The notes under the pieces were generated by a model. It searched no databases. It was not told where the DNA came from and worked only from the letters and a program-made list of their open reading frames with translations. From Chara braunii (taxonomy: Eukaryota > Plantae > Charophyceae): DNA of 64,000 nt. A program made the translations under genes and the position numbers. Positions within the stretch are counted from its first letter, which is position 1, and every line of letters starts with the position of its first letter. The stretch lies in assembly GCA_003427395.1 (NCBI GenBank), contig BFEA01000031.1, positions 74,003-138,002 of the forward strand, given 5' to 3'. Shown in pieces: positions 1-64,000 of the stretch.

Positions 1-78
<78 letters not shown>
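1..78. repeat. (GA)n microsatellite
   Basis: Pure GA dinucleotide run from the window edge. Confidence 0.98.
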
Positions 79-81
<3 letters not shown>

Positions 82-714
82 GGCGGAGGAACAGAGGGAG
101 AGAAGGCAAGGCCTTCCTCCCCGGTACGTGATCCGTTAGCTATGGCACGGCAGGGGCCGCTGTGCTGCTTCCTTCTCACCGCTGTACTCGCCTTCTCCTC
201 GCTGGCCATTGTGCTGCTTCCTTCTCGCCGCTGTACTCGCCTTCTCCTCAGTGCTCAGGCTAACGCTGCTCGCGCTGCGCTAATCCTGCTAACGCTGTAA
301 TGCTGCGCTAATCCTGAAGACTAATGTCCTATCTCGTCTAACCTACCAACTGAGGCTGGTACCCAGCTGATATAGTGCTGGGTCGGCCTCAGTCCTACTG
401 AGGTCCTTCGGGTCTGGACGGTTGATCAGGCCCAACGGTTCAGATCCGATTTCGGAATCTGAAAATGGGCGCCAACTGCACCGTCGGCTCGGCCTACTGA
501 TGAACCGGTACCTGGCCTAAACGAACTAGCCGTTGGGTCTGGTGGGGTCTAAACGAGGCCTACCGAACCCTAAGCTGAACCGACGGGTCCTAGGCCTACC
601 TGGACCTAAACTGGGCCCGGCGTGACCTGTACCTAGGCCTAAACTGTGCCTATTTCATAACCGGGCCCTAACCGGGGCCCGTGTGGTATCAGTATGCCAC
701 TCATTCCTCCCCTT
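79..714 (-). mobile_element. 3' LTR (about 79-703) and polypurine tract (704-714) of chromovirus A
   Basis: On the minus strand the pol stop (725) is followed by AAGGGGAGGAA and then TG. The far LTR boundary is uncertain because it abuts the GA run. Confidence 0.6.
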
Positions 715-724
715 GAAGACCGAG

Positions 725-3700
725 CTAACTGCGAGGGCGAAGCTGTCTGTCCGTTGTCCGTACGGGGCGGGCAGGTTGGGCAGCTTCCTTAGCAAGTCGC
801 CGTTTTTCGTAATGCGCGAAGATGAGGGGTGATGTCGCCTTCATGTCAGCTCGTGAAATCCAGCGTGTGTCATTAGGATCGCATTGCTTGAATGTAACTT
901 TGTACTGCATTAGCTTGTTGCCATGCTTGCGATGAGTGAGAACGCGGTCAACCTCCTGGTGACCATCCATTGAAGGAGGGTTGTGTGACCGTCTGCCCGG
1001 GAAGTCCGCTGAGGAGGCTGGAGTGTAGACCGCCAGCTTTGAAGCGTGAAATATCAGGTGGACCGTCAAATGCGGGGGAATCTCGATTATGAAAGATGGA
1101 CCCGCGGGGCTGTCGCCAGCTGCTAAAGTGACCTTCCATGGCACAAACCACTTAGGGAGGAGCTTGCGCGAGACGTTCTGCTCGAGCGCAAATTCCTCGG
1201 GGGTGACCCAAACCATGTCGCCAGCGCAGATTGGACATGGGATGCAGCGCCTGTTCGCTTGCTGCTGCATACGGACCTGAGCCTTTTGCATGTTTGTGCG
1301 GGCTTTGGCCAGCAGTTCTCTATACTTCCATGTAGAAGCGGGGGAGCAAGAGGCGTCGATATCGGCAACCCGTGGAAGCAAAATGTCTGCGAAGATACGT
1401 CCTTTCTGTCCACCGAGATGTAATTCGAATGGAGTCACGCCAATCGCCGGGTGCACGAAAGTGTTGTAGGCAAACTCGATGTCAGGAAGGCGGCCAACCC
1501 AGTCCTTCTGATCCGAGCGGATGAGTGTGCAGAGCATCATCTGTGCAGTTTTGTGCGCACATTCCGTTTGCCCATCCGTTTGAGAATGATGTGCGGAACT
1601 CGGTTTCATGCTGGTGCCGGATTCCACCATGAATGTCGTTCAAAAGGCTGACATGAAACGAGTGTCGCGGTCGCTAACGATGTCTTCCGGAACGTCGTGG
1701 CTGCAAAACCAGCCGGTATGCAAAAGTCATGCGAGCTCAGGAGCCGTCGCATGATACTTGCACGAAAGAAATCAAGCGTACGTTCAACGACCGTGAGAAT
1801 ACCATCACGAAGGCGATCACGAGGGAAAGGACCGGTCACATCCATAGCAATGGAAAGATCTGGTTCCTGAGGAATCGGCAATGGTTTCAGTTCGCCGTAC
1901 GGAGGTTGATGGTGCTCTTTGTTCCGGTGGCAAACTGCGCACGACTGAATGTACCAGTTGACGTCGCTGATGATGTTCGGCCAGTGAAATCGCTGGCGGA
2001 GTCGGGCAAGTGTGCGTGCGACGCCAAGGTGTCCCACCAACCGGGAATCATGGTATTCGCCAAGGAGGCGAGTGCGCAAGATGCGGTCTTGGGGAACACA
2101 CAACAAGTCATTACCTCGTGTATGAAGAAACAAGTAGTCGTCAACAATGCGGTAATTGTTTGTCGGCGGTTGATCCGATGATAAGTCCGCATAGAGTGTG
2201 GAGAATCCCGGATCCGGCTTGTAGTCGTTTATGACATGTTGTTGCAGGTCCTCGCCGAGGCCGGATGTGGAGTGCACCAATGCGCAAAGATCAGGTCTTC
2301 GCGAGAGAGCATCCACTGCCTTGTTCGAGGAGCCCGGTATATGCTTGGAGGTGAAGTCGAACTGGTCAATGAAGTACATCCACCGACCGATCGTGTTGCT
2401 CACCGTGTCTTGCGTCTTGTAATAAGTCAACGGATTGTTGTCCGTTGCCCACGTGAATCGCCGATGCCCGAGGAGAAAGTGACGCCAACACTTAAGTACG
2501 GTGACAAAAGCTAGCAGTTCCTTCTTCCTTTCATCATCAAGAGTATTGATGGGCGGCACATTTTGGCTAAAGTACTCAACCGAATTCCAGTCTGTGCCGT
2601 CATGCTGTTCCGAAATCGTGCCAATGCCGTAGCCGGAAGCGTCCGTAGTCACTTTGGTAGGCAAGGTCGGATCAAAGAGGCTTAAGACGGGAGCTTGGAG
2701 CAAAGTCGTGTTCGGTGTATGGAACTCGTGTTGGGCTTCGTCATTGAACTCGAAAGGCACCAAGGGGGACTGAAGTCGCGACAATGGTGCAGCGATCCGT
2801 TGAAAACCTTTGACGAAGCGCATATAATATGATGCTAAGCCAAGAAAGGAGCGGACGTCGGTAGTACACTTGAGGTCTGACCAATCTTGAATGACTTGTA
2901 CTTTGTCCGCGAGCGGACGAATGCCTTGCAGCGTAACGTAATGGCCGAAGTACTCCAACTCTTGCTGAGTTGCTGGGCAAACTCGCACTTGTCGCGGTTT
3001 GCCTTGTACTTGGCGATACGGAGCCGCTCCAAAACGGCGCGAAGGTGTTCGAGGTGCTCGTCTAGCGACCGTCTATAAACCAATATATCATCGAGGTAAA
3101 TGAGTACGGTGTGGTTGAGCAGGTCACGGAATTTCGTCGTCATTGCCGCTTGGAAAGTAGCCGGGGCATTGGTGTGACCGAAAAGCATGACGATCCACTC
3201 AAAGTGCCCATACCACGTCTTGAATGCGGTTTTGTACCGATCTTTTGGCTGGATCTCAATCTGGTGATATCTTGAGGTCAAGCTTCGAGAAGTACTTGGC
3301 GCCGCCTAGTTGCTCGAGAAGATCATCGATCCGAGGGAGAGGGCCGACGTTCGTGATTGTTTGCACGTTAAGTTTTCGATAGTCGATGCACAAACGAAGA
3401 CCCTTGTTCTTCTTCCAGACTAAGAGAACGGGAGCACCGTATGGCGAACAGCTAGGGCGAATCCATCCCTTGGCCAAGAGGTCATCTAGTTGTGCCCGAA
3501 GCACTTGAAGTTCCTCTTCCCTCATGCGGTACATACATCCGCGCGGAGGTACGGCGCCGTCCTGGAGAGTGATCTCGTGGCGTATGGGCCGATCCGGTAC
3601 GACTCCGGCGGGATCTTGGAAAACATCCTCATAGCTGTCCAAAAACTCAATGATGCGTGGGTCCGATGTGTCCGTCTTGGGCTGATCATCCGGTGGGAGG

Positions 3701-4065
3701 GCGTGAAGAAAACATATGCCCATCTCCTCGATGTCGTTCTGCCGGATGGATTGGCGAATGCTCGTCGCGGAGACCACGTGGCAACCAATCGAAAGATGAG
3801 GAAGTGGCACCGTACACGGGACTAGTTCGCCACGCTGATAACGAACGTGAACGGTGCATCGATAAAAGTTCATCGGATGGTCTTCGCTTTGCAGCCACGA
3901 CATGCCTAAGATCATATCGAATGACACGGTCTGGCATGCTAGCGGGGCAAAGTACACAGGCACGAAGTCAACGCAACGGTCGATTGACTTTTTCGTGTGA
4001 CCATCGGCCACCGTGATGTGCGTAGGCTGACTTTTCCTTCAAACGCGCGGGCCTAGCCCGGTACG
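725..4065 (-). pseudogene. Degenerate Ty3/Gypsy chromovirus pol (PR end-RT-RNaseH-INT-chromodomain), interrupted at 4066/4067 by another LTR
   Basis: [10 protein letters not shown] (protease end), [11 protein letters not shown] and IYLDDILV (RT), TDASGYGIG (RNaseH), H..H..C..C zinc finger, TDGQTE and FHASKL (integrase), QYKVTF (chromodomain). Split over frames by frameshifts and stops. Confidence 0.95.
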
Positions 4066-4066
4066 T

Positions 4067-6740
4067 TGTCGAGCGCTTTGGTCCGGCACCGCACAGGGCA
4101 GCGCGGGACCCTCCTGGCCGCGTCACGCAGGAGGTGGTCTAAATCCTCGTCGCGAATATACATGGAGCTTCCGCAAGCCGCTCCGGCCAAGTGCGCCAGC
4201 CATACCTCTCGCGATCCCCTACGACAGGATAGGGCCTACGCGAGGCACGACTTACCTCCACCTTACGGGAGTTATCACCTCCCTTCAGTTGGCGTATCCC
4301 TGCTGAGCTACCAGTCGACAGTACGAAAGCTGATAAGTTGCAATCGCAGAGGTGGACCAGCTAAGGGTGTTTCTAGTTCGTTGTCGCATAGGGGGTACGC
4401 ACGGTATTACTCCTCTATCGAACCCGCACACGAATCGGCATCTTGGGGGGCTGAGGTCCCAAGCGCGACTCATCGCCGGTCGACTAGGACGCATCCCACA
4501 CGCCACGCGCACACCACTATAAAGAACATAAAAGCAAACACACACACACACACACATACATATACGTACACAGAACGACACAGAACAAACAACGCGACAA
4601 CACTCCTAGTCCTTTAGTAGCCATCCCATAACTTTCCGATGAGGAAATCGGATAGGCGTCGCGCGCGAGGCTTAGTATAAAACCGCGCGGACGCAGGGCT
4701 AACTCATATCGACTCGCAATGCAAGCAAACGCAAGAAGTCGCAATGATGGCGTACTATATAGTACCCATACTCATGCGGTCCTCGTTAACCTCGAGGGTC
4801 GCATTCGACATTCAAGTGTCGGGTGACACGCGCCTTGAGGGTTAATCTCTCGACGTTGGACAACCGCCAAGTGCGGTTGAGAACCACACTCTCTTATGCA
4901 CCCTGTGGAGAGTGGGTGGTACACAGGTTCATACCTGTGGTGACAATCCTCTTTTATGACCCTAGAGACCAACTCCACCATCTAGGGACTGAAGAGGAAT
5001 CAAGAGGTTTGATTTTGACGCATGCCAAGGACTACAACGTCCAACCATAGAAACTCGAAAAAGCAAAGGATAAGAGGGAAAGTCTCATTTCCCTCAAAAA
5101 TATAATTTGTTTAACCCTTACGCGCGGTCATTGTAGGCCGCACAAAACATTCAAGACATATATATTCACATATATATAGAGGGTTATTAATATAGGACGA
5201 TCACTTCTCACAGTCACAGTGAGACTCCTCTCAGCCATATGTATATGTATGTGAGCGTAGGCAGTCAAAGCCAAAGTCCGAATCACCAAACATACCTGCA
5301 ATCACATCAAAGATCCAACCAAAAGTTCATGCACTACACGAGGTCAACTTCAACCATTCTCTGCATTCACACCCTTTGCTTTCAGCTATACAAGCCTCAC
5401 TCTTTGTGCAACTCTCAAAATAAAATACTCAGTATTTTTATTTAAATGGTCATTCAAATAAAGTTCGGGCGAAAACACAACAAAACAATTTAAATCACAA
5501 GGCTAAAGCCTTTAGGTTGAGTGGCAGGAGTGGATTGGAGTTGAATCGTAAACTGACGAGTCGACAACCGACCTGTTATCAGTGATAACAAAAGGTGATC
5601 CTTGTAGGATCAAGCTGAATCTATCCCATATTCTAAACCAATCGATTAAGAAGACCAGTAACACAAGACAGACCAATCCCCATACTAAAGTCATAAGTGT
5701 ATAGGGAATACAACTCCATAACACATTCTCATCCAAGATCATTTTACAAGCTAAGCCTGAGCCTGCCTTTAAGCCAGTGTCCAAAGAAAGGTAGCCCCTG
5801 ACAGAATCTCCTCTATAGAGACTGGATCGCCAGAATCGTCACCTGTCAAAATATAATCTACCTCCTCTAAGCTAAAAAAAATTCGGCAATGCTTCCCATA
5901 GGAGAAGTGCCTTTTCAGAATTTATATCAGTCCGAATATGAAAACAAAAATAGTCCTCAATTTTTCAAAGTTCAATTTTGTCTAACTCCCTGAATTAGCA
6001 AAAATTTGGGCAGCACTCCCTTTAGGAAAGGAGACTTCTCAGATTTCTACTAAGCCATATATAAAATTTAGACAAGTTGAACTTTGAAAAGTCAAATTTG
6101 ACTAACTCCTTGGATTTGCAGAAAATTTTGGCAGCGCTCCCGTAGAGAAAGTAGCTCACCAAAATTTATACAAAACCAAGTATAACAAATGATCCCAGAA
6201 AATGCAGAAATTGACCTAAGTAAAATAAAGTTAGCTCAGAAAATGCAGAAATTGAACTAACTCCTATCGCTCTAGCACGTGGTGAGCAACTAAAGCAACT
6301 ACCTGTCAAACTGAAACTCAGACTAAGTAGTAGTCGCACTCAGTCACATGCAGGCCAAACCACAAGGGTAAGTACTCTCACCATCCCCAAGTCAACCTGA
6401 ACAAACAATAGTTCGTAGTCTTTCGGTGATTTATCCCTTTATACCCTGCTTACATAAGGCATAAAGCTAGACCACCCAAACTTATGGAAACCTGCCTAGC
6501 TCAGCCATATACACAAACACAGGGCACAACAACTTTTCTCTTCTTTAGGCATATGACTAGGCCACCCTAGTCGCCCTGAACTGTTTAAGTATCCATATTA
6601 TGTATAACTGTCTGCCCTTAGTCTTATAAGGTAGCATATGACAGAACCGATCAACTTACTTCGAGGTCCAGCCTGCCCCTTCTTACCACAAGTTTATTCT
6701 TAATTAATACTCTCTTCGGTTATGATAAGCTGTAGTCAGA
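4067..6740 (-). mobile_element. Inverted partial copy (3' ~2.7 kb) of the 6.5-kb LTR at 38654-45155
   Basis: Begins TGTCGAGCGC, the reverse complement of the LTR end GCGCTCGACA at 45146-45155. Collinear homology with about 42510-45155. No PBS follows, so this is a solo or 3' LTR inserted in element A. Confidence 0.92.
5870..6180 (-). repeat. Three ~120-bp degenerate tandem units inside the long LTR, each with a GGGAAGCGCTGCCGAAATTTT-like motif
   Basis: Reverse-complement motifs near 5880, 6002 and 6122. Orthologous units at about 43141, 43258 and 43382. Confidence 0.8.
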
Positions 6741-6741
6741 A

Positions 6742-7245
6742 TGTAACGAGTGCGAGGCTGAGGGGGACAGGGAGAGCCGAGGGAGAGGAGAGGGAGAGAG
6801 AGAGAGAGAGAGAGAGTGAGAGCACACACACACACTCACTCACTCGACACGACTGAGGGTCGGACGCAGACACAGTGACAAGGACACAAAGTCGAAGTCT
6901 TGGATTCTGAATGCCCAACAGGAGCAAGTCCCACTGAGTACGAGTACAACAGCTGAACTGGTACGAGACTGGTCCCCGTATTGTACGGGGCACCGGTATA
7001 AGTACCGGGTGTCCGGTACAGTACCGGGGGCAGATCTACAAAAGCCCCGAGGGCAGAACTGCAAAGTGTGGTATTTGAAAGTGGCGCCCGAATTGCAGCA
7101 TGGCGTCAGTTGTCCAAAATCTGATGGTACCAAAGGAGGGGTTAAGAAAAAGGGTGCCAGGTCGAAAACAGGAAGCAACAGAAACAACAAAAAGATGAAC
7201 CAGGGATCGAGCCCTGGTGGAGTCCGTAACACTATCCCCTCCCTC
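6742..7245 (-). mobile_element. 3' LTR (6742-7231, ~490 bp) and PPT (7232-7245) of chromovirus C
   Basis: Minus strand reads GAGGGAGGGGATAG then TGTTACG...CGTTACA, with inverted termini. The insertion point coincides with the end of homology of the long LTR. Confidence 0.85.
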
Positions 7246-7399
7246 TAGAAGGCAACGTCCCGGCTGCCAAAAGTCATGAAGCCATGCTGAAAGCTGTGAA
7301 GGACGGGACGGGGCCGATCACTGGTCAACAAGTCTAAGGAGGAAGAGGGGTATAATGTAGGTGATAAGGCACAGGGTGTGGTGTTGGTGGGCTGTGAAC

Positions 7400-7585
7400 A
7401 GGGCTATCCTACTGGTGGGCTAAGGGTATTGCAGGGAAACAGGATAGTCCTATTGTTGTTCTACAAGGGTGAACAGGGGATAGGGTATTCCTACTGATGT
7501 TCTACAATGGGAAACTAGTAATAGGGTATTCCTATTGATGTTCTACAAGGGTGAACGGGGTATTTCTATTGAAATTCTACAAGGT
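7400..7585. repeat. Degenerate tandem repeat (GGGTATTCCTATTGATGTTCTACAAGG-like) in the 3' UTR of chromovirus C
   Basis: About five imperfect copies. Confidence 0.75.
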
Positions 7586-8339
7586 TATGGGTTGTCAGGG
7601 GATGAAAAATAAAATAAAAGAATTGTATGTTGCAGGTTCGAGGGCACAGTTCACATGTACAAGGGCTGGGGTGTCTGATGGGATCTTGGTACACAGTCTG
7701 AGGTCTGTAATGGGTCAAGGGGTCTGGGGGGGATCTTCAAGTGTCTTGATCAGCAGCAAGAAAGGGGTCTTCGGAGGTCTTGAGCAGGTCCCAAAGTAGG
7801 CAGCAAGGCGGTCTTCAGCGGCTGCGATAGGAGGTAGTCGTAGAGGTAGTCCAAAAGGCCAAAGCCGAAGTGATCAGGTGCGTCCGGTACATGATTAGCA
7901 ATGGAGTCTGATCCGGTAGCAAGGGAGTCGCAGACTGGTACATGGTTCATGTGACAAGTAGTTGCTCCAGGGAGTCTGCGAGGCAGGGTGTCAGCCGTTG
8001 TAGCAGCCTGGTGGCCAATCCAGCTGCATAATCTCCATGAACAGTGATGCAGCAAGCCATCGCCCTTGTGCGCATGCCATTAGATCCTTTATCGCCGGTC
8101 GTCACGCAGGTCCACCAACATTGGACGAGATGGACAAGGAAGTGGAGAGGACGAATGGGGCAAGGCTACGCGAGGAACAACGGGAAATCAGACATCGGTA
8201 AGTGGGTCAAGGGCAAGGGTGGTTGTGGCGGGGATGTGTGTAGCGCAAGGTGGCGAGGTTGTAGCAGGGTTTAAGCAAAGGTTCAGGGTTTAGTCAGGGT
8301 ATGGGCAGGGGGGATAGCAAGGATGCAGGGTGGGAACGA

Positions 8340-8597
8340 TCATAGGCACAGACAAGTCTCATGGCATTCTTAAGATTTTCAAGGGGTTCCTATATTGATT
8401 TTTCGTCAGGGTATCCGGTCCATTTGACTTTGTATTCAATGATTGGTTCCAGATGGTTTGCGACTTGGGTTGTTCTTCTTCCTATGATTGATTCGACTAT
8501 GAATTCTGGTCCAGTGGGAAGCATGATAGATGGAGGTCGAGGATATGGGCAATCAGCGAACTGAGGCGGGGATTCGTTGTCAGGCGGCCACAAGCAG
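8340..8597 (-). pseudogene. Chromodomain at an integrase C-terminus (chromovirus C remnant)
   Basis: EFIVESIIGRR...IEYKVKWTGYPDEKSI*EPLENLKNA. The conserved W codon has become TAG. Confidence 0.88.
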
Positions 8598-8599
8598 TG

Positions 8600-11500
8600 C
8601 GTCGCTTGAAATCTGCGGTTTTGGGGCTTAGGCTGAAAGGCAAGTCCGTGTTTTGACAGTACTCTGGTTCAACCGGGCAGCAAAAATTAGAGGAACTTTA
8701 AGCACCCTTGACTTTGGGCGCTGTGAACCTTACGAGTAGCCCTCAAAGATAGCGAGATGGGTAGAAGCACTCGGCTTATCTGGAGACCGTCATTTCCGGC
8801 CGTTCAGAGAGCTGGACCCGGATTGGCCTGCCGCAGAGAGGCATCGCGGGGACAGACCTCGCCGCAACGTTTTTGCAGCATACGACCGGGGTTGGAATGG
8901 GGCCCCGAATTTTTATCTATTTTAGTACCATAATTAGAGATGGGGGAAAAGGGATTAAGACCAGATAGGGAGAAGGGAAAAACATAATATCCCTTAATTT
9001 CCTTATTTTACACGGCATTTAAAACTAAGGGCGGGATACCCTTGTATTTTATGACCTCGGCAATGAATTTAAAAGCATAGAAAAAGACTAAAAATAGAAA
9101 AAAAGAAAAGAAACAAAAGAAATCCGGTTGTATATATATACTTTCTCGGAATGTAATTTTTGGGAATTTACGCTTGATTTACTTTTTCCAACAATAGAAT
9201 TGAGAAAAAGGAAGAATGATTAAGAACAATGAAAGGGACGGGAAATGATGACAATTGGGAGATGGGCCTAATTTCGCCTTGATTACCTGCCGTCAGCTCT
9301 GACCCCGGAAAGATCATTTTCTCTGGATTCTAACAGTTTTCACTACTGCCGATGGTCGAGATTCCCTACGTCGTTTTTCCTGATTTACTTGTTTACTAAT
9401 CTTACCAAAGATAGGGGGTTCCGAGAGCGAGACTCGCGTGGACAACATGAGGTGGTGCTACTTTGGACCGAAAGTATGGTACTTGGCTCGGTATGGGCAC
9501 ATGGTACGGAGAGGTTCTCTATATGGCTCGGTACCGGGCATATTTCTGGCCCAGCATGAGCTCGGCATCAGCATACTTCAGGTTTGGGGACACTATCGCG
9601 GTTTATTTTCAGGTCCGAGACGGCTACAACAGTTATTACAGCTTCGGCACCATTTGTTTCGGGTTCGGAACCACCACGGCAGTACATTCCAGGTTTGGCA
9701 CCAATACGGCCGTTCATTTCAGGTTCGGTACCGTTGCGGCTATCGAGTTAGATCCGGTACTAGCTCGTCGTCGGCTTGTCTCAGGCCCGGTATTGGTCCG
9801 GGGTCGGCATTGTACAACCTATTCAGGTCCAAAACGGGTACGGTATGCTGCACCGAGTGGGTTTGGTATTTTACTATTCCGGCTCCGATTTGGTATGGTG
9901 TGATGGCCACATTGGTTCGGTACTGTCGCTAGGACAGCATTGGTGCGGCAACCTCGGTCCACTATTGAGAGGGCCGGTAATGACCGCGGGTTCTAATTGA
10001 AACAGTGGCCGTGATGCGGCGCCGCGGGCTAGCGCTTATTTTCAAGCTCGGTACGACGTTGGAATTTCCCTGTGTGCCACTCTGATCTATTTCGAGGCAG
10101 CTGCGGTTTCGCCACGTTGGTTAGTGGCACAACACTAGCGAGTGGCACGTGGTCTGGACCTGCTAGGTCTATAGGCTGGACCTTACCTTGCAGTCGAGAC
10201 ACCAACCGCAGTGGGGACCGAGATGCTGGGGAGCTGAGGCAGGTCGGTTGGCCACAGGCTGCGGATATAGGAAGGGCAACTGGATACCGCTGGCCACTGT
10301 AACTCAGAATGGTTTAGGCTCGGAAAACTGGTTTGGACTCGTACGGTTATTGGTTAGGGATCGACACGTTGCTATATCAGAACGTTGAGGGTTGAGACCA
10401 TACTACCGCAGCCCAGCCTGGTTCGGCGTCACACATTCGATACTAGTCCGACAGGGTGCTGACTGGTCTTTGCTCTTTCCTTACTGGACCAGCGGCGGAA
10501 CTACGGATTGGGAAATAATCGAATACTAACAACGGTCTGCTTTATGGACCTTGGTTCGGGTACCAAAGCAAGAAGGCGCTCCTTTTTCACTACTTGTCAC
10601 ATACCTGAAGTCCTACTATCCCGGTTACAGAGGAGGGGATTGTCAAAGTTGGCTGTAGTGGCGCTCTCTTGAGGCTGCAGCCTTCGGTACCAAGGATATA
10701 GGCGAGCTCAGTGAGACTTGTAGGAGGGAGGGGATTCCACGCATGCAAGGCGTACGCCGCAGATCTGAACATTCGGGCAGAGAGGGAGTCAGCATGCACG
10801 GTGTACCCGGCGTTGTGCGCTGAGGTTGTTACAACGGGGGCGAGCAAGGTGAACCCGCGACCGAAAGCACGGGCCTGAAGCGTACGCACTCGAGCGGATA
10901 CTCCGCGTGTGAGAGGCGGTTGCAGCGGGAGCTGAGCACGTCGAGCTCAACGCTCGTGCACGGGGGCATCCGTTGTTACGTGAGTCTTCCATAGGGTAGC
11001 GCGCCAGGCATCCGCGGCCCACTTGAGCTCGGTTGGCTTACAAGCTTGGGGAACGGGAGGCGCTGTTGAGCGTTCTGGGATGTGCATCACGCGTGCGCCG
11101 CCTGCTGCAGTACGAGATTGGGCTCGCTCAACGGGTGCTCCTTGGGGAGACGCTCAGCGAGGGAAAGCAGGCATCAGGGAGCGGGACAGCTCGCCCGGTG
11201 TGCACAGTCCGTATCAGCGCTACTATCAGTGAGTGGTCCGAGACGAGCCGAGGGCGGCCGGAAAGACACGGCATTGGCGGAGGGAAGATGTCCCAGGTGC
11301 GGAGGAGACGACTGTGATGAGCGGGAGAGAATTTGGACGGAAGAGCTTCCCGCTGAAGTACAAGCGGGAGCTGCACAGTCCGCATCAGCCAAATGGAAGA
11401 GCGTGGAAGGCGCCCCCAACTTCCTGTGATGAACGTGGGACACTCGTATGAAGGCAGAAAACGGAACCCAGATACTCGCTTGGAGGTGAGAAATAGGCGG

Positions 11501-13130
11501 GGACGCATGACTGCGTTCTCCCTCAGCAAGAACATTCGGATAGGCGGGCAACGCACTCGGTGTAGACGCGCAGTTTCGAACTCCGAACCTCTAGGGAGAT
11601 CGAGGGCACGGCGCGTCTCGGGGTAGGCAACAGAGGGATCACCTCGAAAGGTGGAGTGCAGCGGGGCGGGAGATGTGCGGAACTAGCAACAAAGGAGAGG
11701 GAAGTTGGCGCGACAGACTGAAACTTTCTCTAACGGGACGCTCGGCGAAGTTGGACGTGGACAGAACTTGTTACCAGCTGTTACCATATGAAGAGATGAA
11801 CGCTCATCCCTGTTGTTGATGGCTCGAATTCTGGTGGCGAGATGATCTACCTTTCTTGTTGTTGACTGGACCAGCTTCCTTTCACACTACTTTTCCCGCC
11901 GAAGGGGGGGAGAGGCCTTATTTGCAATAGACGGGACACTTGCAGTTGACGAAGTGATCATCCGCTACGCTGTTTGCTTGGACAACCCTTTTTTTTTTTT
12001 TTTCCTTTTATCAGGTACGTGTGACTTTGCTCGATAATGGGCAACACCCAGAGCAGCCTAGGAAGGTTCGGTGCGTGAGAAACTCTTGAGGAAACGTGTC
12101 CGGGGAAGGAGAGAGAAGAGAGGGAGTAAGGGAGACTGTTCAGAGTGCGGGGGAAGGAACATCTTGACAGCGGGAGGTAGGGGAGTGTTTGTGCTGCATT
12201 TCTCCGGTGGTTCTGTGAGGACGAACGCTGGGTACTCAGTGACTAAGGCTCGCTCATAGGCGATACTTGAACCCGAACGTGGCCGGAAGCAACTCCTTCC
12301 CCGTCCTTTGGCCGCCTGATCAACCCAAAGACTCACTTTTCTTTTTGCTGAAACCGCTGTCTTCTGTTCAACGAACCAACCAAGGTCCACCAGTGAGAGA
12401 AAGCCGAGGGAGAGAGTGATCGAAAGGGGAAGAGGAAATGAGAAAGTTAGAGAGGGGAAGGACAGCGAGACGGGAAGTCCAGTGAAGTGCTTGGGGAAGG
12501 GAGATTGAGTAAGCGGAGGCGACGGAGAGGGAGAGTGGAGAAAGTAGCGGGCGAANGGGGGGGGGGGGGGGNCCCCCTTCGCTCTCATTTAATTACCCAG
12601 TTCGTCATTCCCAGCCCTACAATTATTTTATTGTTTAATTGTCAATTCAAATATTTCGTCATGTCCGGTGAATCAAGCATCTTTGTCGTCCAATGCAACT
12701 AACTGTTTCCAGTGATACAAGTCAAGTCTCAATTTGACGATGCACTTGATGATCGGTGCGCGAAAGCTTCGGATGTCTCGCTGTTGTTCCTCATCGTCCT
12801 TCAGGGCTAAGCCTTACTCAGCTTGCTGCAAATCTCACAGCACCTCTTACAAGCGCTTTGCCCGACTCTTTGCACTCACACTGGATTTTTGGACATAGAC
12901 CTGTGTCTGGCGAGTGGTCAGTGTTGTTGAGCATTGCGAAACAGACTGAGTTTCAGGCCGGGAGCACACATGCTCGGAATCCTCCCGGGTGGGAACTCAA
13001 ACAACCAAAGCAGATACTACTTTCCCCTTGCTGGTCGCTGAGGACCTCTGAAGCGAGGACCGTGAAGTGACAGGCATTGTACCCTCTGGCTTCAGCGACG
13101 AACAGGGGCCCCTCCCCGGGTTTCGCCACA
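8600..13130 (+). mobile_element. Putative long (>=4.5 kb) LTR of element E; 5' boundary not resolved
   Basis: Ends ...TTTCGCCACA, four bases before a PBS-like 18-mer, and is complementary to the PBS region. Non-coding, with degenerate CGGTAC/GGTTCGG repeats at 9440-10560. No second copy in the window. Confidence 0.55.
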
Positions 13131-13134
13131 ACTT

Positions 13135-13152
13135 TGGCGACCTTGCCGGGGA
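13135..13152 (+). promoter_or_regulatory. Primer-binding site TGGCGACCTTGCCGGGGA (tRNA-Arg/Asp-like, Ogre/Tat/Athila style)
   Basis: Starts TGG. Resembles Ogre TGGCGACTCYRCTGGGGA and Athila TGGCGCCGTTGCCGGGGA. Follows a CA-ending segment. Confidence 0.7.
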
Positions 13153-13200
13153 GGGGAGCAGCTTAGACGGGGCGAACGGAGGTGGATAGAGTCAAGAACG

Positions 13201-14683
13201 GTAAGTAACAGCAAAGAAAAAAGAAGTAAAACAAAAATTAAATATTTAATTTCTTTAAAAATTTCGTGTAAAATACCATAAAAAGGGTTTAAGAAAAAAT
13301 TTTCCGTCAAAGATTTTGCAAATTTTGAGTGAAGTTGACGGAAAAATTTTGGGACGGAATGAGTTTTGGAGGAGAGCGTGCGGTTCCGCAAGAACCTCCC
13401 AAAACCCTAGTTAGTTAAACCCTAATTAGGGGAAACCCTAGTTAGGGAAGACTTATTCAAGGTTTTTGAGTCGGATAACAACCTCAAGGAAGAAAGATAA
13501 TATATGTGAAATATTTTGCCTTTTGTATTCTTCGGCATTTTCCCTTTTTTGTATAATTAATTTAAAGAAAATACTAAAAATAGGTGAAAAGAGTTAATTA
13601 AATTTTATTTTAATTCTAAAAATTCTGATGTCTTTTCTTTGAGGTTGTTGAGCTACGGGCGGAAGCTCCAAACCCCATCCCCACGGGAGGAGGGGAAATA
13701 CTGCCCAATTTTCTTGAAATTTTGTGTAATATTTCCAATTAATTAGGAAATAATTAGAGAAAATACTCGAAAAATTATTAAAATTCAATATTTTCTTTTG
13801 ATATTTTTTTCCTTTTGCTACACTCCTGCGGCGGCTGCTTTGAGGCCTTCGGCCACACCCCATCCCCACGGGGGGAGGCGAAGTGCTGCCGGATTTTTCG
13901 GGGACCCATGTGATAAAACAATTTTTGCCTAAAGACATACACAAGGGGCGTAAGTGTATGTATCTTACGTAAGCGAATTTTTTGTAAATTAAATACAGTT
14001 AAATACAGGAAAATCCCAAGGAAGGAAAAGGAGGAGGATATTGGAGTAGAAAGAGTTTAGGGTTGACCCCTCACCCCCTCTTAAGAGTTGGGGCCAGTGA
14101 AGGGAATTTTTCCTAATTAAAATTTATTTATTTAGTATTTATACAATAAAATTTCAAAATAAATAATTAGCGATTGGCAGAAAGCGAAACGCACTTGCCG
14201 CGCTACTCTCTAGGGGAAGCCTTGCATGCCTCTAGGCAGTGGTCGAGGGCCAGTAGGTTTCTAGAAGACAAAAGTAATTTTTAATAATTTAAATTCATTA
14301 AAATTTCCTAAAAATATAAAAATGGCTTAGAAAAATAGAGGCAAGAAGGTTATGGCCTTTTAATTTTTGTACTTAGTTAGAGGGTAACATTTGTATACCT
14401 GAGGGGTGATCGGAGCAGCCGCAGGCAGCGTTCCCTCGAACAAAGCACACACCTTATATTCGAGGGAACTTGACTAGAGGGCTTGTTGCTTTGTTTAGGG
14501 TCGGGACTCCGCCCTTTAGCACCGTACGGGACACTAGCGATAGTTAAGAGATAGATCGACATCGTAATATCGGGGCTCCCAATGAAGGGAAGCGAAGCAC
14601 TGCCGAAATTTTCTTAGGAACAACAGTCTTCTCCTGCTACCTTTCACCTTCTCTACCCATCTCTCTTACTACGTTCTCTCTAG
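13201..14683 (+). other. Predicted leader intron of element E
   Basis: Perfect donor ACG|GTAAGT at 13201, AT-rich body, long polypyrimidine tract 14628-14681, AG at 14682-83 (alternative 14689-90), ATG at 14695. Confidence 0.6.
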
Positions 14684-14694
14684 TCGTTAGTTGG

Positions 14695-15711
14695 ATGTGG
14701 CCGCAAGCGCAAGTAGAGGTCTATGAGGCCACCATCGACAGGAACTGGAAGCCCCCTGAACTCATAGAAGGGGATCTGGTGGAGCTGACGATCCCCGGGC
14801 GCAGCGTTCGATACGTTGACGACCAGTTTGCGTGGAGGTCCATAGTCTTGTCTGCAGACGTGTGGCTTTGGACGCATAGAGAGCAACAGCCTGGACAGGG
14901 AGTGGGCGTAGTGAGAGCCTACTTGTTCTTGGGACCGAACGCGGTCAGGGAGGCTGTGGTGGGCCTCGCGACGACTGGGACTAGTGGCGCGATTAGCAGG
15001 GCGTTACGCTACCTGAGGGATGAGGTAGCCGCCTTCCGAGCGGAGGACTCGAGCGACCCGTTGACCCTATTTCACGGTCGCCCTCCTCTTGATATCACGG
15101 GCGAGCTGGTGGTAGCACGGGACCGGTTTTTCCCGTACAGCGTTCGGAGTCTGCGGGCGATAGTTCCGGCGTTCGTAGTAGAGAGCGTCTTTGGAGGAAT
15201 TGGTGGAGTGGTCGAGGCATACCTAGCCTATCAGGATCTCAAGATCTTGGCGAGAAGGCCTGACGACCTCGACTACATCTATTATTCGCTCGCGACCGGT
15301 GGGCCTCGTCGGGGAGACGAGAGGGTGCAACTTATAGAGTTGATCTGGTTGATAGACGATGAGCGGCCCCAGTCTCCGTACGTTTGGGATTGGCTGGACC
15401 GTGAGCTCTGTGCAGGCCCCGAGTACGTGACCTGCATCGGGCGGCTCTTCTCAGACGACTGGGGGAGCTGGTGGAGTGAGGACGCCGGGCGACCTCTGAT
15501 ATACGGCCATCAGCTGGCAGAGTACTACCAGGCTATAGGGCAAGCGTCATACCACGTCGAGGACGAGTTTGACGACGAGGGTTGGGAGCGAGATGACGAC
15601 GAGGACGCCTGGGAGCTAGACTGGGTCGACCCAGAGAGTGAGGTTGACGAGGAGGAGATCGACTTTACGGACACCCATTTCCCCAGGATAGGAGTAGCAG
15701 TCCGAGCATAG
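14695..15711 (+). CDS. Unknown protein ORF-A (338 aa), paralogue 1, acidic Trp-rich tail
   Basis: Uninterrupted ORF with protein-like composition. Shares blocks with ORF-B and ORF-C (WRSIVLSADVWLWT; FFPY...VPAFVVESVFG; IYYSLATGGP). Confidence 0.8.
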   Translation: MWPQAQVEVYEATIDRNWKPPELIEGDLVELTIPGRSVRYVDDQFAWRSIVLSADVWLWTHREQQPGQGVGVVRAYLFLGPNAVREAVVGLATTGTSGAISRALRYLRDEVAAFRAEDSSDPLTLFHGRPPLDITGELVVARDRFFPYSVRSLRAIVPAFVVESVFGGIGGVVEAYLAYQDLKILARRPDDLDYIYYSLATGGPRRGDERVQLIELIWLIDDERPQSPYVWDWLDRELCAGPEYVTCIGRLFSDDWGSWWSEDAGRPLIYGHQLAEYYQAIGQASYHVEDEFDDEGWERDDDEDAWELDWVDPESEVDEEEIDFTDTHFPRIGVAVRA

Positions 15712-15712
15712 G

Positions 15713-16891
15713 ATGCAGAGGAGCGCATTGGGACGACGGTTGAGTGAGCTTAGCATCAGATATCCACCGATAGCGGAGAGCGGATCGATGGTAGAGCAGG
15801 CCAGTAGGGTGGAGCTTGAGATCGACGACACCAAATGGCCTAGACCCTAAGAGACAGTAGCGCCACGCAGGGTGGCGCTAGATCTGCCGGCCAGAGGGGT
15901 TTCCGCGGATGCGATAGAGAGCCGATGGTCATCGACGGTGTTGGCCCCAGACGTGCACTTGTGGACGTACGTCTTAGAGTCCTTCGAGCTGGACAGTTAG
16001 GGGTGGCGACGACCTGGCACGACTAGTATAGAGGTAGTGGGGCACATTTACTACGCGCCAGAGGTGCTAGCTACTGTCTATTATCACGGCCTCGTACATG
16101 ATCATTGGCGAGAGGAGCAGAGCGCGAGGAGGATCTTGCTGGCTCGAGCGAACTTCGCGCGCGGCGAGATAGAGCGGCTGCACGGGGACGTTCGGAGAGT
16201 GACGACGACCTTCAGGATTGGAGGACACTTCCCATATCCTAGCAGTCAACTACGTGTGACACTTCCGTGCTTTGTGGCAGAGGAGCTTTGGGGACTTAGG
16301 CGTCTGGGTGAGATCTACTTTGCGGCTCTTGACTTGGACGACCTCTGCCGAGGGTACACTGACAGGGATTGGGTGTTGTATGCGCAGTTTGTAGCAGGGC
16401 CGCTTGTAGGCGAGCGAGGACTCCAACTGATTGTGTTCCTGCGGGCCATTGTACCTACCGGGAGCCCTGACCTATACTCTCTGTACCAGCCCCTAGCCTT
16501 CTGGACGACACTAGAGAGAGAGGCTCGGAGGCCTGCAGATCATTTAGCTGGAGTAGGACAGCTGTTAGCCGAGACCCGTGAGGAGAGGCCGGGCCATCTC
16601 ATCTCGACCGGGGAGGTTGAGGAGTACTACCGGCAAGTATATCCAGAGGCTGGCGATATAGCATGGTACGCTGAGGATCGGGATTGGGAGGACTTCGATG
16701 ACTTAGACCCTTGAGACGACCAGGACGAGGGCTGGGGAGATCTGGCGCGGGTCGAGGGACAGGAGCAGGTAGGTGGAGAGGCGCCGCAGGAGAACGGCTG
16801 GGGGCATCTCCTTCAGGCCGAGGGACAGGAGGATATCCCGTGGGGCCAGAGGGTAGATGAGGAAATAGATGAGGATATGTCGGATGCGTGA
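15713..16891 (+). pseudogene. Unknown protein ORF-B, paralogue 2, three premature stops
   Basis: Same frame as track ORF 16037-16714. Read-through of TAA 15848, TAG 15998 and TGA 16712 restores full-length similarity to ORF-A (WSSTVLAPDVHLWT; HFPY...LPCFVAEELWG) and an acidic tail with DEGWGD, NGWGH, PWG. Confidence 0.8.
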
Positions 16892-17213
16892 GACGACTAG
16901 AGGCAGGGCATATCCGAGTGAGGCTTAGAGAAGGGAGTAGTGGAGAGATGGTAAGAAGATATCTTTAGGCAAGACTAGAGTGGCAGTAAGAGCAGGAAAG
17001 GATGACAGACGAAGCATGCCCTGGAGATATGTAGACGCCAGAAGTACGTCGAGTTCACTATCTACTTCCATAGAGCTGATGGGAGAGTTCATAGTACCTA
17101 CTCGGCCATACTAGATCTGACCGGGAGAGTTGTCTGAGGAGTTAGCAGCATCGTGAGATAAGGTGCATCGGAAGGAGTAGACTGATATAGATAGAGAGTT
17201 GGAGGGGAGATGA
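16884..17213 (+). pseudogene. Possible decayed small ORF-X (~110 codons)
   Basis: ATG overlaps the ORF-B stop and the final TGA overlaps the ORF-C ATG. Several internal TAG/TGA stops, so support is positional only. Confidence 0.35.
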
Positions 17214-17965
17214 GGAGTGACACAGTAGCCTGTTTAGCTTATGTTCTCTCACGAGAGTCCGAATCCTATAGCGTGAGGAAACTTGTGAGACCCAGAGAGA
17301 CGGCTGTTGGATACGACATTCCTCTTCCTGTGGCGTTAGAGGGGACAGGCTGTATTCCAATACGTTACCTGGTAACGTGGCTGGCAGAGGGACTTTTCCT
17401 TTGGACAATTATACTGAGGGATGGACGACTCGAAAGGACTCATGATCTAGAAGGCGTGGGACATCTGATAGCAGATAGAGCACACGATTTAGAGGTAGGA
17501 CTGACACTCGGAGGGGCAAGCAGGGCTTGGTGGAAAAGCGAGTTATTGGCCAGAGTGATTGTTAATCAGCAACTGGCGAGACTCTCAGGAGGAAGGACCT
17601 ATTGGAGTCGCTTGGTATACAGGCCTCCTCATCCGACCCTCTACCCGAGGGAGGGTTGGCGATTTGGACTTCCTACGTTCGTAATAGGGCAGATCTATGG
17701 GAGCATAGATCGTCTGAGTAGAGCAGTGGACCACACATTCTACGCACATTGGGAGGGCTTAGCTCCCCGTTTCAGGGAAGTATACTACGCCATTTGTGTG
17801 AGGTGGGGACCACCCCGCAGAGAGACGTTAGATGACATCATAGACATTACTAGCTGGGTGGACTGTCTGAGGTCAGTCGATCTGATCAGGTACTGCAGGA
17901 GACGAGCGAAGATTGATTACGTGGGGATAGAGGATGTGAGATTTCTCTTCGAGCTCGTCGCATAG
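17210..17965 (+). CDS. Unknown protein ORF-C (251 aa), paralogue 3
   Basis: Uninterrupted. TWLAEGLFLWT, GVGHLI, YP...LPTFVIGQIYG and VYYA...GPPRRE align with ORF-A and ORF-B. Confidence 0.78.
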   Translation: MRSDTVACLAYVLSRESESYSVRKLVRPRETAVGYDIPLPVALEGTGCIPIRYLVTWLAEGLFLWTIILRDGRLERTHDLEGVGHLIADRAHDLEVGLTLGGASRAWWKSELLARVIVNQQLARLSGGRTYWSRLVYRPPHPTLYPREGWRFGLPTFVIGQIYGSIDRLSRAVDHTFYAHWEGLAPRFREVYYAICVRWGPPRRETLDDIIDITSWVDCLRSVDLIRYCRRRAKIDYVGIEDVRFLFELVA

Positions 17966-17968
17966 GGA

Positions 17969-18601
17969 ATGCCGGGGAGGACGGCTACTGCGGTGCGCAT
18001 AGATAAGCAACTGGTAAGCACAGGGTACACTGTGACGGTACTTCTCCGAGCATACATAGATGAGGACTTGACGGCGAGGGAGTGTCGGCTACGGGCCAGG
18101 GATTTGATCCATGAGCATAGAGGCGATGTGCTGGAATAGGTGACCTTCCAGACCTCGATTTCCTATGATGTGATAATATGGTCTCATGGTTATATGCGCG
18201 TGGAGTACTACCACGATGAGGCGGAAGCAGAGGTTAGAGCAAGGATACGAGGATGAGCTGGAAGGAGATGTGGACTGAGTATGGAAGAGGAGAGTGAGGC
18301 GGTCAGAAGAGTGAGAAAGCGCATTAAAGAACCACTCTTGAACCAGGTAAAGGAGTTAGGGAACAAGATAAGGGAGAACGGGTCGTGCCAGGATGAGGGC
18401 AGACTGCGTAGGGTTGAGGTCGTGACGAGAGGGTTAGAGAGTATGTTCAAGGAGGAAAGGGAGATTATCCAGGCGTGAAAATCAGACTTTCTAGAGAGAG
18501 TAAAGGCTAGGACCGTATCACGTGAAGGAACTGGGGAGAAGTCTGCAGAGGGCGTCACAATGGAGGACAAGGTAACGCAGAAAGGTAGCGATGGGACATG
18601 A
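17969..18601 (+). pseudogene. Unknown ORF-D with a charged/coiled-coil-like C-terminal half, three premature stops
   Basis: ATG three bases after the ORF-C stop. In frame with track ORF 18281-18478. Terminal TGA overlaps the ORF-E ATG. Confidence 0.55.
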
Positions 18602-18918
18602 GCGGGACAACACTACACACGACGGACCGGTACTCATTGCATGTGGTAGGACGACTGGACGGACCGTTGGTGTTAGTGATCGTAGAGTTCCAGCTCCATA
18701 CCGGATTATGCATAGTTGAGGAGGCAGAGTACGTTCGCCGTGCGTTGCGTGAGGCTAGGGGAACAGGACTTTGGATTGGAGTGGAAGGAGGACGAAGGAT
18801 AAAATACGTACTTCGAGTAACACCTTTCGAAGGGCGGTCACGGATAAGGGCGTGGTACGAGACGATCAGAGAGGCTGAGAGGTTGAAGATAAGTGAAGCC
18901 AGGAGAGCTGGGAGCTAG
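18598..18918 (+). CDS. Unknown ORF-E (106 aa)
   Basis: Uninterrupted, protein-like, ATGA overlap with ORF-D. Confidence 0.6.
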   Translation: MSGTTLHTTDRYSLHVVGRLDGPLVLVIVEFQLHTGLCIVEEAEYVRRALREARGTGLWIGVEGGRRIKYVLRVTPFEGRSRIRAWYETIREAERLKISEARRAGS

Positions 18919-18929
18919 GGAAAGATATA

Positions 18930-19149
18930 GTGAACGGAGCAATACTTAGGGTCCTAGCAGCTCACGATGAATACTGGAGGGAATCGATAAAGACCTTGGA
19001 GGCCATAGAGGAGAAAGGAGATGAGGAAGATTTTGAGGCATTCTATGATATATTGGAGTTGTCGGCAATGAGATTGCGAGCGGCTATAGCACTGACTTCC
19101 CTCAGATGCTAGATAGAGGACCTTAAAGTTGTCTGGGGGTAAAAGGAGG
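18930..19149 (+). pseudogene. Unknown ORF-F remnant, cut by the junction at 19150
   Basis: Helical-looking 60-aa track ORF beginning 11 nt after ORF-E. The frame appears to continue through stops to the junction. Confidence 0.4.
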
Positions 19150-19414
19150 AACATTGGTTGGGCTAGTCATTAGCATTCTAGCATTCTGCTTCGCTATCTT
19201 ATACTACGTGAATGAGGTCAGTCCCGGTCAGGTCAGGATTTGTATCTAAGTCTTCCCTGCGCTATTCAGCACCATTTTGTATGTATTAGAATGCACATTG
19301 CTTGTTGAGATTCTACTTGCACTTCATTGTCCATTCAATCCTTTTCATCACATTGCGGATCCTCGGTTTCTATGTACATCGCCCAACTGGGCATGTAACA
19401 GTTGGTATCGGAAC
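19150..19414 (+). mobile_element. Truncated 5' LTR (19150-19400) and tRNA-iMet PBS (19403-19414) of chromovirus B
   Basis: Near-identical to 26974-27224. Ends CATGTAACA, followed by GT-TGGTATCGGAAC (cf. TGGTATCAGAGC). Confidence 0.93.
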
Positions 19415-20175
19415 ACCGCATTTGAATCAGGACAACCTGATCTGACATGTGTGCGGGGACTAAGTAGGTGATTAGTCTTGATAGATTGATTAGACCACAC
19501 TAGTTAGCCCCCAAAATCACGATTTTGACCTTACTGCTGAAAATTGATTTTTTTTTTCTTTTCTTGGATTTGTTTTCTCGCTATTTCTGTTGTGGAAAAA
19601 CGCAATAGCGCAACATCTGAAATTTCCATTTTTGTTTTTCTTTTGAAAATTCGAAATTTCATTGTTGAAAATCCGGAATATCTTTCTTTTCGAAAATTTT
19701 GATTTCCTGTTGCATTTCCCGTTATTTAAAAATCCGGAATACTTTTCTTCCGAAATTCGTTTTTCTGAAAACAGTACGGGAAATCCCTCCTGCAGGTATT
19801 ATTTTCTAAACTGCGAATACTCTCATCTGACTCATCTGAGTAAGTCCGAATATTTGATTTCTTTTCGGAATTGTTTTTCGCAGTTCTAGGATTCTGTTAG
19901 TCAGTACCATAAATCATTTGTAGTCTGAAGTCGAAATTTTGTCTCTGATTGATCATTTCGCACTTCAAAGGAGGTTGGGAGACCTATGAACTTGCAATAT
20001 TTGGGATTTTTATTATTTCGAAATTTTTTTGCAAAGTTCGAACTTTTCTTTTTTGATTAGTGGCTCTTTATCTGGGCGATTCTCCCCACCCACCCTCCAC
20101 ACTAATGTTATTGCCCCGTCTGGCCTTACCTTCTCTATCTATCTCTGGATACCCCCTACAGTGGCATTGGTAAGT

Positions 20176-20315
20176 TGCCACGTCAGCAGGCCATGTCAGC
20201 AGGCCATGTCAGCAAACTACGTCAGCACGCCACCAGACTACGTCAGCAGGCCACGTCAGCAAACACTGCCAGACAACAGTGCCACGTCAGCAGCAGGGAA
20301 TACCACGTCAGCAGG
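20176..20315 (+). repeat. Tandem GCCACGTCAGCA repeats in the 5' UTR of chromovirus B
   Basis: About eight imperfect copies. Confidence 0.85.
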
Positions 20316-20357
20316 CCCCCGGCCTGGTCTATGCTGTTGCGTTCACAAATAGCCGTC

Positions 20358-21861
20358 ATGGACCAGAGGTCCGGAGAAGCAGATGAGGCCTATTACGCCC
20401 GGATGCTGGCCTGGAGTACCGAAACAAAGAGACGGGCGGATGACGCAGCAACAATAGCGAAGAAGAAGGCAGAGGACGCCGAGCAGGCACGTCTGCTGGC
20501 ACTTGAACAAAAGCGCCAGCACGACGAGGCAGCAGCAAAGGCTGCTGATGAAGAACGAGTTCAACGGCGGGAGAAGATATTTAGCGGAGAGCGAACATTA
20601 CTCACAATGACAGTTGAATGGCGGACCGAGGCCGAGAATGGTAAGATGGAGGATAGCGAGAATAAGATCGCTCTACTCCTCTCCCATCTCACAGACCTCC
20701 TGGCGACATGTATTATACAGCAGGAGGACATCCACAACCTCGACGACTCGCTGGCTCAAGTCCGGCCGCCTCCGGCAGTTGGAGCAGCGACCCGTCATTG
20801 TCCCCGATGCAATCTCTTCCAACACCTCCGATCGCCTCGAAGCATTGGAGATGGACATCGGCTCCCTTAAGGACGGCATGCAGTTACAGCAGACCGCAAC
20901 GCAACAGTTGGAACAGCAGATCTGTACTACCGCCAACAACTCGAGTTCAGAACCGCGCGAGACAACTCCAAAGTTTGACGGGCAGGAGATCTTCTGCGAC
21001 TCGACGAAGAAAAATCCGATATCATGGTTCCACAAGTTCGAGCTCACGCTGCAGCTTCACTACGTCAAAGAACACAAGCACCACGCGTACTTATATTCCC
21101 GGTCGTGGGGCACGTGCCAGGCATGGTTGGACAATCTCTTGTCCAAGTACGGAGTGGTAGTTGCCGACTTGCACACCAAGATCAGTTGGGATGATCTGAA
21201 GGCGGCGTGGCACAAGCGGTTCCAAGTCGAGCCGCCAGAGATCAAGGGATTCAAGGCTATGGACAAGCTCATGGTCTTTGAACAAGGCACGCTGCCGAGT
21301 ACCGACTGGATTGCCGAGTACCAACGCTTGACATCAGTCCCAGACATCCAGATGGGCTTCAAAGCCATCCGCCACTATTTCATCTCAAGGTCGTGTCCGA
21401 CATTAAGCAATGCCCTGACTCATGTCGAGGACACCTTGACGACAACGGCGGAACTCTTTGACAAGGCCGCACAGATCATCATTACGAACAAGGAGGCTAA
21501 GAACCTGCGTTCGTCTGTGGCAGGCCCGAGCAGAGACCAGCATCAGCCAAGAGTGGTCGTGGTCACAGCGGCAACGCCGTTGACCAAACTAGTGAGGCCG
21601 TGTCTACCAATGAAGGGGACAGACTCGCAGTTGTCCGGGAAGGTGGCCGCCCCGGCAAAGGCCGAGGACGCAGCAAGACGAAGACAAGCACCGCATCTAG
21701 TTCCGGGCCCAGTGCAACAGCTCCAACCCCATGGTCTTAATACGGCATCTCCGAGCAAGCATTCAAGGCGCGCACGAGATTCCAGTATTGCCTATGGTGC
21801 GATAGCGATCTTCATGAGACACTGGCCTGCCCATTGAAAGGCGTGGGCAAACAGGGAAACT
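20358..21861 (+). pseudogene. gag: Gag of chromovirus B (frameshifted)
   Basis: Coiled-coil N-terminus, SWDDLKAAWHKRF retrotransposon-gag motif, CCHC knuckle CLWCDSDLHETLAC at 21789-21830. Confidence 0.9.
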
Positions 21862-24800
21862 GAGCACCGCCGAGAGTGACTCGGCGACACTCTCGACTCC
21901 TCCGGAACCGGTTTCTTCGCGAGTGACCGACCTTCATTTTGAGGCGCATGCGGAAGTCGATAGTCCTCCTCTTCTGTATTCTTTTGAGGACTATGCTTCC
22001 CGACTCATTCCTACGCTGGCTACTCAAGCTCAAGGACAAGACGTGTGTGCGATATCTTCTCCGTCCGGCAGCGGCGACGTATCGTCTTCAAGTGGTTCTT
22101 CACGTGATTTGGCGCGCGAGTTCAACATAGAGGTATTGGACCCGCTAATGTCCGAGGACTTCACCTGGCTTCCTCTCCAGACCACGGGCCGCTTGCCGGG
22201 ACCACAATGCGTAGCACTATGCGCTCATCTCCACACATACTTATCCCTCTATGCACCACCAACTTCGCCGACGGATGACGAAGTTGCGGTGGGGGACATC
22301 CTTGCGTATGTTACCAAGGTGGCCCGCGAGTTTCGCACGCAGCGGTACGATGACAACAACGCACCACTCATGTATGTCCGCACCCAGGTTGGGCAAGCAT
22401 CCTGCGGCGCTTTGCTGGATAGCGGCACACCTCGCAACTTCATGAGCCAAGCCTTTATGCAAAGGGTTGACCGTGGCGCACGAGTTTGGAGGAAGGCAAA
22501 CCAGACAGCGATCAAGTTGGCGGATGGAAAGACGCAGCAACTTCTCGACTGTTACATCGAGGCCATACCGGTGTATTTCGCACCTCATGCATGTGAACCG
22601 GTGACGTTCGACATTTTGAACACGGACTTCGACATCATTCTCGGAATGCCTTGGCTTGCAAGTGCGGATCACACAGTCAACTTCCACCGGCGGACTCTTA
22701 GCGTTCGCGACGCCTTCGGCGCCGAAGTGGCGTGTATTATTCCTCTATTGCACCCTTCGATTTGGTGTTAAGCGGTGACGGCCAAATCATTCCGGGTGAC
22801 TTGCGCTTACGAGCAGGCCGAGGAGATCGGCCTATGTTTCCTATGGACCGTCGTGGTAGCCGACTCTTCACCCACGGACTTGTCTTTGGACCCCCGGGTG
22901 GTGCGGTTGCTTGACGGGTTCGCCGACATCTTCGAGTCACCTACCGGTGTGTGCCGGATCGGCCGATCTCTCACGAGATCATTCTTGAGGTCGTTGCCGT
23001 GCCGCCGAAAGGTTGCATCTATCGGATGAGCGAGGAGGAGCTTGAGGTCCTCCGCGCACAACTCGACGATTTGTTGGCCAAGGTCTGAATCCGCCCTAGT
23101 AGCACCCCATATGGAGCACCAGTCCTCTTCGTCCGGAAGAAGAACAAGGATCTACGATTGTGTATCGACTACCGCAAGCTCAACACGCAAACCATCAAGA
23201 ATGTGGGGCCTCTTCCTCGCATCGACGATCTTCTTGAGCGATTGGGCGGCGCAAAGTATTTTTTTAAGTTGGATTTGAAATCGGGATATCATCAAATCTC
23301 GATCTGACTGAATGATCGCTACAAATCCGCGTTCAAGACGCGGTACAAGCATTTTGAGTGGGTGGTCATGCCTTTTGGCCTCCCCAACGCCCCGGCGACC
23401 TTTCAAGCGGCAATGACCAACGAGTTCCGTGCAATGTTGGACCGGTTCGTGCTGGTCTACTTAGACGATATTCTCGTCTATAGCCGGACATTGGAGGATC
23501 ATCTTGGGCATCTTTGACGAGTGTTGGAGACGCTCCGCCGCGCCAAGTACAAGGCCAACCGCGACAAGTGCAAATTTGTCCGGCAAGAGCTGGAATGCTT
23601 AGGCCATTTTGTCACACCGGAGGGCATCAGGCCGCTATCGGACAAGATTCAAGCCATCCAAGAATGGTCGGAGCCTCGGAACGTCACGGATGTCCGTTCG
23701 TTCCTTGGCCTCGTCGGCTACTATCAGCGTTTCATCAAAGGCTACTCGAAGATCGCGGCCCACTTGACCAAACTTCAATGCGAGGATCGGCCGTTTGACT
23801 TCGGAGAGGAGGCGCGGGAATCATTGTTAGCTCTCAAAGCCGCGCTATTATCTGCGGAGGTCTTGCGCATATACGACCCGCTTTTGCCTACTCGCATTAT
23901 GACGGATGCGTCCGGCTATGGCATTGGTGTCGTCCTCGAGCAACATGATGGTGTGGACTGGCACCCTGTCGAGTATTTCAGCAAGAAAGTGCCCGCCTTG
24001 CATTCCATTGACGATGCACGCAAGAAGGAGCTCCTCGCCTTCGTCCACGCGCTCAAGCAGTGGCGGCACTTCCTCCTTGGTCGAAGCCAATTCCGATGGG
24101 TAACGGACACAATTCGTTGGTCTTCTATAAGACCCAAGACACCATCAACAACACCATCGCTCGATGGATGACTTTCATTGACCAGTTCGACTTCTTTCCC
24201 GACCACATTCCCGGGAAGTCGAACCATTTTGCGGATGCTCTTTCACGGCGTCCGGATCACTGTACCGTGGTCTACTCAACCTTCGAGATCGACGACGACT
24301 TGCAGAACAGCTTCATCCGCGACTACCAAGTCAACCCCGAGTTTCACGATAAGTACGCGAGTTGCTCCTCTCCTAATCCGGCGGCTTCTCACTGCCGGAT
24401 CCAAGAGGGGTATTTGCTTGTCCACACACAGGGGAAGGACCTTTTTTGTGTACCGAGTGATCCTTACTTGCGTACACGGCTTCTTGGTGAGTTCCACGAT
24501 GCTCCTACCACCGGACACTTTGGAGTCAATCGCACGATTGGCCGACTTCGCGAGCGATTTTGGTGCTCCGGACTTCTCGGCAACGTCACACGCGATTGCG
24601 AGTCATGCGAGGTTTGCCGACGCTGCAAATCCCGCAACCATCATCCGTAAGGCGAGTTACGACCATTACCGGTCTCGTTGAGGCGAAGGGAAGCGATTGC
24701 CATGGACATTACCGACCCATTCCCCAAGCACAAGACCGGAGTGGATGGGATTCTCACGGTGGTTCATATCCGATTTTTCGTTGGCCCTCATCAAGCGATG

Positions 24801-25830
24801 AGACTCATCTCTCAAGCCCAGTTCAGCTCGCCTCCCTCAGACCAATGGCCAAACGGAGAGGGCGCACCAGACCGCACAGGTTCTCCTTCGCACTCTCATC
24901 CGTCTTGACCAGAAGGACTGGGTTGAGCGACTGTCGGATGTTGAGTTGGCCTACAACTCCGACCGCGATACTCGGTTCATGTCCGATTTTTGGTTGGCCC
25001 TCATCAAGCGATGGGGCTCATCTCTCAAGCCCAATTCAGCTCGCCACCCTCAGACCGATGGCCAAACGGAGAGGGCGCACCAGACCGCACAGGTTCTCCT
25101 TCGCACTCCCATCCGTCCTGACCAGAAGGACTGGGTTGAGCGGCTGTCGGATGTCGAGTTGGCCTACAACTCCTCCATCCACCCGGCTATCGGGATATCG
25201 CCCTTCCAGTTCGAGCATGGCTCGCCGGTCACTTCGCCGTTGGACATCATCACTCCACGAACGACCGAGAGCGACGACCATCTGTTTTTCTTGCTTTAGA
25301 TGCAAGAGCTACTTGTCAAGGCACGCGACCAGATGGCCAAGACGCAGCAACGCATGAGCCAGCAAGCCAATCGCCAGCGTCTTCCTTGCCTATTCCGCGC
25401 CGGCGATCTCGTTTGGGTCTCCGCCGCGGAATTCAGGCTTGAACAAGATATCTCTCGCAAGCACCTCCCGAAATGGATGGGGCCTCTTCCGATCGTAGCA
25501 CCCGCTGGAGACACACTCGAGGGACCTTCCTTCACGATTCAGGTGCCAGCCCACTTGCCCGTCTACCCAGTCTTTCATTGCTCCAAGTTGGCTCTTTACA
25601 GGCCAGCGGAACATGACAATTTTCTCGGGAGACGTTCGCAAGACCCACCCTCTATGGACGGTTTTCAGGAGGTCGGCGACATCATCTCCCAGCAACGCTA
25701 CGGCAACGGCCAACCGAGTATTTGGTGCATTTTGCATACTGCACACACCAAGCTGACCGTTGGTTGACCCGTGCGGAACTTCAAGCAACAGCTCCAGACA
25801 TTCTCGCATGATACGAACGCAAGATGCAAG
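21862..25830 (+). pseudogene. pol: Pol of chromovirus B (PR-RT-RH-INT-chromodomain), degenerate
   Basis: ALLDSG, YLDDIL, TDASGYGIG, GHFG...C..C, HPQTDGQTER, VFHCSKL. Multiple stops and frameshifts. Same family as element A. Confidence 0.95.
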
Positions 25831-25920
25831 GCAAGCCGGTCTCTTCGGCTCCACGCCACGCCCATGTCCAGGTTCCACCTTCAGATCGTCGGCTTCGCCC
25901 TCGCCCCGGCTTGACTTCAT

Positions 25921-27224
25921 AAGGAGGGGGGGTTGTTACATGTTGTGCCTACACACAAGGGCCATTTTCCAGGCCCTGCGTCCCTTGGGCCGAAAGCCTG
26001 AAAACCAGGGCCTACAGGCCTTGAGACTCCGTGACCATTCAACTCGAAAGCCTGAAATCCAAGGGCCTGCAGACCCTGTGTCGTTTCAGACTAAAAATGG
26101 CAATAGCCTTTTTAGCCTGACGCTAAGGGCCATTTTCAGTCGTTCATCAGAACGACCGGCCCTAAAACTCAGGCACCGAACCAGGGTTTCGGGAACGGGC
26201 TATTCTTAGCCTGTTCCCACGACAGCCTCAGCAGATGCTGCAGCGCCAGCCCCTGGCACACTTCGGCATTGGCTAGAGCAGCCTCCTCGGCCTGGCTCGC
26301 CCTGCAGGCAGTCAGGAGAGGTAGTACATAGGGACTTCCCATGCACTTCACGGGCAAGGCAGGAGGCAGTCAGTAGTCTTCAGGATTCGGCAGCAGCACT
26401 CTGGAGGGAGCGCTGCAGTAGTAGTAGCGTTAGCCTTAGTCTTCAGCGCTGGGCGCCAGTAGGTAGCTGTAGTCTTCAGCGTTGGGCTCCATAGCTAGGA
26501 TAGCACTAGAGAGAGAGAGAGATTGGGTGGAGGCCAGGAGTACCTACCTGCAGCGCCGTTGCTCCAGCTTCGTCTTCAAGGTACCTGCAGCACAGCGCCA
26601 ACTTCATAGGTTAGTATCTGGCTCGTGACAGAGAGAGAGTTCTTCTTCTTCCTCTTCTCAGTCCACCATCTCCCTCTCACCCTCTCATTATCTGACTTCA
26701 CTGCATCAGCAGACTACGAGAGAAAGAGAGAGAGAGAGCTTGGTGACATTGGATCCAGACTCGACTTTTGGTCTTCAGACATTACAACGAGGGATTATTT
26801 GGGACTTGTGACAAAGACTTGGTGTTGACGACATTCTTATCTCTCCCCCCTCTCTTCGTCTGATCCCCTCCTCTTTTTCTGTGTATGTTTGGACCTGGCG
26901 CTTTCTTCCTGTGTACAGCGCCAGGCTCCTTCACACCTTGTGATGGATACGATGTATGTTTGGTCTGCGTTCAAACATTGGTTGGGCTAGTCATTAGCAT
27001 TCTAGCATTCTGCTTCGCTATCTNATACTANGTGAATGAGGTCAGTCCCGGTCAGGTCAGGATTTGTATCTAAGTCTTNCCTGCGCTATTCAGCACCATT
27101 TTGTATGTATTAGAATGCACATTGCTTGTTGAGATTCTACTTGCACTGCATTGTCCATTCAGTCCTTTTCATCACATTGCGGATCCTCGGTTTCTATGTA
27201 CATCGCCGAACTGGGCATGTAACG
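25921..27224 (+). mobile_element. PPT (25921-25933) and complete 3' LTR (25934-27224) of chromovirus B
   Basis: AAGGAGGGGGGGT then TGTTACATG...CATGTAAC(G) inverted termini. Confidence 0.93.
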
Positions 27225-27234
27225 CTGGCTGACG

Positions 27235-27235
<1 letters not shown>

Positions 27236-27290
<55 letters not shown>
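27236..27290. repeat. (CT)n microsatellite
   Basis: Direct observation. Confidence 0.97.
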
Positions 27291-27293
<3 letters not shown>

Positions 27294-27519
27294 GAGAATG
27301 AATCTTCCTCTTTATCGAGGATGATCCGTTCTCGTTGGGCATGTATGATTTGGGCTGTTTTTTTTTTTCATTTTTTTTGCAGTTTCTTCTTTTTTTTCCC
27401 GCGATGAACTACCGGTTTTCCGAGGCTCGGCAATAAAGTCCGAAGCTCGGGAATGATCGGGCTACCGGTAGTCCGAGCCTAGGACTTGATAGCTGGGCGA
27501 GGTACTGGTGATTTAAGAT

Positions 27520-27652
27520 CGTAGCCTAGTTGATAGCCTAATTGATAGCCTAGTCGATAGGGGGATCGATACCCCTTGTTGATAGGTAAGTTGATGTCCT
27601 AGTTGATAGATTAGTTGATATCTTGAGTGATAGCCTAGTTACTAGGCCAGTT
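27520..27652. repeat. Degenerate 12-bp tandem repeat (GATAGCCTAGTT)
   Basis: About 8-9 imperfect copies. Confidence 0.8.
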
Positions 27653-29231
27653 GTATTATGAGACAGAGAGCTGAAGATCCTCTGTTCCCTTGTAGGATCT
27701 CAGGCAGTACTAGGGTGACAGCTACGCCAGCCACACTACTTTGGACCATGGACCCTAATTCCATTTCTTAGTAGCACTCGCACCCTTTTCCCTATTCCAT
27801 TCTTTGGGCCTCACTCCACTACTCACCAAATGTGCCAAATGTGAATCTTCCGCCAGAACATGGTAATATACACCGCCATATTTTTTCTCTTTTGTGCATG
27901 TGGTGAGTAGTGGAGCAGGCCCTTTGTTGACCTTCCTCCGCATTGACGGATTAAGGTCACACGACCATGAAGCAGTGCCTAAAACAAGGGTCAGATAAGA
28001 GCACCTGGGGCAGACGCCCACCTGCAAAAGGATAGATTTGCACTGCAGAACCTTTTCGCTTCTTTTATTTTTTTTGCTGCAGAACCAGTGACTACTCTGC
28101 AGCCCTTTCCGGTCATAGTTAATCTGTTTCCACAAACTTGAAAATCACCCTTCTGCGACGGCAATCATGCACAGTTATTGTCCAGGAGCGCGGTCCCACC
28201 AGCAAAAGTTGACCCCAGTTAGCAGGGGAACTACACAACAAAGAAGCAGAATCTCACAGCAATCTCCTTGGCGTCAGTACTGACGTCTTATGAGCATAAT
28301 ACAATTGTCCTTTTGGCCATTGTTGGACCCAATTTCTCCAAGACTAGGGGTCTAGGCACAACGGCTCGTTTCCGAGCTCTGGGCCCTCGAAAACTACCGG
28401 CTTGGGCATTTGCCCAATCACAGTCACTGTGTTGTCTGGTCAATAGGAATCCACCACCCTTTCCTATGTACTGACAGGAATCCACCATCCTTTTTTTTTG
28501 TTTGTGTTTTTAAATAGCACAACCAATTCATTACAGAAATCAAAATAATCGAGGTTAAAAAAAATAGAAATAAATAATAATAAAATTTTTAATAAATAAA
28601 TAAATGATAGAGGCAGGGGAGTCGGGGACCTCACAATTCAGCCCGGAGTTATCCTGGCAGCCTTAGTCAGTTTCGCTTCTGAAATTAATCTCGACTTAAA
28701 ACGAACGAGCCCAGCTACGTCCTAACCCAATTACTACTCCCTGGCTTGCCATCCTACCTACTCTGAGCGACTTGCTACTACTGCTGCTAGACTACCCTCA
28801 CCATCCTTTTCTATCCACTGACAGGTATTGAAAAAAGGAAAAAAAGAAAGAAAGAATCCACCTTTTCTAAGCACTGAATTTCGTTGACATTCCTGTGACA
28901 GAAATGTCTGAAATTGCCCAGCCACCAAATTGTGGGCAATCAANGGGGGGGGGGGGGAGGAGCCATCCACTCGTCACGCTGTTCTTCCACCCAAAATTTA
29001 AAAACTAAGCCCATGCTGGTGGGTCTCTCTCTCTTCATTCCATTTTCTTCTTTTTCCCGCTTGTTGGTGAGGGTCTATGTAGCACAGGCGAGAGCTTGAC
29101 AAACAAAAAGAGAAAAAAGTCAAGAAAAGAAAGGAAGACAAAGTGGGGATGCTCCAGCTGTCATCAGTGCAGTCCCTCACCCAAAATAGGCTTCTATAAG
29201 GTTTGATATATATTGCAGTTACGATGCAGTA

Positions 29232-30792
29232 TGTAACATCCTCTTTTTCATTTGTAGACTCCGGCATTATGTAATGTACAGGATTTGAACTTATAAGCTA
29301 GGGGAAGGTTCTGGCCGCTGCATGATAGATCATGCAGATAGATAGCCAGATATGGAGAATCTGGGTGAATGAGACCTCACCCTGTGGATCAGGACTCCCC
29401 CGTAATCTAGCATGCTTCAACTAGGGCTGAGTAGGGTTCCTGCTAAGCCCTAGTGCCTACAACCACTGTCCGGTCCGATCACCCCTCCAAGATGGTACGA
29501 AGGGTGATGGTCCTGAGTGGTACACACTGAGGTAGGATGAGGGGAGTAACCCTAGTTTTCCCAACAAAAAGGATCAGGGGAGCGCCAGGAGATTGACAAG
29601 AGGATTTCTCGTACCCTCCCCCCACCCCACCCTACCCCATCCCTACCCTACCCCGCTGTTCATCCGTCCCTTGTGTTGTCTCTTCTCCTCGCATTACCAT
29701 CCACAAATGCTTAGCCGGCCAGGAAGGGTCTCTCCTTCCCTCGCTCGTCAAATGCTCCTTCCCTAAATACCACAGTAATATCACCTTGATGTTCGATGGA
29801 CAGAGCCGGACCTATCAAAGTAATGTTACCCTGATCCATGATGGACAGAGCTGGCAATGGGCAGAGCTGATAGCAGACTGCCAACTCTTTGGCAATCTCA
29901 CCACTGCTTATACAGATTCTGCTAATTTGTTAAGCCGCCAGTACCTTTCTCAGCTGCTGGTGCCGAGCCTAAATTCGAACTTCGGGCCAAGGAAAAAACA
30001 ACCGATGCGCTATCGAATTTGGCTGGTGCCTCCAGCCATTTCGTCCCGGTAGTGCCGAGGCTGCCCACCCCCCATGTTAACCGGTGGGCATTTGTTTTTC
30101 AAGCGGGAAAATGTACTGGTGGTTTAAGATCTAGGAAGTTCCAGGATTGCTAAGGGTAGGACCCCACTGCTTGGTGGTGCCTGGTGCCAGTAAAACATCC
30201 GCCAGCCCAAAATCGTAGCCGACGGGAATGAGCACACGAAAAGGGACTCCACCACCACAGCATTTTTGGCACTTCCCAAGGTTTCTGTTACCCGATCAGG
30301 AAGACTTGCCTTTTCGGGCAAGTTTGCCTCCGCATTTTTTCAGCACACCAACCAATCCCCATGCCTCCTTTCCGCACGGGATGGCTGGTGCGTTTGCCAG
30401 CCTCTAGAGGTTGGCAAACATACTAGCCATCCCATGCAGAAAGGATGCATGGGGATTGGTTGGTGTGATGAAAAGCCAGAGGTAGGCAGAGTTGAAACAA
30501 AGGGTTGGACCCCACCGCCGTGCGAAAAGAATTTTGGTTTCCGAAACCTTGTTTCCGGGGACCCCACACAGAGTGGATTCGATGTCTGGAAACTTCGGAG
30601 GAGCGTTCCCACTCTGGCTGGGGGCGCGTAGTACCCTCTGGCGACAGGACTTCCCGGTTGCGACGGACGGGTAGAGGGGGGGGCCATCTCCTCCGATGCC
30701 GACGGAGGGTTGGGGACGGCGTTGGTGGGTAGACTCCCAGTGGTCCAAGCAGGTGATCCACAGCCATGGGCGGACAAGAAGTGGGTGTCACA
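29232..30792. mobile_element. Candidate solo LTR (~1.56 kb)
   Basis: TGTAACATCC...GGGTGTCACA inverted termini (8/10). Flanks CAGTA/CAAGA match only 3/5, so no clear TSD. Confidence 0.35.
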
Positions 30793-30815
30793 CAAGAGGA
30801 AGGTGTGGCTGTTTT

Positions 30816-30825
<10 letters not shown>

Positions 30826-30846
<21 letters not shown>

Positions 30847-30853
30847 GGGGGGG

Positions 30854-30913
<60 letters not shown>
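30826..30913. repeat. Poly-G tract
   Basis: Direct observation; may be a sequencing artefact. Confidence 0.9.
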
Positions 30914-30916
<3 letters not shown>

Positions 30917-32259
30917 CCTAGAATGACCCTGCGTAGGCCGACGAAAGGTCCAATGCCTTGCCTTGGGGTCGTCCAGGCTCTCTTCCGCCTGTGGGTACTG
31001 TTTCGTGGGGTCGTTCAGGCTCCTTTGGGAGGTGAAGGTGGGTGAAAAAAAAACAGGGAAAACAAAAAAAAGAGGCGCGTGTCGGTTCATAGAACAGTTC
31101 AAATTCAAAATTCGAACGGGGAGGTGAGGGAGGGTCGGCGGGCGGGAGGAAATCGAAATGGACAAAATACAACGTGCACGGCAAAATATGACGTGCAGGA
31201 CAAAATACGACGTGCACGGCAAAAAAGGAAGGGACATCCGGTATATCGAATATCTGTACGATGATTGTCCCGTGCATGTCCCATGCAAGCGACAACCCGG
31301 GCAGCCCTGACCATCCTTCCACAATCGTGTGTGGCCCCATAGCTCGCCGAAGGCATGCAAAGGGTCCGTGCAATCCTAGGGGGCCTGCCACCACATGTTG
31401 TACATCGCCGGGCTGTAGGAGCAGCTTGCAGGGCGTACCTTGGACATCAACTGCTTCCGCAGATCGGCAGTGGTACGAACAACAGTTTCGTGAGCGGTGG
31501 TGGTCTACCGAATGTGCCAGCCCGAGACCTGCCTATCTGCAGTGGGGTCGGTGGGCGCATTGTCATCAGGGGCGCCCTGCCTTTGCGATGGACAAAGACA
31601 TCACCTGCAGGCGTGCCACGTTGCAGATTCCTCGCGCTGTCCGCATCGGCCATTAACCGGTGTCATCTCCCAGTTTCCCAGTCCCCTGTTTCGTATGGAG
31701 GTGTCCTCCGGCCATGTCAGTTTCCTCCCACTGCCGGTTCAGCAGCGAAAGAGCCCACAAGCGTGCAGTCACGTGTGTCCACCGCAGTGACGACGACGAA
31801 GGCGCCGGGGATCAACGTGCCTAGCAACAGAGGTCATATTTGTTGCTTCTGCAATAGGACACCAAGCACCGAAGGTGTCCGTACTCCTTGTGCCTTCATC
31901 CGACAGTCCTCTTCATGCTAGGGTTGTCGCTCATCCTTGCCATTGCCATCTTCCTGGCCTGTGTTGTTGTCCTCCTCGCTCTTGCCTTTTGCGTCACCTT
32001 TTTCGTTCGTTTCTCGTAGGGGACGAAGGTCGCAGAGTTTTTGCATTGCCATCTGCTTTGTGAGCATGGACAGGCGGCTTTGGGTCGAGGATGGAGAAAA
32101 CGAAGGTATGGGAGGTTCTCGCCATGGTTCCCAACATTGGGCGCAGTATCAAGGTTTCTTGTCCATGCTGAGTCAGGACGTTGACAAGTTCGGTTCCCGT
32201 CCTCGCTTTCCCGCGGCTGTTGGCCAGCTGCCGGTGTGGAGGAAAGATCCCCCCGGCCT

Positions 32260-35200
32260 CTGAGATATGCCATCGGGTCATGTACCTTTGTACCATGAAT
32301 CTGCACATGGAGGCGGGGCTGGGTAAGGCAGTTTGTCTTGCGCTGTGTACTCACAACTGTCCTCCACGGACATGGCCGTGCATGGGGCCACCACGGTCCG
32401 TGCAGGCAGTTTCACAGCGACATTGTGCAAGGAGTACGAGGAGCCATTTTCCGACGGGCAATGTAGATGGATGTCAGTGGAGGACATGTCAGGAACGCAA
32501 CGGTCTTATGGGGTGGCATCCAACCAGAAGTAGAATGGCGGTGTGTACGACCATGTCCATGGAGACAAATTCGGATGTGAGGCACAGAGCGGTCGTGGGC
32601 AGGCGACATTGCCACAGGGAGGAACACCGCTACATGGGGGGTTACATGTGACGACAGGGGCGGACGCGGACAGTGGCAATGGTGTTCGTCAAGGGTAGGA
32701 GTGTTCTCATGCAGCCCCCCAGCAGGTCGCAGTCGACTTCGGGTCGTCGGAGTCCGTGGATCATCTGTGTAGTGGCTTGCCACCAGCCAGCCGTGGTGAT
32801 GGAAGGGGGCGAGGTCAAGGGGGGGAGGGCACAAGTGACAGCAGCGGATGCAGCGATCGGGCAACACAGCCACCAGGGGGAGGACGTGGCAGAGAAGGGC
32901 AAACTCCACCAGCATCTGCATGTGGTGGGGAGGCTAGTGGGAGTGGAAAAGACCTGGGTGGACAGGAGAATGATGACAACCCTTCACTACCTCCAGCAGT
33001 TGACGAGGGGGGGCGTCAACGAAAAGCTCCTGCCAAAACGATTGTGCCTTGGACGTTGAAGGAGTGTTGGCGCTGGCCAAATGGGAACGGGAGGATGACG
33101 CGATGATGGCAGATGCCACCGCCAGGCACAAGTGTATGAAGAAGGGGGAGAGACAAGAGTGGGTCGGAGATGATGGCGGATGCCACCGCCAGGCACAAGT
33201 GTATGAAGAAGGGGGAGAGACAAGAGTGGGTGTCCGACCACATGAAAGAGGAAGGGATGATGAGGTCCGCCGAAGATTGAAGGAAAAAATGGTTTAAGGG
33301 GCTCGTTCGACACTCCTCGGGGCATCCTCGGGCCCCGAGGACGATTCCTTGGAGTCGCCGGAGGAAAATCCCGCCTTCGTTCCACTCATCCTCGAAAATG
33401 TTCCCCGAGGACGATTCCTCGGGGCGTCCCGCGGCCAGTTTCATATATCGACGAGTGGACGCGGGGGGTGGTCGGCGTTTGGTCCATCCTGCATGTCCGT
33501 GTGGGTGTGGGTGGTCCAGTGCTGGCGGCGCGCATGACCGGGCTCTGCGGCGGGAAAAAAAAAATGGCACGGAAAAGGCGCGGTGTCCCAGATCGAAATT
33601 TGAATTCGAATTTTTGAGATCAAGCGTGCACAAGCGTGGGCGTCCACCACTCGCAGTCGCTGCTCGCCCCGTGTTATGGATTCTTGCCGTCGCGGATGGA
33701 GCATCCGTCGCTGTTCTTCCCACACCTCCCTCCCGTCGCGTCCGTCACCTCTTTCCTCGATCCCGCAATCATGCTCCCCGCATTCCCCCCGATTGCGAGA
33801 CACACTCAAATTGCCGGACAGGGGAGACAGGGACAACATCCACAACGTGCGAGCCGAGGCACCCCTTGAAGCAGACGGCGCCCTGTATTGTTGCGTACGA
33901 GGATCCCTGTTGTTCCCCGACGCCACGCGGACCGACGACACTGGAGACTTCGACGGTCGTGCAACAGCCATCACCTGGCCGCCATCGTCATTGGGACGGT
34001 TGTCGACTAGCACTGTCCGCGTGGAAGACGACGACCTCCCACTGCACAGACCGAACGTCAGATTCACACCTCCATCTCCTTCGTCGCCGCTCAGGCCCTG
34101 CTGGAGGAGCTGGGTGTACGACTGCCCGTAACTGGGCTCGCGGCTTCCACAAAGCTCTGTGGCCGTCCACTCCTGCGTAGACCCACTTCCCAGCGGCATG
34201 TCACGTGAACGTCTGTCGTCCTCCTCCTCGTCCGATGTGTCCGGCAAAAGCTGCAAGTGTGGTGGCAGGTGCGCGTACTCCGACCGCTCCACCGCCCTTG
34301 AACCTCTAGACGGGCTCTGTCCGGCCCGTTGGCCACCACCCTCACCCCCTGCAGACCTGCAAACCGCCTGCCGCCCATCCATACTGACGTCCTTCTTTGC
34401 ACACCGTCGCCTGAGCCCACGTCGCGGAACGATGCCGACGACACAGACGTGGAAGAGCACTACGAGGACAAGCAGGAGGACGACCAGCACCAGCAGTGGC
34501 AGCCTCCGAAAGACGTCGGCCATGAAACGCACGTGGACGACGCGAGCACCTGCAAGACAGCCGTGGACGTACAGGAAACGGTGACGGACACTCTGTCGAA
34601 AACGGCCGATCGCAGCTAACGACAAACGGTGGGTAACGTGCTCCGTCGCGGAAGACACAACGCGATCGGGAAAGTGGGGGCGGCCTAAAGTATTCGTTGG
34701 CCGCGTTGAAAATTGTCGTCGAGAGAGCTGTCGTCGACGCTCCGATTCTTCCGGACGCTCGACCTCCAAGGGACCTCGGGAGGTCCCTTGGGGAAAGCGT
34801 CGAAATGGCTGTAGCCCGAGGAATCCCGGAGGAAACCCCGAGGAAATGTTTTCACTTTTTTTTTTCGTTTTGTTCCCCGAGGATAGGTGGAACGATGATT
34901 TCCTCGGGGATTTTACGTGCCCGAGGAGTGTCGAACAAGCCCCTAACTTGGTACAGAAGCTGAAATTGCTTGTGGACAAGGTGGGGCGGTCAGGGCATTA
35001 ATTCTATTGGGACATGACAGAAGAGGAGAGAGAGGCGGAAGGTATTTATGTCACGTTCGATTGACGTCTTTGGCAGGCGATGGAGTGGGTGTTCAAAAAA
35101 CCGTCTAGGACGTGTGAAAAAGCCATGAACTTCGACACCATGGGTGGAGCTGAAGCAAAAGGCACAGGGGGAGGTTTGGGTGAGCGAGGAGGGTCGGACA

Positions 35201-35540
35201 GAGGAGGGTTCGACACGCCGGGAAGCAGGTTAAAATAGAGGTCAAATGGCGGCAGTAGAGTCCATGTTGGAGATGACCCATCTTCCGTGTCATCTATGGG
35301 AGTTGCCATCGCTGAGTCCATACGTGTGTACGTGGATGGCTTGGACAGAGCCGTGGCAACGATTGCTGAGGCGAGCAAGGAAGGTTTGACCATCATCGCC
35401 GGGAGCATAGGCAAAATGGCGACGCAGATAGGTGCATTCACATATGTCATAGGTGAAGGGAACGATGTGCTGCAGCTCCTGGTTGGTGTGATGGGTGCCC
35501 GGAATTCAGGCAGACCTCGGAGTACTGGGGGGGGGTAGGG
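32260..35540 (+). pseudogene. Degenerate Myb/SANT (trihelix-like) ORF of a PIF/Harbinger element, split by a nested insertion
   Basis: W..E..LA...EWVSDHMKEEGMMRSAED*RKKWF at 33045-33297 joins NLVQKLK...SG...YWDMTEEERE...FD..LWQAMEW after 34947 once the insertion and one TAA are removed. Confidence 0.8.
33298..34943 (-). mobile_element. Non-autonomous PIF/Harbinger element, 1646 bp
   Basis: 24-bp TIRs GGGGCTYGTTCGACACTCCTCGGG (one mismatch), TAA target duplication at 33295-97 and 34944-46, subterminal TCCTCGG repeats. Carries a low-complexity ORF fragment (YAHLPPHLQLLPD...PLGSGSTQEW). Confidence 0.92.
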
Positions 35541-46961: not shown

Positions 46962-48060
46962 ATGGGGTCGAGGGAGCTCAAGATGGAATGGTCTCAAGGG
47001 AAGATTGGGGTCGAGGAACTTGCCTACCTGCTGGGTGTGCGTGATTAGGAGCGAGACAACCTACCCAAGGTTGAGATCGACTTCTTCAAACACTATCATG
47101 TTTCTGACTTTCTTGATAAGTTTGAACAGATAGCATCCCACTGCAAATGGAGTAGGAGCAGATGCTGAAGGAGGTTATAAAGCATACCCATATAGCCTTG
47201 AAGGAGGAAGTCAGTGGGTTGGCTAGAAGAGCGGGGTCATCATGGAGGAAGTTCTATGATGACATGTGGAATAAATACCGGCTAGGAGAGGAACAACTGA
47301 CCAAAGACGATCTTGAGAAGATAGATCGATATAGTTATGTGTTAGTAGGGCACTTCCTGGCAGAGTATGAGCGTGCATCCCGCAAAGTCTGGGCATTGTC
47401 TGAGCATGACAAATGCTTTGTCTTTCTTATGAGCTTTACGGATGCAGAGCAGCGAGATTTGATTCGTGGGACAGAAGGAAGACTCATATGGGTGAAAATA
47501 AAAAGAATTTTGTAGAGGGGGATTTCGATCAGTACCTCTGTCATACTCTGCGGGAAGCAAGGAAAAGAAAGGAGGCGTTGGATAGTGAGAAGAATGGGCA
47601 TGACAAAAGACCAAATGACTTGGCAGCAGGCACCTCCGGCGGTATGATAGGTGGATTTCAGAAGGACGCTAAAATCGTCAAACGAAACCATAGATGGAAC
47701 AAAGAGAAGGAAAAAAAGTCGTGTGTTGAGGGAAAAGAGGTGCAGGCTATAGTCAGAAATGTTGCCACTCATACCTGTGAGAGGACGCTTGACGCTCAAA
47801 GCGAAGAAGGAATAGAGGAGCGAATGGTTCAGGAAGAAGTTGGAGTAGCCCTACCGCTCGCTGCGTCTGATCCTAACAAAAGGGAGTGTGATGACAAGGC
47901 TATGTCGTCAATTGTAAGTCGGACAGGGCGAAGGAATAGAAGAGGATGAGAACGGTGGGCAAGGATGATATGTGCTTGTTGTGGGAAGACTGGTCATACC
48001 CCTCGCAGATGTAAGATGGCAAAGAGAGGAGTTGTGGGGTGAGGTTGTTTGCCTAGATGA
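46962..48060 (+). pseudogene. gag: Degenerate gag of element F
   Basis: FFKHYHVSDFLDKFEQIASHCKWS...SSWRKFYDDMWNKYRL aligns with the gag at 57339-58000. Perfect CCHC knuckle CACCGKTGHTPRRC at 47971-48012. Confidence 0.85.
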
Positions 48061-49994
48061 GGGGTTTTGTCCTTTCTAACAGTTATTATTTGTCACAGTC
48101 ATAACAGGAGAGAGGTAGAATGATGTTAGCAGCCTTGAAGGACTAATAAACAGGCACGCGAAATGCTACGACGTTGTGGAAGACTCAGTTGTTAGAACTA
48201 ATAAGTGATTATCTACCTATTTGGCTTTTAAGCTGAATTTATGAGTTCTACGAGACTTAGGATTCATCTTGTATATATTTATGATCTCGAGTGTGCGTCT
48301 TTATTTTTTTGGGGGATTGTGCGTACATTCTGGATCGGACTATCCACTCTCTAAGCTGACCTGTATATATTTATGACACTCACTCATTTTTGCGAAAACA
48401 TTTGAGATATTTTTGCGTATGTTAGTCAATTATGACCTGTATGATACGCTATACAAGGGCTTTTGTTTGATTAGGACCTGGATTTGTGATGATTTGAGAC
48501 TTGTGAGGATTTGAGACTCGAGATAATATGATTTTCTCCTGAGAACTATCTTGATATGGGATTTGATTTCTCTGGTTTGCAGAATCGTGCATGTTCTGGT
48601 TGCCATTGACATTCTCACCATTGTGGCCTTGTGGGTCTTTTGTGTATTGCTTTAATTGACAATGAAAAGAAAAAAGCGTGATTATCACTGAAAAATTTAT
48701 GAGAGACTTAAAGAGTCCAGAAATCATATTAAGAGAGAGGTTATGCCCGAGGGCGGCCTGACAAGGTGATTGGTTTTATCTTTAGTTTATCGTCAAGTGA
48801 AGGATGTTTTAAGGTTATATAAACAGACCATCCATGAGTGGGAGGATGACTGAGAGATTTTATGGTTGATTTTCCTTCAAGTGGAAAGGGGTCTTAAAAA
48901 GTTTCGTGGAAGGCTCAGCCTCGAGAGGAAGGGGTGACTTAAGAAGGTTTTTATGGAGTGAGAGTATTATCCTCGGTTAAATCGGCAGTTCCACTCTGTT
49001 GGTCATCAATTGCAAGTAAGCGTGTCATCTGCTGCAGGAAAACCTGTCAAGTAAGAAAGTCCTTGTCTGGCCAGTGGCTGTGAGTCCCGGCTGGTGTTGT
49101 GTATGGCAAGGGGTAAGGAAAAAAAGGTTCAATTCGGCATCCCCGCTTGCGTAGTCACATAAAAGCTGGTAAAGACAGCACGGGCAATGTGAAAGCCTTT
49201 TGGGTGTAAGTCCTTCACTCAGCCTATTATGGGTCACAAGCGGTCTAGTTTGTGACGGGGACTTCCATGATTAAAACTCCTTGAGAGAAGCTAAAGTTTT
49301 GACTAATAGCCGATGGGAGCGTCATCTACGAGAGGAAGGATCTGCCTAATTATGGGGCCCTCCAATCGGCTATGGTTTTGGTTGAAAGTGGCATTGTGTT
49401 TTATTTTGAAGAAAGATTATGAGAGTTTGCTCACTGAGCAAAGCTTATGGTTGAGATTGATAAAGTGTGTGACGAAAGTGAAAGAACCCTGCTCATACGA
49501 GTAGAAGTTATGAGCAAAATGAGTGGTTTTCTTTTATTTTGAAGACTGAATGAATACCCCTACCCACCCGTTTGATGAGTGACTAAGATGAGTGGCTTCC
49601 GCGTGATAGTAATGGCTTGTGGGATTGGGCTTAACGAGGCCCTACCCATAAGGTACATCTGTGGCATGGGTGATAGGGTCAAACACCTTAATCTTCTAGT
49701 TAGCTGAGGGATTGAGGTGTCTAATTAAATCCCACAATGGGGTGTTCCTTGGGGAAGAGGTTGAAAACGAATGTATGGATCAATTGAGTTTGAATAATTG
49801 ATGTATGAAAAGAAAAGAGGTTGAATAAAGGTTAAGATCCCGAATTTGGACCTACCACTGAGTCTGAGCTTTAGTTGGTGGTAGGATGATCAGGGTGCCC
49901 AGCGCGACAAAATATCGCTCAAAGAGACCGGAAGTGGCGTAGTCTTAAGTTGATGCTGGATGACTCCCTGTCTGTGATTGTAGTGGGTGGAAAG

Positions 49995-50119
49995 TGGTTT
50001 TACCCACTTTGTTAAATTAGAGGGTGAAAAGTGTTCGGGCCTAGCCAATTATTCGGTTGGTTTTACCCACTTTGTTAAATTAGAGGGTGAAAAGTGTTCG
50101 GGCCTAGCCAATTATTCGG
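49995..50119. repeat. 63-bp tandem duplication
   Basis: Two essentially identical copies starting at 49995 and 50058. Confidence 0.95.
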
Positions 50120-52394
50120 CTATTTGTAGATTGTTATTTTGATTAGGAACCAAAACATACTTTTGACCGACGATTTTGTCCTCTTCCTTTGTAGAGTGAA
50201 GGCTTGGAGTGGATACAACTAAATGACCGTTTTAGCTAGGGTTAAAAACTTGAGAAAGTTATCATATACTTTTTTTGAAGACTAGGTTTGAAACGTATTT
50301 CGTTTAAGCATCCAGTGCGACGGGGACGTCGCTTAATAGGGTCCGGGCAGGCTGTCGTACCAAATACCCTTACATGGGTATTTGGCGTGTTTTCTTTAAG
50401 TTGCACTTGTGCAGCCCCGTCCGCTCGACGGCACGAGTACGAAAGGGAGATTAGCCCCTCGCCGGGGTGGGCGGCGCGCGCAGGGGGTCGATGGTAAGGT
50501 GCAACCACACAGGGCACGGATGTGCACGGCATGAGTGTGCGTGGCGTCAAGGGCCAGCGGGACGCGCGGCGTCTAATCTTATTTTTGCTACTTTTTTTTT
50601 ACTTTTTTTTTCCCCTCCAAGGTCATAGCTCGGTAATCTGTTCTCAGGTCAACACCAGGGTGGGGCCGCGGTGTAGTTTTTGTTTCGCCTGAAACCCTCC
50701 ATCACGACGGTCTTCAAACTTCTCATTTGAATATTTACTACTACCAACAAGGTCTGCGTTGGGGCCCTCCTCATGTAAGCCCATGCCTTAGGCTTTGAGG
50801 CAGACTCGCTCCCTCCCACCCCTTGAGGGGTTGAGATAGCCGTGGGCAGCCAGGCGTAGGCTGCGCTCCTCTGCGGGATTTTGGACGTCATGACCACCGA
50901 CTTATTGCCTGTGCTAACGGAACACCCATTGTGATGTATGGGTTAGTACACAACCCATGTCAACGGGGTGGATGCTAGTAGTGAGCCGCTATGCCACATA
51001 TCTGTAAATCGTTCGTCGGCCTCGGGCATAGGGATGAAAGGTTGATCAATCTGCCTAAGGCAGATCTCCCTTGAAGGTCCCCTCAGACCGACAGGAGCAG
51101 CTACGGAGATCGCCGCACTGAGGTACTGTCAGATCGGGCGCTGTGGGACCAAGCGTTGCAGGCACTGCGCTAATAGGAGGGGGCAGACTGAAGGCGAGGC
51201 GCAACAAGCTAAGGAGAGCAGCGGGGCAGCGCTAAGAAAGCAGGGGAGATAGACGGCAGGCTAGAGCACGGCATCGGCAGCTCCATCCCCTCGGTCACAA
51301 TCATTCTCAACTTCGCCACCATCTGGCTTAACTGCGCAGCACTCACTTGAGCAGTACTGAGCCACCCGGCCGCTCATGACCACTTCTCGTTCACCCTCGC
51401 CATCTCCAACCTCAAAACCTCACGTCATGCACTACAACACTCGCTCAAAGAACTGCACCGCTGTTATACAGTAACCTCCAATCAATCACGGCTGGCGCTT
51501 CCCCGGTTCACACGTCGAGGGGCGTCAACGCCACCAAACGGCAGGTGGCACGTGGCAAGCTAAAAGCCACGACCACGTGTCGGGCGCGTGCACAGGCCCA
51601 GCGGCCTGGAGGGGGCTCACCTCTCCAACACGCTGGTCAAGCCGGGTGTAGTCGGGCCTTGCCGGTCGGCCGGCGTTAGGGCGCTAGCGCTAGCGCAGTT
51701 CCGGTTTTTTCCGTCTCCTTCAAGGTCCTTGGTCTTGTTATTTTCATTGTGATTTTGGTGACTTTTGATATTTTGTTAAGTCAATTTTTGGGAGGTACCC
51801 CACATTTGTTTGTATTTTGTGGTTCTGTTAACCGCAAATTTTACATCGCTTTCTTACAAAAATTATGGGGTGTCACAATTTCATTGTCATTATGTGAAGT
51901 TACAGGGGTCTTTAATACTATTTATGATGAGTTTTATTATTTTTTAAGCATATTGATTAACATTTATTATCTTTCACAGTGTAAACTCATGAAATTTTCT
52001 GAGTTTTCCCGGCTAATGCATGAAGATTAGAGAAACATATTGAGTACTATACCAAAAAACACGTATGATTGGCAATACATATGTGGGTTGTTTTATTATT
52101 GCATTGGTTGGTTCACGATTCTTATGTTTGTTTACACGTATAAAATTCTTATCGAAATATTGTGTCATCCCCCCAAATACCCTCCCCTTTGCCCCCTTGC
52201 CCTCCTACCCTCCCTTGGAAACATATTTCCCCCCCCTCTCCCCCTCCCCAAATGTATTTATTTATTAGCGAAGTGATGTGTTTGAAAATAAGGGGTGAAC
52301 ATTGAAAATCCAAATTATGTTCAGGCAACAATGTTGTTCGTGTTTTTTTTTCTTACATTGTGTACAAAGAGAGGACACATCGGCGTCCCCCCCC

Positions 52395-53004
52395 NNNNNN
52401 NNNNNNNNNNNNNNNNNNNNNNNNNNNNNNNNNNNNNNNNNNNNNNNNNNNNNNNNNNNNNNNNNNNNNNNNNNNNNNNNNNNNNNNNNNNNNNNNNNNN
52501 NNNNNNNNNNNNNNNNNNNNNNNNNNNNNNNNNNNNNNNNNNNNNNNNNNNNNNNNNNNNNNNNNNNNNNNNNNNNNNNNNNNNNNNNNNNNNNNNNNNN
52601 NNNNNNNNNNNNNNNNNNNNNNNNNNNNNNNNNNNNNNNNNNNNNNNNNNNNNNNNNNNNNNNNNNNNNNNNNNNNNNNNNNNNNNNNNNNNNNNNNNNN
52701 NNNNNNNNNNNNNNNNNNNNNNNNNNNNNNNNNNNNNNNNNNNNNNNNNNNNNNNNNNNNNNNNNNNNNNNNNNNNNNNNNNNNNNNNNNNNNNNNNNNN
52801 NNNNNNNNNNNNNNNNNNNNNNNNNNNNNNNNNNNNNNNNNNNNNNNNNNNNNNNNNNNNNNNNNNNNNNNNNNNNNNNNNNNNNNNNNNNNNNNNNNNN
52901 NNNNNNNNNNNNNNNNNNNNNNNNNNNNNNNNNNNNNNNNNNNNNNNNNNNNNNNNNNNNNNNNNNNNNNNNNNNNNNNNNNNNNNNNNNNNNNNNNNNN
53001 NNNN
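52395..53004. other. Assembly gap
   Basis: Run of N. Confidence 0.99.
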
Positions 53005-54369
53005 TGAATGACAAACATGAAATGCTGTATGAAAAACATGCATGAGGGGAGGAAAGGAAAGCAGAAGGGCCCCATAGGGTAAGAACGGGTACAACAAGAG
53101 GGATATATTCATAGTAATAAGGACCTCTTATTAGAAGATGCAACCAGGAAGAGGACAGGAGACAAGCAATCTGAGAGACTCCTAGGAGCCTCCCCCCCCC
53201 TGCCCCGCCCACCCCGCCCCCTGAGACCTTTCTGCTGCAAGACGTGGTTCTGCTAGGAAGTCTCTTGGCCAGCAGAAGTAACCCCAGGGAGGCCATGGTT
53301 TGAGGGGTGGGATGGTCCGTAGCAGCTCCCCCCTTGACAGGAGAGTAGTACCGAAGGGCTAGCTGACCCTTTTTCTACATCTTTTCTGTGCTTGAACTCA
53401 TTCTTGCCGGCGATAAGCAACCGGAGTGATGGCCCCCAGAATAAAAGGGGCTTTGTGTTTTGCTACCGGAAAAAAAAAAAAAAAAAAAAGTTTGGAACAC
53501 AAAGAACTTCAACAAAACAGTGTCAATGTATCTGAACCGCATGAAGGGTCTGTGCGTTCATTTTCGGAACACCTACGACACTAAATTGGGTCCTCGTCCG
53601 GCTGGCTGCAGTTGGGCAATTTTTCAGGTTTCAGGCCGAGTCAGTAGCAGTTTGGAAAATCTGCAAAAACCAGCTATCCAGTTTGGACAGCTGGCCATAA
53701 AATTTGTTTGCAGTTGGGGCTGGGTACAATTGTAGATTTTTTTGCAGACCAGATTTGGGTCAGATGCAGTTTGCAACATACACACAGATTGCGAGCACTG
53801 ACATGTAGCTACCTAAAGGAAATCTGTCTTGTGAACAAGGAAAAAAAAACTAAATCAGTCAATGGCAAAAATAAAAACACCTACTCCAACTTCAATGCAC
53901 GAAAAACTTCACGGCCAGAAAATTTCACCACCTTGTAAGCACTGACTCATTACCAATTTTTTGTTAATGGGTGCAACAACGTCGTAAGTGAATGAGGCTG
54001 TTGCGTTGCCCGTTTGCTCGACGAAGTACATTGTCCATGATGTTGAAGTCGATAGTTACTTTTGTTTTCTTGTATTCCCGGGTAACCGCTGACGTGTTTT
54101 GCTTTTTTGTGATGACTGATGATATCCTGACTGTGATAGATATTCTTCGAGCTACGAATTTGAACATTGTATTCCGTGCGTCAATATAGTACTGTTTCAT
54201 GTACTACTTGTACGCTCACATCATCAAATGTTCATCGTCCCTTCGTGTTATCTTGTGTCTCCATATATGTGTTGCACATACTGTTAACATTTGACGATAG
54301 CTTACAACAATGCATGCAACGGTTGCGCTGCATTTGTGTGTCACCCTGACAGACACAAACTCGTAACCG

Positions 54370-57300
54370 TCTCTTTGTTCCGCTGACCGTTAAATTCGCA
54401 TCGTCCAGCTGCTCAAGTACCGCGAAAATATCTGTTAGGTGCTGCTCGACGAATCTTCTAATTCCTGGTACGACCTCTGTCTCATCCTCCTTTACTGACC
54501 CTTTAATAGGAAAATCATCCAGAAAAACTTCAACCTTATGAGGGATGAAGTCCTTGAGGACCGCTACCAGGGCTCTCTGAAAAACGGCTACCCCATTAGT
54601 CCATCCCATAGGGACGACCATCATCTGTATCAGTCCCAATGGCATGTGCATAGCCGTGAGGTGCCTGTCCCTAGGATCAAGCGGGACCTCATCATACCCT
54701 GAGAACAGATCACAGACCGAATAAATCGACCTGCCCGCAGCGCCTTCAGCCAGTAAGTCGGCGTGTGGCATAGAGCCCACGTCTCGAATCGTCACCCCGT
54801 TGACCTTCTGAAGGTCCTGGATCCACCGGATCTTGCCATTCGGCTTTTGTAGGAAGAACCATCGATTTGCATAAGCGCTGTCAGACGGCTCCGCAACATG
54901 AGAAGCCATCTTTTCTTTTAGGAAAGCGATAACCTCTTCCTTCTCCTTCTGGGCGTATTTCCATCCTGCGTCATTCCAAGGAACATGTGGAATCGTGTAA
55001 ATCCTTGCTGGCCTAGCGTATCGAGGGTCAACCCTACCGCGCTCCGCATCGCTGAAAGCTATATCCTTATCGCATGTCTTTAGGATTTCTATCACACGTT
55101 CCCGCTCCTGCGGGGTCAGATTTTCATCTCCGATGTCCATCCCTGCTATCCTCTCTTCCGTTAGGCATTGCGGCTTCTTTTTCTTCCTCTCTTTGATTTC
55201 CTTTGCGATCTCTTCTTCCGATCTCCCTTCCAGTGCAGATCGCTCGTGGCCCACCGCCGCTGGCTTAACTTTTTTAGCTACTCGCTTGTGTCGCTTGGGT
55301 AGCCCCCCATAGGGGACCGTGCCCTTAAAAAAGACACAGATACCACACCGCCAAATTCCTCATCTGCCTCCTTTGGATACGAGTTGCCGTCCACTATCAG
55401 CCGACTCCCTAAATCTTCCACTTCNACNATCCGACCTTCTTCCTCTGTGAGCAGNGGTCCATACTTCTTCTCGCAAAATCGCACCGCGCGACCGGAGTCT
55501 CGAGGCTCCACCGTCTCAATCATAACCCGCGTCCCATCTAGCTTCTTAATGGACAAAGTCTGGCTCCCATCCGGTCGCTCTATCGTCACCGCATGCACGT
55601 GGCTCAACCACGTTCGTCCCAAGAGCAGATCGGAGCTGCAGTTCTTGACTTCAAAGACAGGCAGGGTCACTCGTACCTCTTGAACCTCTATGGCTGCCTT
55701 GTGACCAACCCCGGTGATCTGTTGCTTTCTGCCATCAATCGTCTCTATCTTAAATAGGTACGACCTATCGAGGCCCAGTCCAACCTGCACTGCCAGATCC
55801 TCGTCTATAATGACAGTCTCAATGCCGTTATCGATCAGAGCATCTAGTACCGCTTCATCGTTTATGATCGCCTCCACGGCCCCACTTCCGAGTATGTAAA
55901 ACTTGTCTGAAGGCACACCTTCCATCCCATCAAGAAGGACTGTCGCCATGCGATCCACTCTAGCAGTCACCCCCGTTACTGCTACAGTAGGAGCATCCGC
56001 CTTAGGGGCTCCCTAAGCCTCCTCTGATAGGGGTATGCGAGTTTTCCGCGTGATCATCTGTAACTCGTCACGAGCTGGCTTCGATGCCGCCAGATATTCC
56101 AGAATAGAGCACTGCATGGGATGCCGAAGGGCCCGTCTTAGTGGCTCAACCGTGTCAATCTCATCCAGCGAACTCTTCATCAAGAACTTCTTCACTCCCC
56201 GCTTCCGCGGCAAAAGAATAACCTGCTCCCCATCGATCCGTTGTCCGTCCTTCTCCGCCATCACGTAATCCGTGTCAGTCTTCTTCGATGTAGACCCTCT
56301 CGCCGACTTGGTGGCCGCCACCCTTATGGGTGTGGTCGCCATATCCCCCTCAAAAGTTATCTTGATGCTCTGGCTCCTGACTGGGGTCCTTTCCTTTACT
56401 CGACTTTACTCTCCTTGCTTCGACATTCTTCTTCATCGAAGGGAACATCGATACATCTCCCAGATCATCTGCCCACTTAACGTACTTGCGGTCGTCAAGC
56501 ACGACAAGTCTCTCATCTATTGCCCATTTGAGGTCCGGACAATCTCTCTTGATATGATCATCCCCTCTACAGTAGACGCAAGAGTTCCTGGGAGTGGGTG
56601 GCCTGTCGTCTGCGCCTCTGGAGGTCGTACCTCTCGCTGCTCTGGGGTCAGGGGACTTCGGATACGGATCACACGACGCGCCATATCCCCCTCTCTCATT
56701 CCTACCGCGCGAGTCATTGCGGCGGTCTCCATGTTCGTATCACCCTCGTGAATCATCACGTCGGTCTCCTCGGTCGTATCGCCCGCGTGAATCATCACGT
56801 CGGTCTCCTCGGTCGTATCGCCCGCGTGAATCATCATGTCGGTCTCCTCGGTCGTATCACCCGCGCGGCTCATCGCGTTGATCTCCTCTCTCATATCTGC
56901 CACCCCTGTATCCGTCTCGATCCGACCTCTCATATTTGTCGTCCCTATATCCATCTCGGTCCGCCTCTCATATCTGTTGTCCCTGTATCCATCTCGTCGG
57001 CCCTGATCCGACTCCCACCTACCTCGAGAGTCGTCTCTACCCCCATTAGGCTCATAGCGAGGGCTACGCAAGTAGTCATCCATTCTCCTAGCTTGCCCAT
57101 ACGTCTCGTGAGTCCTGCGGTCCCGGTCTATCTCATCGTCCCTACATCGCCATGGCTCATCGTCTCTCTCCCTTTCCCTCGCACGATAATCAGTCAGCGT
57201 TCGATGATTTCTATCCTCGACACTTCTCCAGGAATCAGTCTTCTTTCGGTCCCAGCGAAGTGAATAGGGTCCTCCGGGCTTGTCCCGGTATGTCGTGGCT

Positions 57301-58290
57301 CCTGTGGTGGTCACAATCTCTGTAACCTGTCTTGTCAATCACTTTACCATGTCCCTTATCTCCTTCACTTCCTCAGTCACGGCTTCATTCTTCTCTGACC
57401 AGGGATAGTCATTGAAATTAGGACATTTATCAGTGGCATACTCCTTGTAGAGAGAGAAGTCACGCCTCCTCATCCCTCTCCACACCAAGTCCTTGTAGTC
57501 GTCTGCCTCTACCTTTGTCGCGAGCTTTATGACTTCTGGGAAGTCAAGCTTGTCGCGCGGAAGATCTCTAAGTATACTCTTTTGTCTACCTTTGGACAGG
57601 TGTCCAATGAAGATAGTACAACGCTCGACCTCTGAGATCTTCCCCTTCTTCATCAGCACGTCGGAGATCTTCTGGAAACGCATTCCAAATGCCCGTACGC
57701 TCTCATCTTGATCTTGAGTCATCGTCTCAAGATCCTTGATGGAGTACTTGTTATCCTCCAATTTGTAAAGCTCAACGAGACTCTTTTTATACGTAGTCCA
57801 TTTTCCATCCTTTGGTCGGGCTTCCTTTACTTCCTTGTCGAGGCTCGGGTCCACATTAAATAGGAAGTTCTCTATAATCTCTTCCTCCGACCACTGACTC
57901 CGGCTAGCATGAAGCTCCCACTTCTCCAGATATTCTGTGATGCCGTAGCCTCTGAAAGTAGGAGGCTTCGAGACCTTGTGCGTAATAATATACGGATCCT
58001 TGCTCTCGTAAGGGAGCGGATGCGACTCCCCTGTCTGGGGGTCGAAGACTCGCCTGGGTGGCGCTCTGTCTCTATCTCTGTCCCTCCAATAGGAATCACT
58101 CGAACTCTCTCTCCAGTCGTCCATGTGCCTATCCGCCAGGGTTTCCCTTCGCTCATACTCAGGGAAGCGTCGTCTCGTCGCTTCTCGTCGACCGCTCGAG
58201 GTTCTCGTCTTCAGAGCCTCCTGCGGCTCCGTCACGACCGGCTCACCCATTACGTCAGGCTCTCCGTCATTGGTTTGGTCAACCCACCTC
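54370..58290 (-). pseudogene. Ty3/Gypsy-type gag-protease-RT fragment (element D), truncated after RT, no LTR visible
   Basis: Gag (PPTFRGYGITEYLEKWE), RD-rich region, CCHC knuckle CVYCRGDDHIKRDC at 56539-56580, protease ALIDNG...LLLGRTWL, RT DLFSGY...PMGWTNG...FLDDF. Confidence 0.92.
56735..56866. repeat. 39-bp coding tandem repeat within gag of element D
   Basis: Three to four copies of CGCGTGAATCATCACGTCGGTCTCCTCGGTCGTATCGCC. Confidence 0.9.
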
Positions 58291-58294
58291 AGCC

Positions 58295-58450
<156 letters not shown>

Positions 58451-59013
58451 CGTCCCCCCCTTCCCCCCGCCCCTGCAGCACCTGTTTCTTTTTCGTTTGT
58501 TACTTCAGATTTTCATTTTTATTTTTATTTTTATTTTTTATTTTTTTCCGCGCCCGCTTTTTGGGGACTACCGGTCGCATGGAGGTGGGTATCCCGCCCG
58601 ACGGGGCTCATTAAACCACTGGTACTTGGCCCAACTATCGTTGCCGAGCCTGGAATCCCCCTGCGCGCCAATTTTTGCCGAAGCGCCAGGGTACCGTTTC
58701 AAATTGTTTTGGTTGGCGCTTTACCCTCCCTTGCTCACTTGGCTTGCTTCCTTTCAGCCCCCAACTGGATGAGAAGGATGGATCTCCGGCCATTGTTTTG
58801 GTGCTGGGGGCGAAGTTGCGGATCCCCACATGCTAAGCCGAGCATGCAGTTTTGTCCAATCACCATTCTTCCGCCTTTCCTTGTTCTCTCCAAACAACGA
58901 CCACCCTTTCTCTCCTCCCCCCCTCCGCCAAAGGCCCAAGGTGGGGGCACCCTTGAGGAGGTGATAAGAGCAGCCTCTGCAACCAGTACCTCCTTTTCCC
59001 CTCCCTCCCTAGC

Positions 59014-59184
59014 TAAGTGTTGGCTCAATCCTGCATTTTTAGCGTTCAAGGGAAGCATTTCTAGTGTATCAATGATAAGAGTGAAGTGTTGGCTCAATCC
59101 TCCTGGCAGTGCATTTTTAGCGTTCAAGGGAAGCCTTTCTAGTGTATCAATGATAAGAGCGAAGTGTTGGCTCAATCCTGCATT
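59014..59184. repeat. ~70-78-bp tandem repeat, about 2.3 copies
   Basis: AAGTGTTGGCTCAATCC occurs three times. Confidence 0.9.
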
Positions 59185-60556
59185 GACACACTAAAAACCC
59201 TAAGCCCTTGAAATCATCTGGCTCTCTCCACTTTCAAAAATACAGCTGCCATTTGGTTAAAAAAAATGAACAAAATATTTAATATTTTTATTGCATTATC
59301 GCACGAAATTCAGCACTGAATTTTGAGTGTTTTCTTTAAGTGGGGGGGGGGGGGGGGGGGGTTGCACAATGATCGTACTGCAAATTAGCAATGCTCTATT
59401 AGGGTCTTAAGTTGTAAGAAAGGGGGGGGGGGGTTAACAAACCTACCCATTTGGTCGGTCCCATGTTTGCCTTTTCCTTGTATGTGACCTTGACGATTAG
59501 GGACGGAGGAGGTAATTCCGAAATTGAATATGGCATTTGTTCCACGGTCTGGGACAGGATAACCCTAATATAACATAACACTGCAGCTGATGTGCAGTAT
59601 GGAAGTGCAAAACCACAAAAAAATGTACAAAAAACTTAAGGGTTAATTTCATGCAAGTAAAATATCTTGTTAATTCTAACAAAATGACATTTATTACATG
59701 ATGCGGGTATGTAGTCTGCCAAATAGCCCGGCAAGAATATAGACATTCGATTCGAATAGTCCCGACGTGCAGCTCTTAAAGGTGTGACGAGGTGGCGATT
59801 GCACTGAGAAGGACTGCAGGTTCGCTGACATGCCCTTCGAGCTTGCAATGACAAGGGCGGCGCAACAGATCAGTCCAAGACAGCGAGTGAGAAGACTGGC
59901 CGTCAGACTCTGTGCTTGGGTATGCATACTATGCATGCATGGGATGACTGAGGTCCTGGTTTTCAGTGAGGGTAGACGTATTTTGGAAGTTACGGTGAGT
60001 GGCGCCCGAAGCTGGGTGATTAAGTCAGTTTACATTTCTTTGAAATTCTTTCTTTCCGAAATCGGCGTCATGGCTTTTTGGAATGCTTTCGAGGAAACGA
60101 GTTTTGCATGGCAGTGCATCCGTGTGGTGCGCATGGTTGCTGCCTGACCTTTGGGTTATATAGCCGATTCTGTGAGCTTTCCTGTGTTAGAGTAAAGATT
60201 CTGACAGCTGTCCTGTGTGAGAGTAAAGATTGTCTGCTGTGGTGTATGTCTGTTTTTCTGAAGCAGTTTGATCGCCTTGCTTTCATCCCCAATTCCCCAT
60301 CTCAAGATTTGCATAATGCTGGTTATCTCCCCTCGTTTTCCCAATGCATTTGAAAAGTCATTCGTCATTCTTTAGCCTGCCATTGCCCCAGAGCAGAGCT
60401 GGCTGGGAACACTCTAAGAAATGTACAGGCGAGGATGACAATTGGCTGCTCAAGCCTTCTTCTACACATGGCGGACTGACTGCAGAAAACAGAGCAAAAA
60501 AAAGGTACTGCCGAGGCCGTCCTTCTTGGATTCTGATCTTAAATTGTGTCGTGGGC

Positions 60557-61029
60557 TAGGCTACCAGAGTGGCCCGGGGTCACTTGCCCGGCCGGGCCAA
60601 AAACAATAAAAAAAAGAGAAAACTACGGCGCAGTCAGGGTTTGAGTTTGTAATTGCACTTGAGGCAAAAGGGCCGGTAATGCTGAATGTATATGACCAAC
60701 GTTTTCGGTCCGGTGGGGTTGTGTGGAGGGGTGTTGTATTCGCGGGATGGCGTGAAGTGCAATTACAAACTGTTTTCGTGACTGCGCCCAAGTTACCCCT
60801 AAAAAACAAAACAAAAAAAAAATATATTTTTAAAAATTTATCTTGTTTTCTAAATTTGGTGCAGAATTTCGATGTGACCCTGAGGCAAAAGTTGTTCAGT
60901 TTATTTTTCTGCATAACATAGTTTTTTTCCGGATTTTTTGGATTTTTTTTTTTTTTTTTTTTGCTGGGACCTTCCCTGGTCCTTGCACGAGCTGGCCACC
61001 GGGAACCGGGCGGCCCGGCTGGTAGCCTA
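60557..61029. mobile_element. MITE, copy 1
   Basis: TA-GGCTACCAG...CTGGTAGCC-TA termini with GC-rich subterminal repeats and an AT-rich body. Confidence 0.75.
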
Positions 61030-61150
61030 GGACTCGTGGGTAGGTAAGCATTATTGGATCAAAGCATGACGCGGATCTCATGCCCACCCCCACTCCCTTC
61101 CATGGTGTGCTGGAAGGCATCGCGCTTGCGCGCTATTTTTGAAATTTTCC

Positions 61151-61769
61151 ACCAGAGTGGCCGGGGACCACTTACCCAGCCGAGCCAAAAAAAAAAAAGA
61201 AAAAAGAGCTAAGTACGTTCATGTCACCTTTGAGTATCGAATGGGGGAAAAAAACATGTGCGTCGGCAAAGAAAACCGCGCCGAGTTCGAAAAGGCGACA
61301 GAAGTAACGATGGCCGTCAAACCGGGTGTCATATTTATTTACAGGGGTCGGGCGTGGTGTCAGAGGGGAAAACAAAAGAAAAAAGAAAAATGCCCAACGG
61401 ATACTTTTGGAGCGAAATTGCTCATTTCGAGTTGGCACGTGGTTTCTTTGCCGGCGTGAACTTTTTTTGCGTTTAGGATTTCAAAACATGCTGCGTCCGC
61501 CGTTATTTCTTAAAAAACTAAAATTAAAGAAAATTGTATTTTAATTTTAATTTTAATTTTAATTTTAATTTTTATTTTAAATTTGGAAAAGATTTTCGAT
61601 GCAAAGCTGAGGCAAAAGTTGTTCACTTTATTTTTCTGCATAACACAATTTATATTCAGATTTTTTGGCTTTTCTTTTTCTTTTTTTAATGCTGGGACCT
61701 TCTTTGGGCCTTGCACAGCTGGGGGGCCCCGTCAAACAAGGGGACCCGCGTGGCCTGGCTGGTAGCCTA
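61151..61769. mobile_element. MITE, copy 2 (left TIR clipped)
   Basis: Shares the left end ACCAGAGTGGCC..., the CTGAGGCAAAAGTTGTTCA block and the right end CTGGTAGCCTAG with copy 1. Confidence 0.72.
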
Positions 61770-62168
61770 GAATTTTTGCATGTTTGCTTTATTGATTGTG
61801 CTCATGCTTCAGAAGAAGTGCCCTTTCCCTCTACTGCCGTGACTGTCCCCTTCTTTTGCACTGAGAACCAACACAGGAGATTCCACTTCCAACCTGGAAT
61901 TCCAACCCTATTCCCAAAAATCCTTGGCACACCTGATTCAAACTCTGATCGGAAAGCAGCGGTGGGCATGGGGGTTTCTGTTGCAGGGTCTGAGTGGGCA
62001 AGAAGACAACACAGTAAGGAAAGAAACACATGGAAAGAAAAGACCCCGATTTTAAGAGGAAACCTGCAAGGAAGATTCTTTTGAAAAAAAAAAGAAAAGA
62101 AAAGAAAAGAAAAGGACATTCTCTGTGTTATAACTTATAAGATGTATNNNNNNNNNNNTTTTTTTAAA

Positions 62169-62222
62169 GCTCCAATCTATTGGTGGGGAGCCTCACCTGC
62201 TGGAAAGCGGGTCCAGCGTCCC
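62169..62222 (+). repeat. Dispersed ~54-bp double-hairpin motif (other copies 38514-38566 plus, 63637-63688 minus)
   Basis: GCTCCATCTATTGGTGGGGAGC...TGCTGGAAANCGGGTCCAGCGTCC in three places. Confidence 0.85.
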
Positions 62223-64000
62223 AATTGAACAATTTAGAGAAAATTAGGAAGTAAGTAAGACCTTGGCTGCCAGCATTGACTGCCCCAACGACTTTGGGGG
62301 GTTAACTGCGCAGCTGCTAAGTATAGTCAAATACTTCGGGACAGCAAAGTGTCTCCTGCCTCAACCCATCAGAACAGCATACTACAAACATGGGAATTAT
62401 GAAAATTATGAGAAGACAAGAGAGCTCCAAAGATCGTCCTGAGGTGCTTGATCTGATGAAGCCTTCTCTATCTCCTTGTCCTGATCTTGGGGGTGGGGAT
62501 CTGCTAGGCTGCCCCTTTCCCCGGAGGGGCACTGGGTGAAAGAGGGCTCCCTGCAGATGGTGCGTCTGAAGAGAACTGCAGAGGACTGTGGAGAATCACA
62601 TCTGGGAAATATGACAGTCAGTGGGAAATCCAGTTTTCACCCTTGCAAAATCAGATCTCGTTCATAACCTTCAGTCTCATACTGACTCAGCGAGGGCTAG
62701 TGGGTGAGGCAGGAAGGGATCAGAGAAATCAGCTGGGGAGCGTAACGGAAAGGTTGGTTCTATTGTCGTCCAGTCTTTGAACACCAAGCTATGGTCCCGG
62801 CATTCCACCATCTGTCCCCTGCGCCCACTCCATTCTACCTTTGCTAACCATCCCTCTCTCGTCCCACCCAGCCATTCCGTGCAGAAGGAGGAGACAGCCC
62901 GGTCAACGTCCTTATTCCTTTGGAAGAGATCACACTGTGATTTTCACTGTCTGCCATCTTCGCATTATTTCCGTCTACACCTGCTGTTGGACCTGTTCGA
63001 TCAGTTCTGGTCCCTCTGCCTGTACCCCTTCCAAGACCAGCAGACATCGCTGCCACCACAGTCCCCAGATGACCGCTCTACGGCCTAGTCTATACATGTT
63101 GTCCGCATAAGGGGACATTTCTTGGGTTTGCGGCCAATAACCTATAAGGATGGCCCTCCAGGTCCAGGGCCACGGTAGGTCCGCCACCATTTTCCTCCAG
63201 ATTCTGTCCCACCAACGCCAAGTAAAACGGGCCGTCGGGCATTGCATGAAGATATGTTCAATAGTCTCAGCTCGTCTCTGGGGGGGGGTAGGCCTGCAGG
63301 CATCATGCCATTGGGCACCAGGGCAAGGCCAGGCCTTTCAGTTCCAAGTTAGTATGGTCCACTAGCCAGTCTAGTGTTGGCAGGAACCGGTGCGTGATTT
63401 GCCGTTGAAGAGAAGTGATTTTTGGCCGGTCTGTTTTTGCGCTCTTGGAACCATGGGATAGGTGTGCGGAGGCTACGATCCACGTTCAGGTGTTTGGCCC
63501 ATCTATCCACAATCACGTCTTTCAGCGCATGCTTAGGTCTGAGTAGTCTATAGGTGTCTTAACTGAAAAATTGTGAAGGTGGATCTGCGGTAACGGGGTG
63601 GCCCTGCGGCCTGCTCGCTTCCATGTCCACTCAATAGGACGCTGGACCCGGTTTCCAGCAGGTGCCGCTCCCCACCAATAGATGGAGCAGCCCGACAGAT
63701 AAGCCCTCAATTCGGATGGTTCTCTTACCACCGCCGGAATCGAGGGCTTACGCAACGACTATTTTTCCAAAAAAAAAAAAAAAAAAACGAAAAAAAAAGA
63801 AAAAAAAAAAAGAAAAGGACAGGGAGGTCGTGACAGACGGTTTTGTCAGACTCCCGATGACTCATCAGGAGGCTGAACCCTCGACAGTCTGCAGAATTGC
63901 GTTTTTTTTAACTTTTTTTTTCTTTTTTCTTTTAGCAATCATCCTGTGAAGTCCTGCAGTCCCTTGACGATAAGAGCATCAGCGGGATCGAGGTCTTCAC

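What the first reader, a model, noticed from the sequence alone, without database searches (positions are those of the whole stretch)
14695..19149. Operon-like chain of about six stop/start-coupled unknown ORFs in the position where gag should be
Seen: junctions are A TAG-g-ATG B (15709-15715), B/X ATGcgTGA (16884-16891), X/C ATGA (17210-17213), C TAG-gga-ATG D (17963-17971), D/E ATGA (18598-18601), and an 11-nt gap before F. Premature stops are TAA/TAG/TGA, consistent with the C->T decay seen across the window. The chain starts just after a predicted leader intron that begins 48 nt downstream of a PBS. None of the ORFs resembles gag, pol or env. Known: Ogre elements have one extra ORF before gag, and stop/start overlaps mediate termination-reinitiation in caliciviruses and some retroelements. 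Inference: a polycistronic accessory cassette of an LTR element, or a captured viral block.
Basis: partly seen in the sequence, partly recalled or inferred. Interest (0 to 1): 0.88.

Follow-up and report, generated by a model that had tools for sequence, protein, structure and literature searches.

The report
Jumping gene with five extra genes
A decayed jumping gene, likely from the freshwater alga Chara, carries a row of at least five extra genes of unknown kind that likely sit ahead of its normal coat and copying genes; four of them hold few start codons, so ribosomes likely slide past one gene to reach the next, as in some plant viruses.

Summary
ORFs A-E are real, multi-copy coding frames; all credible homologues are Chara braunii gene models. 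A, B and C are 25-28% identical paralogues of a family with no Pfam, PHROG, PDB or fold match. Five gene models on five scaffolds join A or D to one Ty3/gypsy gag-pol family, so the chain lies ahead of gag rather than replacing it; here it is cut at 19150 by another element's LTR. Of six junctions only D/E (ATGA) is well supported: B starts at 15788 in 6 of 6 full models, X has chance-level stops, F's GTG is not conserved. New: ATG is the most depleted triplet in A, B, C, E (22 vs 43; 1 internal Met in about 1060 codons vs 19 in 897 for the same family's gag-pol), remaining AUGs open mini-ORFs (median 3 codons vs 13), and first starts are weak. Best model: a spliced subgenomic RNA read by leaky scanning plus short-ORF reinitiation (tungro/badnavirus-like), with stop/start coupling at D/E. 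Expression, splicing and protein function are not shown. New variant of a known kind.

The parts
12572..13130 (+). likely 3' part of the element's 5' LTR (ends in CA; start lost at an N/G run near 12556-12572; no partner LTR in the window)
   Evidence: sequence; self-BLAST finds no second copy; inferred from the PBS that follows
13135..13152 (+). primer binding site, tRNA-Asp-like
   Evidence: 16 of 18 letters equal the tRNA-Asp PBS printed for FIDEL/Athila (PMC2844528 table 1); conserved among copies (depth peak 13042-13272)
13201..14683 (+). predicted leader intron (GTAAGT ... polypyrimidine tract, TAG; second AG at 14689-14690); holds 9 ATGs, 38% GC
   Evidence: best acceptor of 13230-19148; no spliced read among the joints shown
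14695..15711 (+). ORF A, 338 aa, intact, no internal Met, weak start context (U-3, U+4), acidic Trp-rich tail
15712..15787 (+).
15788..16891 (+). ORF B, 367 codons, 3 premature stops in this copy; paralogue of A; acidic tail with 2-4 WG/GW pairs
16884..17213 (+). segment X: spacer or long-decayed short ORF; its ATG overlaps B's stop and its TGA overlaps C's ATG in one frame, but stops are at chance level
   Evidence: no homologue
17210..17965 (+). ORF C, 251 aa, intact, no internal Met; distant paralogue of B and A, lacks the acidic tail
17969..18601 (+). ORF D, about 200-210 codons, 3 premature stops; AUG-rich; start uncertain (17969 or 4-8 codons later)
18598..18918 (+). ORF E, 106 aa, intact, no internal Met; ATGA overlap with D's stop
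18919..19149 (+). ORF F fragment, likely coding, start unknown, cut at 19149
19150..19401 (+). last 250 nt of the 5' LTR of an unrelated, younger Ty3 element; marks the deletion/junction that removed the rest of the cassette element
   Evidence: 97.6% to 26974-27223; loose ends before 19150
54283..58294 (-). another, 5'-truncated copy of the gag-protease-RT family to which other copies join ORFs A and D

Best explanation
The chain is likely the 5' accessory-gene cassette of a high-copy Ty3/gypsy LTR retrotransposon family, likely of Chara braunii, lying between the primer binding site and gag-pol, and it is likely read from one spliced RNA by leaky scanning with reinitiation after tiny ORFs, plus stop/start reinitiation at D/E. 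Shown: multi-copy coding ORFs A-E; A, B, C arose by duplication; AUG depletion in A, B, C, E; the copy here is decayed and cut at 19150. Inferred: a splice from 13200 to 14684 removes nine upstream AUGs and makes A the first long ORF behind the PBS; A's weak start lets most 40S subunits pass, B's start is intermediate, C's and D's are stronger; D is AUG-rich and ends the scan, so E is reached by reinitiation at ATGA, and AUG-poor E lets ribosomes go on to F; gag-pol would need another RNA or splice. Most likely role of the A/B/C proteins (weak, about 0.25): soluble host-interaction factors that blunt RNA silencing, B through an acidic WG/GW (Argonaute-hook-like) tail.
For: Link to gag-pol: CBR_g8243 and g36261 (A to gag/protease), g847 (D to protease), g44452 and g9168 (D to gag, the latter on to protease and RT), on five scaffolds, all to the family at window 58294-54283, always in the order cassette then gag-pol. 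Distant families keep the plan: g37449 holds A-like (45%) and D-like (36%) parts; g38348 holds an A-like part (25%) ahead of a different gag (Retrotrans_gag E 0.0017). Paralogy: A/B E 9e-15, B/C E 1e-5. AUG signature: ATG rank 1 of 64 depleted triplets in A+B+C+E (22 vs 43.3, P 3e-4), rank 57 in the same family's gag-pol; internal Met 1 in 1066 codons vs 19 in 897; out-of-frame ATG 21 vs 29.4 in protein-preserving shuffles (P 0.015), controls 40 vs 35.6 and 47 vs 35.9; NAT-G 18 of 60 vs 58 of 111 for other pyrimidine-ending codons before G (P 0.004; 33 of 53 in gag-pol); the 22 remaining out-of-frame AUGs open ORFs of median 3 codons vs 13.4-13.6 (0 of 500 and 0 of 300 shuffles), not so for ACG or GTG triplets, ORF D, other Ty3 ORFs or the same family's gag-pol (12 vs 11.5). 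Four of five distant A-like proteins do carry internal Met (21 in 1326 residues over all five), so the fold does not forbid it. Only A has a strong splice acceptor ahead of it. Precedent: PMC5902531 (passages).
Against: The link to gag rests on predicted, spliced gene models, not on contiguous DNA; 2 further close fusions go elsewhere (g56535 has another family's pol ahead of A; g39667 joins C's start to unrelated sequence). 22 internal AUGs remain over 3.2 kb, whereas RTBV scans 900 nt with none; A's four out-of-frame AUGs are not significantly short (P 0.23) and X is not AUG-poor (5 vs 5.8). Lys, Asn and the AA dinucleotide are also scarce in these ORFs, so part of the Met lack may be compositional. 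Listed differences in B, C, D are mostly non-synonymous (0 of 4, 1 of 4, 2 of 6), from a small selected set (40 of 877 rows shown). RNA reads (runs X6, X7, X8) come from both strands, cover the intron too, are sparse in 2 of 3 runs and show no 13200/14684 joint among the 15 of 29 joints shown. WG enrichment in B's tail is marginal (4 of 6 Trp, P 0.018, in one intact copy; 3 of 5, P 0.08, here), noticed after the fact, and absent from one distant A tail.
Confidence: 0.6

Rival explanations
1. Chain of stop/start termination-reinitiation at every junction, with X as a real bridging ORF.
For: ATGA at D/E appears conserved; X begins over B's stop and ends over C's start in one frame, and both of those outer ends are shared by other copies; SART1 and caliciviruses work this way (PMC10275272 passages).
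Against: A/B coupling is not used by 6 of 6 B models; X stops at chance level; D and F starts are not conserved; a quarter of all stop triplets have an ATG within 7 nt; serial reinitiation would not need AUG-poor ORFs.
Confidence: 0.15
2. Each ORF has its own RNA (alternative splicing from the 13200 donor, internal promoters or early polyadenylation, as for MDG1 sORF1), and the AUG lack is a by-product of composition.
For: Low Lys/Asn/AA shows an unusual composition; MDG1 elements make a short sORF1 RNA (bioRxiv 2025.03.14.642691 passages).
Against: No acceptor as strong as A's lies ahead of B-E (0.84 vs at most 0.68 pyrimidine); no AATAAA in the chain; depletion and mini-ORF effects are ATG-specific and survive protein-preserving shuffles.
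Confidence: 0.15
3. The cassette is a captured viral block or the cargo of a non-autonomous element that only happens to lie beside this gag-pol family.
For: No contiguous DNA from cassette to gag was obtained; uneven depth (A, C, D, E far above B, X, F) suggests cassette variants.
Against: Five scaffolds join it to the same gag-pol family in the same order; no viral relative; among 1.84 billion representatives 9 of 10 hits are C. braunii models, the tenth a repeat-rich weak match.
Confidence: 0.1

Closest known systems
Rice tungro bacilliform virus and badnaviruses (Caulimoviridae): leaky scanning through AUG-free ORFs I and II (PMC5902531, passages)
   Same: Consecutive long ORFs poor in internal AUG, weak first starts, short internal uORFs tolerated; reverse-transcribing element of plants.
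   Different: Here an integrated LTR element with a tRNA-Asp-like PBS; about 3.3 kb and three long ORFs to scan instead of 900 nt and two; AUGs reduced, not absent; no sequence relation to viral proteins.
Plant non-chromovirus Ty3/gypsy OTA elements (Ogre, Tat, Athila) with extra ORFs (PMC6317226 passages; PMC7264820 first third; Ogre's single ORF ahead of gag is recalled)
   Same: Long Ty3 element, extra ORFs of unknown origin, long non-coding leader, PBS close to Athila's tRNA-Asp site.
   Different: At least five 5' sense ORFs, three of them paralogous; no plant mobile domain, Transposase_28 or Athila ORF-1 match; PMC6317226 found no non-chromoviruses in the algae it sampled; RT lineage not placed here.
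Drosophila MDG1 group (412, Mdg1, Stalker): sORF1 and sORF2 upstream of gag (bioRxiv 10.1101/2025.03.14.642691, passages)
   Same: More than one accessory ORF between 5' LTR and gag, in sense, under coding constraint.
   Different: Two ORFs of 70-110 aa with an internal poly(A) site and no splicing; here 4.5 kb, ORFs up to 367 aa, a predicted leader intron, no clear membrane anchor.
Termination-reinitiation in caliciviruses (TURBS) and SART1 (PMC10275272, passages)
   Same: AUGA overlap at D/E.
   Different: Only one well supported junction; no conserved TURBS-like motif at a fitting distance.
WG/GW Argonaute-hook silencing suppressors such as SPMMV P1 (PMC2904775, abstract)
   Same: Two to four WG/GW pairs in an acidic tail of ORF B across 8 copies.
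   Different: No sequence relation; binding untested; enrichment marginal.

Membership tests
Ty3/gypsy LTR retrotransposon | PBS a few bases behind an LTR ending in CA | tested here: met
   CA at 13129-13130, PBS 13135-13152, 16 of 18 to a published tRNA-Asp PBS
Ty3/gypsy LTR retrotransposon | paired LTRs around the element | tested here: inconclusive
Ty3/gypsy LTR retrotransposon | gag-protease-RT order downstream | tested here: met
   gene models g9168, g44452, g847, g8243, g36261; Pfam Asp_protease_2 then RVT_1; link is by predicted splicing
Ty3/gypsy LTR retrotransposon | integrase after RNase H | not testable with these tools
   no copy reaching the integrase was obtained; window copy ends at 54283
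Athila clade | PBS complementary to tRNA-Asp | tested here: inconclusive
   16 of 18 letters; host tRNA not at hand
Athila clade | RT-RH-INT phylogeny | not testable with these tools
   no reference RT set; RT only 27% identical to the window's other Ty3 RT
Athila clade | Athila ORF-1 domain (PF03078) in the extra ORFs | tested here: not met
   no such hit at E <= 1 (domain is in only 16% of Athila elements, PMC6317226)
Tat/Ogre clade | additional archaeal-type RNase H | tested here: inconclusive
   no RNase H family hit between protease and RT in g9168; later positions not seen
Tat/Ogre clade | plant mobile domain (PF10536) in the extra ORF | tested here: not met
   no hit (domain is in 57% of Ogre elements, PMC6317226)
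RTBV/badnavirus-type leaky scanning (works like) | upstream ORFs devoid of internal AUG | tested here: inconclusive
   strong depletion but 22 remain in this decayed copy, 13 opening ORFs of at most 4 codons
RTBV/badnavirus-type leaky scanning (works like) | weak or moderate context at the first starts | tested here: met
   A U-3/U+4, B U-3/G+4, C G-3/A+4; second residue Trp in 7 of the 8 close A models that share this start, Val in 5 of 6 B models
Caulimoviridae (membership) | movement protein, coat protein and RT polyprotein | tested here: not met
   no Pfam hit in the cassette; linked genes are Ty3-type gag-protease-RT
TURBS-type termination-reinitiation | stop and start within 20 nt | tested here: met
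   D/E ATGA; PMC10275272
TURBS-type termination-reinitiation | 18S-complementary motif upstream of the stop (UGGGA, recalled) | tested here: not met
   within 100 nt of D's stop only one, 7 nt before it, at letters that differ in most other copies
env-like or sORF2/FAST-like membrane protein | transmembrane segment | tested here: inconclusive
   best 19-residue hydropathy 1.89 (A), 1.74 (E), under 1.5 for B, C, D, F; models show soluble-type alpha/beta plus helical domains at pLDDT 42-52
WG/GW Argonaute-hook proteins | repeated WG/GW in an acidic or polar tail | tested here: inconclusive
   2-4 per B tail in 8 of 8 copies, 1-2 per close A tail; P 0.018-0.08
WG/GW Argonaute-hook proteins | binds Argonaute | not testable with these tools
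   no host Argonaute at hand

The most novel reading that the evidence does not exclude
A 'complex' LTR retrotransposon lineage of charophyte algae that, like a pararetrovirus, runs a five- to six-gene accessory operon from one spliced subgenomic RNA by a graded leaky-scanning cascade over more than 3 kb plus a stop/start reinitiation step, and whose triplicated, so far fold-less protein family acts as an Argonaute-binding silencing suppressor.
Probability: 0.2. Interest if true: 0.88.

Novelty: new variant of a known kind. Interest (0 to 1): 0.62.

Why it matters
The plant and insect LTR elements in the papers read here carry one or two extra ORFs; a conserved row of five or more ahead of gag, with internal gene triplication and a virus-like translation signature, extends how complex a Ty3 element can become and offers a natural long-distance leaky-scanning cassette that can be tested with reporters. 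It also shows that at least 26 'hypothetical' C. braunii gene models are wholly or partly pieces of such cassettes, which bears on orphan-gene counts in a genome used to infer land-plant origins. If the A/B/C proteins suppress silencing they would help explain the family's high copy number.

Tried and rejected
No whole genome was held, so copies were studied through gene models and laid reads. Pfam, PHROGs and PDB sequence searches gave nothing above noise for the cassette. AlphaFold2 models of A were poor (pLDDT 41.9 and 52.2); Foldseek PDB and BFVD gave no E <= 0.001; VIA-align best Z 5.5, with recurring GNAT-like matches to residues 23-139 at Z 4-4.8 and helical matches to 169-285, all within what is common: no fold assigned, none excluded. 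ESM Atlas: no usable hit for A; AAR2-like clusters at 0.82-0.84 for a B homologue are a lead only, with no support from Pfam or PDB. Viral contigs: nothing for A, C or the RT. Metagenome contigs: nothing for E; the single A hit L001 is a short match in an unrelated-looking ORF, rejected. P0036 is a repeat-rich chance match. Run search: no RNA holder listed. Rfam: none. No tRNA in the window. The same-family control had one segment out of frame (17 stops) and was redone. The tblastx list shows only scattered short pieces and was ignored. A single polyprotein was rejected because stops are shared by other copies. The bases following F in other copies did not appear among the loose ends shown. 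Searches for a published description of such a cassette in Chara or of leaky scanning through several 5' ORFs of an LTR element listed none; the 2018 Chara genome paper is not held and its text or supplements may describe this repeat family.


Full report
1. What is in the sequence. The quoted letters are all present. Against shuffles, A-E are clearly stop-poor in frame, X is at chance (6.95 expected) and F borderline. Upstream lie a CA end at 13129-13130, a PBS at 13135-13152 that matches 16 of 18 letters of the tRNA-Asp PBS printed for the Athila-type element FIDEL (PMC2844528, passages), a GTAAGT donor at 13201 and the strongest acceptor of the region at 14683. Downstream, 19150-19399 is 97.6% identical to 26974-27223: the last 250 nt of the 5' LTR of another Ty3 element (protease, RNase H, integrase zinc finger). 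The chain is therefore cut by a deletion or junction, and F is incomplete.

2. Where it belongs. All credible protein relatives are Chara braunii gene models; a profile search of 1.84 billion representatives gave 10 hits, 9 of them C. braunii models or their clusters and one repeat-rich chance match. The window is thus most likely C. braunii (inference). Laid DNA contigs show every ORF in many copies, with summed depth 10,000-55,000 over A, C, D, E and 500-2,000 over B, X, F, against about 10 for a single contig (the tool warns that this is no copy number). Five gene models on five scaffolds join cassette ORFs to one gag-pol family, of which the window holds another truncated copy at 58294-54283 on the minus strand: CBR_g8243 and g36261 from A, g847, g44452 and g9168 from D. 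Two other close fusions go elsewhere (g56535, g39667). g51443 joins A to C. In more distant families, g37449 has A-like and D-like parts in order, and g38348 an A-like part ahead of a different gag. So the chain is a 5' accessory cassette ahead of gag, old enough to be shared by diverged families. The link rests on predicted splicing, not on contiguous DNA.

3. The ORFs are separate genes under constraint. Of 10 other close A models 8 share its start and 4 end at its stop; 3 are spliced onward, 1 partial, 1 ends earlier, 1 runs 24 residues on. Among listed majority differences, E has 13 of 19 synonymous (expected share 0.33, P 0.002), F 6 of 11 (P 0.04), A 5 of 7 (P 0.015) (32 of the 40 rows were entered and 30 counted, rows outside E and F or past F's first stop left out); B, C and D show 0 of 4, 1 of 4 and 2 of 6, from 40 of 877 rows shown. 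No family or fold could be assigned.

4. The junctions. A quarter of all stop triplets in the chain have an ATG within 7 nt (55 of 221), so each junction needs outside support. A/B fails: 6 of 6 full B models begin at 15788 and A's Met1 aligns there. C/D is open: the three D models begin 4 or 8 codons later. F's GTG is not shared. D/E holds: conservation starts at E's ATG and none of the 40 rows shown (of 58) touches ATGA. B/X and X/C stand or fall with X: its two ends are coupled in one frame and its middle reads better in another frame, so it may be a long-decayed short gene; I put that near even odds.

5. The mechanism the sequence points to. A, B, C and E hold one internal Met in 1066 codons, against 19 in 897 for the same family's gag-pol. 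ATG is the most depleted of 64 triplets after allowing for dinucleotides (22 vs 43.3, P 3e-4) and ranks 57th in gag-pol. The effect holds out of frame under protein-preserving shuffles (21 vs 29.4, P 0.015) and in the choice of NAC over NAT before G. The 22 remaining out-of-frame AUGs open ORFs of median 3 codons against about 13.5; ACG and GTG triplets, ORF D and both gag-pol controls show no such effect; the signal comes from B and C, not A. Start contexts rise from weak (A) to moderate (B, C, D). The nine ATGs between PBS and A all lie in the predicted intron. This is the pattern described for rice tungro bacilliform virus and badnaviruses, where ORFs I and II lack internal AUGs, first starts are weak, and a short uORF placed inside ORF II did not hinder ORF III (PMC5902531, passages). 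D is AUG-rich (16 vs 13), so scanning should end there, which explains why the one firm stop/start overlap follows D. Caveats: Lys, Asn and AA are scarce too; X is not AUG-poor; the distance is over three times that of RTBV; RNA reads do not show the splice and may be DNA carry-over or unspliced RNA. Steps shown: composition, contexts, shared boundaries. Steps inferred: splicing, scanning, reinitiation, a separate route to gag-pol.

6. Protein function. Best guess only: soluble accessory factors acting on the host. B's acidic tail has 2-4 WG/GW pairs in 8 of 8 copies, the motif that SPMMV P1 uses to bind AGO1 (PMC2904775, abstract); the enrichment is marginal and was noticed after the fact. 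D, E and F have no lead.

7. Comparison and novelty. Extra ORFs are common in plant non-chromoviruses and mostly of unknown origin (PMC6317226, passages; PMC7264820, first third); MDG1 elements have two small ORFs ahead of gag (bioRxiv 2025.03.14.642691, passages); orchid Tat elements carry one captured ORF (PMC9289625, passages); bdelloid elements capture extra ORFs (PMC5408684, search listing). My searches listed no description of a five-gene 5' cassette or of this family, but the Chara genome paper and its supplements were not available. Earlier notes of this scan report single AUG-free ORFs ahead of gag in other elements (seen after my own AUG tests, unchecked). It works like a tungro/badnavirus polycistronic RNA; it is filed as a Ty3/gypsy element of unplaced lineage (its RT recalls fungal non-chromoviral Ty3 elements, from memory only). 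Verdict: real feature, new variant of a known kind, interest 0.62.

Noticed in passing
window 19150-27223 (+): Young Ty3 element whose 3' LTR (about 25938-27223) is whole but whose 5' LTR keeps only its last 250 nt (97.6% identical); gag-pol broken by frameshifts, with a 213-nt tandem duplication at 24761-25173.
   Followed up: partly
window 728-4038 (-): Chromodomain-bearing Ty3 pol fragment (RNase H, integrase zinc finger, SH3, Chromo E 3.7e-5), 68-74% similar to the element at 22944-25193.
   Followed up: partly
window 38653-51265: LTR pair of about 915 nt, 91.6% identical, 11.7 kb apart; interior looks mostly non-coding by eye and shares 2 kb, inverted, with 4067-6559; possibly a large non-autonomous element.
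   Followed up: no
window 54283-58294 (-): gag-protease-RT of the cassette's own family, cut at its 5' end by an (AG)n tract; a 39-nt tandem repeat encodes an Arg/Asp/Gly-rich stretch ahead of a CCHC knuckle.
   Followed up: partly
window 13668-13712 and 13853-13897: Two 45-nt GC-rich copies (84% alike) inside the AT-rich predicted intron, in hairpins (region z -2.05), in a bin more conserved among copies than its neighbours; candidate packaging or dimerisation signal.
   Followed up: partly
window 14695-18918: Lys, Asn and the AA dinucleotide are strongly under-used in A, B, C, E and in distant A relatives; unexplained.
   Followed up: partly
window 15788-17209 and 18919-19149: Summed contig depth over B, X and F is 10-70 times lower than over A, C, D and E, although B models are as close to the window as A models; suggests subfamilies with different or recombined cassettes.
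   Followed up: no
protein P0033 (CBR_g37449), residues 175-215: A 41-residue stretch 46-54% identical to this family's gag lies between the A-like and D-like parts of a distant copy; nested elements or a gag piece copied into the cassette.
   Followed up: no
window 12580-19149, run X7: One of three RNA runs of one study has depth 20-35 over A, C, D, E, the other two almost none; tissue-specific expression or DNA carry-over.
   Followed up: partly

What the first reader, a model, noticed from the sequence alone, without database searches (positions are those of the whole stretch)
14695..17965. Three anciently diverged paralogues of an unrecognised protein family
ORF-A, reconstructed ORF-B and ORF-C share ordered motifs: L(S/A)xx(V/L)xLWT; V(V)GH; (F/L)(H/S)G; Y...(L/V)PxFVxxx(F/W/Y)G; Y...GP. 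No DNA-level repeat is apparent, which points to old duplication and retention under selection. Diversified tandem paralogues in a mobile element suggest host-conflict effectors (inference).
Basis: seen in the sequence. Interest (0 to 1): 0.75.

Follow-up and report, generated by a model that had tools for sequence, protein, structure and literature searches.

The report
Orphan retrotransposon accessory protein triplet
Three neighbouring genes in a high-copy repeat of the alga Chara braunii encode old, diverged copies of a protein family seen in no other organism; they are likely accessory proteins of a Ty3/gypsy retrotransposon rather than host genes, and the middle one is broken in this copy.

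Summary
ORF-A (14695-15711) is intact. ORF-B (15788-16891) lies in one frame with three in-frame stops. ORF-C (17210-17965) is intact. All three are colinear paralogues.

- **A versus B:** clear homology (BLASTP 4e-12).
- **C:** weak against A. It links through the window's B (Smith-Waterman z 9.7) and through an intermediate domain in P0023 (z 7.9), which itself matches A and B (z 7-9).
- **Family range:** no Pfam, PDB or fold assignment. A profile search of 1.84 billion representatives gave 12 hits, 11 from Chara braunii.
- **Repeat context:** DNA word depth over A, C and the stretch after C is hundreds to thousands of times the flank. B is about 10-40 times rarer.
- **Retrotransposon link:** nine chimeric Chara gene models join the domain to other sequence, eight of them to Ty3/gypsy gag, protease, RT or integrase parts. 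The domain comes first in five of the nine.
- **ORF-B's stops:** other genomic copies read sense codons there, so B is broken only in this copy.

Best reading: lineage-restricted accessory ORFs of an LTR retrotransposon, comparable to rice Retrosat2 ORF0. A and B carry acidic, Trp-rich tails. B's tail has repeated GWG units, so host-factor binding (perhaps Argonaute) is a speculative mechanism. Interest is moderate to low.

The parts
13069..14694 (+). Stretch upstream of ORF-A. It is part of repeated DNA, but whether it belongs to the same unit is not shown. It is AT-rich with GC islands and holds a 15-nt telomere-like triple repeat at 13402-13449.
   Evidence: DNA word depth rises from 26 (12573-12820) to 2,100-14,700 (13069-14060), then falls to 630-750 (14061-14556). 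Sequence; repeats. No PBS-like site or LTR pair found.
14695..15711 (+). ORF-A: intact, 338 aa plus TAG. It has an alpha/beta domain (about residues 20-255) and an acidic Trp-rich tail. pI 4.3.
   Evidence: Chara braunii copies at 80-86% identity. AF2 pLDDT is 52-82 for residues 45-145 and under 50 for 239-338.
15788..16891 (+). ORF-B: 367 codons plus TGA, a paralogue of A (26-29% identity). In this copy it is broken by three in-frame stops: TAA 15848-50, TAG 15998-16000, TGA 16712-14.
   Evidence: Gapless 85% alignment to the intact Chara protein P0015, which has Pro, Gln and Trp at the three stops. All other genomic contigs read C,C at 15848/9 and C at 15998.
16721..16858 (+). Tandem units in ORF-B's tail: two clear 66-nt-spaced copies plus a weaker third. 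Each of the two clear units encodes a GWG motif in an acidic setting.
   Evidence: copies at 76% and 60% identity. DNA contigs that skip exactly 66 bases here show that unit number varies among copies. Tail sequence.
17210..17965 (+). ORF-C: intact, 251 aa plus stop. It is the most diverged paralogue, basic (pI 8.8), with no acidic tail.
   Evidence: Homology tests. Copies elsewhere: P0006 C-terminal part at 77% and P0020 N-terminal part at 47%.
17966..19149 (+). Degenerate coding stretch 'D'. It continues in ORF-C's frame to about 18620 with four stops, then shifts frame twice. It is not a member of the A/B/C family. It ends in a purine run (GGGGGTAAAAGGAGG) where a separate gypsy element begins.
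   Evidence: three-frame reading. 17999-18247 matches P0018 residues 243-322 at 36%, E 2e-7. The family HMM finds nothing here. Depth 10,700-19,300.

Best explanation
ORF-A, ORF-B and ORF-C are three anciently diverged paralogues of a protein family found only in Chara braunii. They sit in high-copy repeated DNA and are likely the accessory (non-gag, non-pol) genes of a Ty3/gypsy LTR retrotransposon lineage.

Shown:
- the paralogy;
- the restriction of detectable relatives to Chara;
- the repetitiveness of the block;
- low-level transcription of family copies;
- that ORF-B is a private pseudogene in this copy.

Inferred from chimeric gene models elsewhere in the genome:
- the block is carried by Ty3/gypsy elements, probably upstream of gag-pol.

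Predicted, not tested:
- each protein is a non-enzymatic alpha/beta domain of about 235 residues;
- A and B add a disordered, strongly acidic, Trp-rich tail, and B's tail holds repeated GWG units;
- that tail would bind a host factor on the element's behalf, the leading candidate being Argonaute through GW/WG hooks;
- C, which is basic and has no tail, would be a partner or variant module.

This particular locus is a decaying copy and probably does nothing for the host.
For: Paralogy.

Chara-only range:
- Word-index searches found 3 and 5 relatives, all named Chara braunii.
- The profile search of 1.84 billion representatives gave 12 hits at E<=1e-3.
- 8 of the 9 hits looked up are Chara braunii. 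The other three were already named as Chara.

Repeat nature (80% likeness; the tool warns that depth is not copy number):
- flank: 26
- ORF-A bins: 6,465-49,742
- ORF-B region: 810-1,372
- ORF-C bins: 6,690-14,372
- D: 10,669-19,310

Retrotransposon link:
- Nine chimeric Chara gene models contain the domain.
- In P0010, P0014, P0018, P0020 and P0022 it precedes gag (CCHC), protease, RT/RNase H or integrase parts.
- In P0012, P0013 and P0023 it follows pol pieces. P0011 has an unassigned N-terminal part.
- The gag/protease parts of P0010 and P0014 match the window's own minus-strand gypsy (57110-55281) at 59-79%.

Selection at family level:
- Intact members at 27-53% identity to A (P0016, P0017, P0019) keep the motifs.
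- P0023 may carry an A/B-like piece followed by a C-like domain, hinting that the tandem layout recurs in a second lineage. Only the C-like domain (residues 940-1087) was scored. The A/B-like piece was read by eye from the sequence, and P0023 is a predicted gene model.

Tails:
- pI 4.05; Trp 6-7%.
- 6 GW/WG dipeptides (four Trp sites) in B's last 83 residues.
- 66-nt repeat units whose number varies among copies.
- AF2 pLDDT under 50 for residues 239-338.

Transcription: run X6 gives RNA reads over A and C/D at 80% likeness, far fewer over B.
Against: - The window shows no LTR pair, PBS or gag-pol belonging to the block. Its 3' side is cut at 19150 by a separate gypsy element, and nothing downstream of 27223 continues it.
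- The link to gypsy rests on predicted gene models, which can splice across nested repeats. Three of the nine place the domain after pol pieces.
- The related gypsy in this window (54-59 kb) carries no family domain.
- Depth is uneven. A's last two-thirds is several-fold deeper than its first third, and B is 10-40 times rarer. The block may therefore be a mosaic of separately amplified pieces.
- RNA depth roughly follows DNA depth and comes from both mate orientations, so it may be background transcription.
- Only B has a dense GW/WG cluster. A has two such dipeptides and C's two are not in a tail.
- The AF2 model is poor (mean pLDDT 50.9), so 'non-enzymatic' rests mainly on the lack of conserved catalytic-looking motifs.
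Confidence: 0.5

Rival explanations
1. The proteins are structural or targeting add-ons of Gag: an N-terminal extension or auxiliary particle protein, functionally like a retroviral matrix domain. They would work in particle assembly or trafficking rather than in host conflict.
For: P0022 places a family domain in one model with gag (CCHC), RNase H and integrase. P0014 and P0018 join A-like sequence directly to the mid-gag segment. The family is multi-copy and co-oriented with gag-pol in 5 of 9 chimeric models.
Against: - In the window, A, B and C are separate ORFs with their own ATG and stop codons.
- There is no Pfam gag/capsid match, no zinc knuckle and no basic nucleic-acid-binding stretch in A or B (pI 4.3-4.6).
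- The related gypsy at 54-59 kb has a normal capsid-like gag without the domain.
Confidence: 0.2
2. The block does not belong to a gypsy element. It would be a different or composite repeat, for example a non-autonomous element, a DNA transposon cargo or an old viral insertion, that merely lies next to gypsy copies in a genome full of nested insertions.
For: - No termini were found in the window.
- Depth differs sharply between sub-segments.
- Three gene models start within A at residues 85-97, after unrelated pieces.
- The junction with the LTR at 19150 is an insertion boundary.
Against: - The domain is joined to gag, protease or pol of two diverged gypsy lineages in eight separate gene models (all nine except P0011), five with the same order.
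- No transposase, helicase or viral hallmark was found by Pfam in the block or its flanks.
Confidence: 0.15
3. The ORFs are a captured host or foreign gene that was duplicated and then amplified passively. They would have no role in the element's life cycle.
For: Transduction of genes by LTR retrotransposons is described (PMC7264820, abstract read). In this copy ORF-B is dead.
Against: - No non-repeat homologue appeared in Chara or in any other organism among 1.84 billion representatives.
- The review cited above notes that transduced genes occur in one or a few copies, whereas these are high-copy.
- Diverged subfamilies keep intact, colinear ORFs.
Confidence: 0.1
4. The domain is a cryptic GNAT-like acyltransferase.
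For: About 20 of the 50 listed VIA-align rows, and several of the top Foldseek rows, are GNAT acetyltransferases aligned to model residues 28-138.
Against: - The best Z is 4.6 and the best Foldseek E is 0.17, both below the tools' stated noise levels, and the model has mean pLDDT 50.9.
- The acetyl-CoA-binding motif as I recall it (Q/R-x-x-G-x-G/A after strand 4) is not conserved in the family alignment.
Confidence: 0.04

Closest known systems
ORF0 of rice Retrosat2 / RIRE3 / RIRE8 (Ty3/gypsy); PMC3485330, abstract and ORF0 passages read
   Same: An extra ORF upstream of gag-pol in a high-copy gypsy family. It is restricted to one host lineage, evolves much faster than pol, has no assigned function and is unrelated to known domains.
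   Different: - No sequence relation was tested or is expected.
- Here there are three tandem paralogues plus a fourth unrelated degenerate ORF, not one ORF.
- The position inside an element is inferred from gene models, not seen in the window.
- Two of the paralogues carry acidic Trp-rich tails.
Additional ORFs (aORFs) of plant LTR retrotransposons in general; PMC7264820, abstract and introduction read. The Ogre ORF1 upstream of gag is recalled, seen only in a search listing.
   Same: Conserved non-gag, non-pol ORFs present in many copies of a family, on the sense strand, with functions mostly unknown.
   Different: The review says aORFs lie most often between pol and the 3' LTR. This family appears before gag-pol in 5 of 9 chimeric models. 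It is a tandem paralogue array and occurs in a charophyte alga rather than a land plant.
GW/WG 'Argonaute-hook' proteins, e.g. the P1 silencing suppressor of sweet potato mild mottle virus; PMC2904775, title and start of abstract seen in a listing
   Same: Several GW/WG motifs sit in an acidic, probably disordered stretch of a protein made by a genomic parasite. In B the motifs lie in short tandem units whose number varies between copies.
   Different: Binding to Argonaute is untested. Only B has a dense cluster, and A has two such dipeptides. The folded domain has no relation to any known suppressor. No transposon-encoded example turned up in my searches.
GNAT acetyltransferase fold
   Same: A weak, recurrent structural resemblance: a three- or four-stranded sheet followed by helices (model residues 28-138).
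   Different: The scores are within noise (Z 4.6; Foldseek E 0.17). The cofactor-binding motif is not conserved, and the model has low confidence.

Membership tests
Additional ORFs (aORF) of LTR retrotransposons | Lies inside an element, between its two LTRs | tested here: inconclusive
   No LTR pair, PBS or gag-pol belonging to the block is in the window. The 3' side is interrupted at 19150 by another element.
Additional ORFs (aORF) of LTR retrotransposons | Present in many copies of the family, not in one or a few as with transduced genes | tested here: met
   DNA word depth over A, C and D is hundreds to thousands of times the flank, and over B tens of times. Eleven Chara gene models carry the domain.
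Additional ORFs (aORF) of LTR retrotransposons | Same-strand linkage to gag-pol of a defined lineage | tested here: inconclusive
   5 of 9 chimeric gene models place the domain before gag, protease or pol, and 3 of 9 after pol pieces. These are predictions, not verified element structures.
Gag / capsid / nucleocapsid (Pfam Retrotrans_gag, Ty3_capsid, zf-CCHC) | Profile match to a capsid family, or a CCHC zinc knuckle | tested here: not met
   Pfam gave no gag, capsid or zinc-knuckle match for A, the window's B fragment (P0002), C, intact B (P0015), P0016 or P0019 at E<=1. Only chance-level DUF rows appeared. No CCHC pattern is present: A has 2 Cys and B has 3.
Retroviral-type Env | Signal peptide and transmembrane anchor | tested here: inconclusive
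   Only a hydropathy scan was run. A's most hydrophobic 19-mer (mean 1.89) is the conserved motif AIVPAFVVESVFGGIGGVV, which has an acidic residue in its middle. B and C peak at 1.26 and 1.49. No signal-peptide predictor was available.
GNAT acetyltransferases | GNAT fold | tested here: inconclusive
   VIA-align best Z 4.6 (rmsd 3.1, 76 residues aligned). Foldseek best E 0.17. The model's mean pLDDT is 50.9.
GNAT acetyltransferases | Conserved acetyl-CoA-binding motif Q/R-x-x-G-x-G/A (motif recalled, not from a call) | tested here: not met
   No such conserved pattern follows the third strand in the nine-sequence alignment.
GW/WG Argonaute-hook proteins | Several GW/WG motifs in a disordered, small-residue or acidic context | tested here: met
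   Met for B only: four Trp sites (PWG, GWG, GWG, PWG) within about 45 residues of a tail with pI 4.05. A has two GW/WG dipeptides in its tail. C has none in a tail. A's tail has pLDDT under 50.
GW/WG Argonaute-hook proteins | Trp-dependent binding to an Argonaute PIWI domain | not testable with these tools
   Needs a binding assay.

The most novel reading that the evidence does not exclude
The A and B proteins are retrotransposon-encoded Argonaute decoys. Their acidic GW/WG tails, which expand by 66-nt tandem units, would hook Chara Argonautes and blunt small-RNA silencing. This would be a transposon-borne counterpart of viral silencing suppressors in the lineage close to land plants.
Probability: 0.1. 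Interest if true: 0.8.

Novelty: new variant of a known kind. Interest (0 to 1): 0.35.

Why it matters
Chara braunii has a very large, repeat-dominated genome (size recalled, not from a call). What its retrotransposons carry beyond gag-pol is essentially undescribed. My literature searches found no paper on this family.

The family is orphan, highly amplified and moderately transcribed, and it has kept diverged paralogue types. That suggests a function that helps the element spread.

If the Trp-rich acidic tails bind a host factor, this would give a handle on how retrotransposons escaped control in a streptophyte alga.

If not, the practical value is for annotation. At least eleven 'hypothetical protein' gene models in the Chara proteome are pieces of this repeat and should be masked.

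Tried and rejected
- **Family and structure searches found nothing usable.** Pfam on A, B, C, the D pieces and diverged members gave no real match. A PDB sequence profile gave one hit at E 0.21. The ESM Atlas gave no usable hit for A and scores of 0.75-0.78 for C.
- **Structure prediction was weak.** AF2 on A with 4 sequences gave pLDDT 37.5 and was unusable. With 9 sequences it gave 50.9. Foldseek against PDB and BFVD had no match at E<=1e-3. VIA-align wide had no Z of 5 or more.
- **Complex prediction** on the A domain with C returned no verdict, with the partner's fold uncertain. This says nothing either way.
- **The look-up of sequencing runs** listed no RNA holder. RNA evidence comes only from the laid raw reads.
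- **No spliced RNA reads** were listed over the block, so the gene-model 'introns' that join A to C or to gag have no support from these runs.
- **Searches for the block's own termini failed.** Self-BLAST, word-7 BLASTN and TBLASTX against the rest of the window gave nothing. A PBS motif scan found only the neighbour's PBS at 19403. No tRNA genes were found. Inverted and direct repeats were only short AT-rich matches.
- **No fourth family domain** exists in D or anywhere else in the window (six-frame HMM).
- **No internal duplication** within the domain (z 1.7 or less).
- **CpG observed/expected** is 0.62-0.99 over the block, with no clear depletion.
- **hhalign** between A/B-type and C-type profiles stayed weak (P 0.0097 and 0.032). 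C's membership rests on the pairwise and shuffle tests instead.
- **Earlier notes of this scan:** none for this genome or sequence.
- **Whole genome:** not held. Element boundaries and dN/dS among copies could therefore not be computed.
- **Long GC-rich ORFs at 30-37 kb** read as low-complexity sequence and have no Pfam match.
Full report
**What the window is**

The window is nuclear DNA of Chara braunii or a very close relative. ORF-A's product finds three 'hypothetical protein CBR_g...' entries of Chara braunii at 80-83% identity and nothing else.

The window is crowded with Ty3/gypsy retrotransposon remains. There is pol with a chromodomain on the minus strand at 725-4038. A complete plus-strand element lies at 19150-27223. 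A minus-strand gag-protease-RT lies at 54232-58499. A 12.6-kb element is bounded by 914-bp LTRs at 38653-51265.

**The observation**

- ORF-A (14695-15711, 338 aa) and ORF-C (17210-17965, 251 aa) are intact.
- ORF-B needs no frameshift. It is a single frame, 15788-16891 (367 codons), interrupted by TAA at 15848, TAG at 15998 and TGA at 16712.
- ORF-B aligns without a gap, at 85% identity, to an intact 367-aa Chara protein, P0015. That protein has Pro, Gln and Trp at those three places.
- Public DNA contigs of the same organism read C,C at 15848/15849 (10 contigs) and C at 15998 (13 contigs), with no contig supporting the window's letters. At least two of the three stops are therefore private to this copy.
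- Under local base composition, the chance that frames of 338 and 251 codons stay open is about 3e-8 and 3e-6.

**Are the three related?**

A and B clearly are. BLASTP gives 4e-12. tblastn gives 2.4e-12 over A residues 15-290.

C is much further away, and the tests disagree:

| Test | Result |
|---|---|
| BLASTP C vs A / C vs B | 0.061 / 0.010 |
| hhalign, two profile pairs | P 0.0097 / 0.032 |
| 7-member A/B-type HMM vs C | 2.9 bits |
| 4-sequence HMM without C | 8.2 bits vs shuffle maximum 5.4 (0 of 2000) |
| 9-member HMM without C | 8.8 bits vs shuffle maximum 6.6 (0 of 5000); second C copy 5.0 bits |
| Smith-Waterman C vs window's B | z 9.7, 0 of 1000, 142-residue colinear alignment |
| Smith-Waterman C vs intact B (P0015) | z 2.9 |
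| Smith-Waterman C vs A | z 1.9 |
| Smith-Waterman C vs P0023 residues 940-1087 | z 7.9 |
| P0023 domain vs A, B, P0016, P0017, P0019 | z 4.7-9.1, 0 of 1000 each |

The best bridge is the domain at the C-terminus of the Chara model P0023. It matches both C and the A/B-type members.

The motif order is the same in all three, and they share position and strand. On that basis I take C as a member, at roughly 80% confidence.

A maximum-likelihood tree puts branches of 1.3 and 2.15 changes per site on the B and C clades. Copies of one type differ by only 0.02-0.17 (long branches, so the topology is unsure). The duplications are far older than the amplification. No DNA-level repeat links the ORFs.

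**How wide is the family?**

- A profile of A, B and C was scored against 1.84 billion representative proteins. It gave 12 hits at E<=1e-3.
- Of the nine hits I looked up, eight are Chara braunii. One (P0021, a metagenome protein matched in eight short stretches) looks spurious. The other three were already named as Chara.
- Members at 27-53% identity to A (P0016, P0017, P0018, P0019) keep the motifs and, where complete, an open frame.
- Pfam, a PDB sequence profile and the ESM Atlas give nothing.

**Genomic nature**

DNA contigs of one run were laid on 12573-20000 at 80% likeness. Summed word depth by segment:

| Segment | Depth |
|---|---|
| Left flank | 26 |
| 13069-14060 | 2,100-14,700 |
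| 14061-14556 | 630-750 |
| ORF-A | 6,465-49,742 |
| ORF-B region | 810-1,372 |
| ORF-C | 6,690-14,372 |
| Stretch after C | 10,669-19,310 |
| Neighbouring LTR | 78,000-131,000 |

- The tool warns that depth is not copy number, but the contrast with the flank shows the whole block is repeated DNA.
- The full layout with B is much rarer than A, C or D alone.
- A's last two-thirds is several-fold deeper than its first third. Three gene models begin in A at residues 85-97. I cannot explain this.
- RNA reads of run X6 cover A and C/D at depths of about 10-40 (both mate orientations summed), and B at 1-3, at 80% likeness. Runs X5 and X7 gave almost nothing over the ORFs at 92%.
- No spliced RNA read was listed.

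**Which element?**

The window does not show it. The block has no LTR pair, PBS or gag-pol of its own.

At 19150 it abuts the 5' LTR of a separate, complete gypsy element. That element has 250-bp LTRs at 97.6% identity and a PBS at 19403. Many other contigs and RNA reads crossing that LTR start carry the element's own internal 3' sequence instead. That is what a 3' LTR junction would show. It does not establish how common the window's own junction is, since reads that match the window there would not appear as loose ends.

The evidence for a gypsy host comes from elsewhere in the genome. Nine Chara gene models join the family domain to other sequence:

- **Domain first:** P0010 (A, then protease); P0014 (A, then RD-rich gag with CCHC, then protease); P0018 (A-like, then a mid-gag segment, then a D-like segment); P0020 (C-like, then RT/RNase H); P0022 (domain, then gag with CCHC, RNase H and integrase).
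- **Domain after pol pieces:** P0012, P0013, P0023.
- **Unassigned N-terminal part:** P0011.

The gag/protease parts of P0010 and P0014 match the window's minus-strand gypsy at 59-79%. That element itself lacks the domain.

By eye, P0023 also seems to carry an A/B-like piece before its C-like domain. If so, a tandem of two paralogue types would recur in a second, diverged lineage. Only the C-like domain was scored, and P0023 is a predicted model.

Gene models can splice across nested repeats, so this is inference, not proof.

**What the proteins look like**

- A and B are very acidic (pI 4.3 and 4.6) and Trp-rich (about 4%). C is basic (pI 8.8).
- AF2 with nine sequences gives mean pLDDT 50.9. 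The core (residues 45-145) reaches 52-82 and consists of three or four strands followed by helices. The tail (239-338) is below 50.
- Fold searches give nothing above noise: Foldseek best E 0.17 and VIA-align best Z 4.6. Many GNAT acetyltransferases appear among the weak rows.
- The GNAT cofactor motif, as I recall it, is not conserved in the family alignment.
- The last 99 residues of A and the last 83 of B have pI 4.05 and 6-7% Trp.
- B's tail holds PWG, GWG, GWG and PWG within about 45 residues. The two GWG motifs lie in 66-nt tandem units. Some genomic copies lack exactly one unit (contigs that skip 66 bases).

**Interpretation**

The best-supported reading is a lineage-restricted set of accessory ORFs of an LTR retrotransposon.

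The closest described case is ORF0 of rice Retrosat2, RIRE3 and RIRE8. That is an extra, fast-evolving ORF of unknown function upstream of gag-pol (PMC3485330, abstract and ORF0 passages read). It falls within the wider class of additional ORFs reviewed in PMC7264820 (abstract and introduction read).

On mechanism I commit, with low confidence, to a non-enzymatic host-factor-binding role carried by the acidic Trp-rich tails. Argonaute binding through GW/WG motifs is the most concrete candidate. The analogy is to viral suppressors such as SPMMV P1 (PMC2904775, listing only).

My searches found no transposon-encoded example. They cover only the held library and cannot show that none is in print.

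The rivals are a Gag-associated structural module, a different or composite repeat, passively carried captured genes, and a cryptic GNAT-like enzyme.

**Verdict**

- Its 'mobile element' context is supported.
- Its 'host-conflict effector' idea remains untested.
- This locus is a decaying copy, with B broken and the stretch after C degenerate.
- The family is new as a protein family, but it belongs to a known kind of thing, so interest is moderate to low.

Noticed in passing
window 19150-27223: A complete plus-strand Ty3/gypsy element. It has 250-bp LTRs (19150-19399 and 26974-27223, 97.6% identical) and a PBS, TGGTATCGGAAC, at 19403. It carries protease, RNase H and integrase. Three oddities: the stretch just before the 3' LTR is not purine-rich, the 5-bp flanks (GGAGG and GCTGG) do not match as a target-site duplication, and a purine run (GGGGGTAAAAGGAGG) lies just before the 5' LTR.
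   Followed up: partly
window 14940-15796: The last two-thirds of ORF-A has several-fold higher DNA depth than its first third. It is about 40 times deeper than ORF-B, which starts right after it. Three Chara gene models begin in A at residues 85-97. This may be a separately amplified sub-repeat. Unexplained.
   Followed up: partly
window 54232-58499 (minus strand): A gypsy gag-protease-RT whose gag and protease are 59-79% identical to those fused to A-like sequence in other loci. The element itself has no family domain. Its gag starts with an (RE)n run encoded by a microsatellite (58295-58447) that also occurs at 1-107 and 36084-36166.
   Followed up: partly
window 38653-39566 and 50352-51265: A 914-bp direct repeat pair (91.6% identical) bounds a 12.6-kb element with no long ORF. 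Part of its interior (42715-45155) matches window 4067-6559 in inverted orientation at 79-86%.
   Followed up: no
window 13402-13449: Three tandem copies of a 15-nt unit, AAACCCTAGTTAGGG, which contains plant telomere-like heptamers. They sit inside the high-copy AT-rich stretch upstream of ORF-A.
   Followed up: no
window 17999-18247: The degenerate stretch after ORF-C is conserved at protein level (36% over 83 residues) with the end of Chara model P0018. In P0018 that part follows an A-like part and a mid-gag-like segment. A fourth, unrelated ORF therefore probably belongs to the same unit.
   Followed up: partly
window 30340-36987: A GC-rich stretch (55-59% GC) with long open frames on both strands. 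They read as low-complexity sequence (poly-Pro, SL repeats) and have no Pfam match, so they are probably not genes.
   Followed up: partly
window 38020-38395: A degenerate short-period array with 8- and 12-nt spacing, just upstream of the 38653 LTR.
   Followed up: no
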